Origin: an uncultured Patescibacteria group bacterium
GTDB lineage: Bacteria; Patescibacteriota; Minisyncoccia; Phycocordibacterales; UBA918
Reading direction: 5' to 3'
Assembly: GCA_934699595.1 (NCBI GenBank)
Contig: CAKUWT010000001.1
Span: forward strand, 7,839-71,838
Length of the DNA: 64,000 nt
Part shown: positions 1 through 64,000 of the stretch, piece by piece
Position numbering within the stretch: position 1 is the stretch's first letter
How the letters are laid out: every line of letters begins with the position of its first letter
Translations under genes and position numbers: made by a program
The notes under the pieces: generated by a model
The model's database searches: none
The model's input: the letters and a program-made list of their open reading frames with translations, nothing else
What the model was told of the DNA's origin: nothing

Positions 1-92
1 TCTTGTCGGCACTGCTGCTGAACTAGCCGAAGTGCGACTACAAAATGCAGAGCCACTCTTACCTCCAAAAGAATTATAGACATGTTGCCGTA

Positions 93-121
93 AGGGCCTG
101 GATATTTCCTGGCCCTTTTGT
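93..121 (+). terminator. rho-independent terminator (hairpin AGGGCC...GGCCCT followed by TTTTG) ending the partial upstream gene
   Basis: GC-rich inverted repeat followed by a T run, read directly. Confidence 0.45.
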
Positions 122-157
122 GTTATATTTACCTTGATGCTTAATGTTAGCTAACTT

Positions 158-1222
158 ATGAAATATTCAGAAATTATTGCCTCCTCATTTTTTTTTGGCA
201 TTTTAGCCATTGTCATTTGGGTGATGTGGAAGATCTGGTCACCGTTCCTGGTGGCGGTGGCATTGGCGGGAACGATTGTGGTGATTAGTTACCCACTTTA
301 TGAATGGATTCGTAATCGCATGCCGAGGCGTAACGCCACCGCTGCTGCGATTCTCAGTACTATAATGGTTCTTTTGGTGATAGTAGTACCAATATTTGCC
401 GCCTCAACGGTATTAGTTCATCAGTTTTTGTCTTTTTTTCAGTCCGTGCAATCAAACGAAGTGATTGGTAGTGACACCGTAGGGAATTTAAATACCCTAA
501 TGCAAGGTTATGTGCCGGGATTTGAATTTGATGTGACTACACAATTAAAACAAATCACTCAGTGGTTTACTGGTAACTTAGGGAATATTTTTACTGGCAC
601 CATCTCTATCGTATTGACTACACTAGTAGTGCTACTCGGAACTTTTTATCTGTTTAAAGATGGAGAAAGGTTGATTGTTTGGATTACTAGAACCAGTCCT
701 TTGTCAGAGGCAGATGATTTGCTGATTCTAAAACGAGTAGCTATTTCCATTCGCAGTGTGGTGATCGGAACAGTGCTGGTCTCGGTTATTCAAGGTATTG
801 CTGCGACGGTCGGCTTCTCTTTGTTCGGTATTAAACAAGCCGTCTTGTGGGGTTCTTTAGCTACACTCGGTTCATTGCTGCCGGGTATAGGAACAGCTGT
901 TATTATGATTCCAGCTATTATCTGGCTCTTTTTTACCAGTACTACTTTCAATGTGGTCGGCCTACTTATTTGGGCGTTAGTGACAGCACTGGTGGTGGAT
1001 AACTTAGTTAGTCCTTATTTAATGAGTCGGGGAAATAAACTGCATCCTTTCGTGGTTCTAGTTTCAGTATTGGGAGGAATCTCCCTGTTTGGTCCAGTTG
1101 GTTTTATCATTGGTCCAGTATTAGCTAGTCTGTTGCTGGTATTATTAGAGCTGTACACCAATACACTAACGCAAAGTCTGGATAAGGTAGAAGTTCTTCC
1201 TATTACCCTTGATGTAAAATAA
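158..1222 (+). CDS. AI-2E family transporter (PerM/UPF0118-like polytopic membrane protein)
   Basis: 354 aa, about 8 predicted TM helices, glycine-rich C-terminal helices typical of the AI-2E family. Confidence 0.55.
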   Translation: MKYSEIIASSFFFGILAIVIWVMWKIWSPFLVAVALAGTIVVISYPLYEWIRNRMPRRNATAAAILSTIMVLLVIVVPIFAASTVLVHQFLSFFQSVQSNEVIGSDTVGNLNTLMQGYVPGFEFDVTTQLKQITQWFTGNLGNIFTGTISIVLTTLVVLLGTFYLFKDGERLIVWITRTSPLSEADDLLILKRVAISIRSVVIGTVLVSVIQGIAATVGFSLFGIKQAVLWGSLATLGSLLPGIGTAVIMIPAIIWLFFTSTTFNVVGLLIWALVTALVVDNLVSPYLMSRGNKLHPFVVLVSVLGGISLFGPVGFIIGPVLASLLLVLLELYTNTLTQSLDKVEVLPITLDVK

Positions 1223-1227
1223 GTGAT

Positions 1228-1683
1228 ATGAGAAATAAATACATTGATAAAAAATACATTGAAAGCCTGTTGCGAGCTAACGGGATCAAGCCACCAACTT
1301 CAGACGAGAAAATTAAGTCTGTCCTAATCAGTGCACACTTCAACAATGATGAGATCGATACTGCTTTGTTAGTTCTGAAAGAGAATGATGTTGATCATAC
1401 CACTCATGTTGATACTTTACACAAGGTTTTTCGTAGTAATGATCGACTAAATTCCTCCGAAATCAATGAGTTGCTTGGTATTACGGTGGAGATCGATGAG
1501 TTGCAAGAAGATGAGAAGTTTCGCAGGGACAGTATTCACGTTATGCGGATGCAAACAATGCTCTCATTATTCTTAGCCCTGGTGTTAGCGGTCTTGCTCA
1601 TATGGGTGGTGATGTATCGTGATAAAACTGGTGTCTTCCATCCTTCAAAAAGTAACGCCATTAACGCTATTGGCTTATTTTGA
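1228..1683 (+). CDS. hypothetical protein with C-terminal TM anchor
   Basis: ORF 5 nt after the upstream gene, hydrophobic C-terminus; no recognisable motif. Confidence 0.35.
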   Translation: MRNKYIDKKYIESLLRANGIKPPTSDEKIKSVLISAHFNNDEIDTALLVLKENDVDHTTHVDTLHKVFRSNDRLNSSEINELLGITVEIDELQEDEKFRRDSIHVMRMQTMLSLFLALVLAVLLIWVVMYRDKTGVFHPSKSNAINAIGLF

Positions 1684-2744
1684 TTGAGGTCTCATATAAA
1701 AAAATAATTGTGATCCTGGCTCTAGCCAGCCTGGTTATAGTTCTTGGTACGGGTGCAACTATCTGGGGCAGTTATTTAAAAACCATCCAGTCAGACCTCA
1801 ATGCGACGGTTGCCCTTGATGAGGGCAGGTTGATTTTTCTTGGCGACATTATGTTAGCGCGAGATGTGGAGCGGCGCGGTTACGCTAATGCACAGGGAGT
1901 TGACTACCATTTTTCAGTGTTGTCTGAGATTGCTAGGCCGAAGGATGTATTGGTGGCAAACTTTGAATCCGCCGTACCAACAGTCCACAGTCCAACACCT
2001 AACTATGTTATGAGTTTTTCCACTCCAGTAGATAGTTTAAAAGCCTTAGAAAGAGCAGGAATGAGCGCGGTTTCTCTCGCCAATAATCACACTTTCGATA
2101 AAGGGGTTGACGGATACATTGCTACCACTGCCGCCTTTAGTGATACCAACATGATAGCTTTTGGCCACCCCGAGCAGTTAAGTGATGAATCTGTTTATTA
2201 CACAAATATAAATGATGCCCGGGTCGCGATTATTGCCGCCCATACGGTTTGGCAGGGGTACAGTGAAGAAACTTGGAAAAAGGTTATTAGTGAGACAAAG
2301 ACAAAAAGTGATTTGCAAGTTGTGTTTATTCACTGGGGTGAGGAATATTTCATTACTCACAATCTCTCTCAGGAGAAATTGGCTAAATTCCTGGTGGCTG
2401 AAGGGATTGATGCAATTGTGGGGCATCACCCACATGTGGTTCAAGATGTGGCCATGATTGACGGGGTGCCAGTTTTTTACTCCTTAGGGAACTTTATTTT
2501 CGACCAGTATTTTTCAGATGATGTACAACAGGGTTTAGCTTTAGCGATGAAAATTCACAATGGTCAGATTTTTGAAATTGAGCTAGTGCCATTTTCGAGT
2601 TTGGGGAGCCCTACACAACCAAGGCTAATGAGTGACAAAGCAAGGACTCTTTTTTTGTCGACTTTGGCAGAACGTAGTCAGGTGGATTTGGCAGCAGGTA
2701 TTAGGCAGGGAATAATAAAGCTAAATGAAGAAATCTTGGAGTAG
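1680..2744 (+). CDS. CapA-family metallophosphatase (poly-gamma-glutamate capsule biosynthesis-like)
   Basis: N-terminal TM, motifs LANNHTFDKG, IHWGEEY, GHHPHVVQ typical of CapA/PGA_cap; 4-nt overlap with the upstream gene. Confidence 0.6.
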   Translation: MIEVSYKKIIVILALASLVIVLGTGATIWGSYLKTIQSDLNATVALDEGRLIFLGDIMLARDVERRGYANAQGVDYHFSVLSEIARPKDVLVANFESAVPTVHSPTPNYVMSFSTPVDSLKALERAGMSAVSLANNHTFDKGVDGYIATTAAFSDTNMIAFGHPEQLSDESVYYTNINDARVAIIAAHTVWQGYSEETWKKVISETKTKSDLQVVFIHWGEEYFITHNLSQEKLAKFLVAEGIDAIVGHHPHVVQDVAMIDGVPVFYSLGNFIFDQYFSDDVQQGLALAMKIHNGQIFEIELVPFSSLGSPTQPRLMSDKARTLFLSTLAERSQVDLAAGIRQGIIKLNEEILE

Positions 2745-2802
2745 CGACCGATCATGCTCTTGCCAAAACATCAATAAAAACGTATGATAAAATAATTAAA
2801 AT

Positions 2803-3378
2803 ATGTTTGGTAAGAATCAGTTTAGTAAGTGGGAGATAGCTGGAATGGCAGTGGCCGTATTATTAATGGCGGTGGCTTTATTTGGCTTTCGTTTACAGAA
2901 CAGCAATTTGGCCATGATTGACCCAAGCGCGATTGGTGGACGTAATCAACAAGCTGCTGGTTTACAGGCGGTTTTTGTGTCTGAGAATAGCCCAAACAAA
3001 ACGGCTAGTCGGGAGTCTGCTTTGCGCGAATCTGTTACATCTAAGGGTGTCTTAAGTAAGTTGGTGATCGATGATATTACTCTCGGCACCGGCTCTAAAG
3101 AGGTGAAAAAAGGGAACACGGTTGTAGTTAATTACATTGGTACTCTAGAAGATGGTACCGAGTTTGATAATTCCTATAAAAAAGGCGAAGCTTTTACTTT
3201 CAAAGCTGGAGCCGGCAAGGTGATTGAGGGCTGGGATCAAGGCATTATTGGCATGAAAGAAGGCGGGAAGCGAGTGCTAGTAATTCCTTACGAGCAGGCT
3301 TATGGTAAGAAAGGTTATGGTAACATTCCTCCTAAAGCCAATCTAGTTTTCCTTATTGAACTGCTGGAGATCAAGTAG
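2803..3378 (+). CDS. FKBP-type peptidyl-prolyl cis-trans isomerase, membrane anchored
   Basis: C-terminal FKBP signature GKVIEGWDQGIIGMKEGGKRVLVIPYEQAYG...LVFLIELLEI; N-terminal TM. Confidence 0.75.
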   Translation: MFGKNQFSKWEIAGMAVAVLLMAVALFGFRLQNSNLAMIDPSAIGGRNQQAAGLQAVFVSENSPNKTASRESALRESVTSKGVLSKLVIDDITLGTGSKEVKKGNTVVVNYIGTLEDGTEFDNSYKKGEAFTFKAGAGKVIEGWDQGIIGMKEGGKRVLVIPYEQAYGKKGYGNIPPKANLVFLIELLEIK

Positions 3379-3380
3379 GG

Positions 3381-4616
3381 ATGTCTAAAAAGCCTGTTTA
3401 TTTTGAGGTGAAGCAGCGCGCGCCAACTACGTTGGCGCGCGCTGGCGTCATCCGTACGCCACATGGTGATATTGAAACCCCTGCTTTTGTGGTGGTGGGT
3501 ACCAAAGCGACAGTGAAAGGTTTGCTACCAGAAGATCTAGAGCAGTATGTACACAATCAGGTAACGCTCGCCAACACCTATCACCTGTTTTTACAGCCGG
3601 GGCATGAAGTGATTGAGGCGGCGGGCGGATTACACCAGTTTGCCAACTGGCAAATGCCAACCATGACCGACAGTGGCGGTTTTCAAGTTTTTTCTCTCGG
3701 TGCGGCTTTTGGAAAGGGGGTGGCAAAATTTGCCCAAGATGTGGACGCTGCCGAAACTCCCCGCGCTGGGCTGAATGTCTACAGCCAGGAATTTGCTACC
3801 GAGCACGGTAAGCTTTGTATTATTGATGAGGAAGGGGTGACATTTACCTCTCATCTTGATGGCTCCATGCACCGTTTTACGGCGGAACGCTCCATCGAGA
3901 TTCAACAGGCGATTGGTGCTGATATTATCATTGCTTTTGATGAGTGTACCAGTCCAGACGCTGATTATGACTACCAGCGTGAAGCCATGGACCGCACCCA
4001 TCGCTGGGCAAAGCGCAGTATCATGGCTCACAAGCAGAATTATGAAGCGTTAAAAAAACAAGGACTGTACGGCGTGGTGCAGGGCGGTCGCTTCCTAGAT
4101 TTGCGTACGGAAAGTGCTCAGGTATTGTCAGAAATGGATTTTGACGGCTTTGGTATTGGCGGTTCTTTTTCCAAAGAGGATTTGGGGGAGTCTCTGCGAG
4201 TGGTCAATGAAGTTTTGCCTGAGGATAAGCCTCGGCACCTGCTAGGTATTGGTGAACCAGAGGATGTTGTGCAGGGAGTACTGCAAGGTTGTGACACTTT
4301 TGACTGCGTAGCGCCGACGCGGATTGCGCGCACGGGCACCGTTTATGTCCGGACTGGAAAACTGCTCACAACGACGTGCGGCACCCTGACCTATCCGGAA
4401 ACTAAGAAAATTAACTTATTAAATACCAAATACCAACATGATTTTTCTCCTCTGGATCCGCTCTCAGGTGCCGGCTTGGCACAGACTTATACCAAAGCTT
4501 ACGTAGCGCACTTATTCCGAGCCCGAGAAATGCTTGGTGCCCACCTTGCTTCTATTCACAACCTTAACTTTATAGTTAACTTCACTGCTGATTTACGGAG
4601 ACAGTTACTAAAATGA
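3381..4616 (+). CDS. tgt: queuine tRNA-ribosyltransferase (tRNA-guanine transglycosylase)
   Basis: FETPAFVVVGTKATVKGL, DSGGFQVFSLG and LLGIGEPED motifs. Confidence 0.8.
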   Translation: MSKKPVYFEVKQRAPTTLARAGVIRTPHGDIETPAFVVVGTKATVKGLLPEDLEQYVHNQVTLANTYHLFLQPGHEVIEAAGGLHQFANWQMPTMTDSGGFQVFSLGAAFGKGVAKFAQDVDAAETPRAGLNVYSQEFATEHGKLCIIDEEGVTFTSHLDGSMHRFTAERSIEIQQAIGADIIIAFDECTSPDADYDYQREAMDRTHRWAKRSIMAHKQNYEALKKQGLYGVVQGGRFLDLRTESAQVLSEMDFDGFGIGGSFSKEDLGESLRVVNEVLPEDKPRHLLGIGEPEDVVQGVLQGCDTFDCVAPTRIARTGTVYVRTGKLLTTTCGTLTYPETKKINLLNTKYQHDFSPLDPLSGAGLAQTYTKAYVAHLFRAREMLGAHLASIHNLNFIVNFTADLRRQLLK

Positions 4617-4693
4617 TTCTAAATAGACACGATTGCTAACCTACTGATTGGTACGGGTAGTTAAGTAGTTTTTCTCTTTTTCTAAAAAAGCGC

Positions 4694-4699
4694 TATACT
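4694..4699 (+). promoter_or_regulatory. candidate -10 box TATACT ending 6 nt before the uvrB ATG (possible leaderless transcript)
   Basis: TATACT at 4694-4699, ATG at 4706, no SD in between. Confidence 0.25.
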
Positions 4700-4705
4700 C
4701 ACACT

Positions 4706-6736
4706 ATGAACTTTAAACTCTCTACAGATAAAACTCCTGCTGGTGATCAGCCGCAAGCCATCGCTAAATTGGTTGCGGGTGTTGAAGCTGGCGACAAGCA
4801 TCAAACCCTTTTGGGTGTAACCGGTTCAGGAAAGACTTTTACCGCTGCTAACGTTATTCAGGCGATCCAGAAACCCACTCTAGTTATTGCGCACAATAAA
4901 ACCTTGGCGGCGCAGTTAGCGCAAGAATACCGCGATTTCTTTCCTGAGAATGCGGTGCATTATTTTGTCTCCTATTATGACTATTACCAGCCGGAGGCTT
5001 ACGTACCAACTTCTGATACCTATATTGAGAAAGAAGCGCAGATCAATGAGGAGATTGACCGTTTGCGTCATGCTTCTACTCAAGCACTTTTGACTCGTGA
5101 GGACGTTATTATCGTGGCCTCGGTGTCATGTATTTACGGTCTTGGTTCGCCGATTGAGTATAAAAAAAGATTGCAACGTATTGAGCGTGGCGCGCCACTG
5201 ACTCGTGGTGAGCTATTGCGGCTCTTGGTGGATATGTATTTTACTCGCACCAATGCTGACCTCACTCCTGGTACTTTTCGAGCGGTTGGCAATACTGTGG
5301 AATTAATGCCAACCAATGAACGGGCGGTTTTTCGTTTTGGTTTTCAAGGGGCGACAGTGTCTTCCATTACTAAAATTAACAGCGTCTCGCGTGCCATTGT
5401 CGCGGAGCAAGAAGTTTTTTATCTTTTTCCGGCTAAGCACTTTGTGACGCCAGAAGATGAGCGTCAGGTAGCTTATGAAGATATTAAACTTGAGCTTGAA
5501 CAACAATTGGCTCACTTCAAAAAGGAGGGGAAAATATTGGAAGCGGAACGCTTACGGCGTCGGACAGAATATGACTTAGCCTTGATTCGTGAAGTTGGTT
5601 ACTGTAACGGTATTGAGAACTACTCACGCCACTTTGACCGACGCGCTCCTGGTGAGCCGCCTTACACGTTGCTGGATTACTTCCCGCATCAGGCCGATGG
5701 TACCCCAGATTTTTTGACTATTATTGATGAGTCGCATGTCACCATTCCGCAAATTGGTGGTATGTATAATGGCGACCGCGCTCGTAAAAATACCTTGGTA
5801 GAGCATGGCTTTCGTTTACCTAGTGCAGTCGATAATCGCCCGTTGCAATTCTCTGAATTTGAAGAAAAGGTTGGTCAACGTATTTACACCTCAGCCACCC
5901 CAGGGAAATACGAAAAGGCCCGATCAGCCGAGGACGGCGTACCGATGGTGGAGCAAATTATTCGTCCGACTGGTTTACTGGACCCGGTCATCGATTTGCG
6001 TCCGATTACTGAGCGAGGCGAATATCCTGGACAAGTGCAAGACTTTATTGACGAGGCGGTGAAAGTAATTGCTGGCGGCGCCCGTGTTTTAGCGACCACA
6101 CTTACCAAAAAAATGGCGGAAGACTTAGCTGAGTTCCTGACCGAAAGGGGAATCAATACTAAGTACATCCACAGTGACGTTAAAACGATTGAGCGGATCG
6201 AAATTTTGACCGATTTTCGTAAAGGGGTCTTTGACTGCTTGGTCGGAGTGAACTTGTTGCGGGAAGGGCTAGATTTACCTGAGGTCGAATTGGTGGCTAT
6301 ATTGGATGCGGACAAAGTTGGTTTCTTGCGCAGCGAAACGGCCTTGATTCAAACTATTGGTCGAGCCGCACGTAACGTGGAGGGCCGAGTGATTCTTTAT
6401 GCTGACGAGATAAATGATACTATTGACTCGGTAATTAAGGAAACCAACCGCCGTCGCCAGATCCAGCTAGACTATAATGAAAAACACAACATCACCCCAG
6501 TGACAATCGCTAAGGAGATTAAATCAATTGCTGACCAGTTGCGTACTACCCACGACGAAACGGTGGAAACACTGCTCGATATTGATATTGATTTATACAA
6601 ACGCAACCCCGCCAAAACACTCAAAGAAAAACGCCGACAGATGGCTGAGGCTGTTGAATTACTGGATTTTGAAACTGCAGCAGTTATTCGCGATGAGATT
6701 GCTTACTTGGAGGGGATGAAAGATGAGAAAAAATAA
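4706..6736 (+). CDS. uvrB: excinuclease ABC subunit B
   Basis: Walker A GVTGSGKTFT, SF2 helicase motifs, C-terminal UVR motif (AAVIRDEIAYLEG). Confidence 0.95.
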   Translation: MNFKLSTDKTPAGDQPQAIAKLVAGVEAGDKHQTLLGVTGSGKTFTAANVIQAIQKPTLVIAHNKTLAAQLAQEYRDFFPENAVHYFVSYYDYYQPEAYVPTSDTYIEKEAQINEEIDRLRHASTQALLTREDVIIVASVSCIYGLGSPIEYKKRLQRIERGAPLTRGELLRLLVDMYFTRTNADLTPGTFRAVGNTVELMPTNERAVFRFGFQGATVSSITKINSVSRAIVAEQEVFYLFPAKHFVTPEDERQVAYEDIKLELEQQLAHFKKEGKILEAERLRRRTEYDLALIREVGYCNGIENYSRHFDRRAPGEPPYTLLDYFPHQADGTPDFLTIIDESHVTIPQIGGMYNGDRARKNTLVEHGFRLPSAVDNRPLQFSEFEEKVGQRIYTSATPGKYEKARSAEDGVPMVEQIIRPTGLLDPVIDLRPITERGEYPGQVQDFIDEAVKVIAGGARVLATTLTKKMAEDLAEFLTERGINTKYIHSDVKTIERIEILTDFRKGVFDCLVGVNLLREGLDLPEVELVAILDADKVGFLRSETALIQTIGRAARNVEGRVILYADEINDTIDSVIKETNRRRQIQLDYNEKHNITPVTIAKEIKSIADQLRTTHDETVETLLDIDIDLYKRNPAKTLKEKRRQMAEAVELLDFETAAVIRDEIAYLEGMKDEKK

Positions 6737-6786
6737 ACCAACATTGCCTGATGAACTGGTGATAACTTTGACAGTTAGGTGATTTT

Positions 6787-7191
6787 GTGTTAAGGTCTGA
6801 GGAGTTGAGTAACTTAAAAAGATGGGGGGGGACTGAAGTGCTTAAGGTTCCAAACACTGTCCGGGAGATACTTTTTACAAGTATCTCAGACAGGTTGTTG
6901 CAAGATATCTTCTTGCGGCAGCAGCAGCAAGCGCACTTCGCATTCGTCGAGATGGTGCGCGGCACCTATCAGCTCGTCGAAGTCGCTGTTGCCTGTGAAA
7001 AAGTGATGGCCAGGCCTGGTCATATGGTCGTCACTCATCGCCAATCTTTCGAGGAGTGCATTTGGGAGGCAGTCGACAAGATGATTGAGCGATACTTGCT
7101 TTTAATCACCCAGGAGTTTCAGGAATTCTTTCCAGAACTCAACCAGAAAGCCATCAGTATTTTGGTCGGTTGGATAATCCTTGGTAAATAA
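6787..7191 (+). CDS. hypothetical protein
   Basis: ORF followed immediately by a strong + strand terminator; no recognisable motif; start uncertain. Confidence 0.35.
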   Translation: MLRSEELSNLKRWGGTEVLKVPNTVREILFTSISDRLLQDIFLRQQQQAHFAFVEMVRGTYQLVEVAVACEKVMARPGHMVVTHRQSFEECIWEAVDKMIERYLLLITQEFQEFFPELNQKAISILVGWIILGK

Positions 7192-7200
7192 GAAATGACG

Positions 7201-7233
7201 CAGTCCGCCTGGTGCTACCTAGGCGGACTTTTG
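7201..7233 (+). terminator. rho-independent terminator (AGTCCGCCT...AGGCGGACT plus TTTT)
   Basis: perfect 9-bp stem followed by a T run. Confidence 0.7.
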
Positions 7234-7318
7234 TACTGTGTGTTAACTTATCAATAATTATAGCCACAGTAGTGTTGATAAATCATATTTGATTGTTTGT
7301 TTGTGATAAAATTTTAGT

Positions 7319-7585
7319 ATGGAAGATAAACATATAAAGCGACTGTACTTATTGGGAGTGGTCAACTTTTTACTAGTGTTAGTGGTCTTATTATTAATTT
7401 TATTGACTGTCCCAACTCCGCAGCCAGTTGTTGATGTTGGTTTAAATGATGCTAACTATAATCCTGCAAACCAAAATGTAGGTGCGGACTTTCTACAGTT
7501 TGAAGAGGATGAAATGAGTGTACAAAATGTTGAGTCACTTGATGAGGATGGAAACCCTATTATTATTCGTCAGGAGCTAGAATAA
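7319..7585 (+). CDS. hypothetical small membrane-anchored protein
   Basis: N-terminal TM helix, acidic C-terminal tail; AT-rich promoter-like region upstream. Confidence 0.35.
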   Translation: MEDKHIKRLYLLGVVNFLLVLVVLLLILLTVPTPQPVVDVGLNDANYNPANQNVGADFLQFEEDEMSVQNVESLDEDGNPIIIRQELE

Positions 7586-7621
7586 TAACAATTAATTACA
7601 AGTATTAAGGTTACTTTATTT

Positions 7622-8245
7622 ATGAGAGATTTTTTAAGACTGTCGTTCTTACAAAAGAAAATTTATTTATATTTTTTTGTAGTTGTATTTTTTGGGTGCC
7701 TTTTTTTGACTCAGATTGTTTCTGCACAGAATTGGACGGCGCCGACCGGTGCTCCTCCATCTAGTAATACTGATAGGCCATTAAATGTTGGTAATCTACA
7801 ACAATACAAGACCGGTATCTTGGGAGCACTCGAATTTCGTTCTAACAAATATTGTGATAAAGACGGTGCTAATTGTTTTAACCCAGCTGTCGTGTCTGGC
7901 GGGGGTGTTGGAGGCACTTTAGAGTCGAAAGTGTTTACCTGGGCAACTTTTGAGCGTCCATCGGGTCCTGGTTCGGGACCTGGAGCCATTAGAGGTATGG
8001 TTCATACTGGTAGTGTTTCTAAGCGATGTCAAGAGTTAGGTTACGATTTTGGTGTGACATATCGGACTTTTTCTGAACAGCTTGTTAACCCTACGCAAAA
8101 CTGGTGTCGTTTTGCCAACGCCCGCACAGATAGTTGGGTGAATGATTATTATAATGGTGGCGATGGACCGACTGGAGGATCTTGGGTAAGAACCTCGTGT
8201 GTGCCGTATCAGAACGTTTCAGCCGCTATTTGTTTCAGAAATTAG
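7622..8245 (+). CDS. hypothetical secreted cysteine-rich protein
   Basis: N-terminal signal/TM (cleavage-like site after VSAQN), 8 Cys, Gly/Pro-rich; strong terminator downstream. Confidence 0.45.
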   Translation: MRDFLRLSFLQKKIYLYFFVVVFFGCLFLTQIVSAQNWTAPTGAPPSSNTDRPLNVGNLQQYKTGILGALEFRSNKYCDKDGANCFNPAVVSGGGVGGTLESKVFTWATFERPSGPGSGPGAIRGMVHTGSVSKRCQELGYDFGVTYRTFSEQLVNPTQNWCRFANARTDSWVNDYYNGGDGPTGGSWVRTSCVPYQNVSAAICFRN

Positions 8246-8277
8246 CTTCACTACTTAAGTTAGTTAAGGCAAATAAA

Positions 8278-8310
8278 AAGCTCATCACCTGATGAGCTTT
8301 TTATTTTTTA
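8278..8310 (+). terminator. rho-independent terminator (AAGCTCATCA/TGATGAGCTT plus TTTTTATTTTTT)
   Basis: perfect 10-bp inverted repeat plus a long T run. Confidence 0.8.
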
Positions 8311-8382
8311 TTGGTGCTATGAGCTGGAGCGGTGGGTTTAAAAGGAGTGGTAAATATTCGCCGAGAAAAAACTTGACAACTG

Positions 8383-8391
8383 TGCTATAAT
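8383..8391 (+). promoter_or_regulatory. extended -10 promoter element TGcTATAAT upstream of uvrA
   Basis: TGCTATAAT at 8383-8391; the TTGACA at 8374-8379 is too close to act as its -35. Confidence 0.4.
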
Positions 8392-8409
8392 GGCAAATGA
8401 AGCTACCAA

Positions 8410-8432
8410 CCCCACCGCTTGCTGCGGTGGGG
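8410..8432 (+). promoter_or_regulatory. GC-rich hairpin (CCCCACCGC-ttgct-GCGGTGGGG) in the uvrA 5' leader
   Basis: perfect 9-bp stem between the -10 box and the uvrA ATG, followed by a G/T-rich tract. Confidence 0.4.
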
Positions 8433-8465
8433 TGGTGTTTGTTACTAAACTGAGAAATTTATTAT

Positions 8466-11165
8466 ATGGCCACAAAAAAAGATCCGAAAGAAGCGAATAA
8501 TTCCAAGCAACCAGCCAAGGAGACTACTGCATCAAAAAAGTCATTAGCAACTAAGATTACCACTAAGTGGAGTGACCGTAATGAGAAAATCGTGGTGCGG
8601 GGGGCTCGTACGCATAATTTAAAAAATATTGATGTAGAAATGCCACGCGGAAAGATGATTGCTGTAACAGGTCCTTCAGGTTCGGGTAAGTCCTCGTTAG
8701 CTTTTGATACTATTTTTGCGGAAGGACAACGACGTTACGTGGAGTCACTCTCTCCCTACGCTCGACAATTCCTCAACCAGATGCAAAAACCGGATGTAGA
8801 TGAGATTTCTGGTTTGTCTCCAGCCATCTCCATTGATCAAAAATCAGCCAGTCGTAACCCCCGTTCGACGGTGGCCACTATTACGGAGATTTATGACTAT
8901 CTGCGAATTCTCTACGCGCGTATTGGTCAGCCATATTGTCTTGATGTAGACACACCGATTCAAAAACTGTCACAAGACGAAATTTTGGATATTATTTTAA
9001 AGTCTATTACTGATCGAGAAGTGAAAGACGCGACAAAGAAAGACAGTGAGAAGGTGCTGGGAATTGAGGTTAGTAAGGGGCGGGTGGTGATTTTTGCCCC
9101 GGTAGTAGTGGGGCGTAAGGGGGAGTATTACCAGCTACTCTATGATTTACTGAATAAGGGTTTTGAAACGGTTAAAATTGACGGACAGATTAAGCAGTTG
9201 CGTGAACGGATAGAGTTATCCAAAACTAAGCGTCACGATATTGATGTCTTGGTGGACGAGATTTACGTTTCCGAATTTAGCGATGACCCAAAGGGCTCTC
9301 ATGAACGACTGTCTGAAGCTATAGAAGTGGCACTCGGCGTGGCGAATGGATTGGTTAAAATTGAGAGTCCCGGGGGAGAAACCCGTACTTTGTCAGCCAA
9401 GTTCATTTGTCCAGTAGACGGATCGTCTTTTCCAGAAGTGGAGCCACGACTCTTCTCCTTCAACTCACCTTACGGCGCCTGTCCAGAGTGTAATGGTTTG
9501 GGGGTAGTTGGACTGTTTAATGATGAGGAATGTCCGGTTTGTCACGGCGCTCGGCTGCGGAAGGAGGCCTTACGTGTGTACCTTGGAGGTGACGTCGATT
9601 CTTTAGGTATAAATATTGTCGACTTCACCGCAATGACCATTAAAGAGGCAGCCGTTTTTATCGAACGTTTACGTCTAACTCCGCAACAACAAGAAATAGC
9701 TTGGCCGGCTTTGCGGGAGATTATGGAACGGCTGGAATTTATGAATAATGTAGGTATTGAGTATCTTACTCTAGATCGCCGCGCCAATACTTTGTCTGGC
9801 GGCGAGGCGCAGCGTATTCGCCTAGCTTCCCAGCTTGGTTCCGGTTTGGTAGGGGCTTTATATGTACTGGATGAGCCGACAATCGGCTTGCATCAGCGCG
9901 ATAATGATCGCTTGATTAAAACCTTAACCGAGCTACGTGACCTCGGTAACACTATCGTGGTGGTTGAGCATGATGAAGATACTATTAAAGCGGCCGACTA
10001 CTTGGTAGACATCGGCCCTGGGGCTGGAGTCCGAGGAGGTGAGGTAATTGTGACTGGCTATATCAGTGAGTTACTAGCTGCCCCGAAAAATAACAGTGGT
10101 TCCGTAACGCTTGATTATTTACGAGGTGATAAAGTAATCCCAGTTCCCAAACGGCGCACTGGTGAAAAAGGCTCACTAAAAATTAAGGGTGGTAAGGCTT
10201 TTAATATTAAAAACTTAGCAGTAGATATCCCACTAGGGCGTCTAGTTGTAGTGACAGGGGTGTCTGGATCGGGCAAATCTACTTTTATGTACCAGATTGT
10301 GCATAAAAACTTAAAAGCCCGACTTGACCAGCGCAGCCGTTCAACTAAGACTTTTAATTGCGCCAGCTTTACCGGTACTGAGTATTTAGGGAGAGAAATT
10401 CTCATTGATCAGTCACCGATCGGTCGTACTCCCCGCTCTAACCCAGCTACTTATACGGGTGCGTTTACGCATATCCGTGAATTATTCGCCGCTACCACCG
10501 AGGCACAGGTGCGTGGCTGGAAGCCAGGGCGCTTTAGTTTTAACGTCAAGGGTGGCCGCTGTGAAGCTTGCCAAGGGAATGGAGTGATTGCGGTGGAAAT
10601 GCATTTCTTGCCGACAGTGTACGTGACCTGTGATGTCTGTGATGGTAAGCGCTTTACTAAGGAGACCCTAGAAGTTACCTATCGAAAGAAAAATATTTAT
10701 GAGGTGCTGGAAATGAATATTGAGGAAGCGCATGTTTTCTTTCACGATATTCCCGCTATTCAAGAGCGGCTACATACCCTGGTTGAGGTCGGGTTGGGTT
10801 ATCTTAAGTTGGGACAAAGCGCCACCACTTTGTCTGGCGGAGAAGCTCAGCGTGTAAAAATCGCTTCGGAATTGTATAAGCAACATACACAAAAAACAAT
10901 CTACTTGCTGGATGAGCCTACTATTGGCTTGCATTATGAAGATGTGAAGAAACTAATTGAGATTCTGCAGGAGCTGGTAGACCGAGGTAATACCGTGATG
11001 GTGATCGAGCATAACTTAGACTTAGTGAAATCAGCCGATTATGTGATCGATATTGGTCCCGAAGGAGGGGTGGGAGGTGGTCAAATTATTGCCAAAGGAA
11101 CCCCGGAACAAGTGGCTGAGAATCAGAAATCCTATACTGGCTACTACCTAAAGAAGATTCTTTAG
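8466..11165 (+). CDS. uvrA: excinuclease ABC subunit A
   Basis: two ABC ATPase modules ([19 protein letters not shown]), zinc-finger CxxC motifs, LSGGEAQR signatures. Confidence 0.95.
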
Positions 11166-11226
11166 CGGCTGCTAGCTAGCCATACGCTGTTGCGGTGAGC
11201 GCTGTCGTGGAGAGTTTAATAAAAAT

Positions 11227-12462
11227 ATGCAAAAAGACACTTTTGACCAACTGACATTACCTGATAAGCCGGGGGTGTATTTCTTTTTAGGTAAACATAA
11301 GAAGATTCTGTATATTGGTAAGGCTACCTCGTTACGCAATCGGGTGCGCAGCTACTTTGCTCCAGATTTGGTCGTAAAGCGTTCGGAACTGATTGCGCAA
11401 ATGGTAGCGGAGGCTGAGACTGTTGAAGTAACTGAAACGGACAGCGTTTTAGAGGCCTTGCTTCTAGAAACGAATCTTATTCGTACGCACAAACCGCACT
11501 TCAATACCCGTAGTAAAGATGATAAGTCTTACAATCACGTCATTATTACCAATGAGGAGTGGCCACGAGTGCTGGTGGTGCGAGGTAAGGATTTACGTGA
11601 AGGTAATATTGAAGAAAAGATCAAGTATCATTTTGGGCCGTTCCCAAGTAGTGGTTTATTGCGTGAAGCCCTAAAGATTATTCGGAAACTTTTTCAGTAT
11701 TATGATACTAAAGATCCAGTAGGGTCAGAGCGAACCAAGTTTGCCCGCGGTAAAGTAGATTTTAATCGACAAATTGGACTTTATCCACATGAGTCTAACC
11801 GAGAGCAATATCTAAAAACGATTAAACATTTGCGGTGGTTTTTTGAGGGGAAGAAACAGCGGGTAATTAAGGCGCTGGAGAAGGAAATGATGACAGCTGC
11901 CAAAGCTGAGGAGTTTGAAGTGGCCAATCATCTGAAAAAGCAAATCTTTGCTTTGCAACATATTCAAGACATTTCCTTGATTAAAGTTGATCGCTTGGAT
12001 AGTCGTACTGGAGAGAGCTTGCGGATTGAAGCCTATGATGTGGCTCATCATCAGGGTCAGAGTATGGTTGGAGTAATGACAGTCCTTGAAGGGAGTGAAC
12101 CTAGAAAAAGTGACTATCGGAAGTTTAATATTAAGAGTGTCAAAGACGCTAATGACCCGGCCGCCCTGAAAGAATTGCTGGAAAGACGTCTCGGGCATCC
12201 AGAGTGGCCACTGCCAAATATCGTGGTGGTGGACGGTAATGCGGTGCAAAAAAAGGTGGCAGAAAAGTTACTGGCGGAGGCCGAGCTACTGATTCCGGTT
12301 GTGGCGGTCGTCAAAGACGACCGCCACCGACCGAACCACCTCCTTGGCACCCAGGCACTTATCGATGCCAATAAGCTAGAAATTCTCCACGCCAACGCCG
12401 AAGCCCACCGCTTCGCCATTAGTTTTCATCGACAGAAACAGCGGAAGAGACTGAGTTCTTAA
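11227..12462 (+). CDS. uvrC: excinuclease ABC subunit C, compact form lacking the C-terminal (HhH)2 domain
   Basis: GIY-YIG (GVYFFLGKHKKILYIGKATSLRNR), UVR motif, RNase H-like domain (EAYDVAH...VVVDGN...AEAHRF); ends at 411 aa. Confidence 0.85.
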   Translation: MQKDTFDQLTLPDKPGVYFFLGKHKKILYIGKATSLRNRVRSYFAPDLVVKRSELIAQMVAEAETVEVTETDSVLEALLLETNLIRTHKPHFNTRSKDDKSYNHVIITNEEWPRVLVVRGKDLREGNIEEKIKYHFGPFPSSGLLREALKIIRKLFQYYDTKDPVGSERTKFARGKVDFNRQIGLYPHESNREQYLKTIKHLRWFFEGKKQRVIKALEKEMMTAAKAEEFEVANHLKKQIFALQHIQDISLIKVDRLDSRTGESLRIEAYDVAHHQGQSMVGVMTVLEGSEPRKSDYRKFNIKSVKDANDPAALKELLERRLGHPEWPLPNIVVVDGNAVQKKVAEKLLAEAELLIPVVAVVKDDRHRPNHLLGTQALIDANKLEILHANAEAHRFAISFHRQKQRKRLSS

Positions 12463-12472
12463 GGTAACTAAA

Positions 12473-12697
12473 GTGTTATACTTTTCCAATATGAGAGCTT
12501 TGATTATTTTTTTGATTACTCTACTTAGTATTGGGTTGTTTATAAAAATGACCGTTGATAGTTTGCCAGAGGAGGCTCCGGAAATGTTGCATAATCCCAG
12601 CCAAAATACTTTGCCAGACCTGGCCCCGGTTCAGGGGCGAGTTGATCAGCAGAACCAAGCCATTCAAAAGGCACTAGATGTGACTGGGCAGCATTAG
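12473..12697 (+). CDS. hypothetical small membrane protein
   Basis: 74-aa ORF with N-terminal TM; weak support. Confidence 0.2.
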   Translation: MLYFSNMRALIIFLITLLSIGLFIKMTVDSLPEEAPEMLHNPSQNTLPDLAPVQGRVDQQNQAIQKALDVTGQH

Positions 12698-12718
12698 TAA
12701 GTAAAGTCTCTCTTTTGG

Positions 12719-13813
12719 TTATTTTTCCTCAGTAAACCACTGGTTGCCGCCCAAATGCCATACCGAAATACTTTCCACGCCCAAGTCTCTCAAGAGTTTT
12801 TTCTTGATATCTAATGAAGTGGTGTCGTTATAGAAAAAGACTTGACCGTCTTTCACCCAAGTCATTTCTGCTGAAGCTGGGTCACGGATGGCATCATTAA
12901 ATCCCGGCAGTCTTTTTACGGCACTATAGTCGAGAATCTGGATATCATACTCACCGCGAGTTCCTGTATAGGCGTAACTAGGGATGCCGAAAGTGAGGCG
13001 GTCAGATGCCAAGTTAGTAGTGACATACTTGACCACGCTTTGCATCCACTCCAAGGGAGCGATCGCAACACCGGCACCGTAGTCGTATTGGTGATCGTAT
13101 GTCATTATCACTAGCTCATCCACAGGTAAATTTTGCCAATCTGCATAATGCCAAACAAACCAGGACTGAGATAACTCGTCCCAAATAGCCGGAGCGGTCA
13201 CTAGTAGTTTCTTGTTGCGACTGTGGAGCTCGTTACCTAAAATAGTGACAAGGTTTTGGTAGTCTAAGTAAAGCTCCTCATTCCAGTCGCCAAAGCTTTC
13301 AAAATCAAGTTCTAATCCTGACAGATCGTAGGTCTCGAGCCATTGCAGAGCTAGATCAAAATCGGTTAAGTTGGGGTCTGTATTCCTGAGGAAAGATTGA
13401 ATATTTTCTGCACCTAAAGCAGAAATGGTGAGATATTGCTCAGTAGTGTTTTGTTTTAGTGCAGGTATTAGCTCTGGGGCAAAACCTAGGCAGGCATCAT
13501 CGGTCGTGATTATCTCCAATTGACCAGCAGCGATAGTCAGCCATTCAATTTTAACCGTCGTAATTTTTCGACCATCATTCAGTTCGGAAAGAGCTGTACA
13601 GTTTTTACCATCAGGATAGATCCATGCAGCCAGGCGTTCTGATTTTTGTATATTTTTAGTGTAGGTAATAGCTCGGAGGGTGTTTGTGGGGGAGGAGGAG
13701 AGTTTAATTAAGATATAAAGTATTAGTAATAAGACTATTAGACTAACCAATATTCCGCGCAGCCACCAACGATTGTGCCAATATTTTTTATAAATAGTCA
13801 AGAATAAATTCAC
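12719..13813 (-). CDS. glycoside hydrolase family 18-like protein, membrane anchored
   Basis: N-terminal TM; GH18-like strand motifs SGLELDFE (DxDxE region, first Asp replaced) and MTYD. Confidence 0.5.
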   Translation of the reverse strand: MNLFLTIYKKYWHNRWWLRGILVSLIVLLLILYILIKLSSSPTNTLRAITYTKNIQKSERLAAWIYPDGKNCTALSELNDGRKITTVKIEWLTIAAGQLEIITTDDACLGFAPELIPALKQNTTEQYLTISALGAENIQSFLRNTDPNLTDFDLALQWLETYDLSGLELDFESFGDWNEELYLDYQNLVTILGNELHSRNKKLLVTAPAIWDELSQSWFVWHYADWQNLPVDELVIMTYDHQYDYGAGVAIAPLEWMQSVVKYVTTNLASDRLTFGIPSYAYTGTRGEYDIQILDYSAVKRLPGFNDAIRDPASAEMTWVKDGQVFFYNDTTSLDIKKKLLRDLGVESISVWHLGGNQWFTEEK

Positions 13814-13831
13814 GGTAGTTTTTCTATTTTA

Positions 13832-15226
13832 TTATTTAGTAAAGACTCCTCGCCGCTCCCACTGCTGCCATTTCAGATCCTGTCTCTTAAGGTGACCGAA
13901 GTAAGCTTTAAATAGGGCATACGTTTCCACAAAAGTAGAGATATAAAACAACAACCAGCCAATCGGTGCTAAGAGTACAAATTTCCAGACGTCATGACGA
14001 TAGTTGTCGAAAATCACTTGTATTAAAAACATGGAAGATACGACGATAATACCTGAGATAAAAGAAGTAAAGTCTTTCGTTAATAGAGAAAAAATATATA
14101 AGAAAGCTAAGAACAAACCTTCAAAAGCCAACTGTAAATCACCAATGACTGCTAGGGGTAATATGACCCATGTAAGTAATCGATTATGTTTCTTATCACG
14201 ACTAAAGAACATATTCTTATGTTCCACAAAGGTTTCAATGCGACCCCGTTTCCAGCGGAGTCGTTGTTTGAGAAGTCCGGTTAAGGTGGGGGCACCTTCG
14301 GTATAAAGAATAGCGTCCTCAGCATAAACTGTCCGCATTCCGGCTGACTGTACACGCAGAGATAGCTCAATATCTTCGGTGATATTTGTAGTACTGTATG
14401 GTCCAAGTTCGGTGAAGACCTGGCGACGAAAGGCTCCGGCTGCACCCCCGATGATGTAAATACTGTTTACTAATGACTCTGCTTTTTTGAAGTAAAAAGA
14501 GAAGAGAAATTCTAAATACTGTACGACACCTATAATTTTATCTGTGTTGCCAATTCGTACATTACCAACCGCCGCCATCACTTTCGGATCCGAAAACTGT
14601 TTGACGAAATTACCGATGGTATTGGGGGGTACGAAGCAATCGGCATCAATTGATATGATGATCTCACCCCGGGCTTTACTTAGTCCATGATTGAGGGCGT
14701 GTCCCTTACCCTGCGTACCCTCGTAGTAATAACTGAGACGAATACCACGATAAAACAACTGGTTCTCTCGTTTTTTTAAGGCCTTGAGAATTTTTACTTG
14801 TCGACGTAGAAGTGAATCTGAGCCATCGGTAGAGGCATTGTCGACCACGATAATTTCCAAGTTTGTGTATTTACTAGTCAGGAGACTGCGGACGGTCGTG
14901 ATAATACCTTCTCCCTCATTCCAGGCAGGAATAATCACACTAACTAAGGGGCGAAAATCAGGATGATGATGGCGGCGAAGGCGTTGCAGTTGAACGATCT
15001 CGTTCCAAGGACTAAGTACCATGTAGATTGTGTATTTTGTCAGTAGTAAGCTGGCGAAAAAGATAATCACAACACGTAGGCTAAAGAAGGTATCACTATC
15101 AGTGCTTGGTGGCAGCGTAAAAACTGATAGTAGTATCCCGCCTAGAATTGCGTATAGGGTTAGATAAACTGCTAATTTTTTGTAAGAGAAGGATTTCATA
15201 ATTAAGTTTAAATGACAGTCAGTCAT
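13832..15226 (-). CDS. processive family-2 glycosyltransferase (PgaC/NodC/chitin- or cellulose-synthase-like)
   Basis: VVDNASTDGS, DAD, TED and QRLRW (QxxRW) motifs; N- and C-terminal TM helices. Confidence 0.8.
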   Translation of the reverse strand: MTDCHLNLIMKSFSYKKLAVYLTLYAILGGILLSVFTLPPSTDSDTFFSLRVVIIFFASLLLTKYTIYMVLSPWNEIVQLQRLRRHHHPDFRPLVSVIIPAWNEGEGIITTVRSLLTSKYTNLEIIVVDNASTDGSDSLLRRQVKILKALKKRENQLFYRGIRLSYYYEGTQGKGHALNHGLSKARGEIIISIDADCFVPPNTIGNFVKQFSDPKVMAAVGNVRIGNTDKIIGVVQYLEFLFSFYFKKAESLVNSIYIIGGAAGAFRRQVFTELGPYSTTNITEDIELSLRVQSAGMRTVYAEDAILYTEGAPTLTGLLKQRLRWKRGRIETFVEHKNMFFSRDKKHNRLLTWVILPLAVIGDLQLAFEGLFLAFLYIFSLLTKDFTSFISGIIVVSSMFLIQVIFDNYRHDVWKFVLLAPIGWLLFYISTFVETYALFKAYFGHLKRQDLKWQQWERRGVFTK

Positions 15227-15419
15227 TTAAGAACAGGAGGATGTACAGTTTTGCCAAGAGATTAGAAAGGATAATGGTACTAATAAAAATAGTGACGACC
15301 AGGTAAGTTCTATTTTCTAGGGAATTGATTAAGGTTATTCCTAAGACTATGATGATGACGACCAGTGTAAAGTGGCTTAGAATACTCAAGTTGCGTCGTA
15401 GAATTGAAGAATTTTTCAT
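15219..15419 (-). CDS. small 2-TM membrane protein translationally coupled upstream of the GT2 synthase
   Basis: 66-aa ORF whose stop overlaps the GT2 start by 8 nt. Confidence 0.35.
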   Translation of the reverse strand: MKNSSILRRNLSILSHFTLVVIIIVLGITLINSLENRTYLVVTIFISTIILSNLLAKLYILLFLND

Positions 15420-15469
15420 GGTATAAAATACATTTATTCGAGTACAGTGTGCGGGTTTTATCAGGGGTA

Positions 15470-15489
15470 TAGTTGATGATAGTCAACTA
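15470..15489. promoter_or_regulatory. perfect 7-N6-7 palindrome TAGTTGA-TGATAG-TCAACTA upstream of umuD (candidate operator)
   Basis: read directly; about 145 bp upstream of umuD. Confidence 0.3.
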
Positions 15490-15604
15490 ATGCGTACTTA
15501 AAGAGTAAGTGCTAGAGGGTAAAACTCAGCTGTGAACTGCTTTGGTGAGTTCTCAAAGTAATTTACTCTATCAATTCTATTCTTTATTTTGTCATTTAGC
15601 AATT

Positions 15605-15632
15605 TTGAACCTAGGCAAGAGACTGTTAAAAT
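15605..15632 (+). promoter_or_regulatory. candidate promoter TTGAAC-N16-TGtTAAAAT directly abutting the umuD start
   Basis: -35/-10-like hexamers with 16-nt spacing and a TG extension; the -10 ends 1 nt before the annotated ATG, so a leaderless transcript may start at the second ATG (15639). Confidence 0.3.
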
Positions 15633-16070
15633 ATGAAAATGAAAAGCCCTGCTCGTAAAAAATCTCCAACCAGATCAGTAGATAAAGAAAACCCACTCTA
15701 TGTTGCTAGACCAGCTGCCGGTTTTCCTGGCATGGCCGAAGATGGGGTGGAGGAGATGCTCAATCTACATACTCATTTAGTGACACATCCGGAGGCTACT
15801 TTTTTTGTGAGAGCGACAGGAGACTCTATGGAGGGTGTAGGAATTTTCTCGGGAGATATTCTGGTAGTGGACCGTAGTCTTGAGCCTCGACACGGCAGTA
15901 TTGTGGTGGCCGTTTTTGACGGTGGATTTGTAGTAAAGCAATTACAAGGTCGGCATCCAGATTATCAATTAGTTTCTGCCAATGAGCAGTATCCACCGAT
16001 CAGGATTGCCGATCATGATAATTGCTTTATTTGGGGTGTTGTTAGTAGTGCGGTGCACAAATTTGCCTAA
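15633..16070 (+). CDS. umuD: peptidase S24 LexA/UmuD-like protein lacking an N-terminal DNA-binding domain
   Basis: Ala-Gly cleavage site (ARPAAGFPG), Ser nucleophile (GDSM), Lys (VVKQL); 145 aa. Confidence 0.8.
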   Translation: MKMKSPARKKSPTRSVDKENPLYVARPAAGFPGMAEDGVEEMLNLHTHLVTHPEATFFVRATGDSMEGVGIFSGDILVVDRSLEPRHGSIVVAVFDGGFVVKQLQGRHPDYQLVSANEQYPPIRIADHDNCFIWGVVSSAVHKFA

Positions 16071-16182
16071 CCTGACAAGTTATTCTCAACTGGGCAAGTT
16101 TGTAAGATTTGCGGTCGCGGCTGGTCTTCACTAGAGTATAGGGACTAGTTTTAGCAGTTAGTAATTTATTTAAAATATCAGT

Positions 16183-17373
16183 ATGAAGAAGACTATAATG
16201 AGTTTAATGGTGGTGGGCGCGTTGTCCTTGATGTTGGTGCCACAAGTAGGGCAGGCCTATGAGGGAACAGTCAGTGGCTGGGTACCGTGGTTTCAAGAGC
16301 TCCCAGGCATTGTTAGTGTGCTCCAAAATATCGACAAGCTCGATACGGTTTATCCCTTCGTTTACGAAATCGATAGTCAGGGACAGATTGTCGACAAAAC
16401 CGTCACTAAAATGGATGGACCGATCTGGCCTCTTTTGACCAAGCTTCTACAGGCTAAAGAGGTGACCGTTATTCCCACCATTGCTTGGTTTGATGGTCAG
16501 CAGATTGACGAGATTTTGAGCGATGACCGTAATCGGGAGGCGCACATTGCCGACATTGTGGCTTTGGTTAAGAAAGGGAATTATGATGGTATCAATATCG
16601 ACTACGAGCAAAAGCTCGCCAAGACCAGAGATGACTTCTCCAGTTTTTTGCAAGAATTAAAAGCCGAGCTTGGTAATAAGCGGTTGTCTTGCGCGGTCGA
16701 AGCCAGAATGCCGTTAGATTCGCGCTTTAAGAATATTCCTAGTGATTACGAGTATGCCAATGACTATGAGGCGATTGGTAAATACTGTGACCGAGTGGAG
16801 ATTATGGCCTATGACCAGCAACGAGCTGATATCAAGCTAAACGAAGAGCGATCTGGCGTACCTTATATGCCAGTTGCTGATAAGGATTGGGTAGAAAAGG
16901 TAATTAAGGAATCCTTGAAAGAATTACCAAAAGAGAAGGTGGTACTGGGAGTGGCCACTTACGGCCGAGCCTGGGACGTGGCGGTAGCCCCTAACTGGTA
17001 CCGTGACTATACCCGGGTGGCCTCATTAAACCATCCTCGCATCGTGGAATTAGCGGCTAAGTACAAAACCAGCATCGGTCGTACTGCGGGTGGCGAAGGG
17101 GCGTTTAGTTACTTCCCTGAGGATTCGGTTTATCAGATTCTCAATGCCCTGCCAACTCCAGCTGGGACACGTCCAGGATATGAAGCTGCTGCCAAAGCCC
17201 TGCTGTTTGCTGATGCTACTAAAACAGAAATTCCGGTACGCTTCGTTACCTATTCTGATGCTAGCGCGATTGGCGATAAACTGACCTTGATTGATAAGTA
17301 TAAATTGAACGGTGTCACCATTTTCAAAATCGATGGTGAGGAAGACCAGAAGATGTGGAACTTGTTCCGATAG
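16183..17373 (+). CDS. glycoside hydrolase family 18 protein (chitinase-like), secreted
   Basis: signal peptide; canonical GH18 motifs DGINIDYE and IMAYD. Confidence 0.7.
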   Translation: MKKTIMSLMVVGALSLMLVPQVGQAYEGTVSGWVPWFQELPGIVSVLQNIDKLDTVYPFVYEIDSQGQIVDKTVTKMDGPIWPLLTKLLQAKEVTVIPTIAWFDGQQIDEILSDDRNREAHIADIVALVKKGNYDGINIDYEQKLAKTRDDFSSFLQELKAELGNKRLSCAVEARMPLDSRFKNIPSDYEYANDYEAIGKYCDRVEIMAYDQQRADIKLNEERSGVPYMPVADKDWVEKVIKESLKELPKEKVVLGVATYGRAWDVAVAPNWYRDYTRVASLNHPRIVELAAKYKTSIGRTAGGEGAFSYFPEDSVYQILNALPTPAGTRPGYEAAAKALLFADATKTEIPVRFVTYSDASAIGDKLTLIDKYKLNGVTIFKIDGEEDQKMWNLFR

Positions 17374-17379
17374 TTGACT

Positions 17380-17432
17380 GGTAGGTAAAAACTAAGGCCG
17401 CCCTCTCACAAGGGCGGCCTTAGTTTTTACCT
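17380..17432. terminator. bidirectional rho-independent terminator (22-bp perfect inverted repeat with A/T runs on both sides)
   Basis: TAGGTAAAAACTAAGGCCGCCC-tctcaca-GGGCGGCCTTAGTTTTTACCTA. Confidence 0.8.
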
Positions 17433-17460
17433 AATTAAAGAGTGTTAAAATGACGAGACT

Positions 17461-18708
17461 ATGGAAACCTATATCGGCGTAGTGGACGGTAATAATTTCT
17501 TTGTTTCTTGCGAACGTTTATTCCGTCCGGATTTGTTGCAGCAGCCGGTACTAGTACTTTCGAGTAACGATGGTTGCGTGGTGGCTCGCTCACAAGAGGT
17601 TAAGGACTTAGGGATTGTCATGGGGATGCCTTATTTTCAAATCAAGGATTTGATAAGACAAAAGGGCGTCACCGTTTTTTCGTCAAACTTCAAACTGTAT
17701 CGCAATCTGTCTCAGAGATTATTTTCGGTATTAAAAAAAGAGGTGGAGGAATTTGAGCAATATTCTATCGATGAAGCCTTTTTTCTTCTTAAGGCAAAAG
17801 ATAGACAAGCGGCTGAGGTAGTTGCTAGGGAACTGAAGGTGAAGCTTGAGAGGTTGGTAGGTATCCCGGTTTCCATTGGACTGGGTGCCAATAAGACCCA
17901 GGCTAAATATGCCAGCCGTTTAGCTAAAAGTGGCGATGGTCTCCGGGTGTTAGACGTGTCTACTTGGCAGAGTTTAACTAAGGAGATAGATCTGCACTTA
18001 CTTTGGGGAGTGGGCGCCAAGTCGGCCGAAAGATACCGCCGGGAAGGGCTGCTAAAAGTAGTTGACCTACTTAATTATCCACTCAGTTTGGTGCGAGGGA
18101 AGTTTGGCGTAGTGGGGGAAAGGTTACGTGCTGAATTAGATGGAGAAATGATCTTTTTACTCAACCCTGTCTCCGGAGGACAGCAGTCGTTAACCGATTC
18201 TCGAAGTTTGAAAAAAGCTACCTATAAACAAGCAGAGGTTCTAACTGTGCTGGCTGGTCACGTGGAGGCCGCGTCTGCTACCTTGCGAAAAAAGCAGTTG
18301 CTAGCAGAAACCTTAACAGTGATTGCTTACCCTGCCCGAGGACAAAGTGGCGGTTTCTCAGAAACTATTTCCTTACCCGCGCCAACTAGTAATACTTCAG
18401 TGATTATGAAATATGCCAACGCAGTGTTGGTCAAAAGATTTTCCCCCGAGGTAGGCTATCGAAAGTTGGGTATCACCCTTGGTTCCTTAATGCCAGAAAA
18501 TTTTCAAAACGGCTCTTTGTTTACTGAGACAGAAACGGTCTTGGATGAGGGTCTGTGGCAAACCGTTGATATGTTAAATAGCCGCTTCCACAGCACGGTA
18601 CTGCGGAGTGGGGTCAGTTTGCAGCCAAGAGGACTGCTGCCAGCTTCAAGTTGGCGGTCACCGGAGTATGTCTCTGCTTGGCAAGAGATCCCGACCGTAC
18701 AGTCTTAA
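17461..18708 (+). CDS. umuC: Y-family DNA polymerase (UmuC/DinB-like translesion polymerase)
   Basis: N-terminal VDGNNFFVSCERL...LSSNDGCVVA motif, IDEAF catalytic motif. Confidence 0.85.
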   Translation: METYIGVVDGNNFFVSCERLFRPDLLQQPVLVLSSNDGCVVARSQEVKDLGIVMGMPYFQIKDLIRQKGVTVFSSNFKLYRNLSQRLFSVLKKEVEEFEQYSIDEAFFLLKAKDRQAAEVVARELKVKLERLVGIPVSIGLGANKTQAKYASRLAKSGDGLRVLDVSTWQSLTKEIDLHLLWGVGAKSAERYRREGLLKVVDLLNYPLSLVRGKFGVVGERLRAELDGEMIFLLNPVSGGQQSLTDSRSLKKATYKQAEVLTVLAGHVEAASATLRKKQLLAETLTVIAYPARGQSGGFSETISLPAPTSNTSVIMKYANAVLVKRFSPEVGYRKLGITLGSLMPENFQNGSLFTETETVLDEGLWQTVDMLNSRFHSTVLRSGVSLQPRGLLPASSWRSPEYVSAWQEIPTVQS

Positions 18709-18742
18709 GTGAAGTGTAAGCGACGTTTGTCCTAAATGTCTT

Positions 18743-18766
18743 TAATGTCCTTTATAAAGGACATTA
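18743..18766. promoter_or_regulatory. 24-bp perfect palindrome TAATGTCCTTTA|TAAAGGACATTA in the hsp20 upstream region
   Basis: read directly; not followed by a T run; about 240 bp upstream of hsp20. Confidence 0.35.
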
Positions 18767-19007
18767 GTCAAAATAACGTTATTCTGTGTGATATTTGTTA
18801 ATGACAAGAGATTATAAATAATTGTTTTCAACATACTTTAAGAAATCCGAGACCTTGTTGTCGCTTGGTATGCTTACATCCTGTCCCCTGGCTTTACCTG
18901 ATGCAATCTTAAAATATTCTTGAGGGCACATAATCTGCTTTGAGTAAATTTGTGTGGGTAAAACTGACGGTATGGAAAAGTGTTTGTACTATACTTGAGT
19001 AAAGGAT

Positions 19008-19436
19008 ATGTTTTTTCTCAACCGCTTAAAAAAACAAGGGGTCAAAATTACACAGCCGATTGTAGCCAAGGCCACCAGTAGACCCATTGGTAAAAATGTC
19101 ACTGAACTGTTATTGGATGTTTCTGAAACAAAACATGAGATTGTCATCTTCGCACAGGTACCAGGTGCAGATATTGATGACATCTCCATCTCTGTAGAAG
19201 GTGATGCAGATATTATTATTATTGAAGGACGACAGCTAAGACCCGAACAATTAGTCTTTTCTAAAAAGGAACTGACGGAAAGAGTCTTTCATATCGAAGA
19301 ATGTCAGTGGGGTAATTTCTACCGTCGAATTATTTTGCCAGAAAGTATCCATATGGAAAAAACTGAGGCTCGGATTAAGGATGGGGTTTTGTTACTCACG
19401 CTACCGCTCTTATCAGCTCAGAAAAAACGTAAATAA
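19008..19436 (+). CDS. Hsp20/alpha-crystallin family small heat-shock protein
   Basis: alpha-crystallin domain (IVIFAQVPGADIDDISISVEGD...GVLLLTLP); AAGGA SD. Confidence 0.8.
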   Translation: MFFLNRLKKQGVKITQPIVAKATSRPIGKNVTELLLDVSETKHEIVIFAQVPGADIDDISISVEGDADIIIIEGRQLRPEQLVFSKKELTERVFHIEECQWGNFYRRIILPESIHMEKTEARIKDGVLLLTLPLLSAQKKRK

Positions 19437-19440
19437 TATT

Positions 19441-20565
19441 ATGAAAAATTTTTGTTCTTTAGGATCTTCAACCCAGCTACCACTATCTCTGTTGTTGGCT
19501 GGGTCCGTCCTGGGGGTATCAACGTTTGGTGTTTATCATGTATCTGCACAGGAATTTATTGCGGATCCAGAACAAACACAGGTTGGTATTGAAGTGAGTA
19601 CCCTCAATAATGAGTCTGAGTTGAACCCGCTGCTTTATATTAATTCTCCCGAGAAATATATTCATTCAACCTGGCATCAGAAAGAAGATCTAGAGATTAC
19701 TTGGCAAGTGCCACCTGCTGTGGAGGCTGTGGCTGTATCTCTCACCGATGATAGCGATTATGAACCTCGCTATTTATCGGAGTCGGTCTATTCACCAGCC
19801 ATCGATAGTTTTTTAGTCAAAAATGAGGACCTGCATAGCGGTACCCAGTTTGTAAACATTCAGATGAAAGATATGAATGGCTGGAGTATGGTAACATCAT
19901 TGCAAATCAATATTGATGAAGAGTCACCACTACCTTTTTCAATTATTGCAGTTGGCGGACAAAAAGTTAGTGCACAACCCGCAATTACTTTTACAGCTTT
20001 TGATAAAGATTCTGGGATTGATCACTATGAGGTCACAATCAAGACACTCAGCGGACAAATAATCAATGAGTACGAACTACCTACTAGTTCAGACAGTAGT
20101 TCATTAAACTTAAGGGATTTGGACGATGGTGAATATGAGGTGATAGTAAAAGCTGTTGATGGCGTCGGCAATGTTACTGTGAGTCAAAAAATCCTCAGGT
20201 TTGATTCCCGGTCAGAGACTCACCTGTTGACTGATAAGGTCTTGGCGCCCATCAATCTTATTGTGTACGGTCTGTCTTTCTTGGTACTGCTGCAGTTCTT
20301 ACTATACCGACGTGAGAAGTTGTCTCAGCAAAAACGAGAAAACCGCCTGGCTACAGAAACTAAAGACATTAATCAGCAAATCAAGCGCGTATTTTTGGCC
20401 CTTCATGAAGATGTGACTGAGCAGGTGGGACAGATCCGTAAGAACTCCCGAATGACCAAGAAAGAAATTGCTGATAACTTGGCACAGTCTCTCGAGGTCT
20501 CAGAAATACTACTGAATAAAGAAGTGGAAGATGTAGAGAGGATTCTTAAAGAAAACCAGCGGTAA
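19441..20565 (+). CDS. hypothetical surface protein with N-terminal signal peptide and C-terminal TM plus charged tail
   Basis: start moved to ATG 19441 to avoid overlap with hsp20; beta-rich middle, TM near residue 300. Confidence 0.5.
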   Translation: MKNFCSLGSSTQLPLSLLLAGSVLGVSTFGVYHVSAQEFIADPEQTQVGIEVSTLNNESELNPLLYINSPEKYIHSTWHQKEDLEITWQVPPAVEAVAVSLTDDSDYEPRYLSESVYSPAIDSFLVKNEDLHSGTQFVNIQMKDMNGWSMVTSLQINIDEESPLPFSIIAVGGQKVSAQPAITFTAFDKDSGIDHYEVTIKTLSGQIINEYELPTSSDSSSLNLRDLDDGEYEVIVKAVDGVGNVTVSQKILRFDSRSETHLLTDKVLAPINLIVYGLSFLVLLQFLLYRREKLSQQKRENRLATETKDINQQIKRVFLALHEDVTEQVGQIRKNSRMTKKEIADNLAQSLEVSEILLNKEVEDVERILKENQR

Positions 20566-20617
20566 TTAGTCGCAGTAAACTCAGTACTATTTAAATTTGC
20601 TAAAATTGTAGTTTTAT

Positions 20618-21448
20618 TTAGTAGCGTTTCCACCAAAAGCCCAGGTTCTTTGTCAGGGATTGATATTTACCGATATTGGTACGATGAATATGGTAGGCTA
20701 GGCTTTTGGTACCGATTAGTTTACCAATTTCTTGCGCCAAACTGCGCATGTAAGTACCAGAACTAGCTAGGCAGTAAAAGTGAGCAATTGTAAATATGTC
20801 AGTTGGTTGTCCATAGACTGAAAATTTTTGCCAGTCGGAGCGCACATCTTGTCGTCGGAAGTCATTGCCTAAGCGCTTGCGCGGGTCGGTCACTTCAGGA
20901 ATAGAATTTACCTTTGTTAATGCTTCCTCGTAAATCTGTTGGCGGGATTTGGTTAACATGGAGACTAGTTTTAGTCTGTAAACCGTCGATGTTTGCACAG
21001 GAATCTCGATTTCATCAAGGCGCTTCTCCAAAGTCCACATATGCAAGGGTTTACCGTGAACAGTTTTGGCGGAAAAGTGTGGGTAGGGTAGAGAGACTTC
21101 TTTCACTAATGAGGTGGCTACTTTTTTTAGCTCTTTCCGGTCAATCAGGGGTGACTGCGGAGAAAAATTCAACCGACCCAAAACATCTTGAGTGTCGCTA
21201 CTGACACCGAACAGTACTGAGAATTCATAAGCCTTATCCAGGTGGTGATACTCTTGCTGACGTTTGCATTCCTCACCAATTAGAATTAGTAGTTTGCCAG
21301 AGGCCATGGGGTCGAGGCGGCCGGCATAGGCCAAGGGAAGGTTTTGGTAAGTCTCATCCTGAGTAGTGCGCCAGTTTTCCGCTACTTCTAGCGGCGTGGC
21401 TCCTACCGGCTTTTCAAGGATGATGTAACGAGGAATTTTTTTAGACAT
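20618..21448 (-). CDS. tRNA pseudouridine synthase, TruB-like
   Basis: catalytic Asp motif AGRLDPMASGKLLILIG and a TruB-like N-terminus; 276 aa. Confidence 0.5.
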   Translation of the reverse strand: MSKKIPRYIILEKPVGATPLEVAENWRTTQDETYQNLPLAYAGRLDPMASGKLLILIGEECKRQQEYHHLDKAYEFSVLFGVSSDTQDVLGRLNFSPQSPLIDRKELKKVATSLVKEVSLPYPHFSAKTVHGKPLHMWTLEKRLDEIEIPVQTSTVYRLKLVSMLTKSRQQIYEEALTKVNSIPEVTDPRKRLGNDFRRQDVRSDWQKFSVYGQPTDIFTIAHFYCLASSGTYMRSLAQEIGKLIGTKSLAYHIHRTNIGKYQSLTKNLGFWWKRY

Positions 21449-21468
21449 CTTGCTGCTGAGTGTAGCAT

Positions 21469-21500
21469 AAAAAGAAAAAGCGGAACCCGGGGGTTCCGCT
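21469..21500 (-). terminator. rho-independent terminator for the 21521..21967 gene (GCGGAACCC/GGGTTCCGC plus T run on the minus strand)
   Basis: perfect stem with AAAAAGAAAAA on the + strand. Confidence 0.7.
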
Positions 21501-21520
21501 CAGAAAATTGCTGGTCCAGT

Positions 21521-21967
21521 CTAGCTGAACTCGGGACCGAACCAGCAGCCGTCGTCCAGGAGATCGACAAATGTGTCGATCTCCATCCAGACGCCGTTTA
21601 CGTGAGCTGTCGCCGGGATAAAAATCAGCTGATTGTCACCCGTGAGCACCAGGCTCTCGAGTGCCGCCGCAGTGACCTCATCACCTTCGGCGACGACGGT
21701 CGTCTTGGCAATACAGGTTTGCGACTCAGAGCTCCAGACGAGCTGCTCCAACTGGAGATGCTCGTCAGAGCCCCAGTTTTCCAGCATGACTTTGGTGAAG
21801 TCCTGTTGGTCTTCCGTCACCAGGGTGTTCTCGGTGGCCGGCTCGCGTGCGGGCTCCGCCAGTACTTCCGGCGTGGCCAGGAAGTAGACAAAGCCAAGGA
21901 TGGCCAACGCCAAGCCGGCGGCCTCGAAGCAATCTTCAAAAAACTTATTCATTTCACTGCTCCTCAA
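21521..21967 (-). CDS. hypothetical membrane-anchored acidic protein
   Basis: N-terminal TM; has its own terminator. Confidence 0.45.
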   Translation of the reverse strand: MRSSEMNKFFEDCFEAAGLALAILGFVYFLATPEVLAEPAREPATENTLVTEDQQDFTKVMLENWGSDEHLQLEQLVWSSESQTCIAKTTVVAEGDEVTAAALESLVLTGDNQLIFIPATAHVNGVWMEIDTFVDLLDDGCWFGPEFS

Positions 21968-22205
21968 ACTAGTCAGGTTTGTCCTGACTCTCTACCTACT
22001 ATGATAGCACAAAAAGAGTCTAAAGTCAATCAAAACCAGTCGGCTAGTAGGGAGAGGATTAACCAGCGCGGCCTGTTAAAAAAGCGTTGACAATTAGTAA
22101 TAAAATGAAAGCACCAAAGGCTAGTAGTAATAATTTCATAAAATATAAACAGCTGTTACTAGTGTAACAGCTGTTTATGAGTTTTGTCAGCAACTTGGGG
22201 ATGAT

Positions 22206-23525
22206 CTAGCGGTGATGCTGAGGGTTGACCTCGCGTTTGTTCACAAAGGTCAAGGCGGCACCATCGTGATTAGCTCGACCGGTACGACCGATACGGTGCA
22301 CGTAGTCTTCAAAAGTGTTAGGTAGGTCGTAGTTGATGACGTGGGTGACGTTGTCGACGTGGATACCACGTGCTGCCACATCAGTTGCTACCAAGACACG
22401 CACCTGTCCGGACTTGAAGCGGCTCAAAGCGCGCTGACGTTGGCCGTGATTTTTGTTGCCGTGAATAGCGTCAGCTTTGACACCAGTCCGGTTAAGCTCA
22501 ATCGCGAGTTTTTCTACACTGTGCTTCATAGCGCCAAAGATAATCACGCGTCTAAAGACAGACTCATCTTTCAGGATTTCAATTAACTTGTTGAATTTCT
22601 CAATTGGTTCGTAGAAAATTACATCTTGGCTAACACTGTTAGTAATGTCTTTCTTTTTAACTGAGATAGTTTCTGGGTTACGGAGGAATTCTCCAGTCAG
22701 CGCTTCGACACTCTTGGACATAGTGGCAGAGAAGAAAAGTGTCTGTTTGTTTTGTGGCGTATCTTTCAAGATTTTACGCATATCATGAATGAAACCCATA
22801 TCAAGCATGCGGTCAGCTTCGTCTAAAACAACAGTGTTGAAAGTCTCAGGATGAATAAAGCCACGATCCATCAAGTCCATGACTCGACCTGGTGTGCCAA
22901 TAATAAAGTGGTTAACCCGACGCAGGCGAGACATTTGTGGACGGATGTTGGTGCCACCAACACAAACAGTACAGTAAACTCCTAGCTTGGGCGCCAGTTT
23001 TTGTAGCTCATTCTCAATCTGAATGGCCAGTTCTCGAGTCGGTGTCAAAATCAAGGTACGATGGCTGCGATTTTTAAGAGTTTGGTTAATAGTAGGAATC
23101 AAAAAAGCGGCCGTTTTGCCAGTACCGGTTTCGGCCAAGCCAACCACGTCCCGCCCTTCTAGAATCAGGGGAATAGTCTGGTCTTGAATTGGGGAGGGGG
23201 TTTTGAGTCCGAGGTTTCTAATAGTCTCTTTCAAGCTATCTTCAATCTCGAAATCAGCAAAAGAGTACTTATTCTCGTAGGCCACTTCTGGCTCTCTGAT
23301 AACGGGATTTTTATTAATGTAGCGAGAGACGTCAAAGGTTGGGCGTAGTTTTCGTCCACCACCACCTCGGCGATCGAAAGGTCGACCCCCACCTCCGCCA
23401 CCGCGATGTCTACCGAAGGAGCCGCGGGCGGAGCTATTACTAAAGCGGCGTTTATTTTGTTGATCCGGAGACGTGCTGTGTCGAAACGACTGATTGCGTC
23501 GCGGATGACTCTGTTGAGTATTCAT
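22206..23525 (-). CDS. DEAD-box ATP-dependent RNA helicase with N-terminal RGG-rich extension
   Basis: AETGTGKTAAF, PTRELA, DEAD, SAT, HRIGRTGRA motifs; N-terminal Gly/Arg-rich tract. Confidence 0.9.
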   Translation of the reverse strand: MNTQQSHPRRNQSFRHSTSPDQQNKRRFSNSSARGSFGRHRGGGGGGRPFDRRGGGGRKLRPTFDVSRYINKNPVIREPEVAYENKYSFADFEIEDSLKETIRNLGLKTPSPIQDQTIPLILEGRDVVGLAETGTGKTAAFLIPTINQTLKNRSHRTLILTPTRELAIQIENELQKLAPKLGVYCTVCVGGTNIRPQMSRLRRVNHFIIGTPGRVMDLMDRGFIHPETFNTVVLDEADRMLDMGFIHDMRKILKDTPQNKQTLFFSATMSKSVEALTGEFLRNPETISVKKKDITNSVSQDVIFYEPIEKFNKLIEILKDESVFRRVIIFGAMKHSVEKLAIELNRTGVKADAIHGNKNHGQRQRALSRFKSGQVRVLVATDVAARGIHVDNVTHVINYDLPNTFEDYVHRIGRTGRANHDGAALTFVNKREVNPQHHR

Positions 23526-23746
23526 TTGAATTCTGAAAGGTTATTTGAATTGTAAAATCCCAGAAAAACTATCGTAATGAGATTAAACTAAATAACCACC
23601 AGGCCAAGCAAGCAAAACTTCTGACCCCACGAGAATCTTTAAAGGTCTCGCCACTATAACAGTTTGGTAGAGTTTTGTCAAAGGGGAGGTGGTGTATTAA
23701 AAAGATGGGGCAAAATTGCCCCATCAACTCAGCGATAGAGTCATGC

Positions 23747-24121
23747 TTAATTGATCACTCGCGCTTTCAGTGTGGCAACACCTTGGGCTTTGAAACCCAG
23801 GCGCTCAGCCGCTGCTTTGGAAACATCGAGCTCTCGTCCTTTAACGTAAGGACCACGATCTTGCACCGTCACAACCAAAACTCGCCCATTTTCTGGGTTT
23901 TCGAGCCTAATTTTGGTGCCAAACGGCAAAGATTTGTGTGCGACCACGGTGTGATCGTTCATATCAAATCTGTTTCCGTTTGCCATGGAGTTCCCTTGCA
24001 GGCCGGGTCCATACCAGCTGGTACGAACGGCTGATTCAGTTTGCAGTGATATATCTGCCACAGCCGGTGCTGTGACGCAAAATGATAGACAAATCACTGC
24101 TGCGCTGACAATTTTTGACAC
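23747..24121 (-). CDS. RlpA-like double-psi beta-barrel (DPBB) protein, secreted
   Basis: signal peptide; SWYGPG...AHKSLPFGTKIRLENPENGRVLVVTVQDRGPY motif. Confidence 0.75.
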   Translation of the reverse strand: MSKIVSAAVICLSFCVTAPAVADISLQTESAVRTSWYGPGLQGNSMANGNRFDMNDHTVVAHKSLPFGTKIRLENPENGRVLVVTVQDRGPYVKGRELDVSKAAAERLGFKAQGVATLKARVIN

Positions 24122-24189
24122 TTCTTCGTCCTCTTGTAACTTCCGTTATGAACTCCTCCTTTGCTGATGACGACACTGATCGCTCTTTC

Positions 24190-25110
24190 TTACAAAGAAA
24201 TGATTTTGGGAAAATTGTGGTACAAACTAAGACTTTTTTCTGTTAGCGAGTAGGTGGCTGCTTGGGCAGCAAAGCTTTCTAGAAGCGATTGGTATTTGTC
24301 TTTATGGGTAATCAGTAAGACCGTTCCCAACACATCGGCGGCCAGCGCTGAAGGGGCTACTACGAAACTAGCGTCTAGAGTTTTGACGTCGGGAGTGACA
24401 GCTGCTCTCTCGCTAGTATCGATAATGTGATTATAAGTTTTCCCAGCTACTCGCCACTCTCGTTTGTGCGGACTAGAGGAGGCCAAGCTGGCGTTCGTCA
24501 GAGCAATTTTTCCGAGGTAAGTATTGGCTTCAGTGGGGTGCTCTAAGTAGAGTTCCCAGGGAGGACTTAACTTGTTGCTAACAATAATATCGCCACCGGC
24601 ATTAATAAGAAAGTCGTGCAACTGCCAAGTTTTTCGGAGAAAGTCAGCCACTAAGTCAAGGGCGTAACCCTTGCCGTAACCACCCAGATCAATCAGGCCT
24701 TTTGTGAGAGTGATTTTTGCTGGGGTAATCTGTAAATCGGTCAGGGGGTTAGGGAAGTCGTCTGGTTCGGCTTGGGGAATAAAACTATAATCAGCGTCGT
24801 AGCCGCGCCGATTAAGATGTTCACCGACCAAGGGATTAAAAATCGTGGCAGTTTTTTGGTATAAATCTTGACCAAGTTGTAAGAGGGTGACGGTTTCAGT
24901 CTCGGGATTAGGCAAAACCCGCTCCTTATTTAGTTTTGTAATCAATGAGTCAGCTTTGAAGCGAGAGTATTTGTTCTCAAAATCAGCCACTAAAGAAACT
25001 ACTGCCGTTTTCAGGGCAGTAGTTTCTTCATCAGTAAAATTACTAACTATCTCAACATGCCAAGTGGTGCCAAGAGCGGGGAAGGAAAAGGTCTTAGTAG
25101 CAAAGGGCAT
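24190..25110 (-). CDS. apbE: FAD:protein FMN transferase (ApbE family)
   Basis: ApbE signature DLGGYGKGYALD and overall length. Confidence 0.8.
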   Translation of the reverse strand: MPFATKTFSFPALGTTWHVEIVSNFTDEETTALKTAVVSLVADFENKYSRFKADSLITKLNKERVLPNPETETVTLLQLGQDLYQKTATIFNPLVGEHLNRRGYDADYSFIPQAEPDDFPNPLTDLQITPAKITLTKGLIDLGGYGKGYALDLVADFLRKTWQLHDFLINAGGDIIVSNKLSPPWELYLEHPTEANTYLGKIALTNASLASSSPHKREWRVAGKTYNHIIDTSERAAVTPDVKTLDASFVVAPSALAADVLGTVLLITHKDKYQSLLESFAAQAATYSLTEKSLSLYHNFPKIISL

Positions 25111-25122
25111 GCTAGGAAGCGA

Positions 25123-25567
25123 TTAAATGGTGGCCTTGGTTTTGATCTCAGCTAGAGCGCTGTTGAAAGCGTCTGAGGTAGTGGACGCACCGGCTACGCG
25201 AGATAGGTTAACTTCCTCAAGTTTCTTACCAACAACTTCTGCTTGGTAAATTTCCTCAAAACGTTCGGTGATTTTAGCACTAGTACCAGATAAACTTTCA
25301 TCATAGCTATTACTGACCGCGGTGACGATGTCATCACGGAGAGTTAGATTCACAGTAATGGTGTGGTTACCGGAAGGGGTAGGGTAAGTATTCTCACCAA
25401 CATACTCTCCATCACGAAATTTGTTGGCGACAGCATTGCTGTGGTCAATGTTCACAACAGTATTCTGGTCACTATCTCGGTTTGGGGTGTTCAGGCTAGT
25501 AAAAAAATAAACTCCAGCACCAAGAGTAAGAACGATTAGAGCTATAATAAATGGCATAAATATTAAA
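25123..25567 (-). CDS. membrane-anchored FMN-binding domain protein (likely ApbE flavinylation substrate)
   Basis: N-terminal TM, C-terminal VAGASTTSDAFNSAL resembling the (S/T)GA(T/S) flavinylation motif; start set at MPFIIAL (ORF extends to 25701). Confidence 0.55.
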
Positions 25568-25676
25568 TTAAAATTAGTAACAATACTGGAAGTTTTAAGT
25601 CGCCTCCCAATAATTCTTGTTACTGTCATTAAGTATAACTTCATCAACATCTTAAGCCAATACTCCTGGTGGTAAT

Positions 25677-27233
25677 TTGTTACAATTTCAACGTATGCCA
25701 AATTCTTTTTTTAAAACCTATCAACAGTTTAATCGCTTATTAGATAACACCACTATGTACCGGGTGGTGCTGTACTCGTTACTTGCCCTGGTCGGGGTGT
25801 CATGGGTCATGGCTCTGTTTAACTTCTTGCCAACCTCAGCCTGGTCGCTAGTTTTATTTTTGCTAGTTCTGGTGGTAGCCTCTTTGATTGCGAATCAAGT
25901 CTTTGCCACTTTGAGTAAAGTGCCAATCAACTTGGAGTCTAGTCTCGTGACGGCACTTATTCTGTATTTCCTAATCATTCCGCCGCTTAACCTCAATGAT
26001 TATTTATGGGTGATCTTTATCGCAGTACTGACGATGGCGTCTAAGTACGTATTGATCTGGCGCGGGCAACATATTTTTAACCCGGCTGCTGTCGGGGTGG
26101 CGCTGGTGGCCAGTCTTGGTTTCTACGGCGCTTCATGGTGGATCGCGACCCCGGTGTTATTTGTGCCACTATTGATTGCGGGGGTCATTGTGGTTAAGAA
26201 GGTGCGCCGTTGGCAGATGGTGATGATTGCTATCTTAGTGGCTTTCTTTACTTTTCTGGCAGAAACTTGGCTACGGACGGGCGGGGTAGACATCTCAGCT
26301 TTGGGCTGGCGCTTCCTAACCTCTTTCCCAATTCTATTTTTGGCTTTCTACATGTTGACCGAGCCTTTTACTTTACCGCCTCGACATTATCAGCAATACC
26401 TCTATGCGGCTCTGGTAGGCTTTTTGAGCGCTACCACTTTAGCAACCGGTTATTTTGACTTGACACCAGAAATGGCTCTACTAATCGGCAATCTTGTAGT
26501 CTGGCCACTGTTATTACAAAGAAAGTTGATACTGAAGTTAGATAAAACTGAGGAAATTGCCGCTGATACTTATGAGTACTCCTTTGTGAAACCCTCAAAG
26601 CTGAAATTCTTGCCAGGGCAATATTTAGAATGGATGTTGCCTCACAAGTTAAAAGATAATCGTGGCGTACGTCGCTACCTGACCATTGCCTCCGCCCCCG
26701 AAAGTGAATACTTACAAATGGCGTTTAAGGTTCCACCGAGCGCAAGCTCCAGTTACAAAAAGAATTTACTACAGATGAATCCAGGTGACAAGATCATTGC
26801 TAGTCAGTTGGCAGGAGACTTTGTCTTGCCGAAAAAACCAGACACTAAGATTGCTGCTGTGGCTGGAGGGATTGGTGTTACACCGTTTACTAGCCATATT
26901 CGACACCTGTTAGCGGCTGGAGAGGCTCGTGATTACCTACTTTTCTATGCCGTAAATACAGTGGCAGAACTAGCTTATATCGAACTCTGGCAAGATGCTG
27001 AAGAGGCAATGTCATTTAAATTAATCCCGGTAGTGGCTAACGAAACAAATCACCGTTACGAGACAGGTTTTATGACAAAGGGATTAATTGAGAAGTATGC
27101 TCCAGACTACCTAGAGCGGACTTGGTATGTGTCGGGTCCGTCAATTATGGTTAATATTCTTGATGGTATTCTTCGCGACTTGGAGGTACCAGAATCTCAA
27201 ATCCGTAAAGATTTCTTTCCTGGAATCGGTTAA
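25677..27233 (+). CDS. RnfD/NqrB-like polytopic membrane domain fused to FNR-type FAD/NAD(P)H oxidoreductase domain
   Basis: N-terminal roughly 10 TM with HIFNPAAVGVALV (RnfD/NqrB NPA-type motif); C-terminal RRYLTIAS (RxYS) and GGIGVTPF (NAD binding). Confidence 0.6.
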   Translation: MLQFQRMPNSFFKTYQQFNRLLDNTTMYRVVLYSLLALVGVSWVMALFNFLPTSAWSLVLFLLVLVVASLIANQVFATLSKVPINLESSLVTALILYFLIIPPLNLNDYLWVIFIAVLTMASKYVLIWRGQHIFNPAAVGVALVASLGFYGASWWIATPVLFVPLLIAGVIVVKKVRRWQMVMIAILVAFFTFLAETWLRTGGVDISALGWRFLTSFPILFLAFYMLTEPFTLPPRHYQQYLYAALVGFLSATTLATGYFDLTPEMALLIGNLVVWPLLLQRKLILKLDKTEEIAADTYEYSFVKPSKLKFLPGQYLEWMLPHKLKDNRGVRRYLTIASAPESEYLQMAFKVPPSASSSYKKNLLQMNPGDKIIASQLAGDFVLPKKPDTKIAAVAGGIGVTPFTSHIRHLLAAGEARDYLLFYAVNTVAELAYIELWQDAEEAMSFKLIPVVANETNHRYETGFMTKGLIEKYAPDYLERTWYVSGPSIMVNILDGILRDLEVPESQIRKDFFPGIG

Positions 27234-27408
27234 AGCGGTCGAGTTTATAGATTCTGGGTTTGGTACCGTTGCTCCTAGAGATGAGTTTTAGAAAAATTAC
27301 CTAATTTTAGGTATATTTTCCACTAGGGATTTTTGCTAAAGTCATTTTTCTTTGTTATGATGCTGGCGTTTGGACTGCGGTTTTAGTCCTCAAAAATTGA
27401 GTTAGTAT

Positions 27409-28182
27409 ATGTTTGGTCCACAAATTGCATACGCTGCTGATGGCATTGAAGTACATCTTGCTCCCCATATTTTGGGTGAGTTTTGGGGTATTCCGGTGTC
27501 AGCTACTCTGGTAACAGCGTGGCTCAGTATGGTAATTGTGATTGCCTTAATTGCTCTCCTGCGCACCAAAATCAAATTAGTTCCGGGTAAGGTCCAGAGC
27601 CTGGTAGAGGTGGCCATTGGCGGCAGTTTTGACTACATCGCTAATACCTTAGAGAGTCGAGAGCTGGCTAAAAAATATTTCCCAGTCATCATGACGATTT
27701 TTATTTTCGTCTTAAGTTTAAACTGGATTGGCTTATTGCCAGGTGTGACTTCTATTGGTTGGTTTGAGACCTCTGCTGACGGAACGACTTTTACACCGTT
27801 ATTTTATCCAGCTAATACTGACCTTAATATCACCCTGGCTTTCGCTATCGTGGCTTTGATTGCAATCGAGCTGGCTGGGGTATTGTCGCTTGGATTTTTC
27901 AAGTATGCTGGGAAGTTCATTAACTTTAAATCTCCGCTAGCTTTTGTCATCGGTATTATTGAATTAATTTCAGAGATGGCGCGGTTAGTCTCATATTCTT
28001 TCCGTTTATTTGGCAATATCTTTGCTGGTAAGGTTTTGCTGTTAGTGATTACTTTCTTCATTCCTTACATTGTACCGGTACCAATGATGGCTTTCGAGGT
28101 TTTTGTCGGGGTTGTTCAGGCTTTTATTTTTGCTATTCTGACTTTGTTCTTTATCAAGCTGGCGGTCACTGAGCCGCATTAG
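27409..28182 (+). CDS. atpB: F0F1 ATP synthase subunit a
   Basis: RLFGNIFAG motif with conserved Arg, polytopic. Confidence 0.9.
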   Translation: MFGPQIAYAADGIEVHLAPHILGEFWGIPVSATLVTAWLSMVIVIALIALLRTKIKLVPGKVQSLVEVAIGGSFDYIANTLESRELAKKYFPVIMTIFIFVLSLNWIGLLPGVTSIGWFETSADGTTFTPLFYPANTDLNITLAFAIVALIAIELAGVLSLGFFKYAGKFINFKSPLAFVIGIIELISEMARLVSYSFRLFGNIFAGKVLLLVITFFIPYIVPVPMMAFEVFVGVVQAFIFAILTLFFIKLAVTEPH

Positions 28183-28260
28183 TTTAGTGGGTAATAACGA
28201 GTCCCGTAAAAACAAATTGGGCGTGGCTCGTAGTTGTCCGTTAAAAGTATTAATTATTAA

Positions 28261-28530
<270 letters not shown>

Positions 28531-28602
28531 TCATCCTGATTATTTAGTCACGAATTCTTTTTTGACGGAGGTAAAATTTATCACGATTAATTAAAAGTAT
28601 TT

Positions 28603-29052
28603 ATGGAAACCATTCTGGCCACTTTTGGTATTGATGCCAAACTAATCATCATTCAGGTCGTCAACTTCGTCATCTTGATGGCGGCTTTGGGCTACTTCCT
28701 GTATGGGCCGATTCTAAAAATGCTAAATGATCGTGAGGAGAAAATTACTCAAGGTCTGAAAGATGCTGAAGCGGCTGCCGAAGCTAAAACTGAAGCTGAA
28801 GCCGAAAAAGCTGCTATCTTGACTGGGGCCCATGAGGCTGCTAAAGAAGTGGTTACCAAAGCTAAGGTGGCCGCAGGTGAGCAGGCCAACACTATTGTGG
28901 ATTCAGCACGCGGTGAAGCTGCTCAGATTATGAAATCAGCTGAAGCGGCTGCTCTAGAGGCCAAGCGCCAAGCTGCTCTAGAGAGTCAGGAAGAGATCAC
29001 TAAAACTGCTATTCTAGCAGCGGAGAAAATTCTCCGAGAGCAGAACGCTTAA
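28603..29052 (+). CDS. atpF: F0F1 ATP synthase subunit b
   Basis: N-terminal TM plus long Ala/Glu-rich helix. Confidence 0.8.
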   Translation: METILATFGIDAKLIIIQVVNFVILMAALGYFLYGPILKMLNDREEKITQGLKDAEAAAEAKTEAEAEKAAILTGAHEAAKEVVTKAKVAAGEQANTIVDSARGEAAQIMKSAEAAALEAKRQAALESQEEITKTAILAAEKILREQNA

Positions 29053-29057
29053 TCATC

Positions 29058-29453
29058 ATGATTCCTACCTTAGTTAAAAATTACACCGCTGCCATTGTCG
29101 CTCTTTTAGAGAGTGGAGTGCCTGCTGAAGAAGTTTTGTCGAATGTCAAAGCTAATTTAGTAAAAAAGGGTCACCAAAAACTTTGGCCACAGATTTTGCG
29201 CTCGTTGACCACGGCTTTGGCTGAGGTCGAGCGCCGGGCGGGCGCGGTAGTTCGAGTTGCTAAGGTCAGTGACCAGGAGAACGCCGTGGTGCAGCAACTA
29301 TTGGTAGAGCTCGGTGCTCCCCAAACGGTGCGTACTGAGATTGATGAGAGTTTAATTGGCGGTAGTGTGGTTACATACCAGCACCGTCGCTTGGACAACA
29401 GCTTTAAAAAACGCTTGCTAGATCTTTATCACCAAACCACTAGTCAACACTAG
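29058..29453 (+). CDS. atpH: F0F1 ATP synthase subunit delta (short, 131 aa)
   Basis: operon position between b and alpha; OSCP-like C-terminus. Confidence 0.6.
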   Translation: MIPTLVKNYTAAIVALLESGVPAEEVLSNVKANLVKKGHQKLWPQILRSLTTALAEVERRAGAVVRVAKVSDQENAVVQQLLVELGAPQTVRTEIDESLIGGSVVTYQHRRLDNSFKKRLLDLYHQTTSQH

Positions 29454-29490
29454 ACTAAAACCCATTATTATCACCCTAAATTAAATCATT

Positions 29491-31062
29491 ATGAGTAACA
29501 CTATCATTGAGAGAATTAAAACCGAGATTGCTAATCTTGATACCAGCGTAGCGCCACAAGAAGTGGGGACTGTTATTGCTGTTGGTGACGGTATTGCCGA
29601 AATCGAAGGCTTGGTGGCCGCGGAGATGATGGAGATGGTGGTTTTTGCTACTACCGAAGGGCAAACCTTGGCTGCAGCGCTAGAGGAAAAAGAGGTTCTC
29701 CATGGTTTGATTCTCAACTTGGAAGAAGAGGTGGTAAAAGTGGTGATTTTGGGTGATAGTCGTCAAGTGCGTGAAGGTATGACAGTTTTTCGTACTGAAA
29801 AACTGTTATCGACTGGCGTGAGTGATGAAATTGTGGGACGAGTAGTGAATGCACTTGGTGAACCGATTGATGGTAGAGGTCCAATCAAGACTGATAAAAA
29901 TATGCCAATTGAACGAGTGGCTTACGGCGTGATGGATCGATCTTCAGTGAACGAACCAATTCATACTGGTATCAAAGCGATTGATTCGATGATTCCGATT
30001 GGCCGTGGACAACGTGAGCTTATTATTGGTGATCGTCAAACTGGTAAAACTACTATTGCTATCGACACTATTATTAACCAAAAATATGAACCAGCTAACA
30101 AACGCCCAATTTGTATCTACGTAGCCATTGGTCAAAAACGCTCCAAAACTGCCAACATTATGGCCCAGTTAGAAGCTGCTGGAGCAATGGAGTACACCAC
30201 TATTGTGGCTACTTCGGCTTCAGAAGCCTCACCACTGCTTTTCTTAGCTCCGTTTACTGGCGCAGCGATTGGTGAATACTTTATGCAGCAAGGTCGTGAC
30301 GTGTTGGTGGTTTATGACGACCTCTCTAAACACGCGGTGGCTTATCGACAAATGTCCCTTCTACTTCGTCGTCCACCGGGACGTGAGGCTTATCCGGGAG
30401 ATATTTTCTACTTACACTCTCGCTTGCTAGAGCGTTCGGCTAAGCTTTCTGAAGAGTTGGGCGGCGGCTCAATTACTGCCTTGCCAATTATTGAGACGCA
30501 AGAGGGCGATGTGTCTGCTTATATTCCGACCAATGTCATTTCTATTACTGACGGACAAATCTTCCTGGAAGGAGACTTGTTTAACCAAGGTGTCCGCCCG
30601 GCTTTGAATGTTGGTATCTCGGTCTCACGCGTTGGATCATCGGCTCAGACCAAAGCTATGAAGGCGGTATCAGGAAAGATTCGTCTGGAGTTGGCACAGT
30701 TCCGAGAGCTGGAAGCCTTTATGCAGTTTGCTTCTGACTTAGATGATGAGACCAAAGAACGAATTGATAGCGGCCGGAAGTACGTCGAGCTTTTGAAGCA
30801 AGACCAGAACAACCCGATGCCTTTCTACAACCAAGTCATTTCACTCTTCGCTGCCAATAACGGACTTTTCAATGGCACTACCCCAGAACGAGTACGAGAA
30901 ATTGAAAATGCTTGGCAGGAGTTTATGCACCGTGATCGCGAGGCGGTAGTGGAGACTATCAAAACCGAACGGGCCTTGAGTGAGGAAACCACTGAGGCTC
31001 TAAAACAAGCGATTGCTGACTTCAAGGAAGCTAACCAAACTTTCTACACGGTAGTCGCTTAA
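29491..31062 (+). CDS. atpA: F0F1 ATP synthase subunit alpha
   Basis: GDRQTGKT Walker A and full-length alpha similarity. Confidence 0.97.
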
Positions 31063-31077
31063 GTGACTTTTTAAATC

Positions 31078-31986
31078 ATGGCTCTTAAACAGATTAAAAA
31101 CAAAATAGTTTCTACGCAAAAAATTGGTAAAGTGACCAAGGCGATGGAGTCTGTCTCAGCTGTTAAGATGCGGAAGAGTCAGGAGCGCGCTTTTCAAAGT
31201 CGTCCCTATGTTCATACCGCTTTACGCATCTTGGCTCAAATCGCCAGTAGTGAGATACTGAATAAGCACACTCTGACCGCAAAACGCACTAGCGATAAAA
31301 AACTATTAGTTGTGGTGACTAGCGATAAGGGTTTGGCTGGAAGTGTTAATAGTGCGATTTTGAAAAAGGTGGAACAGGAGTTATCTATCAGTAGGGAAGT
31401 AGAGGTGATTGCTATTGGCCGAAAAGCCTTAGAGTTTGCTGAGCGGGAGAAGTTACCAGTTTTGGCTAAGTATACTAACGTTAGTGACGGAGTGACGTTG
31501 AGCGATGTCTATGAAATTTCTCGCTTAGTCCTTGAAAGTTTTGAGAACCGTGAGGACTTGGCGACTGTAGAGGTTATTTACCAAAACTTCTTGTCTACTT
31601 TTGAGCAAGCGCCAACACGTCGTAAGGTTTTACCACTTGACCCAGAAGAAGTTAGTCGGATTATGCAAGGTATTCGGCCTAAGAAAGGTGAGTTTAGTGA
31701 TGATATGGTGGCACCTGACCAAAAAATTGACTACTTGATTGAGCCAAATGCGGAGACAGTACTGAGTGGTCTATTACCGCAATTGATTCAAATTCTCCTC
31801 TTCCACGCTTTGTTAGAAAGCAAAGCTTCGGAGCATTCCGCTCGGATGGTGGCAATGAAGAACGCTACCGACAAGAGTAAAGAAGTGACTAAGTCACTTA
31901 ACCTGCTTTACAACAAGGCGCGTCAAGCAGCTATTACTGCTGAGGTATCCGAGATTACTGGCGGGATTGAGGCGATGAAGACCTAA
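31078..31986 (+). CDS. atpG: F0F1 ATP synthase subunit gamma
   Basis: operon position, N/C-terminal coiled-coil helices. Confidence 0.9.
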   Translation: MALKQIKNKIVSTQKIGKVTKAMESVSAVKMRKSQERAFQSRPYVHTALRILAQIASSEILNKHTLTAKRTSDKKLLVVVTSDKGLAGSVNSAILKKVEQELSISREVEVIAIGRKALEFAEREKLPVLAKYTNVSDGVTLSDVYEISRLVLESFENREDLATVEVIYQNFLSTFEQAPTRRKVLPLDPEEVSRIMQGIRPKKGEFSDDMVAPDQKIDYLIEPNAETVLSGLLPQLIQILLFHALLESKASEHSARMVAMKNATDKSKEVTKSLNLLYNKARQAAITAEVSEITGGIEAMKT

Positions 31987-32000
31987 ACTTCTGAGAAAAA

Positions 32001-32066
32001 TCTCACTCAAATTGAGTGAAAATTAATTAAATAATTTGATTAATTTTCACTCAGTTGGACTGAGTT
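32001..32066. repeat. nested inverted repeats in the atpG-atpD intergenic region
   Basis: CACTCAAATTGAGTG hairpin; 14-bp arms GAGTGAAAATTAAT / ATTAATTTTCACTC; ACTCAG-ttgga-CTGAGT hairpin. Confidence 0.5.
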
Positions 32067-32092
32067 TCAAACACCTTATAAAACTTTATTAA

Positions 32093-33469
<1,377 letters not shown>

Positions 33470-33545
33470 TTTATTGGCGAGCTATCATCAGGTACCGCTA
33501 TAGTTATTACACTTATCTAAGTTTTCAACATTAAAATAAACCACT

Positions 33546-33794
33546 ATGGCTAAATTACTCAAATTAACAATTTCCCGCGTTGATCAAGCCGTTTTTAGTG
33601 ACGACGTGCAGTCCTTAAATGTGCCTGGTACAGCAGGAGAGATGACCATTTTGGCTAATCACGAAGCACTGATCTCAACCCTCAAGCCAGGTATTATTAC
33701 TATCAAAAAAGCTGATGGTGAGACCGAAACCTTCAATGCTACCGAAGGTGGTACCCTAGAGATCAACAACAACCACGCTTCAGTTTTAATCTAA
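33546..33794 (+). CDS. atpC: F0F1 ATP synthase subunit epsilon (short, 82 aa, beta-sandwich only)
   Basis: operon position and N-terminal epsilon motif; lacks C-terminal helical hairpin. Confidence 0.75.
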   Translation: MAKLLKLTISRVDQAVFSDDVQSLNVPGTAGEMTILANHEALISTLKPGIITIKKADGETETFNATEGGTLEINNNHASVLI

Positions 33795-33827
33795 ATAGAC
33801 TAATTTATTATATTTAATATGGCTAAC

Positions 33828-33860
33828 GAACTTCATCCAAATGAACTTTGTTGCTTTTTA
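33828..33860 (+). terminator. imperfect terminator after atpC (GAACTTCAT...ATGAACTT plus T-rich run)
   Basis: 7/8-bp stem plus TGTTGCTTTTTA. Confidence 0.4.
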
Positions 33861-33926
33861 TATTATTATATGTTATAATACTGACAGATAACCACCTTAC
33901 CAGCTACACAAAGGAAGGAGAGAACT

Positions 33927-34265
33927 GTGTCTAATGAAAAAAAGAGCTATGCTGAATGGGTGATCGTTCGGAGTGGAGAAAAAGGAGAGCACCTCCTTCC
34001 ACCGTATGAAACCCGGGCCATCTGGGGCAGCCACGGTGGACAGCACGGATGGGGAGATCCAATTGACCCCGGGCGAGTCGACGTTGTGCCCGGTTCGGAA
34101 GTCATGATTTTGTGTCAGCAAGATCGTGAGTTCGAAATTTCAATTCCACCCGGTTCTGATCATGCTCAGGTATCTAAACCAGGTCAGACAGGATCGTTCG
34201 TCGTCGAATTCTTTTCCGGTGTGGAAAGAATCGGTCCGAGGTTTGCTTGTGTTGTGTCTGAGTAA
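33927..34265 (+). CDS. hypothetical soluble protein (GTG start, strong GGAGG SD)
   Basis: AAGGAAGGAGAG SD 6 nt upstream; no recognisable domain. Confidence 0.4.
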   Translation: MSNEKKSYAEWVIVRSGEKGEHLLPPYETRAIWGSHGGQHGWGDPIDPGRVDVVPGSEVMILCQQDREFEISIPPGSDHAQVSKPGQTGSFVVEFFSGVERIGPRFACVVSE

Positions 34266-34300
34266 CATGGACCCGAAACTTGCGGTAGCAGGTTTCGGGT

Positions 34301-34720
34301 TTAATTAATTAGATTTAATCCAGTCTCCTCATCAAACTGACGTTCCAGTTTAGCAGCAAAAGAAGTAATGAGAAGCTCTAAGGTGACAGAAACATTCAAT
34401 GATTTGATATGACCACCAAAAGTGGAACAGTCAGTGTCAGAAAACATACCATGTAGGTGCCAAATAGGTTCGTCATCAAAAAAAGATAAATTGCCAGTAA
34501 TATTGATAACTTCATACGTTCCCGGTCCATAATCGAACCAATGGTACTTCCTATTGGCAAAATCATAATAACCAATGGTTAGTTTATCCGCAGCTCCAAG
34601 TCCAGAAATCCAGGCGGACTCAAGATCTAACTCTTTTACTAAGTTATTTAAGGAGCTGATCAATTCTTCACCACGGTTAAGACGAGCCAAGTACTTATCT
34701 CCTAAATTGATGATTTTCAT
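34301..34720 (-). CDS. PPC/DUF296 domain protein
   Basis: overall similarity to the DUF296 (plants-and-prokaryotes-conserved) fold by recollection; 139 aa. Confidence 0.45.
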   Translation of the reverse strand: MKIINLGDKYLARLNRGEELISSLNNLVKELDLESAWISGLGAADKLTIGYYDFANRKYHWFDYGPGTYEVINITGNLSFFDDEPIWHLHGMFSDTDCSTFGGHIKSLNVSVTLELLITSFAAKLERQFDEETGLNLIN

Positions 34721-34737
34721 ATATTGATTTTACCAAA

Positions 34738-35607
34738 TTACTTTTGGCATTGTGGGCAATAGTGGGTACCGCGACCAGCGAGACGCACCTTGACTATGGT
34801 ACCGCCGCAACTACCAGGACATGACTCACCCTGATGACCAAAAACTTTCAACTGGTTGGTATAGTTACCTTTATTGTTCTCTACGTCTAGAAAATGTTGA
34901 AAGGTGGTGCCTCCCGCTTTAATTGCGCGGTTAAGGATTTTCCTGGCTGACTGAACTATGGCTTTAGCTTCAGAGTCGGTAATATCTACTCCTAACCGAA
35001 ACGGAGAAATTTTAGTATCAAACAGTACTTCATCGACGTAAATATTGCCCAAGCCAGCAATGATTGATTGATCCAATAAGATCGCTTTAATTGGTCTGTG
35101 ACTACGCCGAACTTTGCTGGTAAAAGTTCGATAAGGAAAGGGGGCAGTGCTCGGCTCGGGACCAAATCTGGACTTAGCTAAAGTGACTGTATTGGCGTCA
35201 GCCAGGCGGACATAGCCAAACATGCGCATATCATTAAAAAACATTCTGGTACCATCAGTAAAATCAAACTCAATGCGACTATGGCGGCTAGGTAGTTCTA
35301 AATAATCGGCCTCACTCAAAGTGTGTCCACCACCTGTCAGTTCATGATTGGGCTTTTCAGCAATAAACTGTCCGGTCATTTTCAGGTGTCCGAGCATAAA
35401 CAGATTGGACTCATTGGTGAAAGAAAAAATCAGCAACTTGCCGATACGGTCAATGTTCCCCAGCTCCTTACCAATTAATTTTTTACGCAGCGCCTTGACG
35501 TCGTCAGTGTATTTTGGGTGCAGTGCTTTAATGTTCTGCACGTGTTTATACTTAAGGGCATGTAGGAGTTGTAAGCGAACGGTTTCCACCTCAGGTAGTT
35601 CAGGCAT
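34738..35607 (-). CDS. fpg: formamidopyrimidine-DNA glycosylase (Fpg/MutM)
   Basis: N-terminal MPELPEVET, C-terminal zinc finger CPQCQK; start moved to the Met-Pro of the catalytic N-terminus (ORF extends to 35682). Confidence 0.85.
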   Translation of the reverse strand: MPELPEVETVRLQLLHALKYKHVQNIKALHPKYTDDVKALRKKLIGKELGNIDRIGKLLIFSFTNESNLFMLGHLKMTGQFIAEKPNHELTGGGHTLSEADYLELPSRHSRIEFDFTDGTRMFFNDMRMFGYVRLADANTVTLAKSRFGPEPSTAPFPYRTFTSKVRRSHRPIKAILLDQSIIAGLGNIYVDEVLFDTKISPFRLGVDITDSEAKAIVQSARKILNRAIKAGGTTFQHFLDVENNKGNYTNQLKVFGHQGESCPGSCGGTIVKVRLAGRGTHYCPQCQK

Positions 35608-35686
35608 GATTAACCTCATTATATAAGTTTTTTGGATGGTAACAAGTCGAAGAAGATGGTGTGATGATAAGTTATAATTCATCCGT

Positions 35687-37003
35687 ATGCGCTTGGGGCG
35701 GACAGATAATAATTTATTTACTCGTGAACAGGTGGAGAAAGTTGCTGTAGATCTGACTGGTTATCAAACCGAGTTGGCTAGAGCCATGATGCAATTTGAT
35801 TACCAGCGTCCTGAGAATTCACTACATCTGCCCTTTGATCAGCAAATTATTGAAAAAGCTCAAGCAGTACTGGATTCTAAAGGCATATTTAGGCAACCTC
35901 CTAGAGTAATTTTTGTGGTTGGTATTGGTGGCTCCAACTTAGCAGCTAAAGCTGTGGTGGATAGTTTGCCACGGAGTGACCGACCAGAGCTGGTCTGGTT
36001 AGATACTCTAGATGATGTGCAAATCACACATGCGGAAACATTAATCAGGGATCAAATCAGAACCGCTAGTGATTACTTGATTTTTATCATCAGTAAATCT
36101 GGCGCCACCACCGAAACCTTGGCGAATTACGCTATTTTAGAAGCTTTGCTGGAGCGAGAAGGTTTGGAACCTTTGAGTCGCACCATCGCAATTTCCAACC
36201 CAGCTTCGGTTTTAACCAAGCAAGCTGAGGAAAAAGAGGTGGATACTCTCACCATTCCTGTACAGGTCGGCGGTCGCTTTTCGGCTTTTTCGGCGGCAGG
36301 AGTGGCGGTACTGTTGGCCGCTGGTTATGACGTGGCCGCCTGGCGACGAGGAGCGCAAGAATGGTTGACTAAAACCGCTACTGCTCGTGCAGAACGAAAC
36401 GAAGCACTTTTGTTAGCTGCTAGTAAATATCTCGCCTATGAAAATGAGCTAACTGTTTTTGATCAGTTTATTTTTGCTCCAGAACTAGAGACTTGGGGAA
36501 AGTGGTATCGTCAGCTACTAGCGGAGAGCTTGGGAAAATCACCAGAAAATTCTGGTAATACGAAGGTTGGTCTACTTGATCAGTCAGGGATTAATGTTTT
36601 GCCTACAGTTTCCATTGGCACTACGGATTTGCACTCAGTCGGACAGCTCTATCTTGGTGGTGCTAGAAATATTATGACGACCTTTGTTATAACTGGTGTA
36701 GAAAAATCGGCTTTTATCCCTAAGCGTATTTCCTTTCGACTGGATCAGGTCGGGTTAGAAGGAAAAAGTCTGCAAGAAATCAAACGAGCAATTATTGTCG
36801 GCACCCAGACTGCTTATCGTGATGCAAAGCGGCCCTTCGATACACTCGAATTAAAAAAGTTAGATGAGTATGAGCTGGGTGTTTTGATGCAGATGTCTAT
36901 GGTGGAGATCATGTACTTAGCAAAATTACTCAAGGTAAACGCTTTTGATCAGCCAAACGTGGAGGGTTATAAAGAAGCTACTCGAAAAATATTAGCAAAA
37001 TAA
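35687..37003 (+). CDS. pgi: glucose-6-phosphate isomerase
   Basis: SIS-domain motifs GIGGSNLAAKA, ISKSGATTET. Confidence 0.85.
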   Translation: MRLGRTDNNLFTREQVEKVAVDLTGYQTELARAMMQFDYQRPENSLHLPFDQQIIEKAQAVLDSKGIFRQPPRVIFVVGIGGSNLAAKAVVDSLPRSDRPELVWLDTLDDVQITHAETLIRDQIRTASDYLIFIISKSGATTETLANYAILEALLEREGLEPLSRTIAISNPASVLTKQAEEKEVDTLTIPVQVGGRFSAFSAAGVAVLLAAGYDVAAWRRGAQEWLTKTATARAERNEALLLAASKYLAYENELTVFDQFIFAPELETWGKWYRQLLAESLGKSPENSGNTKVGLLDQSGINVLPTVSIGTTDLHSVGQLYLGGARNIMTTFVITGVEKSAFIPKRISFRLDQVGLEGKSLQEIKRAIIVGTQTAYRDAKRPFDTLELKKLDEYELGVLMQMSMVEIMYLAKLLKVNAFDQPNVEGYKEATRKILAK

Positions 37004-37023
37004 ACAAAAATTAGAATTCTTGT

Positions 37024-37443
37024 ATGCAAAAACTTTCCCAGCTCGTGGCCTACTTGCAGCGAAATTTCTGGTATTCTATTTTTATTATTATCTTAGCCCT
37101 GGTAAGCCTATTACTCTTTGTCAGTGATTTAATTTTTATCTTTGAGGATATTACTGAGCCGGAGTGGGTAGTCTTTATTCGGCGAATTGATATTGTGGTA
37201 GCTTGGATTTTTCTGACCGACTTTTTTATGGGCTTATTCTTCAACAAGGAGTTGACGACTCGCGAGTATTGGCGCTTGAACTGGCTAAATTTAATTTCCT
37301 CTGTACCAGTAACTAATCAACTAACTTTGTTGTTGCGTGGTTTCCGCATCTTGCGAGCAGTCCGAGTAGCTCGAGCTGGAACCAACCTTTATTTTGCCCG
37401 TAAACGACATCGCCATAACTGGAAAAATGATTACTACAAGTAA
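37024..37443 (+). CDS. stand-alone voltage-sensor-domain-like membrane protein (4 TM, S4 with five RxxR repeats)
   Basis: four hydrophobic segments; S4-like LLLRGFRILRAVRVARAG; acidic and aromatic residues in the second helix (FLTDFF). Confidence 0.45.
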   Translation: MQKLSQLVAYLQRNFWYSIFIIILALVSLLLFVSDLIFIFEDITEPEWVVFIRRIDIVVAWIFLTDFFMGLFFNKELTTREYWRLNWLNLISSVPVTNQLTLLLRGFRILRAVRVARAGTNLYFARKRHRHNWKNDYYK

Positions 37444-37545
37444 GGTAACGTCTGGTCGAAACTCAATCGGTATTAATTCTTGGGAAAAAAGATTCGGAAA
37501 ACTTAATAAATGGTAAAATAAACTTTCAGCCCTAATTTATTTTTT

Positions 37546-38124
37546 ATGAAAAAGACGACTTATATTTTTAGCTTTGCTACCTTTGTTCTATTGTTTTTTC
37601 TTATCGGAACCCCGGCCTCGGTTGCGGCGTCAGAAAAACCGGAAGACGTGACTGCGATTGTAGAAAATTATTTTAAGGATATCCCGGAGATGATTGAAAT
37701 CGCCCGCTGTGAGTCAAATCTGCGACAGTTTACTGATACAGGTAATGTGCTGCGTGGAGCGGGAGGAGATACGGTCGGTTTGTTCCAATTCCATGAAGTA
37801 GCACATAGCTCCTTGGCCAAAAGACTCGGCTACGATCTAGCTACTCTAAAAGGTAATCTGGATTACGCCAAGCATGTCTACGACACTGAAGGTACAACTC
37901 CTTGGCGTTTCTCGGCCTATTGTTGGGAACAGCCTGCTAAAGAAGCTCGGGAACAGCTAAAAAATAACACAGATAGAGTTATTACTAAAATACAGACAGA
38001 CTTCGAGAGAGTAACTGTAGAAGTTGGCGATTCTGAGGAAGTGATAATCTTAAAAAATAAAATCAACTTACTTATCCAGGTGGTTGATTTACTGATCCAG
38101 CAGAAAGCCTTGACTGGTCGCTAA
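37546..38124 (+). CDS. secreted lysozyme-like/transglycosylase-domain protein
   Basis: signal peptide; ARCESNLRQF...VGLFQF resembling the E-S...GLMQ lytic transglycosylase motif. Confidence 0.35.
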   Translation: MKKTTYIFSFATFVLLFFLIGTPASVAASEKPEDVTAIVENYFKDIPEMIEIARCESNLRQFTDTGNVLRGAGGDTVGLFQFHEVAHSSLAKRLGYDLATLKGNLDYAKHVYDTEGTTPWRFSAYCWEQPAKEAREQLKNNTDRVITKIQTDFERVTVEVGDSEEVIILKNKINLLIQVVDLLIQQKALTGR

Positions 38125-38169
38125 AGTGAAGGTATTGCTATTTGTTCGTAAAGGGGTAGGATTGCCTTA

Positions 38170-38943
38170 ATGAAGATAGGGAAACTCTTTAGAACTAAAA
38201 AAAGCCAACCCAAAGCGGTGGTTTATCGGATGGTCACGCCAGAGCATATTTGCCCGTACGGCCTGAAATCGTTGTACTTATTAAAAAAGCACGGCTATCA
38301 GGTAGAGGACCATCAGCTAAAAACTAGAGAGGAGACAGACGCCTTTAAAACCGAGCACAAAGTATCAACGACGCCGCTCATTTTTATTGACGGTGAACAA
38401 GTTGGCGGCAGTGACGACTTACGACGCTTTTTGGGTTACTGCGTTCTTGCTCCTGGCGAATTAACTTATCGTCCGGTATTGGTGTTGTTTGCCACTGCTT
38501 TTTTAATCATGATTGCTAGTATTTGGATGGCTGGCGGACCAGAGTCGTTAGCGAGTATCACTTTCTCTTTTATCGCCGCGGCCATGATGCTGCTCGCGCA
38601 ACAAAAACTTCGTGACGTGGATGCTTTTGCCACGATGTTTCTAAATTATGATGTCTTGGCTCGTCGCTATCCGCATTACGCTTATTTATATCCGTACTTG
38701 GAAATGTTGGCAGGATTCTTAATGCTGGCTGGGGTGCTGATGTTTATTTCTATCCCAATAATGTTGCTGCTGGGTGGGGTGGGGAGTTACTCGGTCTATA
38801 AAGCTGCTTATCTAGAGAAGCGGAAGTTGAGGTGTGCTTGCGTGGGTGGGGATTCACAAGTGCCTTTGGGATTGGTGTCGCTGTTGGAGAACATAATGAT
38901 GTTGTTGGCAGCTATTTGGATGCTGTTGGTTATATTTCTCTAA
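38170..38943 (+). CDS. glutaredoxin-like domain fused to MauE/DoxX-like integral membrane domain
   Basis: N-terminal thioredoxin-fold with CPYG and TTPLIFIDGEQVGG; C-terminal 4-5 TM with CAC pair. Confidence 0.4.
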   Translation: MKIGKLFRTKKSQPKAVVYRMVTPEHICPYGLKSLYLLKKHGYQVEDHQLKTREETDAFKTEHKVSTTPLIFIDGEQVGGSDDLRRFLGYCVLAPGELTYRPVLVLFATAFLIMIASIWMAGGPESLASITFSFIAAAMMLLAQQKLRDVDAFATMFLNYDVLARRYPHYAYLYPYLEMLAGFLMLAGVLMFISIPIMLLLGGVGSYSVYKAAYLEKRKLRCACVGGDSQVPLGLVSLLENIMMLLAAIWMLLVIFL

Positions 38944-39015
38944 CCCTATTTAAAGATGGGGCTGTTGATACTACTTGAATAGTGGGGCCGGTTTAATGGT
39001 AAAATATCAAGTAAT

Positions 39016-42000
39016 ATGGAAAGAGGGCCTGAGCCGCAGATAGGTAGTGGTGACAGAGAGGTTGTAAAATCTTTTGAAGATTTAGAGACTTTGAAAGAAA
39101 GGTTTACTATTGGGGGCGGTAAAGAAGATACGAAAGATGCAGACTTGTCACCATTGCAGCCGTTTGCTAACTATGATGCTGGGCAATCTAAAGTTACTTT
39201 GGGAGAAGTTAATGTTGATACTAGAAGTGGTGATGATAAAATCACTGAGGAAAAGACAGATAAGTCAGTGAGTGATGGCAATGAACATGGTGATATTGAA
39301 GTACCTAGCTATGTTCCTGAAGCTGATCTGGCGTCAGCTGAGAAGCAGAGTGTTTTAGAAAATGGATTAAAAGACGTCGAGAAAAGTGATCTCATTGCCA
39401 ACGCTGGCGACTACACCGAATTACTGTCGGCTATTGATAAGATCGGCACGGTTCCTAGCAGTCAAGGGAGTTACGCACCTAAAGAGTTGAAAGATCTGAT
39501 TAATCAAGTAGTTACTGGTAAGAAAACTCTGGACTACATCACTAGGACTTACGGCTTGAGAGATGCTGTGAATCGCCTCATTGATCAGGTTGCAGTTGAG
39601 GACACTTTTTTAAATAACGACAAATATGAAGCCTATGCTGACAAACGCACTGAGCTACTAGAAAATGGTAAAAGTTTCCGAGCTTTAGAAAAAGATTATC
39701 AGACTGAGGTTGATAATTTCTATAATCAGAGCGGCTTGGCAGGAAATTTTAATAAAGTAAAAAGCTTTTTAGGCTTCCGTCCACAGTTACCAAAAGCGGT
39801 GCAGCAAAAACGTGATGAATATGTGAAAGCTAAAGCCGCCTATGCTCGACTTTTAAATGATTCTTTGCAATTACGTAGTGAGGTGGAGAGGGTTAAGGTA
39901 CTTTCCGACATAAAAACTGGAGAGGGTTTGAATATTGAACGATTCGAGAACAGATCGTACAACCAAGAGGATACTGCCACCAAAGCTGCCTTTTTACAGA
40001 AGTTTGTTCTTAAGCCAAATCAAGAGTTACTTGCTAAACAGGAGGTGTATTTATTGAATGAAGATCAACGAGCTGTTCGTGACCGATTATTACAAAAGTT
40101 TATGAGTAGTAAGTATAAAACTCCGGTGCTAATCGGCGGTGGGGCACTGCTGGTGGCTTCAGGCGGACTGTCTACCTTGGCGGCAATGGGAGCTGGTTTT
40201 GGTGTGCGTAGGCTCACTAGGGGTGGAGTGGAGAAAGCTGAAGCTGATCGTGACAAGCTAAAACAAAGTTTTTCTTTAGATAAACTGGAAGAACAGGAGA
40301 GTAATTTATTATCCGCCGAAGAGACTTTACGTGTCAAGAAAAGAAACCGCAAATATCTCAGTGCGGCGGCTGCTGCGGCTGCTGGCGGCTTAGTCAATAC
40401 ATACGGCGACGGACTTGCCAATAGTCTGAGTCCAATTAGTCGTGCTGAGGCCTCGATCGATCCAGAAGTAATTTATGGTAATGAGTCACTGGACATTCCC
40501 TCATACATTGATCTCACATCGACTGATGTAACCACCCCAGATGACTCGGTTATACCAGGGTTTAATATGACTGATCCGGTAGTTGATGAAGGTCTACCTG
40601 AGTCAGATTTTGAATCAGATTCTACCCTAGAGGTGCCTGGGGAAATCCAGAATGAGGCACTGCAAGAAACTGACCCTACTACTGCAGACATCACGACAGA
40701 TAACACCTTTGTCAGAGAGCGACTGACTTATAGTGACCGCCAGCCAGATTTATCATCGGTTAACAATCTTGGAGCCCCGAGAGAGGTGGATCGGGCACTG
40801 TCTTTTGGTGAAGTAAGATCGCCAGATTCTTTTGAGACAGTATATCAGACTGGACAAGAAATTACTCCGGATATAGAGGTGGTCCCTCACGAATATGTTG
40901 TTACTCGCGGTGACCGTTTGTGGAAAATAGTCGAGCGCGAATTCCCTGACTACTTAAGAGATTTGAATGTTAGTCAACGTAATGCGGCACTTGATGCCTT
41001 GTTTAAAACTATTCAGAATGATCCAGAAACATTGCAAATAATTGGTTTGCAGAGTGGTAACGTGGATCTTATTTATCCTGGTGAGAGTTTAGATCTCAGT
41101 CCTCTTGGAGAAAAACTGCGAAGTGTAGTGCAGGAACGGTTTGGGGTTAGTGTTGATTCTATCGATACCAATCCTGATACCTACCTTGAAACATCTCAAG
41201 TCTCATCTGTCTCTAGTAATCCCACACCTGAACTAGATAAGTTGACTGAGGCACCCTCTCCAGAAAATGCTACTGAGTCAGAAGTTGTAAAAGCTGTGAT
41301 TCCTAATAAACCAACCGATGTAGATTTATCCAGCGCATCAAAAGGGGGAGCTGTTACTCCAACTTCAGAAGATGAGTTTGTGACCCCAGTAACGGAAAAG
41401 ACACCTGGGGCAGATATCCCTGACGGTACCCCACTTGCTCCTGGTGTTGGTGAAAATATTTCTGATAGCATATCACCCGTATCGGATACGAGTGTAGAAA
41501 TTGATATTAACGAGTTAACAAGAAGTTTGCATACTCCCGTACACTATAATCCAGAGGTGCTACCGAACTTATCTGAAGTCAGAATACCTAGTCATGAGGA
41601 ATTGATAGTCACCTTTGGTAGTGAAGAGGCGTATAGTGCGAGAGTTAGGGAAATTATTGCTCAGATTGAAGATGTGCATGAGAGAGGATTTTTTGCTCGC
41701 TTGTTGGGTTCTGGTGATAATTCTTATGACCTGATTGCTGGAACTCCTGTTGAGGAGGTTGTAAATTTGGCCGAGCAGGGTGACCAGGCTATAGAAGATG
41801 CTTTAGCTGATACCGACATTAAGCCCAATGCTCTCCGGGCTTGGGCCAAGTTCGTTCAAGGCTTTTCTGGAAGTCACTTAGCTGGTTTGAAACTGGAAGA
41901 TTTGGTGGCAATTTATGCAGTGAGAACTGAGTTGGGAAAATCATTGGATACCGAAAATTTCACTCTATTAAAAGCTGAAAATCTGCCCACCACTGCGCAG

Positions 42001-42336
42001 TTGGAAGAAGTGTTTGGTAACTTAAATAATCTGCAACAGATTATCAATAGTTATACTTCTCAAGTAGAAGGTTTTAGTCAAGAAGAATTGTCACAACGGC
42101 TGGCAGATAACCGCACAGTCTTTCAACAAATCAGTGAGCGATCAATTGATGATTTGTTGGCCTTGCACGGTCAACCTGATGAGGTTCTCAAGTCAGTAAT
42201 CCCGAGTACTCCAGAAAATACCGCTGCTCTCCGCGCTTGGTTGAAAGTGATTGAGGATATGAAAGTAAGAGGAGAAGTTTCACTGTGGGATACTTTGGTC
42301 AGCTCTTCTTATCACATTAAGTTACAAGAAAAATAA
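39016..42336 (+). CDS. large acidic, low-complexity protein with central TM segment and LysM-like motif
   Basis: 1106 aa, D/E/S/T/P-rich; TM about residues 370-395; YVVTRGDRLWKIV LysM-like stretch. Confidence 0.55.
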   Translation: MERGPEPQIGSGDREVVKSFEDLETLKERFTIGGGKEDTKDADLSPLQPFANYDAGQSKVTLGEVNVDTRSGDDKITEEKTDKSVSDGNEHGDIEVPSYVPEADLASAEKQSVLENGLKDVEKSDLIANAGDYTELLSAIDKIGTVPSSQGSYAPKELKDLINQVVTGKKTLDYITRTYGLRDAVNRLIDQVAVEDTFLNNDKYEAYADKRTELLENGKSFRALEKDYQTEVDNFYNQSGLAGNFNKVKSFLGFRPQLPKAVQQKRDEYVKAKAAYARLLNDSLQLRSEVERVKVLSDIKTGEGLNIERFENRSYNQEDTATKAAFLQKFVLKPNQELLAKQEVYLLNEDQRAVRDRLLQKFMSSKYKTPVLIGGGALLVASGGLSTLAAMGAGFGVRRLTRGGVEKAEADRDKLKQSFSLDKLEEQESNLLSAEETLRVKKRNRKYLSAAAAAAAGGLVNTYGDGLANSLSPISRAEASIDPEVIYGNESLDIPSYIDLTSTDVTTPDDSVIPGFNMTDPVVDEGLPESDFESDSTLEVPGEIQNEALQETDPTTADITTDNTFVRERLTYSDRQPDLSSVNNLGAPREVDRALSFGEVRSPDSFETVYQTGQEITPDIEVVPHEYVVTRGDRLWKIVEREFPDYLRDLNVSQRNAALDALFKTIQNDPETLQIIGLQSGNVDLIYPGESLDLSPLGEKLRSVVQERFGVSVDSIDTNPDTYLETSQVSSVSSNPTPELDKLTEAPSPENATESEVVKAVIPNKPTDVDLSSASKGGAVTPTSEDEFVTPVTEKTPGADIPDGTPLAPGVGENISDSISPVSDTSVEIDINELTRSLHTPVHYNPEVLPNLSEVRIPSHEELIVTFGSEEAYSARVREIIAQIEDVHERGFFARLLGSGDNSYDLIAGTPVEEVVNLAEQGDQAIEDALADTDIKPNALRAWAKFVQGFSGSHLAGLKLEDLVAIYAVRTELGKSLDTENFTLLKAENLPTTAQLEEVFGNLNNLQQIINSYTSQVEGFSQEELSQRLADNRTVFQQISERSIDDLLALHGQPDEVLKSVIPSTPENTAALRAWLKVIEDMKVRGEVSLWDTLVSSSYHIKLQEK

Positions 42337-42355
42337 CTCTCCCATTTAAACTATC

Positions 42356-42652
42356 ATGAACTCATCAGACCAGCCACAATTTAAAATCACCAACCTCAAC
42401 GATGAAGCTAGTTTGGCCTTGTCTGAGGAGACCGGGCGACTCATCCTGCAGAGTGCTTTGATGAAATATATCGCGACGCTGTCTGATCAAGAAGTAACTG
42501 CATTTGAAGAATTCTTGGAAAAAAATTTAGACACGGAGGACTTTCTGTCCTTAGTACAAACTACTCATCCTGACTTCTATCAATTTTTGGAGGAGGAAAC
42601 CGCCGCTTTGCAGCAGGAAATTAGTACCTTCACGGGTAGCATTTTTAAGTAA
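42356..42652 (+). CDS. hypothetical small acidic protein
   Basis: ORF in a tight operon with neighbours. Confidence 0.35.
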   Translation: MNSSDQPQFKITNLNDEASLALSEETGRLILQSALMKYIATLSDQEVTAFEEFLEKNLDTEDFLSLVQTTHPDFYQFLEEETAALQQEISTFTGSIFK

Positions 42653-42657
42653 AAAAT

Positions 42658-43128
42658 ATGGTCGAGTTACAGTACCCACGTATTTGGCAGAAAGTTTTAG
42701 CTCCTGACGAGAAAGTTATTCACGAGTTCTCTATTGGCGACCAATTTCGTTTGTTTAGTTTTATTTTGATCCTGATTCCTGTAATGCTCTTCATGTTTTG
42801 GATGCCATGGGTCGGACTGGTGTTACTTTTAGTCGCAGCATTTATTTGTGGCTTTTACCTTAAAGTCGCTAATGCTTTTGCTCTGACCGATCAGAGAATT
42901 ATCATTCATACCGGCTGGTTAAATACCCAGACCGTGAGTGTTGATTATAGTAAAATTACAGACATTACTGTTAAGGATAATATTTTTGAACGCCTGCTGG
43001 CGGGGACAGGTAACTTGGCTATCAACACGGCTGGTGGACCAGAAAAAGAAATACTACTTCTGCATATTGATTCACCTTATGAGGTGCGAAAACAGCTAGT
43101 GGCTTTGAGAGCGGGAAGTGGGGATTGA
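42658..43128 (+). CDS. membrane-flanked bacterial PH-domain (bPH_2/DUF304-like) protein
   Basis: two N-terminal TM helices followed by a PH-like domain (TDITVKDNIFERLLAGTGNL). Confidence 0.45.
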   Translation: MVELQYPRIWQKVLAPDEKVIHEFSIGDQFRLFSFILILIPVMLFMFWMPWVGLVLLLVAAFICGFYLKVANAFALTDQRIIIHTGWLNTQTVSVDYSKITDITVKDNIFERLLAGTGNLAINTAGGPEKEILLLHIDSPYEVRKQLVALRAGSGD

Positions 43129-43373
43129 TTATACTATATCTGCCAACACCACTACCCTGGTGAAGAAAATCAAAGCTTTTTAAATGTAGCGCGTGTCTGG
43201 CGTTTTTGAATAGTTGGTCTCCTCCCACATCGCTCGTAAACAAAATGAGACCCCTTTGATGTTATCGCTAGGGTCTCGTGTCGGTAGGTGTGTATGGACT
43301 GATGCCAACGGCGACTTTGCCCCATGCATTCTTGATGGCTTTAAACAGGGTTTGGTAATACCTGAATTCTGTT

Positions 43374-43440
43374 TTATAAAAAAAGCCGCCACTTCGTTGT
43401 GAGACGAAGCTTTGGCTTTTCGTCCCACCGAAGTGGCGGT
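43374..43440 (-). terminator. strong rho-independent terminator for gene 43443..43883 (long imperfect hairpin plus 9-nt T run on the minus strand)
   Basis: GCCGCCACTTCG...CGAAGTGGCGG hairpin with ATAAAAAAA on the + strand. Confidence 0.75.
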
Positions 43441-43442
43441 TA

Positions 43443-43883
43443 TTACTGGAAGCCCAAAGCGACGTGTTTGCACATTTCTTTGAGGTCGTAGAAAGGTTGG
43501 ACACCGGCGATGTCGGCAATCCAGTGATGTTCTGACTTTACTTTCCAGGCGTCAGGAGGATAACCCCAAACGAGGCGACTCTTGAAACGCTCTGGATCAG
43601 AGTAAGCCATACCACCGAGGAAGCCGAGTTCCGTATTCGTGACCCTACCAGGTAGCTGTGTCGGATGGCGAGGAATCCAGCCGACAGCTTTCTTGACAGC
43701 AAGCAATCGCTCCCGTTCCCAGCTGACAATAGTAGTAGGGAAGGCAGATCTGAATCCCCAGTCGTTGTTACGGGGTTCTGGGACTACGATCAGGCCATTG
43801 AAACCCCACTTGCGTAGAAAGTGAACTCCGTACGGTCGCCACTTGAACTCCAGGATATCTTCCCGAGACGACGGACCGAACAA
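43443..43883 (-). CDS. hypothetical protein (TTG start; in-frame upstream extension interrupted by TGA)
   Basis: ORF with its own strong terminator; Trp/Gly-rich, no recognised domain. Confidence 0.4.
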   Translation of the reverse strand: MFGPSSREDILEFKWRPYGVHFLRKWGFNGLIVVPEPRNNDWGFRSAFPTTIVSWERERLLAVKKAVGWIPRHPTQLPGRVTNTELGFLGGMAYSDPERFKSRLVWGYPPDAWKVKSEHHWIADIAGVQPFYDLKEMCKHVALGFQ

Positions 43884-44058
43884 AAATATTGACGGTACGT
43901 CGTCAGGAATAGGTTCAAGGTTTTGGTAGTGATAGACCAGGCAATCGTCTCACATTGCGCAGGTGAGATCTGGCATCTCCTGGGTCCTAACTCTGTTTGC
44001 CATTTTGGCCCCCTAATGTTCAGTTCCGTCTAGAAAGTACAGTATTATTTTCACAGTG

Positions 44059-44071
44059 TCAAGAGGTTGCT
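44059..44071. repeat. 13-nt direct repeat of the tRNA-Asn 3' end (GCTCCGCGGGCAG); left island boundary (attL-like)
   Basis: exact match to 51311-51323, followed by degenerate tRNA-like sequence (ATTCGA.CTGC). Confidence 0.7.
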
Positions 44072-44243
44072 CCGCGGGCAGATATTTACCCAGATTCGAC
44101 TGCCATCTAAAGATCCTGAAGGCCGTCATAATCAAAAGTCTCAATTATTAGAAACAGAGATATAAAGGAATGCTTGAGCTATGTTAGATTTTCAATACTG
44201 ATTTGTCTTGTAAAGCATTGTCAAGTATAATAACATTAAGCCT

Positions 44244-44426
44244 ATGAAAAACGAGGAGGAATTCTACACCGCCGAGGAGTTGGCTCAAAAACTCAAGGTC
44301 AATATTATGACTATCTACCGCTATATTAAAGCTGGCAAGATAAAGGCGTATAAATTTGGTAAAGAGTACAGGGTTGAGCTGAAGGATTTCGACGCATTTC
44401 TCAAAAAGCACCAATCAAACAAGTAA
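44244..44426 (+). CDS. excisionase-family helix-turn-helix DNA-binding protein (60 aa), possible controller/Xis
   Basis: YTAEELAQKLKVNIMTIYRYIKAGKIKAYKFGKEYRV matches the excisionase/MerR-type HTH; stop 1 nt before the next gene. Confidence 0.7.
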   Translation: MKNEEEFYTAEELAQKLKVNIMTIYRYIKAGKIKAYKFGKEYRVELKDFDAFLKKHQSNK

Positions 44427-44427
44427 T

Positions 44428-47400
44428 ATGAAATTATCAAAAATAATAGATAACAATAGGAAAACCTTACTCGACACTTTTGTCGATGTAAGTGAAAAGC
44501 ATAAAGAACTCTCTATAGCTACTGGCTACTGGGATCTCGAAGGAATGAGAATGCTTCTTCCTCAATTAAGAAACTACGAAAAAATAAGACTCCTAATTGG
44601 TCGAGAACCTCTAATTCCTCGACACCAACTTGAGCAACCTGAACCAGATTATCCTGATCAAGACTTTAAATTTGATTTAACTCATATCAAACCAGAATCT
44701 GAACTCAAGGATCTTGTAACAGAGATCAAACAATGGATTGAATCTGGCAAACTAGAGGTCCGTGTTTACCGCAAAAACTTCTTGCACGCCAAATGTTTTA
44801 TCTTCGGATCATATGATTCTGATGAAGCTATTGGAATTATTGGATCTTCAAACCTTACAAAGAATGGTCTGACTCATAATACCGAACTCAATGCTTTAGA
44901 ATCAGATCATCGTGTAGTTGTTTTTGAGCCTAAGAATAAAGAACAAGAAGTTGGCCACTTGTACTGGTTCGATAGTTTTTGGAATGACGAAGGAACTGAG
45001 AAGTGGGACGAGCAATTTGGATCAATTCTTGAATCATCACCTGTTGGCGATAAGCTTTTCAGTCCATATGAGACGTACATAAAAACTCTTTACGAGTTAT
45101 ACAAAGAAGAGATCATTGATGATGAGCTAGTGGTTAATGAAAGCGATAACGGCAGAACTCTTTTTGATTTCCAACACAAGAATACTCAAGCCCTACTACG
45201 AAGACTGAGAAAGTATAAAGTAGCGATGCTTTCGGACTCTGTTGGTCTTGGCAAAACTCTGACTGCTATCAATGTGATCAAGCAGTATTTAGAAGACGAA
45301 GAAGGTAAAAAACGAGTTGAGATTATCTGTCCTAAATCTTTGGTCCAACAATGGGAAAAGGAAATGGCTACTGAGGGTATTTATAATCACACTCCTATCA
45401 CTCTTCAGAACCCTAACGAAATTGAGAAAAAGCGAGAGCTTGATGCAATTGCAAGTGTTACTTTGTTTGTGATCGATGAATCTCACAACCTTCGACAAAC
45501 CAATGGAAAGCGTTTCAAGCAAGTACTTGACTGGGTACGAGAAAATCCAAAAGCTCACGTCCTATTACTTACCGCTACTCCGATCAATAATCAGTTAAGT
45601 GATCTCACTAACCAGATTCTACTTGGAACTGGTGGTGATGCTGACGGTCTAAGATTGACTGTTGCTGATGAGAATAATCAGACTGAACAAAGAAACTTTT
45701 ATCAGATCGTTGAAAACCTCAGAAAGAAGATTAATCAGGACCTTAAGCGAGATGGAAAAATAGACTATAACCACATTAAACAAGTGATGACTCCGATCAT
45801 CAGAACATTTGTGGTCCGACGTACTCGACAAGGAATTGAACAAGAATATGGGTATTTGATGATCAATGGAGAAAAGAAAGTTTTTCCTATAGTAGTGCCT
45901 GAGGTTCTGGAATACGTACTTGATAACAAGCTTGTTAAGGAGCTTCGATCAGTTACCTCTGAATCGATTCCGCTTGATGAAATATACGAGCTTGATCCTG
46001 AGCAAGTAGTTGAGAAATGTAAGGATCTTAAGCACCCACTAGATCAAATTTCTAATGTATCTAAGAAGTTAGATAAAGAAAAATTGGATGGCGAAAATCC
46101 AATGTATTTCGTATTTCAACTTATATTAATGCTTGGGTTCATTCCATACCGATGGATGATGTATAAGGCTGATTATTATGGGAAGACACGAGATGAAATC
46201 AAAGAATTAAAAATTAGTTCAGATAAAAGCAAGAAGCTACTGCTCCAGCTTGGTATTTTTGGAATCCTGCGGACTGTATTCCTAAAGCGTATGGAATCTT
46301 CAGTAAGTGCCTTAGCTTCTTCTCTTGAAACGTATTCACGCAAATTAGATCTCTTTGAACAAGGAATTAATGAAGGGAGGATTGTATCAATGGATGATCT
46401 TGATGCTCTTGAATCAAGTCTTGGAGATGAAGATGTTGAAGTTGATGAAAAAGCTCTTGAAGAACATACCCTTGATGAGGTTGATGATAAAAGATACGAG
46501 CTAGAGTCACTTAAGAAAGATATTCAACGAGAAAAGCAATTAGTGTCTTTAATTACCGCTCAACTTGAAATTCTAAATAAAGACGACTCCAAGATTAAGT
46601 GTTTTGCGGATCAGCTCAATACTTTGCAAAAGCGGGATCCAAATCAAAAGGTACTTGTGTTCTCGTACTTTGCAGATACCATTAAATATCTCGAAGAGAA
46701 TATTGGTAAATATTGTGATTTTCTTACCGAAGAAAACACTGGTTTTGTTTCCTCAAAAAACAAAGGAGACTCTGAAAATATGGCTTCTCGTTTCTCTCCT
46801 AAATCTAAAAAATATCAACTCAAAGATGGAGAAACTGAACTTCAGTATCTATTTTCAACTGATGTATTGTCTGAGGGCCAAAACCTTCAAGATTCAGGTG
46901 TTCTAGTCAATTACGATCTGCACTGGAATCCTGTGCGTATGATTCAAAGAAATGGTCGTGTAAACCGTCTTGGATCTGAATTTGAAGAGGTATATATCTA
47001 CAATATGAAGCCAGAGCAAAAGCTCGATACCTATCTTGAATTGGTAAAAAGACTTGAAGGAAAGATCAATTTGATCAGAAATACTGTCGGTACTGATACA
47101 CCAGTGCTTGATGAACCAGAAAACCCTATTGAGTACACTGACTCAGTAACAGATATTTATAGCTCTGATGTTGAAACCAGATTGAAGGCTCTACAAGACG
47201 CTGAAAAAGCTTCAGACTTCTTGCTTTCAGAAGATGAGTTTGTGGTTGATTTGAAAAAGTTTAACTCAAACGAAAGCTATCCAAAGGAATATAAAGAGAA
47301 GATCTATCAGATGTCAGATGGTAAATGGGCTGTATGTCCAAAACAAGAAGCTAGAGGCCAAGAACGGCCTGAGGTCTTCGGTCTCGCACGACTCTATTCA

Positions 47401-47913
47401 GAAGCAGAATCAGATCCTATTGGTTATCAGTTCGCAAAAATAGATCGCACGGGTGCACAAATTCAAGCAGTCTCTCAACTGCAAGCTCTTGAGTGGCTGA
47501 GAACTACACCAGAGGATAATGATCGAGTAATGGATAAAATCACTGCTGATAAAGTGGCTGTAAAAGATCAATTGGAATCTAAAGTCATTCAATACTTTGG
47601 GCAAGAAGAAACTGGATCACTCATTGGGCAAGAAAATAATATCCTTAGACTGCTTTACGAAAATGGCTACGCTCAAGAAGAGATTGATTTGGTCCGAGAC
47701 GTCTTTAAGACGACAAACATATTCTACAAACGTGAAGTAGATAAGTTGAAGCGGAATGTAATGCGACAGAAAAATAAAGGTGAAATGTATCAGGATGATC
47801 TGCGAGAGCTTGTAAAACTAGCTAAGGAAATTGATAAGAATACGAACGATGAAGAATCATTAACACCTGAGAAAGTTGAAAGTGTATTGTTTTATGTAAA
47901 TCGAAATGAGTAA
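44428..47913 (+). CDS. PLD-family (HKD) nuclease domain fused to SNF2-family helicase (putative restriction/defense subunit)
   Basis: HKD motif HAKCFIFGS...IGSSNLT near the N-terminus; SNF2 motifs SDSVGLGKT (I), VIDESHNLR (II), QRNGRVNRLGS (VI). Confidence 0.85.
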   Translation: MKLSKIIDNNRKTLLDTFVDVSEKHKELSIATGYWDLEGMRMLLPQLRNYEKIRLLIGREPLIPRHQLEQPEPDYPDQDFKFDLTHIKPESELKDLVTEIKQWIESGKLEVRVYRKNFLHAKCFIFGSYDSDEAIGIIGSSNLTKNGLTHNTELNALESDHRVVVFEPKNKEQEVGHLYWFDSFWNDEGTEKWDEQFGSILESSPVGDKLFSPYETYIKTLYELYKEEIIDDELVVNESDNGRTLFDFQHKNTQALLRRLRKYKVAMLSDSVGLGKTLTAINVIKQYLEDEEGKKRVEIICPKSLVQQWEKEMATEGIYNHTPITLQNPNEIEKKRELDAIASVTLFVIDESHNLRQTNGKRFKQVLDWVRENPKAHVLLLTATPINNQLSDLTNQILLGTGGDADGLRLTVADENNQTEQRNFYQIVENLRKKINQDLKRDGKIDYNHIKQVMTPIIRTFVVRRTRQGIEQEYGYLMINGEKKVFPIVVPEVLEYVLDNKLVKELRSVTSESIPLDEIYELDPEQVVEKCKDLKHPLDQISNVSKKLDKEKLDGENPMYFVFQLILMLGFIPYRWMMYKADYYGKTRDEIKELKISSDKSKKLLLQLGIFGILRTVFLKRMESSVSALASSLETYSRKLDLFEQGINEGRIVSMDDLDALESSLGDEDVEVDEKALEEHTLDEVDDKRYELESLKKDIQREKQLVSLITAQLEILNKDDSKIKCFADQLNTLQKRDPNQKVLVFSYFADTIKYLEENIGKYCDFLTEENTGFVSSKNKGDSENMASRFSPKSKKYQLKDGETELQYLFSTDVLSEGQNLQDSGVLVNYDLHWNPVRMIQRNGRVNRLGSEFEEVYIYNMKPEQKLDTYLELVKRLEGKINLIRNTVGTDTPVLDEPENPIEYTDSVTDIYSSDVETRLKALQDAEKASDFLLSEDEFVVDLKKFNSNESYPKEYKEKIYQMSDGKWAVCPKQEARGQERPEVFGLARLYSEAESDPIGYQFAKIDRTGAQIQAVSQLQALEWLRTTPEDNDRVMDKITADKVAVKDQLESKVIQYFGQEETGSLIGQENNILRLLYENGYAQEEIDLVRDVFKTTNIFYKREVDKLKRNVMRQKNKGEMYQDDLRELVKLAKEIDKNTNDEESLTPEKVESVLFYVNRNE

Positions 47914-50875
47914 TCAAGTATTAGACAAAATTAAAGATATTCAAAAAGAACTCAATGAGCTTGAGGTTAAAAAAGACCTGCCTCAATCACAACGAGTAAT
48001 TGCTTCAATTGTCAGACTTCTTGATGATTCTGTTTCTGTTGATGATCAATCCCTCTTTCAGCTTTTTACTGACAGTGACGGAAAGATCAGAGCTAATGCC
48101 TCTTGGTTCTACGAAGACTCAGTAATGACTGACAGAAAAGCGACATATAAAGTACACCCTCAAAACAACCTTAACCTTGATATTAAGCTCTACGGTATTA
48201 CCAAGCCTTCAAAGCGAACGATTGCTTGGGCTCAGTCACTAACACCAAACTTTGAAGACGAACCTTTCAACAAGAACTTCAATGTTGGAATTGATTTTAT
48301 TGTTCCAAAGAGTGCTGATCGGATCATTGTGGTCCTAAGTAATAACTGGGTTATCCGAACGCTTGAACTTAAGGGCAAGCTTACTGTTACGTTTCAAGAG
48401 ATCCTTGCACGTTGGGCTGAAATAAAAAACTTCGATAACAAAACTGAGCTTCACAATATCCTTTGGGAAAGTTTTGATATTCAGCCTCTCAACAAGAAGT
48501 TTTACTCTGGTATCAGTGAACGCTTTACTCTTCTTCGTCAATATCTTGTTAAGGAAAAGGTGTTTGATGAAAAGCACGCTTCTTTGTTTGCAAACCGACT
48601 TCTTGGTCGAGTTATCTTCTGTTGGTTCTTGGACAAAAAAGGGATCATCAATCCTGACCAGAAGTACTTCGATTCTAAATCTTTTGATAATGACAGTGAA
48701 TACTACAAAACCAAACTAGAAAGACTTTTCTTTGAGGTGTTAAATACACCTATTGAAGATCGAGAATTTAAAGATGATGTAACACCATTTCTAAACGGCG
48801 GTCTTTTTGAAGCACGAAAAAATGATCTTTACAAAAATTCGAAGCTTTCATTCCCGAAGAATTATTTTGACGATCTGTTTGAGTTTCTTTCTGGATACAA
48901 CTTCACAACTGATGAGAGCACGAGTCAGTTCCAGCAAGTAGCGATTGACCCCGAGATGCTTGGTCGTATCTTTGAAAACCTTCTTGCTGAAATGACAGAA
49001 GAGACTGGAGAGCAGGCCCGAAAAGCAAAAGGTGCTTTCTATACACCTCGAGAAATCGTAGACTATATGTGCAAGGAATCGCTCAAGGAATATCTTAAAA
49101 CTAAGATTGAGAAAGATGAGCAGTTGGACCAACGTTTGTATCAGCTTATAGATGCCCCTGATAAAGACTTTCAAGACCAAGACCATAATTGGCGAAGGGA
49201 CTGGAAACCTTACAAATCTGATATTTTGAAGGCTCTTGATGAGCTGAAAGTTCTTGATCCAGCTTGTGGATCTGGGGCGTTTCCAATAGGTATGCTTCAG
49301 CTTCTGGTGCGCGTATATGAGCGTTTAGAGGCTCGTTTTGACTCGTATAAGACGAAATTGGGCATTATAGAGAAGAATATCTATGGTGTAGATATAGAGC
49401 CGATGGCGGTTGAAATAGCACGGCTTCGAGCGTGGCTTTCAATTATCGTTGACGAAGAATCAGATTCTAAAAAGATTAAACCACTTCCAAACCTTGAGTT
49501 TAAATTCATTTGTGCTAACTCGCTTATAGATCTCGATAGGAATAGTAATAATACTTTTGGTGACGATCCAGAACTGCAAGAGAAGCTTGCGTCTATTCGA
49601 GATGCTTATTTCAATACCGAAAGCTTGAACAAGAAAAAGAAACTACGAACTGATTATGAAAAACTGGTAACTCAAGGAGAAGGGTTGTTTGGTGAATCTA
49701 AGAAATCAAAACAATTGAAGACTTATAGACCGTTTGATAATGAGGCTCAAGCTGATTTCTTTGATCCTAAATTTATGTTTGGAGTTGGAGCATTTGATGT
49801 GGTTATTGGAAATCCTCCTTATTATGTCATCAAAAAAACGCATCCCCACCTACGGTATTTTGAAGATAATTATTTTCTTACTAAAGGCGGAAAGAAGAAT
49901 TTGTATAGGCTGTTTTTTGAAAAAGGTTTTAGTTTACTAAAGAAAAGTGGAGTTTTAACGTTTATAACCCCCGACAACTATCTGACAAGTAAAGATAGCA
50001 AGTTACTAAGAAAGAAGATCATTGAAGATCTAAAAATACGCTCGATCATCCATTTCACGGAAAAAGACAGTGTGTTCGAAAGTGCCACTCAAGCGGTTGC
50101 TGTGGTTATCCTTCAAAATGACAGTTTAGATAATTATACCTTCAACTTTAAACAATACGGTGAAGAGTACACATTAGAAAGCCTTTTAATTAAACAAAGG
50201 AAAGGATTTTACATTAAGCCACTACCTGAAATTATTGAAAAAATAGAGTCATTTCCACATCAACTTTCTACTTATGTTGAGGGTTTCCAAGGAGAAATAA
50301 ATGTCTCTACAAAAAAACATTTATTTTCTATAAATAACAACCGAGACTTTTTACCGCTTCTAAGAGGAATGCACATAGGAAGATTCTCTTTAAAAGAAGA
50401 ACCTAAAGAGTATTGCCCTATAGGTGCTCAAAAAAGAGATCACTATAAAGTAGATCGTGTTGTTATTCAGGAAGTTTCAAATTCAGGCTTGAAGCAAAGA
50501 CTAAATGCAGTATTGCTTAATAATTATTTGTGTGGACACACAACTAATTATTTATTTAGTAAGTCTAAGGATTTTGATAATTATTCAATTCTCGGTTTAA
50601 TTAATTCATCATTACTGAACTATTATTTCAAGTTTTACAACCAAACCAACCACGTTCCTATTGGTGAGATAAAACAAATACCTATCCCGAACCTAAAAGG
50701 TAAAAAGAATATTATAAATTCAATTAGCAGAATAGCTAAAGAATTAACCGAAGAACATAGACACAATAATTACGGTGATTTATCCTCAAAAGAGGCTGAA
50801 TTGAACAAGTTGGTCTATAGCTTATATGATCTTACAGAGGAAGAGATTAAAGTTATCGAAGTATCAACATTATGA
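47906..50875 (+). CDS. Eco57I/gamma-class N6-adenine DNA methyltransferase with N-terminal and C-terminal accessory (target-recognition) domains
   Basis: FYTPREIVDYM, LDPACGSGAF (motif I), VVIGNPPY (motif IV); 8-nt overlap with the upstream gene. Confidence 0.9.
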   Translation: MSNQVLDKIKDIQKELNELEVKKDLPQSQRVIASIVRLLDDSVSVDDQSLFQLFTDSDGKIRANASWFYEDSVMTDRKATYKVHPQNNLNLDIKLYGITKPSKRTIAWAQSLTPNFEDEPFNKNFNVGIDFIVPKSADRIIVVLSNNWVIRTLELKGKLTVTFQEILARWAEIKNFDNKTELHNILWESFDIQPLNKKFYSGISERFTLLRQYLVKEKVFDEKHASLFANRLLGRVIFCWFLDKKGIINPDQKYFDSKSFDNDSEYYKTKLERLFFEVLNTPIEDREFKDDVTPFLNGGLFEARKNDLYKNSKLSFPKNYFDDLFEFLSGYNFTTDESTSQFQQVAIDPEMLGRIFENLLAEMTEETGEQARKAKGAFYTPREIVDYMCKESLKEYLKTKIEKDEQLDQRLYQLIDAPDKDFQDQDHNWRRDWKPYKSDILKALDELKVLDPACGSGAFPIGMLQLLVRVYERLEARFDSYKTKLGIIEKNIYGVDIEPMAVEIARLRAWLSIIVDEESDSKKIKPLPNLEFKFICANSLIDLDRNSNNTFGDDPELQEKLASIRDAYFNTESLNKKKKLRTDYEKLVTQGEGLFGESKKSKQLKTYRPFDNEAQADFFDPKFMFGVGAFDVVIGNPPYYVIKKTHPHLRYFEDNYFLTKGGKKNLYRLFFEKGFSLLKKSGVLTFITPDNYLTSKDSKLLRKKIIEDLKIRSIIHFTEKDSVFESATQAVAVVILQNDSLDNYTFNFKQYGEEYTLESLLIKQRKGFYIKPLPEIIEKIESFPHQLSTYVEGFQGEINVSTKKHLFSINNNRDFLPLLRGMHIGRFSLKEEPKEYCPIGAQKRDHYKVDRVVIQEVSNSGLKQRLNAVLLNNYLCGHTTNYLFSKSKDFDNYSILGLINSSLLNYYFKFYNQTNHVPIGEIKQIPIPNLKGKKNIINSISRIAKELTEEHRHNNYGDLSSKEAELNKLVYSLYDLTEEEIKVIEVSTL

Positions 50876-51309
50876 AATCAATAATCTTTGCCAGAGTTTC
50901 AGATAAAAAACAGGACTCAAACGAGGCTCAAGTGTCTCGTATTTCTGAATACATCAGAGCCAAAGATCTTCAGGTTTGGAAAACATATGAGCTTGAAGAG
51001 TCTTCAACTCGTGGCGAATTACTAAAGATGACTATGACAGAAAGTTGAAAGAGCTTAAGTCAAAACAGCACGATCTCAATATACAAATTGAGGACCATAC
51101 TAAGGCAGACGAAAACTACTATATTACTGCTTCTACAGTGTTAAATTTGGCTAAGAGCGCACTGACGCTATTTGAAAGTTCCGAAGTGCACGAAAAAAGA
51201 GCTATGCTCAATTATCTACTTCAGAACTGCGTCGTAAATGGAAAAAAGCTAGAGTTTTCAATACGATCTCCGTTTAACCATATACTAGAATTGCACAATC
51301 AACCTACTA
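50872..51309 (+). pseudogene. serine recombinase remnant (N-terminal catalytic fragment plus frameshifted C-terminal fragment)
   Basis: MKSIIFARVSDKKQDSNEAQ (catalytic Ser motif) stops after 58 aa; the C-terminal-like fragment 51045.. in another frame runs into the tRNA. Confidence 0.55.
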
Positions 51310-51383
51310 GGCTCCGCGGGCAGGATTCGAACCTGCGACCAATCGGTTAACAGCCGACTGCTCTACCGCTGAGCTACCGCGGA
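51310..51383 (-). tRNA. tRNA-Asn (anticodon GTT)
   Basis: manual fold: 7-bp acceptor TCCGCGG/CCGCGGA, D-arm GCTC/GAGC, anticodon loop CTGTTAA, T-arm GCAGG-TTCGAAT-CCTGC. Confidence 0.8.
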
Positions 51384-51597
51384 ATGGTTTTTCTTTAATG
51401 ATGGTTATAATCAGCACTCACTAAAGGCTCAATCGTATATGAAATACATACGATTGAGCCATTGTACTGGCTTTGTTGGTTTTTTTCAACCCCGGTACAT
51501 ATTATTTGTACAAAAAGTGGGGGAAAGCCTCCCTGAAGTTTTCTCAAAAAAGCGTATAATGAGAAGTGGAGCTTATTGGCTTAAAGAATACTGAATT

Positions 51598-51903
51598 ATG
51601 TTGAAATTATATTACAAACCGACTTGTCCTTATTGTCAGAAAGTATTGGCTGCGGCCGATGAGATGGGGGTAGAATTTGATTTGCACGATATTACAGAAT
51701 ACGAGGAGACTCTAGAAGAATTAATGACTTTGAGTGGTAAGCGTCAAGTGCCGTTTTTGGTTGATGAAGAAAGAGGTGTCAAAATGCCTGAGTCAGATGA
51801 TATTATCGCCTATCTAAAAGAAAACTATGCTGGCGGAAATACCGACGGTAAGCCGAAGGTGGTGTCTGTATCAGATAATAGTTGCGTTTCTTGTGAAGGC
51901 TAG
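51598..51903 (+). CDS. glutaredoxin/NrdH-like thiol-disulfide oxidoreductase
   Basis: CPYC active site (KPTCPYCQK), thioredoxin fold length. Confidence 0.65.
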   Translation: MLKLYYKPTCPYCQKVLAAADEMGVEFDLHDITEYEETLEELMTLSGKRQVPFLVDEERGVKMPESDDIIAYLKENYAGGNTDGKPKVVSVSDNSCVSCEG

Positions 51904-51967
51904 AAGGGAAGTTTTCCAAAATTTTAGAACAAAGTTTATTAACTATTAGATTTAGCTGAGAATAACT

Positions 51968-52333
51968 ATGAGTGATTTTCAAATTAGTTTCAAACATACT
52001 AATACTACTCCAAATGAGGAGTTGCAGGGTTTGATTACTGAGAAGTTCGCTACTTTACAGAAATTTGTTCAGAATGAGACGGATGTCAAGCTTGATATCG
52101 AACTAGAGGAGTTGCAGATTGGTCGCACTGGCGATAAATTTAGAGTAGAAGGTAATTTTTGGCTGGCGGGTAAGATGTATCGCGCTGAATCAACTGCTGA
52201 AAGTTTTGAAAAGGGGATAGATCTAGTGCGTAATGATATCCAAAGAAAGGTTCGTAAACGACAAGATAAGAAAGATACTTTATTGCGACGGGGGAGTATG
52301 GCTATCAAAAGGATGTTGCGTCGCGGAGAGTAA
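51968..52333 (+). CDS. hpf: ribosome hibernation promoting factor (HPF/RaiA, short form)
   Basis: S30AE-family pattern (FQISFKHTNTTPNEELQGLITEKFATLQKF...). Confidence 0.75.
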   Translation: MSDFQISFKHTNTTPNEELQGLITEKFATLQKFVQNETDVKLDIELEELQIGRTGDKFRVEGNFWLAGKMYRAESTAESFEKGIDLVRNDIQRKVRKRQDKKDTLLRRGSMAIKRMLRRGE

Positions 52334-52375
52334 CGGAAACTTAAAGGTGCGGTTATAAAATGAGGGGAAAAGAAA

Positions 52376-52411
52376 ATGCCCAGCGAATCTTTGATTCGCT
52401 GGGCATTTTCG
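52376..52411. terminator. bidirectional rho-independent terminator between hpf and fmt
   Basis: AATGCCCAGCGAATC-tttg-ATTCGCTGGGCATT with T runs on both strands. Confidence 0.8.
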
Positions 52412-52430
52412 CCAATTACCAGCTGACTAA

Positions 52431-53303
52431 TTAGTGCCGGTTAAAATAATCACTAAAACTCATCTCAGCCCTTCCTTCAGGAATAATTCTCTCAATTACC
52501 AAGCGATCATTTTCAAACCTGGCATGTTGAATTTTGATGCGTTTCCCGGCGTGAAAAAAGTATGTCCCTGGCCAGCCATCTAACGCTAAGATACGCTGAT
52601 AGATCTCAAAAGCCCTTTTTCCACGCGGCAAGTTGGACGGATCAATATTTACCTCACCCATTTCTTTAGTAATTTTCTGAGTGAAAGTAGCCAGTTCATG
52701 TTCTTGCTCTTGGGGAATAATTTCTCCAGTTGGTAGTAACTCCAGGGCCTCTGCCAGTAGTTGGCCACTCAGTTTGGCTAGCTTCTCGTCTAGAAATAAT
52801 CCCGAAACTGGTTCAGTCAATGGGTATGCTTCTTGTAACAAAATTGGTCCGTGATCTACCTGATTATCCATTTGGATAATAGTAACTCCGGCGGCTTCAG
52901 GATCATAAAGCAAAGTACTGCGAATTGGGCTCGGACCACGTAATTTTGGCAACAATGACGGGTGGGCGTTGATAGTGCCGTACTGAGGCAAGTTGATGAG
53001 CCAGTCTGGCATAATCTTGCCGTAAGCTAATACTACAAAGAAATCCCACTTAGTCTCAGTAAGTTCTTTAAGGGTCTCATGATCTTTTAGGGTAGATGGC
53101 TGCAAGACAGCTATATCGTTAGTCTCTGCCCAGATTTTCGCTGGTGGTGGGGTGAGAAGATTTTTACGTCCCGAACGAGCGTCTGGATTCGTCACCACCA
53201 GCTCTGGCAAATAGCCAGCCTGCTTCAATTCTTCCAGCGCAAAAACAGCAATTTCTGGAGTACCAAAAAAAGCAAATTTTGGCTTTGAGATTGATTTATT
53301 CAT
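52431..53303 (-). CDS. fmt: methionyl-tRNA formyltransferase
   Basis: FFGTPEIAV N-terminus, NAHPSLLPKLRGPSPI motif. Confidence 0.9.
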   Translation of the reverse strand: MNKSISKPKFAFFGTPEIAVFALEELKQAGYLPELVVTNPDARSGRKNLLTPPPAKIWAETNDIAVLQPSTLKDHETLKELTETKWDFFVVLAYGKIMPDWLINLPQYGTINAHPSLLPKLRGPSPIRSTLLYDPEAAGVTIIQMDNQVDHGPILLQEAYPLTEPVSGLFLDEKLAKLSGQLLAEALELLPTGEIIPQEQEHELATFTQKITKEMGEVNIDPSNLPRGKRAFEIYQRILALDGWPGTYFFHAGKRIKIQHARFENDRLVIERIIPEGRAEMSFSDYFNRH

Positions 53304-53319
53304 AAATTAGAAAAAATAA

Positions 53320-53835
53320 TTACCGCTGTAGCTCATCTTTGTAGTAGACGTCCTCAGCGCGATCAATAAAGAGAGTGCCGTCAAGATGGTCACACTCATG
53401 TTGGATGATTTGCGCCAACAAACCGCCGGTGCCCCGAGAATATTCCTTACCATGCTCATCGAGAGCCGTAAAGTTTACATTGGTGGAACGTCGAACAGTG
53501 CCATAGTAATCTGGCAAGGATAGACAACCCTCGCCCAGGACTTTAGTTTTTTTAGACCAATTGGTGATTCGCGGATTAATTGCTACTAGGTCTGGGATCT
53601 GATCTTTAGGGTCGCGATCTTTACTTTGGTCAGAGATGAGAAAAATACGTTTGGCAACACCAATCTGTGGGGCAGCAATTGCTACTGCGATGTAGCCCTC
53701 AGCATTATAGGTTGCCATGGCTTTGTGCATAGCTTTAATAATTTTAGTAACCGTGCCGTCAGCAAACTCCTCAGGAGTAACTTCCTCAGCGATGCTGTGT
53801 AGGGCGGGATGGTTTTGTGGCACCAGTTTGGTCAT
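53320..53835 (-). CDS. def: peptide deformylase
   Basis: GEGCLSLP, HECDHLDG motifs. Confidence 0.9.
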   Translation of the reverse strand: MTKLVPQNHPALHSIAEEVTPEEFADGTVTKIIKAMHKAMATYNAEGYIAVAIAAPQIGVAKRIFLISDQSKDRDPKDQIPDLVAINPRITNWSKKTKVLGEGCLSLPDYYGTVRRSTNVNFTALDEHGKEYSRGTGGLLAQIIQHECDHLDGTLFIDRAEDVYYKDELQR

Positions 53836-53886
53836 AATTTTTATACTATGACACGATAATAGTTATTTTACAACTATCAGATGCTA

Positions 53887-55794
53887 CTAAATTATCCGGT
53901 CTGGATTTAGGCGCATAGCCACCACAGGAGGTAATCCGCGGAGTTTTTCCAGCAATGAGGTGGTGTCACGGCCTCGGGGAGTACGTAAGAGGCAATGTCT
54001 GGTACGAGAGCCATTCTTAGTCATTAGAGGACTGTAGTAAAACTGACTCTCTTTCTTATAGTCGACTAGGAGATCCTTCAGAAAAGCTTCGATTTTTTGA
54101 ATGGCTTCTGATTTTCCTTGCCAGGTTAGTAAGAAGAAATTAGTAAAGGGAGGATAGTGCAGCTGTTCGCGAAGAGCAAGTTCATCATTATAGTATTTTT
54201 CAATCGCACCCTGCACAGCGTACTTAAGTAGACCATCTGGTTCCTGACGAGTCTGCACGATCATTTGATGAGTAGTTTTTTCGGCAATCTGTAACAAAGA
54301 GCGCATTAGGAGCTCATCAGCTCTCCAGGTGGGAGTGGATCGGAGTGCGTCTACTGAAGAAATAATTGAAAGGTGGAGGTTGTCACTTAGATAGGGGATA
54401 ATCATACTGGTACCAATAATTAACACTCCCTTAGCGTCAGAAATTTCTTTAGCTAGTTTCTTGGCTTTGGGATAAGTCCCAGCACTAAGATGATCAAAAA
54501 CGAGTAGGGGAACTTCACCAAGAGTGGCTTTTAATTCCTCGACTATATATTGAATTCCTAGTCCTCGCTCACGTAATCGCCAGGACCCACAATAAGCACA
54601 GGTGTCAGCAGCTGGTATCCGCCTACCGCTGGTAGCGGAAACAAACCAACGCTTTTCATTACCCTCAGAGTCGTGAGTGCGAAGCAAAGAAAAAGGAGAT
54701 CCAGAATCAGGATCGCGTGCAGTTTCTCCGCAGTCAAGACAGGCCACCACTGGTGCTAAGCCTCGATGAGCAGCATGAATGAAGACGTTGTTTCGCCCCG
54801 CCAAAACATCTTTAATTTTTTGCAAATTTGTGGTAGTGAAGAGCTGAAAGGGCTGTTCATGTGAGGTGCGTTTTTCGGCCACGTCAATATCAATTTTGCA
54901 ACGGTGAGGCAAGCGTTTGGGGAATTCGCCAAGACTTTGGTAAAAATCGTCACGACGTTTTTGCTCATCTTCAGGGTGAATAAGGAGGTCGCTCAAAATC
55001 AGGTTCTGTTTAGTGGTTTTTGTCCAGTGTTTTAGTAATTCAACATAATCAAGATATGGACGAGTTAAGAGTTGGTATTGGGGACTGGCGGATTCATCAA
55101 TAATAATAGTTGAGATATCTGCACGGTCGAGGAAAGCGAAGTTAGGATTGGCAATAATCAGCTTAGACTGGCTGCTATCCATGAAGCCTTGATAGGCCTC
55201 AATGCGTTGTTTCTTGCTTTGGTGAGTTGTAAGGCAAACTAAGCGATCTTTGATACCTTTCCCGAGTCTGTCTCGTAAGTACTCAGCGGTAATGGTATGT
55301 GGAGTGACTAATAAAACAGATTGTTCTTGTGCGAAGACCTTGCGAATAATACTCTGGTAGGCAACCAAGCGGTCGCTGCTGCTGGCTAACAGCACTTGTG
55401 GTTCCAGATACTCAAACTCGGGAATTCTTAAGTCGGGGGTGAGTAGTGGGTAGGGGGTGTCACCATTGCGAATATCGGTAGGTAGTAGAGTGTGGAGGAT
55501 ACTGCTGAGACTATAGGGGGTATTTTTAGTGATGCTCTGCGCAGTTTCCATAAAGCTTGGTGGCAAGGAAGTAACTTGCTTTTGTGGAGGTAGTTTTTTC
55601 AGAGAGAAAGTAGCCGAGCGGAGGGCTGTTTTGGCAGTAGAGACAGCTTCGCTTTTGATAACTATACCAGTCAGCTGGCGACTGCGCACGGGGACTTGTA
55701 GTAAGGTGCCAAGAGGGTATTCGTGTTTAGAAAAATAGGTCAGGCAGTCAAGATTGCTGCCCCGGGCAAGAGGAATGACAGAGATAGTAAACAT
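53887..55794 (-). CDS. priA: primosomal protein N' (PriA) homolog with degenerate helicase motifs
   Basis: PriA-like 3'-DNA-binding N-terminus, Cys-rich zinc region (CLDCGE...CAYCGS), DES in place of DEEH; Walker A position reads LLASSSDRL. Confidence 0.7.
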   Translation of the reverse strand: MFTISVIPLARGSNLDCLTYFSKHEYPLGTLLQVPVRSRQLTGIVIKSEAVSTAKTALRSATFSLKKLPPQKQVTSLPPSFMETAQSITKNTPYSLSSILHTLLPTDIRNGDTPYPLLTPDLRIPEFEYLEPQVLLASSSDRLVAYQSIIRKVFAQEQSVLLVTPHTITAEYLRDRLGKGIKDRLVCLTTHQSKKQRIEAYQGFMDSSQSKLIIANPNFAFLDRADISTIIIDESASPQYQLLTRPYLDYVELLKHWTKTTKQNLILSDLLIHPEDEQKRRDDFYQSLGEFPKRLPHRCKIDIDVAEKRTSHEQPFQLFTTTNLQKIKDVLAGRNNVFIHAAHRGLAPVVACLDCGETARDPDSGSPFSLLRTHDSEGNEKRWFVSATSGRRIPAADTCAYCGSWRLRERGLGIQYIVEELKATLGEVPLLVFDHLSAGTYPKAKKLAKEISDAKGVLIIGTSMIIPYLSDNLHLSIISSVDALRSTPTWRADELLMRSLLQIAEKTTHQMIVQTRQEPDGLLKYAVQGAIEKYYNDELALREQLHYPPFTNFFLLTWQGKSEAIQKIEAFLKDLLVDYKKESQFYYSPLMTKNGSRTRHCLLRTPRGRDTTSLLEKLRGLPPVVAMRLNPDRII

Positions 55795-55915
55795 ATTTTA
55801 GCTATTATAACAAAAATACAATACGACCGATCAAAACCTAGAAACTTGAAAAGTGATACCGATCGAGACGGGGGAGTTGCGTATGTGGGCAGATGACTTT
55901 TTCGAGAAGTTTATT

Positions 55916-57250
55916 TTATTTAATATATTTAATATCTGCTCCGAGTGATTGTAGCCGCTTCACCAAGCGCTCATATCCGCGATTAATGCTGTAAATATTT
56001 CTTAGGACTGAGTGACCTTTGGCACCTAACATGCCAATAAGGAGAATTGTTGCGGGGCGAAGAGCTGGCGGACAAACTAGTTCGTTGGAGTGTAGGGGTG
56101 TGGGGCCATTGATGAAGATACGGTGAGGGTCGGCCAGGACCGTCTCTGCACCCAGTTTATCTAACTCAGTAAAATAGATAGCCCGTTTTTCATACATCCA
56201 GTCATGGATAAAAGTTTGTCCTTTTGTTTGGGTAGCGATAACGGCGAAAAAAGGCAGATTGTCAGCGTTCAGTCCTGGATATGGACGAGAGTGAACTTTT
56301 TCAGGCGGAGCTACCAGTTTGCTTTTCTTGATGACCAAATCCACCAAACGACATTGCTGGTTATGTGATAAGTAGGGTTTGCTCTGTTCGTAACGCATCC
56401 CCATTTTTTTTAAGGTCAATAACTCTAGTTCTAAAAAATCAATTGGAGCGCGAGTAATAGTGATTTGAGAATTGGTTACTAAAGCTGCAGCGATAAAAAA
56501 CATACTGTCGGTCGGGTCCTCAGCGAGAGTGTATTCGATGTCCTCTTTAATTTCCTTAAGGCCAGTTACGGTGAGAGTGGTGGTGCCGATACCATCAATC
56601 TGGACACCAAGTTTCTGTAAAAACACACACATTTCTTGCACCATATAGTTGGCTGACGCGTATTTAATGACCGTAGTACTTGGAGTTAAGGCGGCAGCAA
56701 GTAGAGCGTTCTCGGTCACAGTGTCTCCTGATTCGTAAAGGATAATCTCAGCCGGTCTCTTAGCGCGATAAGAGACCTCATAATCATGTTCGGTAGTTTT
56801 AATTTTAACGCCAAAATTTTCTAGAGCGAAAAAATGTGGCCGTACTGTGCGACTACCGAGTTTGCAGCCGCCGGATTGCGGCAAAGAGAATGTTTCTAGA
56901 GAGTGAATGAGTGCGCCGATAAACATCACAATACTACGAGTGCGCATAGCAGCTGGACGATCAATCTTGTGCAGCTGATAGGTTTTGGGAGGCGTTAGTA
57001 CCAAAGTACTGCCACGCCACTCCACCTTCATGCCAATGCTAGCTAGCACTTCCAAAAGACGGTTGACCTCTTCAATTTGAGGCACTTGATGGAGGATAGT
57101 TATGCCGCGATTCAAAATTGAAGCACAAAGTAAGCCCACGGCACCGTTTTTGGAGGTATTAGTTTTAATGGTTCCAGTTAATTCCTTGTCACCGTGGATA
57201 GAAACATTCAAAGTGACGTCGGTTCCTGCAGCTGCTGATATTTTTTTCAT
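55916..57250 (-). CDS. murA: UDP-N-acetylglucosamine 1-carboxyvinyltransferase
   Basis: EPSP-synthase-family fold; MurA-like N-terminus; start set at MKKISAAAG (ORF extends to 57310). Confidence 0.8.
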   Translation of the reverse strand: MKKISAAAGTDVTLNVSIHGDKELTGTIKTNTSKNGAVGLLCASILNRGITILHQVPQIEEVNRLLEVLASIGMKVEWRGSTLVLTPPKTYQLHKIDRPAAMRTRSIVMFIGALIHSLETFSLPQSGGCKLGSRTVRPHFFALENFGVKIKTTEHDYEVSYRAKRPAEIILYESGDTVTENALLAAALTPSTTVIKYASANYMVQEMCVFLQKLGVQIDGIGTTTLTVTGLKEIKEDIEYTLAEDPTDSMFFIAAALVTNSQITITRAPIDFLELELLTLKKMGMRYEQSKPYLSHNQQCRLVDLVIKKSKLVAPPEKVHSRPYPGLNADNLPFFAVIATQTKGQTFIHDWMYEKRAIYFTELDKLGAETVLADPHRIFINGPTPLHSNELVCPPALRPATILLIGMLGAKGHSVLRNIYSINRGYERLVKRLQSLGADIKYIK

Positions 57251-57353
57251 AATTACTGCTCTACTATAGCAAATAAAAATATTCCAGAAAATAACTCTTA
57301 TTTTTAACACTGACTGACTGGCAAGTTTGGATTTAAGATAAAAAAAGGGTAAG

Positions 57354-58388
57354 ATGGCGGTACTTTACTTATCTATGTTTAAATACTTTATTCCAAAGAT
57401 CGGAATTGATTTGGGGACAACTAGCGTCTTGGTTTTTATCCCCGGACAAGGGATTGTTTTGAATGAGCCATCAGTGGTAGCAATTTCTGATCAGAATGAA
57501 GTGCTGGCGGTGGGTGCGGAAGCTAAGAGAATGCTTGGCCGCACTCCTGACGAGATTCGGGCTTATCGTCCCATGAAAGATGGCGTAATTGCAGATTATC
57601 GAATTACTGAGACAATGCTGCGCTATTTCTTGCGGCGAGTTTTGAGTCGATATAATCTTTTTCGTCCGGATGTGATGGTATCGGTACCAGCCGGAGTAAC
57701 TTCTACCGAACGACGTGCTGTAGTGGAAGCGGCTACCCGAGCCGGAGCCAAAAATGCTTATGTAATCAAGGAGCCGATTTTGGCCGCTATCGGTGCAGGA
57801 ATTCCTATTTACGAGCCTCAAGGACACATGATTGTTGATGTGGGTGGGGGTACGATTGATGTGGCGGTAATTTCTCTTGGTGGTATTGTGGCGGCAAATT
57901 CAGTAAAGTGTGCTGGTAATAAAATTGACGCAGCAATAATTGATCATATCAAAAAAACCCGCAACTTAGCCATCGGTGAAAAAACAGCTGAAGAAATTAA
58001 GATTAATATCGGTTCGGCTTTGCCGCTAGAAGAAGAATTGGTCATGGATGTTAATGGTCGTGACCTATTTTCCGGATTGCCACGCACGGCTGAGGTGCGT
58101 ACTAATGAGATCGTCAAAGCCCTTAACAAAGAACTGCGAGAAATGGTGCGCGCTATCAAGGATGTCTTTCAGGCTACGCCGCCAGAACTTGCCTCTGACA
58201 TCATTGATAGTGGGATAATTCTTACGGGCGGTACTTCACAGTTGCGTAATTTTCCTGAGCTAATCCGTCGTCGCACGGGTGTAAAAGCTACCTTGGCTGA
58301 CCAGGCAGTCTTTTGTGTGGCCAAAGGTACAGGGGCAGCGTTGGAACATTTAGATGTCTACAAACGCTCACTACTAACTAAGCGTTAA
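57354..58388 (+). CDS. mreB: rod shape-determining protein MreB
   Basis: actin-fold motifs IGIDLGTT, DVGGGTIDVAV. Confidence 0.9.
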   Translation: MAVLYLSMFKYFIPKIGIDLGTTSVLVFIPGQGIVLNEPSVVAISDQNEVLAVGAEAKRMLGRTPDEIRAYRPMKDGVIADYRITETMLRYFLRRVLSRYNLFRPDVMVSVPAGVTSTERRAVVEAATRAGAKNAYVIKEPILAAIGAGIPIYEPQGHMIVDVGGGTIDVAVISLGGIVAANSVKCAGNKIDAAIIDHIKKTRNLAIGEKTAEEIKINIGSALPLEEELVMDVNGRDLFSGLPRTAEVRTNEIVKALNKELREMVRAIKDVFQATPPELASDIIDSGIILTGGTSQLRNFPELIRRRTGVKATLADQAVFCVAKGTGAALEHLDVYKRSLLTKR

Positions 58389-58507
58389 TTTAGACTTTTT
58401 CCATGAAATTAGGTAAGACCCAGAGGATTACATTCTTTGGGCTTTGCTTAATTACATTGTGTTAAAATGAGCTAATAAGTAGTAGTCAGTTCTGATTCGT
58501 TATCAAC

Positions 58508-61225
58508 ATGAAAGAAAGTCCTAGTTTAAAATTCAATTCCCCTGAAGATGAAATCCGTTATTTGCGCGAGCAGATTGCTCAACAGGAAACAGAACTTAAT
58601 AGATCCGAAGCGCTAATCAATACTCCTCAGGAGTCTCTGCCCGCCTTAAAAACTTTAAAGGAATACAGTGCCTTTACCCCCAAAAGTGTTCTTGGTGAGA
58701 ATTACCAGCTTTCTGATACTGAAATAGACGGTCTGATTACTGATGTTATTAAAACGCCAGGAGATGATGTTGAGAATATTTTACAAATCGCTCACGAGAA
58801 GGGAATCAAAAACGCTCTAACAGTAGTAGAGAAAATCGGAAGCCCATTTTTAATTGATGAGGTGCATATGCGTTTAGTGAATCTAATCCGCAGTGGTGTA
58901 ATACCTCCTGGGCTAAAAGAGAATATTCCGCCATGGCAAGCGTTGCATATGACTCTTTTTGAGGTGCTGTTACCGGAGTTGAAAAAAGAGGAGCAGAGTG
59001 ACCAGGCGGATGTAGTTGGGCGTATGCAACAGTGGTTTACTGGCTTGCGCAATCTTGGGGCTAAAAAATCCGGGAATCACTATGCGATAGAGATAGCTGT
59101 GGCTGATAATAGTGAAGATGTAGTATTCTATCTGGCTGTACCAAGAGACCTGATTGATCTGTTTGAAAAACAGACCCATTCTTTATTCCCCAAAGCCGTT
59201 TTGGTGGAGCAACCTAATGACTATAATATTTTTGTAGAGAACGGCAGTTCGATAGTGAGTGAGGCGCAGCTGAGGAGACACGCTCTGTACCCATTGCGAA
59301 AATTTGATGAACTGCAGGCTGATACTATGGCGATTCTACTAAATGCCTTTTCTAAGATTGAAAAAGCCGGTGGAGGAGCAGCGGTGCAATTTTTGATTAG
59401 ACCGGCACAAAAAGCATACTACCAGGATTTTCAAAACATTATTAAGAAGGTAGAGAAAGGTATTAAACCGAGCGAAGCCATTTCTCAGAGCACAGTGCTA
59501 GGTAGTGTGACGTCGGGTCTTAATGATTTATTTTTTACTAAAAAGAATACTTCTGAATCAGAGGAAAAAACCGTTGATCAAAACGCCTTAGATCTATTCA
59601 ATGGAAAAATATCGGAGGAAATTGTAGAGGTTAATCTCCGACTGGTTGTATCCGCACGCGAAGAACGTCGGGCAAAACAAATTATGCAAGAACTAGAAGC
59701 GGTTTTTAATCAGTTTTCTTATTTAGATGGCAATGAGTTTGTTTTTAAGGTCAAGAAAGGTCTGTCTAAAGAGAGGGGAGAAAGAGACTTTTCTTTTCGC
59801 ACTTTTGACGATAAGAAAATATTACCTTTAAACATTACCGAACTAGCTACCGTTGTGCATTTTCCGCACAATGATTTGGTACCACAATTAAAACAATCAT
59901 TTTCAACCGAGGCTCCAGCCCCGACGATGCTGCCGACTGCGGGCACCTTGTTGGGAGTTAATCGCTATCGTGGTACGGAAAAGATGATCTTCTCTACTCC
60001 AGACGATCGGATTCGTCACTTTTATATCATCGGTCAAACTGGAACCGGTAAAACTACCTTAATGAAGAATATGATCGCACAAGATATCCAACAAGGGAAC
60101 GGGGTCTGTTTTATCGATCCCCACGGCACAGATATTGAGGATATCCTGAGTATCGTGCCAGAAGAACGCTTGTCTGATGTGATCTATTTTGATCCAGCCG
60201 AATTGGATCATCCGCTAGGATTAAATATGCTGGAGTTTGATGTGTCTAAACCAGAACAAAAGACTTTTGTCGTCAATGAGATCTTTTCCATTTTTAAAAA
60301 ATTGTACAGCCATAGTCCTGACAGTATGGGGCCGATGTTTGAGCAGTATTTTCGTAACGCCACTATGTTGGTGCTGGAAGACCCTGAGAGTGGTAGTACT
60401 CTGATGGATGTTAGTCGAGTGTTGGCTGATGCGGATTACCGACATTACAAACTATCGAAAGCAACCAACCCTATAGTGAAACAGTTTTGGTTGGAAATTG
60501 CTGGGCAAGCGGGTGGGGAAGCGTCTCTACAAAACGTCGTACCGTACATAGTCTCTAAATTTGATGTCTTCACTGCCAATGATTATTTGCGACCTATTAT
60601 TGGTCAGCAGCGCTCTGCGTTTAATTTTCGTCAGATCATGGATGAACGAAAGATTCTCTTAGTGAATCTTTCCAAGGGACGGTTAGGTGAAATAAACTCC
60701 AATCTGATTGGGATGATTCTGGTTGGTAAAATCTTAATGGCAGCGCTGTCACGGGCAGATAATCCTGGTGCAGACTTTGCTCCATTTTATTTGCACATGG
60801 ATGAGTTTCAGAATATTTCGACCGATTCTATCTCGGCAATTTTGTCGGAGGCACGTAAGTATAAACTAGGTTTGACATTAGCTCATCAGTTCATTGCTCA
60901 ACTTGATGAGGGGATTAAGGAGGCGGTGTTTGGTAACGTCGGCTCCTTGGCTGCTTTTCGGGTTGGGCCAGGCGATGCCGAGTTTTTATCAAGACAGTTT
61001 GAGCCAGTCTTTAATAGCAACAGTTTAATGAATACTCCCAATCGTCAGGCTTCGGTACGCCTTTTGATGGATGGTGTGCCGGCTCGACCGTTCAGTCTCT
61101 CCACCTTACCACCACCGAAGGGGAATTCTGAACAGAATCTTCGTCTGAAAAAGCTTAGTGCCTTGACTTTTGGTCGACCACGAGCGGAGATTGAAGAAGA
61201 GATTAGATTACGATACTTGAAGTGA
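58508..61225 (+). CDS. VirB4/HerA-like (DUF87) P-loop ATPase
   Basis: Walker A IIGQTGTGKTTL about residue 500, Walker B-like FYLHMDEF, large N-terminal domain. Confidence 0.5.
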   Translation: MKESPSLKFNSPEDEIRYLREQIAQQETELNRSEALINTPQESLPALKTLKEYSAFTPKSVLGENYQLSDTEIDGLITDVIKTPGDDVENILQIAHEKGIKNALTVVEKIGSPFLIDEVHMRLVNLIRSGVIPPGLKENIPPWQALHMTLFEVLLPELKKEEQSDQADVVGRMQQWFTGLRNLGAKKSGNHYAIEIAVADNSEDVVFYLAVPRDLIDLFEKQTHSLFPKAVLVEQPNDYNIFVENGSSIVSEAQLRRHALYPLRKFDELQADTMAILLNAFSKIEKAGGGAAVQFLIRPAQKAYYQDFQNIIKKVEKGIKPSEAISQSTVLGSVTSGLNDLFFTKKNTSESEEKTVDQNALDLFNGKISEEIVEVNLRLVVSAREERRAKQIMQELEAVFNQFSYLDGNEFVFKVKKGLSKERGERDFSFRTFDDKKILPLNITELATVVHFPHNDLVPQLKQSFSTEAPAPTMLPTAGTLLGVNRYRGTEKMIFSTPDDRIRHFYIIGQTGTGKTTLMKNMIAQDIQQGNGVCFIDPHGTDIEDILSIVPEERLSDVIYFDPAELDHPLGLNMLEFDVSKPEQKTFVVNEIFSIFKKLYSHSPDSMGPMFEQYFRNATMLVLEDPESGSTLMDVSRVLADADYRHYKLSKATNPIVKQFWLEIAGQAGGEASLQNVVPYIVSKFDVFTANDYLRPIIGQQRSAFNFRQIMDERKILLVNLSKGRLGEINSNLIGMILVGKILMAALSRADNPGADFAPFYLHMDEFQNISTDSISAILSEARKYKLGLTLAHQFIAQLDEGIKEAVFGNVGSLAAFRVGPGDAEFLSRQFEPVFNSNSLMNTPNRQASVRLLMDGVPARPFSLSTLPPPKGNSEQNLRLKKLSALTFGRPRAEIEEEIRLRYLK

Positions 61226-61295
61226 TTGGTAATACACAGTCCAAACATCCTCAATTGATAATTACATTTACTCACCGTGTTATCATGGTAAGCAT

Positions 61296-63089
61296 ATGGT
61301 ACAGGAGGAAAGTTCTTCAGTCTTGCTGACAGGTTTTGCTTTAGATTCACAGTCTGGTGTGGCTGGGGTTTTACGCGCCATCAGAAAAAGCGAGGCTGAT
61401 AGTCGAACTAAGAATGATCTACGTAATTTGGTTTTGCAGTATACCAGCTCTGGCGGCGATCAGGGTTTGAGAACCGCCCTCGAAGCCAGCTTACAAGCTG
61501 CTGGTATTTCTGAAGCAACTACCCCGCAAACTGATCAATTAGCCAATAAAAAAACAACGACTAGTACTTTTGGTTTTGCAGGCGCCAGACCTCAGCCGGT
61601 GATCAGTTTCTCACAAGCAAAAGCAGCGGCTGAGCCAGTTGTTAAGGCAAAGCCTGAACCGACTCTGGAAAAAGAAACTGTCTCAATAAAACCAGCCTCT
61701 GAACAGGAAGTTCCAGCAAGGGCGGTCACAACTACTGATGATGGGCAGGACACACCTACGAGTACCGTTGTACCTGTACGTGAGGCAAGCGAGGCTGTGA
61801 TTTCTGATGAGGCAATCTCTCCAGCAAGCTCCGCCGCAGTGGGTAAACAAGAAGAGGTTGCCCAGTCAGCAGCAACTATCATGTCTTCTGGTAGTACCGA
61901 GCCGAGCCCGCGCCCAGTGTCACCTGACTTCAATTTTGATAATTATTTAAATAGAATTAAAGAAATTAAGAACGAGATCAATCTCCAGTATGGCAGCCCG
62001 GTCGGTATTGTAAATATTGACGCTGATTTAGGGCATGAGTATATGGCTGCACTGCTTAATGCCATGAAAGAACTTTCTATTGAGAGCAGCGGCTCGGTGC
62101 AAGCAATGGATAGACTGGAGACAATCTTTGCGAAAGTAAAAGCCTTGTCTGATTCCAAGACGTCAGCAGAGATCACGAGCAAACCTTCTCCAGTTAGTCG
62201 AACAGCAGATTCGGCTCCAGATAAAAAGACTGCAGCTACAGCCCCTGATGCGCAGACTAACGAGGCGCCATTGATTAACCGGACTCCACAGAGGGCTGTT
62301 ATTCCTCCACGGCCAGTTGCCAAAACTGTCATCCCAGCTAGTCAAAATGAAGTTCCTAATTCCTTACACTCTCCAAGTCCTGATGTTGACAAAGTATCGA
62401 TTAATGTCGATCACGGCCGTTTCATTGACCGCTCACCACAAACTGATGAAGTTGCTAACAGTTTTAGGGACGATGCCGCAAGGAACTCAGTCAAAGTAAC
62501 TCCTCGAACCACAGCGACTAGATCGAGTTTACAAGACCGTCTACGTGACCTAGAAACCGGTCAGGATATTGGAAGTAGAGAACCTGGGGTTGGATCTGAA
62601 ACATTGATGACTTCAACAAAAACAGACAAGCAAATTACTCCTAACATTATTAGTACTCCGACCTCACTCAACAATTCTAGTCAAGTTAAGTCGGTGATTG
62701 AAGACAGTGCTCCGCTCAAAACCCTGCGAGATTTGCCAAGTGCGGCTGAGGTCGCAGCCGCAAACAGTGGCGGTGACCCACTGTTTAGTGCTGAGGTCAA
62801 CCAGGGGCTTGACCAGCTACTCTCCGAGTGGGTACTCTTTAAAAAGAGCGGGCTGTTTGGCTCTGGACCAAAGGGTGTTCATCATCCTTTATTTAAGAAG
62901 TTAGCCAACATTCAAGTACCGCTACTTTTGGCTGGTCGTTTTGAGGGTGCCACTCAGGAGATTCGTCAGAGTATTACTGACTATATGAACGGCTGGCGTT
63001 ACGAGCAGGGGATTGTTTATGAAAAAGGGGAAACTTTTGAGCAATACCTTCGTCGCGTGATTCGTCACATTATTGATTTACAAAAGTGA
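61296..63089 (+). CDS. hypothetical Ala/Pro/Ser/Thr-rich protein with structured C-terminal domain
   Basis: long low-complexity middle, conserved-looking C-terminal 130 aa. Confidence 0.45.
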   Translation: MVQEESSSVLLTGFALDSQSGVAGVLRAIRKSEADSRTKNDLRNLVLQYTSSGGDQGLRTALEASLQAAGISEATTPQTDQLANKKTTTSTFGFAGARPQPVISFSQAKAAAEPVVKAKPEPTLEKETVSIKPASEQEVPARAVTTTDDGQDTPTSTVVPVREASEAVISDEAISPASSAAVGKQEEVAQSAATIMSSGSTEPSPRPVSPDFNFDNYLNRIKEIKNEINLQYGSPVGIVNIDADLGHEYMAALLNAMKELSIESSGSVQAMDRLETIFAKVKALSDSKTSAEITSKPSPVSRTADSAPDKKTAATAPDAQTNEAPLINRTPQRAVIPPRPVAKTVIPASQNEVPNSLHSPSPDVDKVSINVDHGRFIDRSPQTDEVANSFRDDAARNSVKVTPRTTATRSSLQDRLRDLETGQDIGSREPGVGSETLMTSTKTDKQITPNIISTPTSLNNSSQVKSVIEDSAPLKTLRDLPSAAEVAAANSGGDPLFSAEVNQGLDQLLSEWVLFKKSGLFGSGPKGVHHPLFKKLANIQVPLLLAGRFEGATQEIRQSITDYMNGWRYEQGIVYEKGETFEQYLRRVIRHIIDLQK

Positions 63090-63112
63090 TTTTTCCAGGA
63101 TAATAGAGTGAT

Positions 63113-63757
63113 ATGACTTTTGTACACCATGCGGAAGTATATCGCACTACTGATCGACGAAAAATTACCGCATTAAAGGCCGCTCGAGCAGCCTTTAGTG
63201 AGTTAGAGATTTGTGAGGTGCCGACGGTCGCTATTGACCAAGTGCGGGATCTAATCAGTAGTGCCTACCAAAAACCTTTGAAAGGTGCGCTTAAGACACT
63301 CTTTGTAGTGACTAATAAGTTTAGTCCGCAAGCGGAGCAGGCGTTGTTAAAATTATTAGAAGAACCACCAATCAGTACGAAGTTAGTTTTTTGTGTACCT
63401 AAAACTTTGCAGTTTTTGCCAACTATCAATTCCAGGGTGCAAGAAATGAGCTTCAGTATTTCTACTGGGGACGAGGGGATAAAATTATTTGCAGATTTTC
63501 TAAAAAAAGATTACGCCTCTCGACTTGCATACCTGACCAAAGAGTTGGCCAAAAAGGATCCTGTTTGGGAAAATGATTTTATTAATTCCCTCAGTGACTG
63601 GCTAAATTCTGCCGATTATCAGCGGATAAGTTTGCCAATCCAAACTCGTAAACAGATTTCTAAGTATTTTGGGTATTTATATGGTCCTGGAGCTAGTAAA
63701 AAATTGCTTTTGGAGGCCATTGCTTTAGTGTTACCAGCTGAATTTTCGACAGAATAG
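63113..63757 (+). CDS. holB: DNA polymerase III delta'-like protein (short)
   Basis: LLKLLEEPP and TINSRVQ (SRC-like) motifs; lacks N-terminal P-loop module. Confidence 0.5.
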   Translation: MTFVHHAEVYRTTDRRKITALKAARAAFSELEICEVPTVAIDQVRDLISSAYQKPLKGALKTLFVVTNKFSPQAEQALLKLLEEPPISTKLVFCVPKTLQFLPTINSRVQEMSFSISTGDEGIKLFADFLKKDYASRLAYLTKELAKKDPVWENDFINSLSDWLNSADYQRISLPIQTRKQISKYFGYLYGPGASKKLLLEAIALVLPAEFSTE

Positions 63758-63815
63758 TTTAGTAAATACAAAAATGTTATACTGTGGGAATAATCATTGA
63801 ATTTGAATATTTTTT

Positions 63816-64000
63816 ATGGAAGAAAAACTGAGTAAAAAGTTGGCTGAAGTAGTTAGCTGGCTACAAAAAGAGTTTACTGGAATTCGTACCGGACAAGCTG
63901 CTCCAGCTATTTTAGATAACATCAAAGTCGAGAGTTATGGTACTACCGTTAACTTACAACAGGTGAGCTCAGTTTCAATCGAAGACGCCCGCACCTTACG
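63816..64000 (+). CDS. frr: ribosome recycling factor (5' partial, continues beyond window)
   Basis: N-terminal RRF pattern KEFTGIRTGQAAPAILDNIKVESYG. Confidence 0.8.
   Translation, partial: MEEKLSKKLAEVVSWLQKEFTGIRTGQAAPAILDNIKVESYGTTVNLQQVSSVSIEDARTL

Follow-up and report, generated by a model that had tools for sequence, protein, structure and literature searches.

A three-gene operon of a Patescibacteria group bacterium most likely makes and trims an N-acetylglucosamine (GlcNAc) surface polymer, as judged from the family relationships of its products. The operon lies in the 64,000-nucleotide stretch of DNA analyzed here (the window) and encodes a small protein with two transmembrane (2-TM) helices, a GT2 synthase, and a membrane-anchored GH18 hydrolase (GH18a). 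We consider it probable, with clear room for doubt, that these genes form a monoderm-type synthase-dependent poly-GlcNAc system in which the GH18 serves as the processing hydrolase, and that a second GH18 encoded nearby (GH18b) is separate from it. No earlier description of a small protein-GT2-GH18a system was found in the full-text literature searched.

Organization of the locus

All five ORFs of the locus are present in the window where a sequence-only reading had placed them, and their Pfam GH18 and Glycos_transf_2 matches exceed the gathering scores. The operon occupies the minus strand in the order small 2-TM protein (66 aa; positions 15219 to 15419), GT2 (13832 to 15226), and GH18a (364 aa; 12719 to 13813). 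The GT2 comprises 464 aa when read from the ATG at 15226 and 455 aa when read from the ATG at 15199 (15199 to 13832), the latter being the length of the stored identical protein P0001. The translational coupling of the small ORF and the GT2 described in the sequence-only reading depends on this choice: the first ATG gives an 8-nt overlap with the small-ORF stop, and the second leaves a 19-nt gap. GH18a had been placed upstream of the GT2 but starts 18 nt after the GT2 stop and is the transcriptionally downstream gene.

The plus strand carries genes for a UmuD-like S24 autopeptidase (145 aa; 15633 to 16070), GH18b (396 aa; 16183 to 17373), and a UmuC-like Y-family DNA polymerase (415 aa; 17461 to 18708). 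The two divergent units are separated by a 213-bp intergenic region (15420 to 15632) that presumably holds the promoters of both. Promoter-like matches in this region were no commoner than in shuffled sequence, and no conserved palindrome was found upstream of umuD across 72 loci.

The GT2 synthase and its small partner

The GT2 matches Pfam GT2 families (Glycos_transf_2, 100.6 bits) and combines two N-terminal TM helices, a cytoplasmic GT-A domain, and a C-terminal TM bundle. The DAD, TED, and QRLRW motifs listed in the sequence-only reading are present (in SIDADC, the DxD motif, NITEDIELS, and QRLRWKRG), but its literal "DD" is not, the first aspartate motif being VDNASTD. The GT2 motifs, which include a C-terminal WQxWxRxG, are invariant across 24 homologues (alignment A1). 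An AF2 model (pLDDT 81) aligns over ~438 columns with Chlorella virus hyaluronan synthase (CvHAS; TM 0.65-0.67), then with BcsA and chitin synthases (Chs), and PcManGT is also among its best folds. The invariant motifs and the end-to-end alignment of the model with hyaluronan synthase, BcsA, and chitin synthases support the predicted role of the GT2 as a processive, membrane-embedded, channel-forming synthase, in line with the initial proposal.

Hundreds of Patescibacteria and Ktedonobacteria proteins share 55 to 69% identity with the GT2. A likeness to NodC and chitin synthases had been suggested, together with profile searches and structure prediction as checks; these returned PgaC_IcaA as the best NCBIfam model and CvHAS as the best fold. 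The suggested likeness is not borne out: the PgaC_IcaA model scored 165 bits, whereas the next model reached 117 bits, CelA 71, and NodC 65 (cut-off, 550 bits). By tblastn and blastp, the GT2 scored 164 bits against a Bacillus mycoides fusion protein, 155 against a MatB-like protein of Kocuria, and 129 against PgaC, with lower scores against HasA (94), NodC (74), and BcsA (60). A neighbor-joining tree places the GT2 family as sister to the clade of MatB-like proteins and the B. mycoides fusion, and then PgaC. The GT2 and PgaC have a short TED loop in common, and the loop insertion and GEDR-type motif of NodC and HasA are absent from the GT2. However, since identity to the PNAG synthases (MatB and PgaC/IcaA) is ~28% and the PgaC_IcaA score is far below the equivalog cut-off of 422 bits, the sugar and linkage could differ. 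PNAG production has been experimentally established for Streptomyces MatB (PMC5972031).

The 66-aa ORF encodes two hydrophobic helices and has no Pfam or NCBIfam match; the Pfam search detected no homology to PgaD or IcaD. Across 79 related loci, a 2-TM ORF of 45 to 127 aa abuts the GT2 start in 58. jackhmmer joined 56 of 60 abutting small proteins into one family, and 54 of its 61 matches among 7,582 small ORFs were the GT2-abutting ones. The motif SY[KR]xVxxFLxxIxLSNxxAK is common to the family, and the same domain makes up the C-terminal part of a ~340-aa protein whose gene precedes that of the GT2 in Ktedonobacteria. This part of the sequence-only reading stands: the small 2-TM protein belongs to a real, conserved family and is a partner of the GT2.

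Two GH18 proteins in different contexts

GH18a scores 37 bits against a Pfam GH18 gathering cut-off of 29.6 bits. As first described, it is membrane anchored, with one N-terminal TM helix (residues 14 to 44) preceded by positive charge. Its catalytic strand (ELDFE) had been regarded as partly degenerate, but the DxE is intact. E168, D170, E172, M237, Y239, and D240, together with two cysteines, are invariant in 31 homologues; the motifs read SGLELDFE (an SxxExDxE pattern) and MTYD, and TG[IV]E[IL]DFE and MxYD are retained in 43 to 44 of 44 sequences. With an AF2 model (pLDDT 91) whose best folds are 5jh8, SleL (4s3j), 4wiw, and 4q6t, GH18a is predicted to be a catalytically competent (beta/alpha)8 hydrolase with an extracytoplasmic catalytic domain. 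Pfam detected no carbohydrate-binding module in GH18a and no LysM or other wall-binding domain in either GH18. A GH18a homologue also occurs on its own in Legionella busanensis.

GH18b is only 23% identical to GH18a and scores 95.3 bits against the same Pfam cut-off. It had been called secreted and canonical; the N terminus is indeed signal-peptide-like, but DGINIDYE follows a DxxNxDxE pattern that is not fully canonical, and the second motif is MAYD. No variation is seen among 25 homologues at D140, E142, M208, Y210, or D211. There are 2,845 homologues, with 56 to 70% identity among the 120 matches listed, and the PDB neighbors are 5jh8, 4q6t, YdhD, and YaaH. The SxxExDxE and DxxNxDxE patterns of the two proteins are typical of the YaaH/YdhD/SleL-like GH18 subgroup. 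The invariant DxE and MxYD found on checking the catalytic motifs suggest that both are probably active on acetamido sugars, and neither is a degenerate protein of the non-catalytic lectin type, which the sequence-only reading had named as a finding that would count against it.

The genes flanking GH18b are those of a DNA damage response polymerase. The UmuD-like protein matches Peptidase_S24 (E 2e-29) and the pol V autoproteolytic subunit model NF007621 (143.8 bits; cut-off, 110) and has an AG cleavage site, a GDSM serine, and a VVKQL lysine. The UmuC-like protein has IMS, IMS_C, and DUF4113 domains and scores 212 bits against the UmuC model NF002955, below its cut-off of 431. A survey of 83 loci found the order umuD, GH18b, umuC to be conserved, in that umuD directly precedes the GH18b homologue in 55 of 66 loci and umuC follows it in 43 of 52. 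The sequence-only reading had included GH18b in a synthesis-and-trimming locus, but only 2 of the 83 loci have a GT2 within 8 kb, and in the window GH18b is on the strand opposite to the synthase operon. In some lineages, the umuD-GH18b-umuC operon and the synthase cassette are side by side or nested. This context identifies GH18b as a separate, putatively secreted enzyme of a deeply conserved umuD-GH18b-umuC operon, with no more than a loose link to the GT2 operon. Its home is an odd DNA-damage-polymerase operon.

Conservation of the operon and comparison with known systems

The GT2, the small ORF, and GH18a co-occur in dozens of divergent genomes, and the recurrence of this trio is more than chance. 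Of 72 loci with room for it, 33 have GH18a next to the GT2; these belong to three separate clades, cultured Ktedonobacteria among them. The GH18 is not obligatory, because 26 of the 72 loci encode in its place an unrelated protein of ~500 aa, which combines a DUF11-like domain with a C-terminal domain of unknown type, and 13 have neither. CE4 deacetylase genes lie inside the cassette in loci L046, L060, and L065, and none is present in the window operon. A CE4-GT2 fusion of Kocuria adjoins a GH18-like "chitinase." The uncharacterized protein WP_215576262.1 of B. mycoides plasmid p237, the GT2 part of which gave the top-scoring plasmid-encoded match to the GT2 of the window, joins TM-GH18-CE4-TM-GT2 in one polypeptide of 1,116 aa. 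Its YaaH/YdhD-type GH18 domain (SGINIDFE, MMYDEHY) is on the membrane exterior and is nearer GH18b than GH18a (73 versus 43 bits). Unlike the window operon, it includes a CE4 domain, shows no separate small subunit, and is plasmid borne in a Bacillota host.

The PNAG (PIA) systems, pgaABCD of Escherichia coli, icaADBC of staphylococci, and matAB of Streptomyces, resemble the window operon in several respects. Their synthases fall within the same broad GT2 family and have the TM layout, TED motif, and QRLRW motif of the window GT2; a small 2-TM accessory protein (PgaD or IcaD) accompanies the synthase; PgaB-N, IcaB, and MatB-N parallel the CE4 proteins of some relatives; PgaB-GH153 is likewise an extracytoplasmic TIM-barrel hydrolase; and the monoderm ica and mat systems also have no outer-membrane porin. 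Beyond the sequence divergence of the synthase, the window operon differs in encoding a nonhomologous small protein upstream, in having a GH18 with an intact DxE rather than a GH153, and in having neither a deacetylase nor an IcaC-type acyltransferase. A survey of PNAG operons found the hydrolase domain to be exclusive to Gram-negative pga loci with few exceptions, namely dual deacetylase-hydrolase sequences in two sporulating Gram-positives, Lachnoclostridium phytofermentans and Kitasatospora setae, and nowhere mentions GH18 (PMC7112194).

NodC, chitin synthases, and hyaluronan synthases are likewise processive membrane GT2s that use UDP-GlcNAc, with the same overall fold, QxxRW, and a C-terminal W...R motif. 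They differ in their GEDR-type catalytic loop and insertion, share 23 to 27% identity with the window GT2, and fall outside its clade. Both GH18s find their best matches, in sequence and in fold, among the cortex-lytic SleL, YaaH, and YdhD and the structural-genomics entries 5jh8, 4q6t, and 4wiw, which belong to the same subgroup, with xGxxxDxE rather than DxxDxDxE. The window GH18s differ from the cortex-lytic enzymes in having neither LysM domains nor a sporulation context and in being tied to a TM anchor and a synthase (GH18a) or to umuD and umuC (GH18b).

Product of the operon and alternative explanations

A GlcNAc-based product, as initially proposed, remains the best inference, because the nearest GT2 relatives are PNAG synthases, GH18 catalysis requires a 2-acetamido group, and CE4 deacetylases are present in some relatives as well as in the natural GH18-CE4-GT2 fusion. 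The polymer is probably a PNAG-type poly-GlcNAc with a beta-1,6 or beta-1,4 linkage. Known GH18 substrates (chitin, the N-glycan core, and peptidoglycan) are beta-1,4 linked, and we know of no GH18 that cleaves beta-1,6-GlcNAc; the GT2 and GH18 evidence therefore point to different linkages. It is accordingly possible, if rather less likely, that the product of the GT2 is a beta-1,4-linked GlcNAc polymer or oligomer (bacterial chitin or a chito-oligosaccharide), which GH18a, and possibly GH18b, trims in the manner of a chitinase. To our knowledge, every GH18 whose specificity has been characterized acts on beta-1,4 bonds adjacent to GlcNAc, and DxE and MxYD are retained in both proteins. The GT2 also has a weak Chitin_synth_2 Pfam match (E 8.9e-9), and sequence alone did not tell 1,4 from 1,6 for the authors of the MatB study (PMC5972031). 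Against this, the low NodC score (23% identity), the absence of the motif and insertion common to NodC and HasA, and the grouping with PNAG synthases all point elsewhere, and the GH18s belong to the YaaH/YdhD-like subgroup rather than to processive chitinases.

SleL and YaaH cut spore-cortex peptidoglycan. That these and YdhD are among the closest solved structures, and that the source annotation of homologues is "spore germination protein YaaH," would fit two N-acetylglucosaminidases acting on the cell's own or a host wall, with adjacency to the GT2 being a sign that envelope genes are regulated together and not that the enzymes have a substrate in common. Nearly all of these genomes have a GH18b, independently of the GT2, and the L. 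busanensis homologue of GH18a stands alone. We regard this explanation as unlikely for the pair but quite plausible for GH18b alone: wall-binding domains are absent, GH18a forms a tight operon with the GT2 in three clades, and the B. mycoides fusion of a YaaH/YdhD-like GH18 to CE4 and GT2 would be difficult to account for if the substrate were not shared. Papers on CPR metagenomes usually list GH18 genes as chitinases, which would here break down environmental chitin for carbon and nitrogen, unrelated to the GT2. This seems very improbable for a membrane-anchored GH18a with no carbohydrate-binding module in a synthase operon and a GH18b inside a umuDC operon; one of these papers also remarks that genes for GlcNAc use are missing from a "chitinase"-bearing Parcubacteria bin (PMC9530719).

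Under the favored poly-GlcNAc model, the GT2 would build the polymer at the cytoplasmic face from a UDP-activated N-acetylhexosamine, most likely UDP-GlcNAc, and thread the growing beta-linked chain through a channel that its own TM helices form. As an obligatory membrane subunit, the small 2-TM protein would contact the GT2 and be a functional analogue, but not a homologue, of PgaD/IcaD. GH18a, tethered by its single N-terminal helix with the (beta/alpha)8 domain outside the cell, would cut the emerging polymer by substrate-assisted catalysis and thereby free chains, determine how long they become, or remove those that have stalled. In other synthase-dependent systems, such a processing role falls to PgaB-GH153, BcsZ, PslG, or PelA. 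The module would be a synthase-dependent exopolysaccharide system suited to a cell without an outer membrane.

Results

Two divergent gene sets occupy window positions 12719-18708, as read from the open reading frames (ORFs), and are separated by a gap of 213 bp. On the minus strand lie a 66-amino-acid (aa) ORF for a small protein (15419..15219), the gene for the GT2 synthase (15226 or 15199..13832), and a gene for a membrane-anchored GH18 protein, GH18a (13813..12719), the last two recognized both as ORFs and by Pfam/NCBIfam models. The plus strand carries genes for a UmuD-like S24 peptidase (15633..16070), a secreted GH18 protein, GH18b (16183..17373), and a UmuC-like polymerase (17461..18708), all assigned by Pfam/NCBIfam. 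GH18a starts 18 nt past the GT2 stop codon and lies downstream of GT2, not upstream as a previous sequence-only reading had placed it. Spacing at the other end of GT2 is set by the start codon: ATG 15226 produces an 8-nt overlap with the small ORF, while ATG 15199 leaves a 19-nt gap and yields 455 aa, the length of an identical stored protein (P0001). With either start, the three minus-strand genes likely form a tight operon. Promoter and terminator scans of 12300-19100 returned as many matches as shuffled sequence did. The closest relatives of every gene are found in Patescibacteria MAGs, e.g., Kaiserbacteria and Paceibacteria.

The genes uvrB (4706-6736), uvrA (8466-11165), and uvrC (11227-12462) directly precede the synthase operon and umuD/umuC in the window, so that the glycan genes are embedded in a DNA repair neighborhood; uvrC is also near GT2 in L001, a locus from a related genome. 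Farther along the window, positions 44000-52000 have a low GC content (0.355-0.383, compared with ~0.44 elsewhere) and carry two overlapping genes, for a PLD-nuclease/SNF2-helicase protein of 1,161 aa and an Eco57I/MmeI-like N6-methyltransferase of 989 aa. This stretch, next to a tRNA-Asn gene (51310-51383), resembles an acquired island for restriction or defense. For a 1,106-aa ORF at 39016-42336, Pfam gives no match at E < 0.001.

The motifs VDNASTD, SIDADC, NITEDIELS, and QRLRWKRG are invariant among 24 GT2 homologs and supply the D, DxD, (T)ED, and QxxRW signatures. All motifs quoted in the sequence-only reading were recovered except DD in literal form, as the first of the aspartate motifs reads VDNASTD. 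Hydropathy indicates two N-terminal and three to four C-terminal transmembrane (TM) helices. An AlphaFold2 (AF2) model with the 24 homologs as input (pLDDT 81, pTM 0.83) has as its top PDB match the Chlorella virus hyaluronan synthase (CvHAS), over its full length (TM-score 0.65-0.67, ~438 columns), followed by Xenopus HAS1, PcManGT, BcsA, and chitin synthases (Chs). Given the TM helices and the full-length fold matches to HAS, BcsA, and Chs, GT2 is probably a membrane-embedded processive synthase of the BcsA/HAS/Chs/PgaC class, with predicted polymer export. A PDB sequence/profile search retrieved only PcManGT, BcsA, and generic GT2s, with no PgaC, NodC, HAS, or Chs at E < 0.01; the HAS/Chs likeness is visible by fold search but not by PDB sequence search.

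The best NCBIfam model for GT2 is PgaC_IcaA (TIGR03937; 165.2 bits, E 2e-48, short of its cutoff of 422.3), ahead of those for the XrtG-associated GT (117 bits), CelA (71 bits), and NodC (65 bits, short of its cutoff of 550). Against single sequences, GT2 scores 164 bits with a fusion GT2 of Bacillus mycoides, 155 with the MatB-like CE4-GT2 of Kocuria, 129 with Klebsiella PgaC, 94 with B. anthracis HasA, 74 with R. tropici NodC, and 60 with BcsA. A neighbor-joining tree with NodC as the chosen outgroup resolves the GT2 family as its own clade; its neighbors in the tree are the MatB-like and Bacillus fusion sequences, followed by PgaC and then HasA. GT2 and PgaC have a short TED loop in common in the alignment, and GT2 lacks the GEDR-type loop/insertion of NodC and HasA. 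MatB has been tied to PNAG by experiment (PMC5972031). Together, the HMM scores, the tree, the TED loop, and the MatB-PNAG tie suggest that the GT2 family is a distinct relative of the PNAG synthases, outside the PgaC/IcaA equivalog and not NodC-like. Of the types named earlier (NodC, PgaC, and chitin synthases), the loop and the NodC model score disfavor the NodC/chitin synthase/HAS class; by sequence, PNAG synthases come closest, ahead of HasA, NodC, and BcsA, and the nearest fold is that of CvHAS.

The small protein has two TM helices and matches no Pfam or NCBIfam model. Of 79 related loci, 58 have an ORF of 45-127 aa, with hydrophobic helices, whose end meets the GT2 start, and a jackhmmer search from the window's protein recovers 56 of the 60 GT2-abutting small ORFs. 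Run over every small ORF of the loci (7,582 in total), jackhmmer yields 61 matches, 54 of them abutting GT2. Helix 2 carries the signature SY[KR]xVxxFLxxIxLSNxxAK. The 2-TM partner noted in the earlier reading is a recurring family and, judging from these searches, very probably a real subunit family that had no name before. In size and position it is analogous to PgaD/IcaD but not homologous, with no match to PF13994 (PgaD), where genuine PgaD scores 98 bits. In six Ktedonobacteria loci, the family profile also matches (E 6e-6 to 2e-4) the C-terminal ~50 residues of a protein of ~340 aa whose gene lies just upstream of GT2. The gene for this protein (L005 3427-4464; also in L035, L036, L042, L045, and L084) overlaps the GT2 start, and its product has no Pfam match. 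GT2 in the clade of L046, L060, L065, and L076 has a 2-TM N-terminal extension with a small-protein-like pattern by eye that is not significant by HMM; in L060, L065, and L076, the extension may be a small-subunit fusion.

GH18a has a lone N-terminal TM helix preceded by basic residues, which suggests that its catalytic domain faces outward. It exceeds the PF00704 gathering score (37 versus 29.6 bits), and its AF2 model (pLDDT 91) is a GH18 (beta/alpha)8 barrel whose top fold matches are all GH18: 5jh8, SleL (4s3j), 4wiw, 4q6t, and SI-CLP, followed by true chitinases. Among 31-44 homologs, there is little or no variation in the TG[IV]E[IL]DFE strand, MxYD, an SxWHLGGNQWF end, and two cysteines. 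Asp-x-Glu and the tyrosine and aspartate of MxYD are invariant in both hydrolases, as D170, E172, Y239, and D240 of GH18a and D140, E142, Y210, and D211 of GH18b. The canonical chitinase motif DxxDxDxE is replaced by SxxExDxE in GH18a and by DxxNxDxE in GH18b, each variant being conserved in its family. The GH18a strand that had been called partly degenerate does depart from DxxDxDxE, but its DxE and MxYD are intact. With the Asp-x-Glu and Tyr/Asp for substrate-assisted catalysis under strict conservation, GH18a is predicted to be active and is probably not a lectin- or inhibitor-type pseudoenzyme; the alternative that both GH18s are such noncatalytic folds is at odds with their invariant catalytic residues.

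An exhaustive profile search with the GH18a family found 229 cluster representatives at E <= 1e-30. Similarity to the SleL/YaaH cortex-lytic enzymes is confined to the GH18 domain; the N-terminal LysM and sporulation context of those enzymes are missing, and Pfam detects no LysM domain in GH18a or GH18b. Legionella busanensis encodes a solitary homolog with 36% identity to GH18a (L004 6001-6990, annotated YdhD) with no GT2 nearby, which may be a horizontal acquisition. GH18a-family proteins of >1,000 aa were considered as GH18-GT2 fusions and rejected, since Pfam finds only GH18 and weak fn3/phage-tail-like domains. Two stored proteins, P0291 (1,098 aa) and P0298 (776 aa), combine a GH18a-type domain with fn3 and weak phage-tail-like domains (YQBQ-like and tip attachment protein J Ig-like), at scores below the Pfam cutoffs. 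Such proteins might serve phages as depolymerases against the same glycan.

A scan of species-representative genomes produced 80 GT2 loci, spread over numerous Patescibacteria lineages and also present in cultured Ktedonobacteria (Ktedonobacter racemifer, Ktedonospora formicarum, Ktedonosporobacter rubrisoli, and Dictyobacter aurantiacus). In K. racemifer DSM 44963 (L042), the GT2-GH18a operon maps to about 3.595-3.598 Mb of NZ_ADVG01000001.1. A GH18a-type gene directly adjoins GT2 in 33 of the 72 loci with room for one, and three distinct GT2 clades in the tree show this partnership. One coherent family of ~500-560 aa takes its place in 26 of the 72, and 13 have neither partner. The partnership extends beyond this GT2 family: plasmid p237 of B. 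mycoides (NZ_CP036118.1) encodes a single 1,116-aa protein (L089 2745-6095) with the architecture TM-GH18-CE4-TM-GT2, in which the GH18 is YaaH-type and the GT2 is PgaC/MatB-like; it is annotated merely as a glycosyltransferase, and we found no account of it in the literature searched. A CE4-GT2 gene adjoins a weak GH18 in Kocuria, and CE4 deacetylase genes lie within the cassette in L046, L060, and L065; in the window, no gene flanking the operon encodes one. Given this gene fusion, an operon conserved across phyla, and the link to deacetylases, a shared GlcNAc-containing substrate of GT2 and GH18a would be the most economical reading.

The alternative partner (L018 3225-4868, L021 4794-6308, L029 9367-11064, L040 9390-10913, and ~22 more Patescibacteria loci) combines a DUF11-like domain with a conserved C-terminal region carrying the strand-like motifs DVEPYLLP, VIPHFYD, MAYRN, and AQETG. 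Examined as a hidden GH18, it gave an hhalign probability of 20% against the GH18a family and only the DUF11-like domain in Pfam; its C-terminal region looks like an unclassified TIM-barrel hydrolase. The Kocuria rosea plasmid "chitinase" (L093 2887-3873), convergent to the MatB-like CE4-GT2 gene, scores 22.9 bits with Pfam GH18, below the cutoff, and E 0.058 by BLASTP against GH18a, which is only suggestive of a relationship. This pair raises the possibility that a divergent GH18 is encoded by Streptomyces matA, whose product is reported to lack known domains.

GH18b is a clear GH18 (PF00704, 95.3 bits versus a gathering score of 29.6) with only 23% identity to GH18a. Its homologs number 2,845 matches, with 56-70% identity among the 120 matches listed. 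The UmuD-like protein scores above the UmuD model cutoff (143.8 versus 110 bits), and the UmuC-like protein has IMS, IMS_C, and DUF4113 domains but scores below the UmuC cutoff (212 versus 431 bits). The genes for a UmuD autopeptidase and a UmuC Y-family polymerase are encoded together, as in a umuDC (pol V) operon, the oddity being the GH18 gene between them. Across 83 GH18b-centered loci (L087, L088, and L095-L174 included), a UmuD gene is directly upstream of GH18b in 55 of the 66 with room for one, and a UmuC gene follows GH18b in 43 of 52, commonly at gaps of <60 nt, whereas a GT2 of this family is within 8 kb in only 2 of the 83. These counts do not bear out the earlier assignment of GH18b to the synthase locus. 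From the GT2-centered view, GH18b occurs within 8 kb in about seven loci, and the second GH18 is a GH18a paralog in another eight or so. A second GH18 near the synthase is thus recurrent, but the conserved unit of GH18b itself is umuD-GH18b-umuC, which is deeply conserved among Patescibacteria. The one-strand order in L060 (6119-13193) is umuD-GH18a-GT2-CE4-GH18b-umuC, and in the clade of L060, L065, and L076, umuD and umuC enclose the entire synthase cassette, all on a single strand.

No gapped palindrome resembling a LexA-like box recurred in more than 7 of 72 loci within 160 nt upstream of umuD, and there is thus no sequence evidence for SOS control of the unit. A CAP-domain gene often precedes umuD-GH18b-umuC, directly upstream in many loci, and the promoter may therefore sit farther upstream. 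The full-text literature searched yielded no description of a umuD-GH18-umuC arrangement.

Discussion

We propose that the small protein and GT2 would form a synthase-translocon that converts UDP-GlcNAc into an extruded beta-linked GlcNAc polymer, which GH18a, tethered outside the cell, would cleave. Elsewhere among synthase-dependent systems, PgaB-GH153, BcsZ, PslG, or PelA performs this processing or release step (PMC5933820). The nearest systems are pgaABCD, icaADBC, and matAB. In contrast to these, the window operon has a GT2 of a distinct family, below the PgaC_IcaA equivalog threshold, a nonhomologous small subunit encoded upstream of GT2, and no deacetylase; its hydrolase is a GH18, while that of pga is a GH153. 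A survey of PNAG operons found the hydrolase domain exclusive to Gram-negative pga loci, save for two sporulating Gram-positives with a few sequences that are both deacetylase and hydrolase, and never mentions GH18 (PMC7112194). We found no description of the small protein-GT2-GH18a cassette in the full-text literature searched.

The polymer linkage is drawn in two directions, as GT2 kinship favors beta-1,6 (PNAG) and known GH18 chemistry favors beta-1,4. We know of no GH18 with beta-1,6-GlcNAc specificity. By rough judgment rather than computation, a PNAG-type product has about an even chance or slightly better, a chitin-like product is a distinctly weaker candidate, and other types make up the rest. 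As for GH18b, YneA and ChiZ are damage-induced extracytoplasmic division inhibitors of monoderms, and one idea is that the GH18b unit could be analogous to them. An improbable joint reading is that a YaaH-like GH18 is the dedicated processing hydrolase of PNAG-type synthases in monoderms (Patescibacteria, Ktedonobacteria, Bacillota, and Actinomycetota) and that its secreted paralog GH18b, fixed between umuD and umuC, is coexpressed with the translesion polymerase. If this were true, either GH18 would gain a beta-1,6-GlcNAc specificity or these bacteria would make a chitin-like beta-1,4 polymer, and DNA damage would trigger wall or surface-glycan remodeling, e.g., division delay, host detachment, or an altered matrix. 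In some lineages, L060 among them, the umuD-umuC operon contains the entire synthase cassette.

CPR genome papers usually read GH18 genes as chitinases for degradation. Our analysis would correct this annotation habit, with GH18a as a synthase partner and GH18b in a umuDC operon. It would also add GH18 to the hydrolases accompanying synthase-dependent exopolysaccharide systems, define a new small-subunit family through the 2-TM protein, and, through umuD-GH18b-umuC, link a secreted glycosidase to translesion DNA synthesis. Orthologs with ~56% identity occur in cultured Ktedonobacter, Dictyobacter, and Ktedonospora strains, which makes the prediction directly testable. A life attached to other cells is assumed for Patescibacteria (CPR), and, to our knowledge, few of the surface molecules that mediate this attachment have been identified. 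A compact, conserved operon predicted to export and trim an adhesive GlcNAc polymer would be a concrete candidate for that role.

What the first reader, a model, noticed from the sequence alone, without database searches (positions are those of the whole stretch)
24190..27233. Compact extracytosolic flavinylation/redox module: ApbE plus FMN-binding protein plus RnfD/NqrB-like membrane domain fused to FNR-type reductase
Three adjacent genes make up the module. The first is an ApbE FAD:protein FMN transferase (DLGGYGKGYALD). The second is a membrane-anchored FMN-binding-domain protein whose C-terminus (VAGASTTS) matches the ApbE flavinylation motif. The third, divergently transcribed, is a 518-aa protein combining an RnfD/NqrB-type polytopic domain (HIFNPAAVGVALV) with a cytoplasmic FNR-like FAD/NAD(P)H domain (RRYLTIAS, GGIGVTPF). 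RnfD/NqrB subunits are themselves ApbE substrates. Fusing that domain to an NAD(P)H-binding reductase would give a single-polypeptide, flavin-relayed transmembrane electron conduit from cytoplasmic NAD(P)H to an extracytosolic FMN protein. That is reminiscent of flavin-based extracellular electron transfer loci, but with a different membrane component.
Basis: partly seen in the sequence, partly recalled or inferred. Interest (0 to 1): 0.65.

Follow-up and report, generated by a model that had tools for sequence, protein, structure and literature searches.

The report
NQR/RNF-like flavin electron-export gene cluster
The three genes are a real, co-conserved module: a flavin-attaching enzyme, a small membrane-anchored flavin-carrier protein, and an RnfD-like membrane protein fused to an NAD(P)H reductase; this type of module was already described from genome surveys in 2021 and 2024 as the "NQR/RNF-like" system, so this is a new member of a known but biochemically untested kind.

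Summary
All three genes exist as described, in a Patescibacteria (CPR) genome.
- **ApbE** (24190-25110, minus strand) is a clear Pfam match.
- **The fusion** (probably 25695-27233, 512 aa) passes Pfam thresholds for NQR2_RnfD_RnfE and NAD_binding_1. It models confidently as about 10 membrane helices plus a cytoplasmic FNR domain.
- **The small protein** (probably 25123-25557, 144 aa) fails the Pfam FMN_bind threshold. Profile comparisons show it is a divergent FMN_bind domain. Its Ser125 (VAGAS) aligns with the flavinylated Thr of SGAT and is invariant in 42 homologues.

36 of 43 well-flanked related loci carry all three genes together, and no other gene is conserved with them. This matches the "NQR/RNF-like" system of Méheust et al. 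2021 and Huang et al. 2024, which is predicted to pass electrons from NAD(P)H to an outward-facing flavin. It has never been tested experimentally.

- The RnfD-like domain has lost the loop that carries the flavinylated Thr, so it is probably not an ApbE substrate.
- The ApbE, like all 51 cluster-linked ApbEs I examined, has no export signal, although its substrate looks exported. This is unexplained.

Verdict: new member of a known kind, modest interest.

The parts
24190..25110 (-). ApbE-type FAD:protein FMN transferase, 306 aa, with no signal peptide or membrane anchor
   Evidence: Pfam ApbE E=5e-40. It aligns end to end with signal-peptide-truncated V. cholerae ApbE (6nxi) and keeps the catalytic His in YNHIID. 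The DxGGxxKG, AGGD and AD..GT motifs are kept. An in-frame TAA lies 12 nt upstream of the ATG, so no N-terminal extension is possible.
25123..25557 (-). NqrC/RnfG-like membrane-anchored, divergent FMN_bind protein, 144 aa (the maximal ORF runs to 25701)
   Evidence: Start placed by homologues. Pfam FMN_bind is sub-threshold at 14.2 bits. hhalign to canonical FMN_bind partners gives 97.9%. PDB 8p2a FMN-binding domain matches at E=5.7e-4. The AF2 model has 3 strands and 2 helices, with domain pLDDT above 85.
25498..25554 (-). N-terminal hydrophobic signal-anchor of the FMN_bind protein (residues 2-20, PFIIALIVLTLGAGVYFFT)
   Evidence: Read directly from the sequence. Clade homologues all begin MP plus a hydrophobic stretch, followed by an acidic flank. 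Actinobacterial homologues carry lipoboxes (LAGC, LAAC) at this position.
25183..25197 (-). Predicted flavinylation motif V-A-G-A-S (residues 121-125); the Ser125 codon is 25183-25185
   Evidence: Ser125 aligns with the Thr of SGAT in canonical partners and with GAT in 8p2a. Ser125 is invariant and Gly123 nearly invariant in 42 homologues.
25558..25694 (.). Divergent intergenic region between the FMN_bind-ApbE operon and the fusion gene
   Evidence: Follows from the start codons chosen by homology. One weak promoter-like match lies just beyond this region, inside the maximal FMN_bind ORF (25660-25632, minus strand, 9 of 12); it is not above shuffled expectation.
25695..26522 (+). NqrB/RnfD-like polytopic membrane domain of the fusion (about 10 TM helices, N-terminus inside)
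   Evidence: Pfam NQR2_RnfD_RnfE 31.8 bits against a 27.7 threshold. hhalign to E. coli RsxD gives 93%, E=3.4e-7, over 191 columns. Helices come from the AF2 model, pLDDT 88. Lys/Arg-rich loops alternate as the positive-inside rule predicts.
26118..26141 (+). Short outward loop GFYGASWW that replaces the roughly 80-residue RnfD/NqrB loop carrying the flavinylated Thr
   Evidence: The gap is visible in the hhalign alignment against RsxD residues ~145-225, which include GISQAT187. GAS is not conserved in the family consensus.
26523..27233 (+). Cytoplasmic FNR-type FAD/NAD(P)H reductase domain of the fusion (RRYLT FAD motif at 26670-26684; GGIGVTPF NAD(P)H motif at 26865-26888)
   Evidence: NAD_binding_1 E=4e-12; FAD_binding_6 19.3 bits. 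Profile hits to the NqrF FAD domain and other FNRs reach E=1e-15 to 1e-18. Foldseek top hits are 5ogx, 7qty and 8acw_F at E=1e-14 to 1e-17.

Best explanation
This is a two-subunit "NQR/RNF-like" transmembrane electron-export system together with its own flavin transferase.

**Proposed mechanism**
1. Cytoplasmic NAD(P)H reduces the FAD of the C-terminal FNR domain of the fusion protein.
2. Electrons cross the membrane through the NqrB/RnfD-like domain. That domain has lost its own covalent-FMN loop and presumably holds a non-covalent flavin.
3. Electrons reach an FMN covalently attached to Ser125 of the small NqrC/RnfG-like protein. This protein is anchored by one N-terminal helix, and its FMN_bind domain sits on the outer face.
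4. The outward-facing FMN then reduces an acceptor that is not encoded in the cluster.
5. The ApbE encoded immediately downstream of the small protein installs the FMN from FAD.

**Shown here**
- Domain identities and the topology heuristics.
- Invariance of Ser125 and its alignment with the flavinylated Thr of SGAT.
- Loss of the RnfD flavinylation loop.
- Co-conservation of the three genes.

**Inferred**
- The direction of electron flow and a non-covalent flavin in the membrane domain.
- Docking of the two subunits, which comes from the published AlphaFold-multimer model of a Ktedonobacter homologue.
- The acceptor.
- Where flavinylation happens. Because the ApbE is leaderless, it most likely happens on the cytoplasmic side, before the C-terminal end of the carrier is translocated.
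For: **Domains**
- Pfam ApbE, NQR2_RnfD_RnfE and NAD_binding_1 all pass their thresholds.
- hhalign of the membrane domain against RsxD gives 93%.
- FNR homology by sequence and by fold.
- The AF2 model of the fusion has pLDDT 88.1 and pTM 0.85.
- The small protein is a divergent FMN_bind domain.
- Ser125 is invariant in 42 homologues.

**ApbE.** The catalytic His and metal-site motifs are retained.

**Topology**
- Lys/Arg-rich loops alternate, giving an N-in, C-in arrangement with 10 TM helices. This places the FNR domain inside and the remnant of the RnfD loop outside.
- The carrier has an N-terminal anchor, an acidic flank and lipoprotein homologues.

**Co-conservation**
- 36 of 43 well-flanked loci have ApbE plus FMN_bind within 3 kb of the fusion.
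- These loci span Patescibacteria, Alphaproteobacteria, Chloroflexota and Actinomycetota.
- The carrier stop codon and the ApbE start codon are 0-12 nt apart.

**Literature.** The same architecture was defined and modelled in PMC8238504 and PMC10979944/PMC11334425.
Against: - No experiment exists for any member of this system.
- The ApbE lacks any export signal, as do all 51 cluster-linked ApbEs. This fits poorly with flavinylation of an exported domain.
- The motif lacks the Asp and the first Ser/Thr of D-x-x-[ST]-G-A-[ST]. Ser is also a poorer acceptor than Thr (PMC12052999).
- The small protein misses the Pfam threshold, and its Foldseek matches are weak (best E=2.8e-3).
- A profile of the membrane domain finds no PDB sequence.
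- No acceptor or other partner gene is conserved nearby.
Confidence: 0.72

Rival explanations
1. **Ion-motive version.** The NqrB/RnfD-like domain is not just a wire. It couples NAD(P)H oxidation to H+ or Na+ translocation, giving these otherwise respiration-poor Patescibacteria a minimal redox pump that works with the neighbouring rotary ATPase.
For: - In the window's clade, where the fusion is divergent from the other two genes, rotary ATPase genes lie within 0-8 kb of the module in all 7 loci with adequate flanks.
- These are F-type in the window, L082, L084, L088 and L096, and A/V-type in L085 and L087.
- In Na+-NQR the NqrB subunit is implicated in ion translocation (my own knowledge of the NQR literature, not tested here).
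Against: - The ATPase neighbourhood is confined to one clade. None of about 35 loci from other clades has it.
- PGI, the DEAD helicase and Fpg recur alongside, so ordinary inherited synteny in small genomes explains it.
- The system lacks the NqrD/E or RnfA/E subunits.
- The ATPase c subunit in the window reads ...FVEALAIF..., without the Ser/Thr after the Glu that is typical of Na+-binding c rings (my own knowledge).
- No ion-binding residues were identified.
Confidence: 0.08
2. **Assimilatory metal reductase.** The outward-facing FMN reduces extracellular Fe(III) (or another metal) for uptake, as proposed for a subset of these clusters.
For: - Méheust et al. found a VIT1 ferrous-iron transporter in six NQR/RNF-like clusters (PMC8238504).
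- In the Mesorhizobium locus L007, the ORF just upstream of the FMN_bind gene has a VIT1-like sequence (GANDGIVSTASLI). I read this by eye and did not profile-test it.
Against: - No iron transporter or other metal gene lies within 10 kb of the module in the window or its close relatives.
- No such family recurs across loci.

This is a special case of the best explanation rather than a true alternative.
Confidence: 0.12
3. **Cytoplasmic-face system.** Because the ApbE is cytoplasmic, the FMN_bind domain also stays in the cytoplasm (N-out, C-in). It acts as an extra flavin between the FNR domain and the membrane domain, or the ApbE serves another cytosolic target.
For: - All 51 cluster-linked ApbEs lack a hydrophobic N-terminus. 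Their catalytic domain starts at residues 7-15 in most.
- Cytoplasmic ApbEs acting on cytoplasmic FMN_bind domains are known, for example Klebsiella fumarate reductase (PMC12052999).
- The window's carrier has no positive charge before its anchor helix.
Against: - Actinobacterial homologues of the carrier have classic lipoprotein signal peptides (LAGC, LAAC, LASC), and most other homologues have Lys/Arg-rich N-regions. Both argue for export.
- The flank after the anchor is acidic in the window's clade.
- The site vacated by the lost RnfD FMN loop faces outward.
- The published multimer model docks the carrier on that outer face (PMC10979944).
Confidence: 0.08

Closest known systems
NQR/RNF-like flavinylation-associated system (Méheust et al., eLife 2021, PMC8238504; Huang et al., mSystems 2024, PMC11334425)
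   Same: - A PF03116 membrane domain fused to a PF00175 NAD-binding domain.
- An adjacent NqrC/RnfG-like FMN_bind protein and an adjacent ApbE.
- Occurrence in the candidate phyla radiation and Actinobacteria.
- Loss of the flavinylated Thr in the NqrB/RnfD-like domain.
- A predicted one-way NAD(P)H-to-outside electron path.
   Different: - The window's FMN_bind protein is a divergent subtype, below the Pfam threshold, with a Ser acceptor in [AS]-G-[AS]-S.
- It pairs with a longer ApbE (about 290-308 aa).
- The fusion gene is divergent rather than co-directional.
- With no Pfam-detectable FMN_bind and no signal peptide on ApbE, clusters of this subtype would probably have failed the published filter (my inference).
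- The uniformly leaderless ApbE is not discussed in either paper, as far as my text searches show.
Na+-NQR (NqrB, NqrC, NqrF) and Rnf (RnfD, RnfG)
   Same: - The membrane domain is homologous to NqrB/RnfD, sharing the GQxxFNPA and (L/M)T(D/E)PxT motifs.
- The carrier is homologous to NqrC/RnfG.
- The reductase domain is closest to the NqrF FAD/NAD domain among solved structures.
- ApbE-dependent FMN attachment.
   Different: - Only two subunits. There are no NqrA/D/E or RnfA/B/C/E homologues, no Fe-S domains, and no quinone or ferredoxin module.
- The NqrB/RnfD loop with covalent FMN is deleted.
- The NqrF-like domain is fused directly to the NqrB-like domain.
- Ion pumping is not established.
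Listeria-type flavin-based extracellular electron transfer (Ndh2, EetA/B, DmkA, PplA, FmnB, FmnA)
   Same: An ApbE-family enzyme flavinylates a membrane-tethered, outward-facing FMN_bind protein that receives electrons ultimately derived from NADH.
   Different: - The membrane step is entirely different: there is no Ndh2, demethylmenaquinone or EetA/B.
- In Listeria, FmnB is an exported lipoprotein and FAD is exported by an ECF transporter. Here the ApbE is leaderless and no flavin exporter lies nearby.
NOX/ferric-reductase-type enzymes and the MsrQ-like or PepSY-like flavinylation systems with a fused NAD-binding domain
   Same: A polytopic membrane domain followed by a cytoplasmic FNR-type NAD(P)H dehydrogenase domain that sends electrons outward. 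S. pneumoniae NOX (8qt6) appears among the fold matches through its dehydrogenase domain.
   Different: Those enzymes use bis-heme membrane domains. This one has an NqrB/RnfD-type domain with no heme-binding family detected, and it presumably relies on flavins only.

Membership tests
NQR/RNF-like system (Méheust 2021 definition) | [quoted passage not shown] | tested here: met
   PF03116 scores 31.8 bits against a 27.7 threshold; PF00175 scores 47.1 bits against 22.
NQR/RNF-like system (Méheust 2021 definition) | Encoded within five genes of an ApbE or FMN_bind gene | tested here: met
   The ApbE and the FMN_bind-like gene are the two genes immediately upstream of the fusion, on the opposite strand.
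NQR/RNF-like system (Méheust 2021 definition) | [quoted passage not shown] | tested here: inconclusive
   No SignalP-type tool was available. The ApbE has no hydrophobic N-terminus. The carrier has an uncleaved-looking N-terminal anchor, and its actinobacterial homologues have lipoboxes.
NQR/RNF-like system (Huang 2024 description) | The flavinylated Thr of NqrB/RnfD is not conserved in the membrane subunit | tested here: met
   The loop containing RsxD T187 is absent from the alignment. GAS in the short replacement loop is not conserved.
Rnf or Na+-NQR complex | Six-subunit operon (RnfABCDGE or NqrABCDEF) with Fe-S and RnfA/E or NqrD/E subunits | tested here: not met
   Pfam labels for all genes within 10 kb show none of these. 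The same holds in relatives.
ApbE FAD:protein FMN transferase (PF02424) | Family profile match and catalytic residues | tested here: met
   Pfam E=5e-40. The His aligned with V. cholerae His257 is kept in YNHIID. The DxGGxxKG, AGGD and AD..GT motifs are conserved across 52 cluster ApbEs.
ApbE FAD:protein FMN transferase (PF02424) | N-terminal lipoprotein or secretion signal (typical of, but not universal in, the family) | tested here: not met
   The domain starts at residue ~12, and an in-frame stop lies 12 nt upstream. In 51 cluster ApbEs, the maximum 15-residue hydropathy in the first 60 residues is at most 1.88.
FMN_bind domain (PF04205) | Pfam gathering threshold | tested here: not met
   14.2 bits against 22. 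Only 5 of 9 subtype members match, even at E<=1.
FMN_bind domain (PF04205) | Homology detectable by profile methods | tested here: met
   hhalign gives 97.9%, E=4.8e-13, against partner proteins that all match PF04205. PDB 8p2a matches at E=5.7e-4.
FMN_bind domain (PF04205) | Flavinylation motif D-x-x-[ST]-G-A-[ST] | tested here: inconclusive
   The window has S-R-V-A-G-A-S. G-A-[ST] is kept and the Ser is invariant. The Asp and the first Ser/Thr are missing. Published mutagenesis reports that Asp to Ala has only minor effects (PMC12052999).
FNR-type reductase (FAD_binding_6 plus NAD_binding_1) | Two-domain FAD/NAD(P)H fold with RxY[ST] and GxGxxP motifs | tested here: met
   NAD_binding_1 passes its threshold; FAD_binding_6 scores 19.3 against 21.1. 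Foldseek gives E=1e-14 to 1e-17 and target-normalised TM-scores up to 0.8 against FNR and NqrF structures. RRYLT and GGIGVTP are invariant in the family.
Listeria-type flavin-based EET locus | Ndh2, EetA/EetB, DmkA and FmnA next to PplA and FmnB | tested here: not met
   None of these families appears among the genes within 10 kb.

The most novel reading that the evidence does not exclude
Flavinylation in this system happens on the cytoplasmic side. The leaderless, translationally coupled ApbE would load FMN onto the carrier's C-terminal Ser before that last segment is translocated, so no FAD export is needed. The resulting two-subunit all-flavin complex would be the main membrane redox enzyme of these Patescibacteria. 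It would be energetically linked to the neighbouring F- or V-type ATPase, either as an ion-motive NAD(P)H oxidase or as the NAD+-regenerating partner of an ATPase running in reverse.
Probability: 0.1. Interest if true: 0.7.

Novelty: new member of a known kind. Interest (0 to 1): 0.3.

Why it matters
Patescibacteria have tiny genomes with almost no recognisable electron-transport machinery. A conserved NAD(P)H-to-outside flavin conduit is one of the few candidates for how they re-oxidise NAD(P)H or interact redox-wise with hosts and minerals.

The system has never been tested biochemically. The window offers a compact three-gene version suitable for heterologous expression.

Two points go beyond what the two published analyses discuss, as far as my searches show:
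- One subtype has an FMN_bind partner too divergent for Pfam, so the published count of 127 clusters probably underestimates the system in this radiation.
- The dedicated ApbE is always leaderless, which questions where flavinylation takes place.

Both are modest refinements of a known idea rather than a discovery.

Tried and rejected
**Searches that gave nothing or could not run**
- Foldseek of the whole fusion model against the PDB returned only FNR-type hits in the 50 rows shown, so it says nothing about the NqrB/RnfD fold.
- phmmer and hmmsearch of the membrane domain against PDB sequences found nothing. Homology to RnfD therefore rests on Pfam and on hhalign against E. coli RsxD.
- hhalign of the carrier family against E. 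coli RsxG was negative (probability 0.4%). The link to FMN_bind comes through other routes.
- A single-sequence search with the carrier found only 3 proteins. A profile was needed.

**Ideas considered and rejected**
- ApbE fused to the carrier by readthrough or an alternative genetic code. The two ORFs are in frame, but they are separated by TAA plus three sense codons, and all neighbouring genes read normally under table 11.
- A twin-arginine signal in the upstream extension of the carrier ORF (IGRRLK). The extension is absent from the closest relatives, whose ORFs cannot be extended.
- GAS in the fusion's short loop as a residual flavinylation site. It is not conserved.

**Not pursued**
- The supplementary table of PMC8238504 is stored truncated, so I did not use it to check the signal-peptide column for published clusters.


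Full report
**1. What is in the sequence**

- **ApbE.** It occupies 24190-25110 on the minus strand (306 aa). It matches Pfam ApbE at E=5e-40 over residues 13-281.
  - It aligns end to end with the signal-peptide-truncated crystal construct of V. cholerae ApbE and retains the catalytic His in YNHIID.
- **The small protein.** Immediately upstream on the same strand is an ORF of up to 192 aa (25123-25701). It is separated from ApbE by a TAA stop and 12 nt.
  - Its relatives begin at the equivalent of Met49. The ORFs of the closest ones cannot be extended.
  - The gene is therefore most likely 25123-25557, giving 144 aa that start MPFIIALIVLTLGAGVYFF.
- **The fusion.** It is transcribed divergently, and its maximal ORF is 25677-27233 (518 aa).
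  - The conserved N-terminal segment LLDNTTMYR and a 512-aa database copy point to ATG 25695 as the start.
  - Pfam scores it above threshold for NQR2_RnfD_RnfE (31.8 bits against 27.7, over the C-terminal third of the profile only) and for NAD_binding_1 (47.1 bits).
  - FAD_binding_6 falls just below threshold (19.3 bits against 21.1).

Named homologues are from Patescibacteria, Parcubacteria and Paceibacteria. The window's own contig is a 400-454 kb metagenomic scaffold.

**2. The fusion protein**

- *Model.* An AlphaFold2 model built on 28 homologues is confident (pLDDT 88.1, pTM 0.85). It shows about ten membrane helices followed by a beta-barrel plus Rossmann unit.
- *C-terminal half.* It is an FNR-type reductase by sequence, with best solved relatives GcoB reductase and NqrF FAD domains at E=1e-15 to 1e-18. 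It is also FNR-type by fold, with Foldseek E=1e-14 to 1e-17. RRYLT and GGIGVTP are invariant in the family.
- *Membrane half.* A profile of this half aligns with E. coli RsxD (RnfD) at 93% probability, E=3.4e-7, over 191 columns. The two share the GQxxFNPA and LT(D/E)PxT motifs.
- *Lost loop.* The same alignment shows that the roughly 80-residue RnfD loop carrying the flavinylated Thr187 is missing. It is replaced by the short loop GFYGASWW, whose GAS is not conserved.
- *Topology.* Lys/Arg-rich loops alternate with acidic or uncharged ones. This gives an N-in, C-in topology that places the FNR domain in the cytoplasm and the remnant loop outside.

**3. The small protein**

- *Sequence homology.* Pfam does not call it FMN_bind (14.2 bits, E=0.07, against a threshold of 22). 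Three results show that it is a divergent FMN_bind domain.
  - In most related clusters the gene at this position is a canonical FMN_bind protein with the motif VDI(I/V)SGAT. All 8 tested match PF04205.
  - A profile of the window's subtype aligns to those proteins at 97.9% probability, E=4.8e-13. That alignment places the window's V-A-G-A-S on I-S-G-A-T.
  - A 42-sequence profile finds the solved FMN-binding domain 8p2a at E=5.7e-4, with the same register.
- *Acceptor residue.* Ser125 is invariant and Gly123 nearly so. The subtype consensus is V-[SA]-G-[SA]-S-L-T.
- *Model.* The AF2 model has three strands and two helices, with pLDDT above 85 in the domain. It gives only weak Foldseek matches: best 3o6u at E=2.8e-3, with the FMN domain 8p2b at rank 21.
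- *Topology.*
  - The N-terminus is a single hydrophobic helix. In the window's clade it is followed by an acidic flank.
  - Other homologues have Lys/Arg-rich N-regions.
  - Actinobacterial homologues have lipoprotein signal peptides such as LAGC and LAAC.
  - Together these argue that the domain faces outward.
- *Motif.* It lacks the Asp and the first Ser/Thr of D-x-x-[ST]-G-A-[ST]. Published mutagenesis reports that Asp to Ala has only minor effects and that Ser is accepted less well than Thr.

**4. Co-conservation**

- I collected loci from GTDB genomes and metagenomes and from exact look-ups of closer relatives.
- Of 43 non-duplicate loci with at least 2.5 kb on both sides of a full-length fusion gene:
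  - 36 have both an ApbE and an FMN_bind gene within 3 kb;
  - 2 have only the FMN_bind gene;
  - 5 have neither.
- No other gene family recurs across clades. The conserved unit is therefore exactly these three genes, and the acceptor is not encoded with them.
- Two co-varying subtypes exist.
  - Canonical FMN_bind (SGAT) pairs with a short ApbE of about 246 aa, and the genes are co-directional. There are 26 such loci, in several Patescibacteria lineages, Alphaproteobacteria and Chloroflexota including Ktedonospora.
  - The divergent Ser-type FMN_bind pairs with a longer ApbE of about 290-308 aa. There are 21 such loci, in the window's clade, Saccharibacteria and Actinomycetota.
- The fusion is divergent from the other two genes only in the window's clade (9 loci).
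- The membrane domain alone finds 1134 cluster representatives at E<=1e-3 and 192 at E<=1e-30 among 1.84 billion proteins. Most of the listed hits are 480-530 aa long.

**5. Comparison with what is known**

- Méheust et al. (eLife 2021, PMC8238504) defined the "NQR/RNF-like system" as a flavinylation-associated cluster encoding a PF03116 plus PF00175 fusion.
  - They found 127 clusters, mainly in Actinobacteria and the candidate phyla radiation.
- Huang et al. (2024, PMC10979944/PMC11334425) modelled the Ktedonobacter complex.
  - They noted that the NqrB/RnfD flavinylation site is not conserved.
  - They suggested that the carrier's covalent FMN reaches the flavin site of the membrane subunit.
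- Only these two papers in the searchable library mention the system. I found no experimental work on it.
- The window is not an Rnf or NQR operon, because no other subunits lie within 10 kb. It is also not a Listeria-type EET locus.

**6. What does not fit**

- *Leaderless ApbE.* The ApbE has no signal peptide, lipobox or membrane helix, and its ORF cannot be extended. This holds for every cluster-linked ApbE I examined.
  - In 51 maximal ORFs, the highest 15-residue hydropathy in the first 60 residues is at most 1.88 (median 1.11). The partner carriers have a median of 2.47.
  - The conserved start of the catalytic domain lies at residues 7-15 in most.
- *Competence.* Catalytic and metal-site motifs are retained in both subtypes, so the enzymes look competent.
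- *Known precedents.* Typical ApbEs are exported lipoproteins. Cytoplasmic ApbEs are known only for cytoplasmic substrates.
- *Literature.* Neither paper's text discusses this point.
- *My preferred reading (inference).* The carrier and ApbE genes are 0-12 nt apart, and the acceptor Ser lies about 20 residues from the C-terminus. Flavinylation could therefore occur on the cytoplasmic side before that last segment is translocated, which would remove any need to export FAD. The alternative, a carrier domain that faces the cytoplasm, is disfavoured by the lipoprotein homologues.

**7. Neighbourhood**

- In the window's clade the module lies next to rotary ATPase genes in all seven loci with enough flank.
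  - These are F-type in the window (atpB starts 176 bp after the fusion), L082, L084, L088 and L096.
  - They are A/V-type in L085 and L087.
- PGI, a DEAD-box helicase and Fpg recur alongside.
- None of the loci from other clades shows the ATPase neighbourhood.
- I read this as inherited synteny of housekeeping genes in small genomes. A functional link is a low-probability alternative.

**8. Verdict**

The module is a new member of an already described but experimentally untested kind, so interest is modest.

Noticed in passing
window 24190-25110; also L001-L028, L082-L142: Every ApbE encoded next to an NqrB/RnfD-FNR fusion (51 examined, from four phyla) lacks any signal peptide, lipobox or membrane helix, although its presumed substrate looks exported. 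The two papers on this system do not discuss this in their text.
   Followed up: partly
window 27409-~34000; L082, L084, L085, L087, L088, L096: In the window's clade the module always sits within 0-8 kb of rotary ATPase genes. These are F-type in five loci (including the window) and A/V-type in two, with PGI, a DEAD-box helicase and Fpg recurring nearby. Loci from other clades show no such neighbourhood.
   Followed up: partly
window 44428-51383: A low-GC stretch (0.355-0.383 against about 0.44) holds two large ORFs. One is a 1161-aa PLD-nuclease plus SNF2/DEAD helicase. The other is a 989-aa Eco57I/MmeI-type N6 methyltransferase with a TaqI_C specificity domain. They lie beside the window's only tRNA (Asn, 51310-51383). 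This is probably an acquired restriction or defence island.
   Followed up: no
window 23747-24121 (-): A secreted DPBB_1/RlpA-like protein (124 aa, with a signal peptide) lies 68 bp downstream of ApbE on the same strand. Relatives L082 and L084 have an unrelated 140-aa secreted protein at this position, so it is not part of the conserved module.
   Followed up: partly
L030-L042, L146-L169: Many Saccharibacteria and other loci match only the FNR half of the fusion (query residues ~255-490). This suggests that the same reductase domain is attached to other N-terminal partners.
   Followed up: no
L037 460-1371 (+); P0124-P0126, P0128: Some Saccharibacteria carry a carrier of about 280-303 aa. In L037 it holds two tandem divergent FMN_bind domains; the first has the motif RVGGAT and the second has RIGQAT.
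   Followed up: no
L007 5465-6214 (-): In a Mesorhizobium locus the ORF just upstream of the FMN_bind-ApbE-fusion operon looks like a VIT1/CCC1 iron transporter (GANDGIVSTASLI). This echoes the published link of some clusters to iron. I read it by eye only and did not profile-test it.
   Followed up: no

Follow-up and report, generated by a model that had tools for sequence, protein, structure and literature searches.

Large serine recombinases (LSRs) are known from Listeria A118/LI, phiC31, Bxb1, SPbeta SprA, SCCmec CcrAB/CcrC and Anabaena XisF. For LI integrase, a 5-bp shift of the zinc-ribbon motif between attB and attP was described (Rutherford 2013, PMC3783163), and a 2020 paper stated that serine integrases had not been reported to use t(m)RNA genes (PMC7192596). 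Tyrosine-integrase tRNA islands (P4-type; Islander/TIGER class) are inserted on the 3' side of a tRNA that stays functional and have the recombinase beside it, the native 3' flank shifted to the far end, a foreign composition and defence cargo. In mycobacteriophage BPs and its relatives, immunity depends on integration and attP lies inside the repressor gene (PMC4557955). With a probability of about 0.85, the island analysed here belongs, as a degenerate and immobilised copy, to a large family of integrative elements of 5.6-10 kb found in Patescibacteria (CPR). The family shares with the known LSR systems the domain set, the short junction identity and, as for LI integrase, the 5-bp shift of the outer motif in the element arms. 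It differs from them in that its target is a tRNA gene and its small elements are non-phage, CPR-restricted and without any match in an IMG/VR search. All the traits listed above for the tyrosine-integrase islands recur in the family, but the enzyme is a different one, the repeat measures 5-6 bp only and the crossover falls at the extreme 3' end of the tRNA (positions 70-74) and not in the anticodon or T loop. No published description of a family of tRNA-Asn-inserting CPR serine-recombinase elements was found.

The window, which is the whole 64-kb stretch of DNA analysed, comes from a Saccharibacteria genome, and our analysis resolved the anatomy of the island, the family to which it belongs, how the junctions are built, the deletions and, for one relative, a circular form. 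As the original prediction had proposed, foreign DNA of 7.2 kb (about 44067-51323) adjoins an intact tRNA-Asn on the minus strand. Its GC content was 36.8% compared with 44.0% for the rest of the 64 kb (z = -9.6 against same-size windows), its tetranucleotide distance gave z = 33, and all twelve of the lowest-GC 2-kb windows fell within it, which agrees with the AT-richness noted before. The island encodes an HTH_17 protein, a PLD-nuclease/SNF2-helicase, an Eco57I/MmeI-like N6-adenine methyltransferase and a broken LSR that is convergent with the tRNA-Asn(GTT) gene (Table 1). An empty tRNA-Asn site was found in a relative (L004), in which the right-flank synteny Fmt-HPF-Grx-tRNA-Asn is the same as in the window. 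This closest empty site is a distantly related one, in which Fmt is 53% identical and the left flank is not syntenic. Among contigs with identical flanking proteins no same-species empty site was found, and the island was present in all of them. Furthermore, at least 5 loci have a Grx-HPF-Fmt-Def flank like that of the window, with different cargo.

Table 1. Features of the island and its target in the 64-kb window.
Feature	Position	Strand	Basis or remark
Left junction core (attL-like)	44067-44081		TT (native tRNA trailer side), then GCTCCGCGGGCAG at 44069-44081
Degenerate element-side (P-type) half-site	44082-44104		11-nt spacer, then T-loop-like motif CAGATTCGACTGCC (44091-44104); sequence reading
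Promoter-like site TTGTCT-17-TATAAT	44203-44231	+	13 nt upstream of HTH gene; consensus match only, 10/12
HTH_17/excisionase-family DNA-binding protein, 60 aa, backbone gene	44244-44426	+	Pfam, TIGR01764, PHROG
Cargo gene 1, N-terminal PLD (HKD-type) nuclease + SNF2 helicase, 1161 aa	44428-47913	+	Pfam PLDc_2, SNF2-rel_dom, Helicase_C
Cargo gene 2, gamma-class N6-adenine DNA methyltransferase, 989 aa	47906-50875	+	Pfam, motifs
Serine recombinase N-terminal remnant, residues 1 to ~48, with catalytic ARVS serine	50872-51017	+	Pfam, tblastn
Serine recombinase C-terminal remnant, other frame	51018-51350	+	blastx; stop codon within tRNA
Right junction core (attR-like)	51309-51323		AG+GCTCCGCGGGCAG, right copy 51311-51323
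tRNA-Asn(GTT), integration target, intact	51310-51383	minus	ARAGORN; Rfam RF00005 tRNA 73.6 bits

Comparison of 80 or more related loci gave a common layout in which backbone genes and HTH_17 precede an exchangeable R-M cassette and an LSR gene convergent with tRNA-Asn. Intact elements run in the order arm P, backbone (clusters c4 or c8, c7, c2, c11), HTH_17, 0-3 R-M genes and LSR, and L011, L098 and about 50 other loci showed this layout, the recombinase being intact and sited at tRNA-Asn. For example, L011 has an intact recombinase of 514-521 aa with its stop within tRNA-Asn, an HTH protein 63% identical to that of the window, and different cargo. More than 1900 homologues of the recombinase were found; the best 120 of them are at least 67% identical, nearly all come from CPR and their C-termini finish in translated tRNA 3' ends. 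The targets among 80 metagenome loci were intact tRNA-Asn (36), intron-containing tRNA-Asn (16), tRNA-Gln (2) and tRNA-His (1), and 15 loci showed an attP-type arm. The LSR has Resolvase, Recombinase and Zn_ribbon_recom domains and a coiled-coil region, and the intact protein P0001 matched XisF, CcrB and CcrC (NCBIfam, below cut-offs) and the PHROG 95 integrase. The annotatable cargo representatives were all R-M (type III Mod+Res, C5 and D12 methyltransferases, AlwI, Eco57I-type), and annotation of their presumed nuclease partners (c17, c18, c33, c65) gave no match. Tandem arrays with internal attP sites exist in the family, and contigs often end at element boundaries, suggesting population polymorphism.

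The LSR reading frame spans its own attachment site. In integrated copies the stop lies inside the tRNA, and in a circular copy of 6,729 bp the frame goes on for about 35 aa as a conserved tail. This unit was recovered in independent assemblies as three 100%-identical circular permutations (L101, L102, L103) without tRNA, in which the recombinase ORF crosses attP; it could formally be a head-to-tail tandem instead of a circle. Because the last recombinase codons form arm P', the integrase gene contains attP at its 3' end, and the predicted C-terminus of the protein therefore differs between the free and the integrated element, which distinguishes the family from known LSR systems. BPs-type integration at a tRNA gene was reportedly found by Broussard et al. 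in 2013 to alter the 3' end of the repressor gene and so to yield free and integrated protein isoforms. The BPs-type phages thus likewise have attP within a coding sequence, but there the repressor is split by a tyrosine integrase, whereas here the serine integrase gene itself spans attP. GAAC was located at +21 in 47/47 unique tRNA-side arms and at +26 in 10 of 13 attP-type arms, which places the T-loop-like motif exactly 5 bp farther out on the attP-type side than on the tRNA (attB-type) side. This offset is the known LSR spacing rule. In 19 left junctions the native terminator/trailer is followed by NN, GCTCC and then the P arm, and GCTCC is the sole sequence common to left and right junctions (5 nt in 16/18 elements, 6 nt in 2/18).

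In the window the two junctions have 13 nt in common, compared with 5-6 nt in the family elements. Within the 64 kb, the 13-mer GCTCCGCGGGCAG has two exact copies and no more (chance expectation 0.03 copies; two or more copies in 0/100 shuffles). Its right copy is the acceptor/T-stem 3' strand of tRNA-Asn. The left copy had been predicted at 44059-44071 and lies 10 nt away from there, at 44069-44081. We delimited the left core from the family left junctions, which read NN+GCTCC and then element arm; the native-type trailer GAGC|AA at this junction matches the empty site of L004. Beyond the left copy, where degenerate tRNA-like sequence had been noticed, an 11-nt spacer is indeed followed by GATTCGA-CTGC. 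The P arms of the family read CAAGTTCAGAACTGC with GAAC at +26, and the left-arm motif of the window is 6 nt farther out. Alignment of the P' arm placed the right element-side half-site at about 51273-51308, where it has diverged, and 44082-44206 (125 nt) had no match to relatives in the comparison that mapped the L098 homology. Since family junctions share only GCTCC, the 13-nt repeat is atypical: insertion at the tRNA 3' end holds, whereas the long repeat is not the "classic" signature that it had been taken for. The repeat and the displaced motif together imply that the left junction may have been remodelled since insertion, and it is not provably the original attL.

The decayed serine recombinase reported earlier beside the tRNA was recognised in two pieces. 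A 58-aa ORF (50872-51048) contains the ARVS motif, as predicted, and is out of frame past 51017. It matched Pfam Resolvase with E 2.6e-4, below the gathering score, and tblastn aligned it to residues 1-48 of intact family recombinases (L090) with E 1.6e-8; the remnant has 80.7% nt identity to L098 10270-10419. The second piece corresponds to residues 405-513 of the intact 514-aa P0001 (58.7% identity, blastx E 5e-38). Between 51017 and 51018 an internal deletion of 1,027 bp was mapped, the flanking segments matching L098 positions 10419 and 11447, and when compared with L098 and P0001 it removed approximately residues 49-404 and brought a frameshift. A frameshifted C-terminal piece reading into the tRNA is thus present as claimed; its reach into the tRNA is a family hallmark and not an accident of decay, because the recombinase gene has the attachment site at its 3' end. 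The left backbone, 3-4 kb in intact relatives, is also missing; no backbone remnants were found in the 64-kb window, and L098 has c7-c2-c11 upstream of the same cargo. With the LSR broken and the left backbone gone, the window copy is fixed in place, in line with the immobilised state first suggested.

An exact 13-nt tRNA 3'-end repeat with further tRNA-like sequence is typical of tyrosine-type tDNA integration, and a Phage_integrase gene lies within the element of L097, which has the same cargo. A lost tyrosine integrase might therefore have made a classic island, the serine recombinase remnant being an unrelated passenger. We find this hardly credible, as no tyrosine integrase or remnant of one lies in the island, intact elements and the circle have none either, the junction arms follow the LSR 5-bp attP/attB spacing, and in at least 52 related loci the neighbour of tRNA-Asn is a serine recombinase whose ORF ends within it. 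The repeat could also be secondary, by chance or tRNA gene conversion, the true left end having been lost with the backbone; such a deletion needs an end point near the left junction, and the extra 8 nt and the displaced motif do look secondary beside the 5-6 nt of the family. However, the repeat is unique in 64 kb by the shuffles, coincides with the composition step, is preceded by the native-type trailer of the empty site and is followed by a P-arm-like motif, and a secondary origin appears very improbable.

With its own recombinase dead, the island might still be excised in trans by the intact recombinase and HTH protein of a related element sharing the cell. It retains the two junction cores and a P'-like arm, the tandem arrays show that one site can host several elements, and the frequent contig breaks at element boundaries fit a polymorphic population. 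Against this, the left-arm motif spacing is aberrant (+6 nt compared with family P arms), the P' arm has diverged, the 64-kb window contains neither a second element nor an intact family recombinase, and the island was found in all sampled contigs of the strain; mobilisation in trans is thus unlikely.

The excisionase-family HTH gene predicted at the start of the island was confirmed by Pfam HTH_17 (E 3.4e-14), TIGR01764 (E 2e-13) and PHROG excisionase families. Its homologues (59-91% identity) lie on the same strand and always upstream of the recombinase in 49 loci, cargo-free elements included, at distances of 0-6.7 kb, and the protein is a candidate recombination directionality factor or regulator. 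The promoter-like motif is kept in L097 (90% over 31 nt), and the L098 homology begins at 44207. Downstream of the HTH gene, the two-gene RM/defense-like cargo was verified. The PLD+SNF2 protein has the motifs Walker A GLGKT and DESH, is 94% identical to an L086 protein and has more than 2181 homologues of a uniform length of about 1160 aa. The methyltransferase combines an MmeI-like spacer, an Eco57I-type core and a TaqI_C-type target-recognition domain (TRD), with Pfam matches to Eco57I (E 1e-36), MmeI_Mtase, MmeI_hel and TaqI_C and the motifs PACGSG and NPPY. Both genes appear intact from their sequences. The island is 85% nt-identical to L086. Residues 1-640 of the methyltransferase are 91-93% identical to L086 and residues 641-989 only about 23%, the TRD (from about 49822) having been swapped relative to close relatives. 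The two-gene module also stands alone in the 1-Mb contig L099.

The best profile matches of the cargo were "HKD+Snf2" (PADLOC, E 2e-43), DrmD (E 1.5e-42), PglX (E 4e-40) and the Type IIG profile PDLC03601 (E 3e-150), with all NCBIfam scores far under the curated thresholds (DrmD, for instance, scored 146 against 610). Type-2 "BREX-related" (BR) systems follow an effector-plus-marker logic, with an HKD nuclease-Swi2/Snf2 helicase and a PglX/Eco57I-like N6-methyltransferase (PMC12839542), and the island cargo has the same pairing. Other ATP-dependent R-M-like comparators are class 1 DISARM (DrmD/DrmC/DrmMI) and Type ISP enzymes. However, the cargo consists of two genes only, without the DUF499 ATPase or DUF3780 of BR systems, DrmA or DrmB of DISARM, or PglZ, BrxC or BrxL of BREX, and unlike Type ISP/Type IIG enzymes it is not a single polypeptide.

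We propose that the LSR would recombine the 3' terminus of tRNA-Asn with attP, and that the crossover would probably fall within the invariant GCTCC, which makes up the discriminator and the uppermost acceptor stem (tRNA positions 70-74). The body of the tRNA would be left untouched, the nucleotides 3' of the crossover would come from the element, and the native trailer and terminator would be moved to the far end of the element. After insertion, the recombinase lost 1,027 bp with a frameshift and the left backbone was lost as well, leaving a fixed operon with a putative promoter and the HTH, PLD-nuclease/SNF2-helicase and N6-adenine methyltransferase genes. Its cargo is most likely an ATP-dependent R-M-like defence, in which the methyltransferase would mark host sites via an exchangeable TRD, leaving unmarked DNA to be cut by the SNF2 motor and its PLD nuclease.

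The tRNA-Asn gene that the original prediction had put on the minus strand at the right edge of the island was recovered by both ARAGORN and Rfam, and the 64 kb contained exactly two copies of the 13-mer GCTCCGCGGGCAG (51311-51323 and 44069-44081), where 0.03 would be expected by chance. On the plus strand, this 13-mer comprises the last four T-stem bases, the 3' acceptor strand, the discriminator and C74. The repeat had been predicted correctly, but its left copy had been placed at 44059-44071. The distal direct repeat of a tRNA 3' segment that marks tyrosine-integrase tDNA islands was present here as an exact match of 13 nt. The AT-richness claimed for the island was also confirmed: GC content was 36.8% between the two copies of the 13-mer vs 44.0% elsewhere, with a GC z-score of -9.6 against same-size windows and a tetranucleotide z-score of 33, and all 12 of the 12 lowest-GC 2-kb windows of the 64 kb lay in the island. 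The island genes form a single compact plus-strand operon (see the table), in which the HTH gene, the two-gene restriction-modification (R-M)-like cargo and the serine-recombinase remnant were all located as predicted. The 146-aa ORF to the left of the island has a GC content of 52.8% vs 44% in the genome, and neither a Pfam or NCBIfam match nor a homologue in the related genome loci was found for it; it may be a genuine orphan gene or a relic of older foreign DNA. The 905-aa protein to the right showed weak TrwB/DUF87-type ATPase matches in precomputed Pfam and could be a DNA-translocation ATPase.

Features of the tRNA-Asn island and its surroundings (window positions)
Feature	Position	Strand	Size or remark
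146-aa ORF	43443-43883	minus	directly left of island, same strand as tRNA
Promoter-like site TTGTCT-17-TATAAT		plus	start of island operon
HTH_17/excisionase-family gene		plus	60 aa
PLD-nuclease and SNF2-helicase gene		plus	1161 aa
Eco57I/MmeI-like N6-adenine methyltransferase gene		plus	989 aa
Replaced target-recognition domain of the methyltransferase	49822-50875		counterpart L086:5708-6951
Two recombinase fragments		plus	last in island operon
tRNA-Asn(GTT)	51310-51383	minus	ARAGORN and Rfam; sole tRNA in window
905-aa protein with DUF8128	about 58508-61225 (L001:16911-19628)		about 7 kb right of island

The catalytic motifs of the cargo (Walker A, DESH, PACGSG and NPPY) are all intact. The methyltransferase contains MmeI_hel, MmeI_Mtase, Eco57I and TaqI_C domains, and the PADLOC Type IIG profile PDLC03601 matched its residues 103-545 (E 3e-150). 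In a Type IIG (MmeI-like) enzyme, an N-terminal nuclease, a gamma-class N6A methyltransferase and a target-recognition domain (TRD) are joined in one polypeptide. However, a nuclease domain was sought in residues 1-100 of the island methyltransferase and none was detected; the nuclease is predicted to come from the separate PLD-SNF2 protein, of which more than 2181 homologues exist, uniform in length. When the methyltransferase was compared with that of the related locus L086, residues 1-640 were 91-93% identical while the TRD was only about 23% identical, which in such an alignment is the usual sign of R-M specificity switching. At the nucleotide level, the sequence upstream of the replaced TRD was 85% identical, and the exchanged segment has the lowest GC content of the island (30-34%). 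The same PLD-SNF2 and methyltransferase module stands alone amid housekeeping genes on a 1-Mb contig (L099). Because of the domains, the intact motifs and the TRD swaps between near-identical cassettes, we infer that the cargo would act in an ATP-dependent, R-M-like manner, with the methyltransferase marking self DNA and the SNF2-PLD protein cutting unmarked DNA.

Two known kinds of defence system resemble this cargo. Its proteins are similar to DrmD, DrmC and DrmMI of DISARM, and as in Type-2 BREX-related (Type-2 BR) systems it combines an HKD-SNF2 effector with an N6-methyltransferase. However, class 1 DISARM is defined by DrmA (helicase) and DrmB (DUF1998) with DrmD, DrmMI and DrmC, whereas the island has only three intact genes, among them neither DrmA nor DrmB; the DrmD-like score was 146 bits (cut-off 610) and the DrmC-like score 20 bits (cut-off 133). 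BREX and Type-2 BR are defined by a BrxC/DUF499 ATPase together with DUF3780 (Type-2 BR) or PglZ (BREX) (PMC12839542). Genes for BrxC/DUF499, DUF3780 and PglZ are missing from the island, and the PglX-like score reached 137.6 bits against a cut-off of 500. The defining partners are missing and the scores are far below the curated cut-offs: the cargo would work like Type-2 BR or DISARM but is a member of neither. A role for the HTH gene product in R-M control, like that of a C protein or MADS Mad1, was also considered and is unlikely, since the gene is kept beside the recombinase in cargo-less elements; the Mad1 score was 29.6 against a cut-off of 80. The HTH_17 protein would be a directionality factor or regulator, given that its gene belongs to the backbone and, in the cargo-less elements, shows translational coupling to the recombinase.

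In Saccharibacteria/Patescibacteria relatives the right flank of the island (Grx-HPF-Fmt-Def) is syntenic. The search for an empty site, suggested with the original prediction, succeeded in the related locus L004, where the same synteny is followed by tRNA-Asn, a terminator and unrelated genes, so that the site is unoccupied. The nearest genomes in the GTDB scan were Saccharibacteria/Patescibacteria MAGs with an Fmt at most 57% identical. Identical flanking proteins were found on a 202.7-kb metagenomic contig, and an exact look-up of both flanking proteins for a same-species empty site gave only island-bearing contigs. In another relative (L011), the tRNA-Asn is adjoined by an intact large serine recombinase (LSR) of 514-521 aa whose stop codon lies inside the tRNA, followed by two different cargo genes and then by an HTH gene product 63% identical to that of the window.

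For the L011 recombinase, over 1900 homologues exist; the best 120, at least 67% identical and almost all from CPR bacteria, carry Resolvase, Recombinase and Zn_ribbon_recom domains. Common to these 120 are the C-termini, ...SPFNLVLELAxSPNWLRG followed by antisense tRNA T-arm-like sequence (QDSNLRPI and the like). Among the 80 metagenome loci fetched for the family survey, the right end of the recombinase met an intact tRNA-Asn in 36, a tRNA-Asn split by a group I intron in 16, tRNA-Gln in 2, tRNA-His in 1 and a non-tRNA, attP-type arm in 15, and it ran off the contig in 8. In 49 loci, an HTH_17 homologue precedes the recombinase on the same strand at a distance of 0-6.7 kb. Clustering of ORFs gave a consensus element map of c4 or c8, c7, c2, c11, HTH, 0-3 cargo genes, recombinase and tRNA-Asn, the c-numbers denoting protein clusters. 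All annotatable cargo representatives were R-M proteins (type III Mod and Res, C5/D12 methyltransferases with partners, AlwI, and Eco57I-type methyltransferases), while the presumed nuclease partners c17, c18, c33 and c65 gave no match. Likewise, the backbone proteins c2, c4, c8, c7, c11 and c23 had no match in Pfam, PHROGs, NCBIfam or a PDB profile search. The c2 protein (about 376 aa; L019:1922-3049 and 28 other loci) shows a mean column identity of 66% with many invariant residues and may serve in replication or maintenance of the element. A scan of IMG/VR with the recombinase found nothing, which argues weakly against a phage origin.

Several further observations were made on these loci. 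The group I introns of 220-600 nt (16/80 loci, including L057:11543-11823, L041, L047, L053, L081, L083, L088, L022 and L036) split the tRNA-Asn in the anticodon loop; the longer ones contain ORF-like sequence, and ARAGORN misses these split tRNAs. Recombinases followed by a tRNA 3' half only were considered as attP forms and rejected, as the 5' half sits 220-600 nt downstream, separated by a group I intron (Rfam RF00028, 88.4 bits in L057). Group I introns in Patescibacteria tRNA have already been published (PMC13011429). Tandem arrays were seen in L025, L029, L049 and L069 (upstream recombinase copies) and in L018, L052 and L026, with a first recombinase, an intact attP-type site and a second element ending at tRNA-Asn; in L026 the attP-type site is followed by a second trailer-plus-arm junction 1.3 kb downstream. 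L097:57-12698 combines the same R-M cargo (its R protein, i.e. the PLD-SNF2 protein, is 90% identical) with an intact serine recombinase; here a 370-aa tyrosine integrase (Phage_integrase), another HTH_17 and a SocA_Panacea protein lie between the left arm and the HTH gene, and this locus may be a composite or nested element. Many contigs (including L032, L035, L043, L048, L056, L065 and L070) begin about 45-145 nt ahead of the left junction and stop about 75-110 nt past the recombinase, as would be expected if coexisting occupied, empty or differently loaded sites in the population made assemblies break at the element boundaries.

The aligned right junctions run from the last recombinase codons (the element-side arm P', ...GTACTAGAACTAGCTGATAGTCCTAAC) through T[TG]GCTCC into the tRNA. 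With the non-tRNA arms as probes, 19 left junctions were found, each consisting of the native tRNA trailer/terminator, two variable bases, GCTCC and a conserved arm (P, CTCTAGTGGACAAGTTCAGAACTGC...), and they gave element sizes of 5.6-9.5 kb. The two junctions of one element have only GCTCC in common (5 nt in 16/18 elements, 6 nt in 2/18), and the two preceding bases are not the same on the left as on the right in 4/18 and 5/18 elements, respectively, therefore the crossover lies inside GCTCC, i.e. tRNA positions 70-74. For the 2-bp crossover expected of an LSR, this interval would be a bound only; a symmetry analysis of P' vs P for the central dinucleotide gave conflicting centres. The T-loop motif GAAC was located at +21 in 47/47 unique tRNA arms and at +26 in 10/13 attP-type arms and in the P arms of left junctions, indicating that the element arm is a mimic of the tRNA 3' end with a 5-bp spacer. 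It is the same inward shift of the outer motif as in the Listeria LI integrase, where the zinc-ribbon-domain motif lies 5 bp further in for attB than for attP (PMC3783163). The mimicry explains the degenerate tRNA-like sequence noticed beyond the left 13-mer. Integration at the tRNA 3' end, of which the repeat and this sequence had been taken as the sign, was thus upheld, but a long repeat is not a general feature, as family junctions have 5-6 nt. No tRNA-end direct repeat of 9 nt or more was present just upstream of the HTH gene in relatives, and the HTH gene is therefore not the left end of intact elements. The LSR would recombine the attP located within its gene with tRNA-Asn at the discriminator/acceptor end; the CCA-proximal bases would then come from the element, and the native trailer would be displaced to the distal junction.

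Three sequences from independent assemblies (L101:1-6784, L102:1-6741 and L103:1-6697) were 100%-identical circular permutations of one 6,729-bp unit, their ends overlapping by 55 and 12 nt. This unit carries genes for a protein of 216 aa, a c2-like protein, an HTH, a single 795-aa cargo protein without Pfam match and a 540-aa recombinase; it has no tRNA, and its recombinase ORF crosses attP. It represents the free circular form of a family member other than the window copy or, less probably, a tandem array; among candidate integrated twins, sought to map the crossover, the closest reached only 74% nucleotide identity. In the circle and at the internal attP sites of the arrays, the recombinase ORF reads on past the crossover, adding a conserved tail of about 35 residues (WLPLVDKFRTxNWxxIKSELQFSGIL...). 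Among 26 unique arms, third codon positions of the tail were about twice as variable as the others (entropy 1.25 vs 0.67 and 0.62) and no in-frame stop occurred, therefore the tail behaves as coding sequence. Integration replaces it by 0-13 residues encoded on the antisense strand of tRNA-Asn. To our knowledge, an attP inside the gene that alters the protein on integration is without precedent for this type of integrase. A precedent exists in mycobacteriophage BPs, where the repressor gene contains attP (PMC4557955). In the present family, a swap of this kind would parallel the integration-dependent immunity of mycobacteriophages, with the recombinase itself as its object in place of the repressor. 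We would give roughly one chance in four to the reading that the two forms are a switch of activity, stability or directionality (integration vs excision) governed by integration state, in a distinct CPR element class whose LSR targets the tRNA 3' end and which spreads R-M cassettes. An integrase ORF that spans attP in any case raises a testable idea on directionality control.

In the window itself, the recombinase is a remnant. Its N-terminal piece, residues 1 to about 48 with ARVS, matched Resolvase at a Pfam E of 2.6e-4, below the cut-off, and intact family members by tblastn at E 1.6e-8. Window positions 50868-51017 match nt 1-150 of the L098 recombinase, and the sequence from 51018 onward matches 1,027 nt farther on; from this pattern, 1,027 bp (residues about 49-404) have been deleted with a frameshift at 51017|51018. 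Only residues 405-513 of the C-terminal part survive, and the Recombinase domain, zinc ribbon and coiled coil are gone, while relatives have PF07508 and PF13408 as well as a full Resolvase domain (PF00239 in P0001, an intact 514-aa family recombinase). Having lost the C-terminal domains, the window copy is therefore a remnant and not a functional member. The nearest intact relatives with the same cargo are L098, with the order c7-c2-c11-HTH-R-M-recombinase and 74-81% nucleotide identity, and L097 and L086, whose R proteins are 90-94% identical to that of the window. Homology to L098 on the left starts only at 44207, in the promoter-like site, and no backbone remnant was found anywhere in the window. 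The left junction has 13 nt in common with the tRNA side vs 5-6 nt in the family, and its arm motif at about +32 is 6 nt too far out. The LSR deletion and frameshift, the lack of backbone and this aberrant junction agree with the immobilisation that had been proposed, and the interpretation as an immobilised integrative island with defence cargo is supported as a whole. In this genome, the element has lost its mobility and kept the defence operon; the window copy is an ordinary outcome, a decayed, domesticated island.

A tyrosine integrase (Phage_integrase) was not found among the island ORFs; both in the window and in 52 or more relatives, a recombinase of the serine type adjoins the tRNA. 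Judging from its matches to XisF, Ccr and phage-integrase profiles, it is a bona fide relative of large serine integrases. In 2020, the use of t(m)RNA genes by serine integrases was stated as not previously reported (PMC7192596), and we found no prior description of this CPR family in the literature searched. An LSR family dedicated to a tRNA gene is indicated by over 50 independent loci, by both junctions and by the circular form, and the comparison gave the anatomy of its free, integrated and decayed states, the half-site geometry, the tRNA-Asn 3'-end target and the variability of cargo at a constant site. The family is a sequence-level example of a target class that was said to be unknown in 2020.

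Little is known about the mobile elements of CPR bacteria, whose genomes are difficult to manipulate owing to R-M-type barriers. As genetic tools for Patescibacteria, the integrases of about 500 aa are candidates together with their compact att sites (P'-GCTCC-P and the tRNA-Asn 3' end, which is universally conserved). For this genome, the practical message is that the island is a fixed, domesticated defence locus with decayed mobility genes; for the family, the elements are a vehicle for R-M exchange among ultra-small CPR/Patescibacteria at one fixed hotspot.
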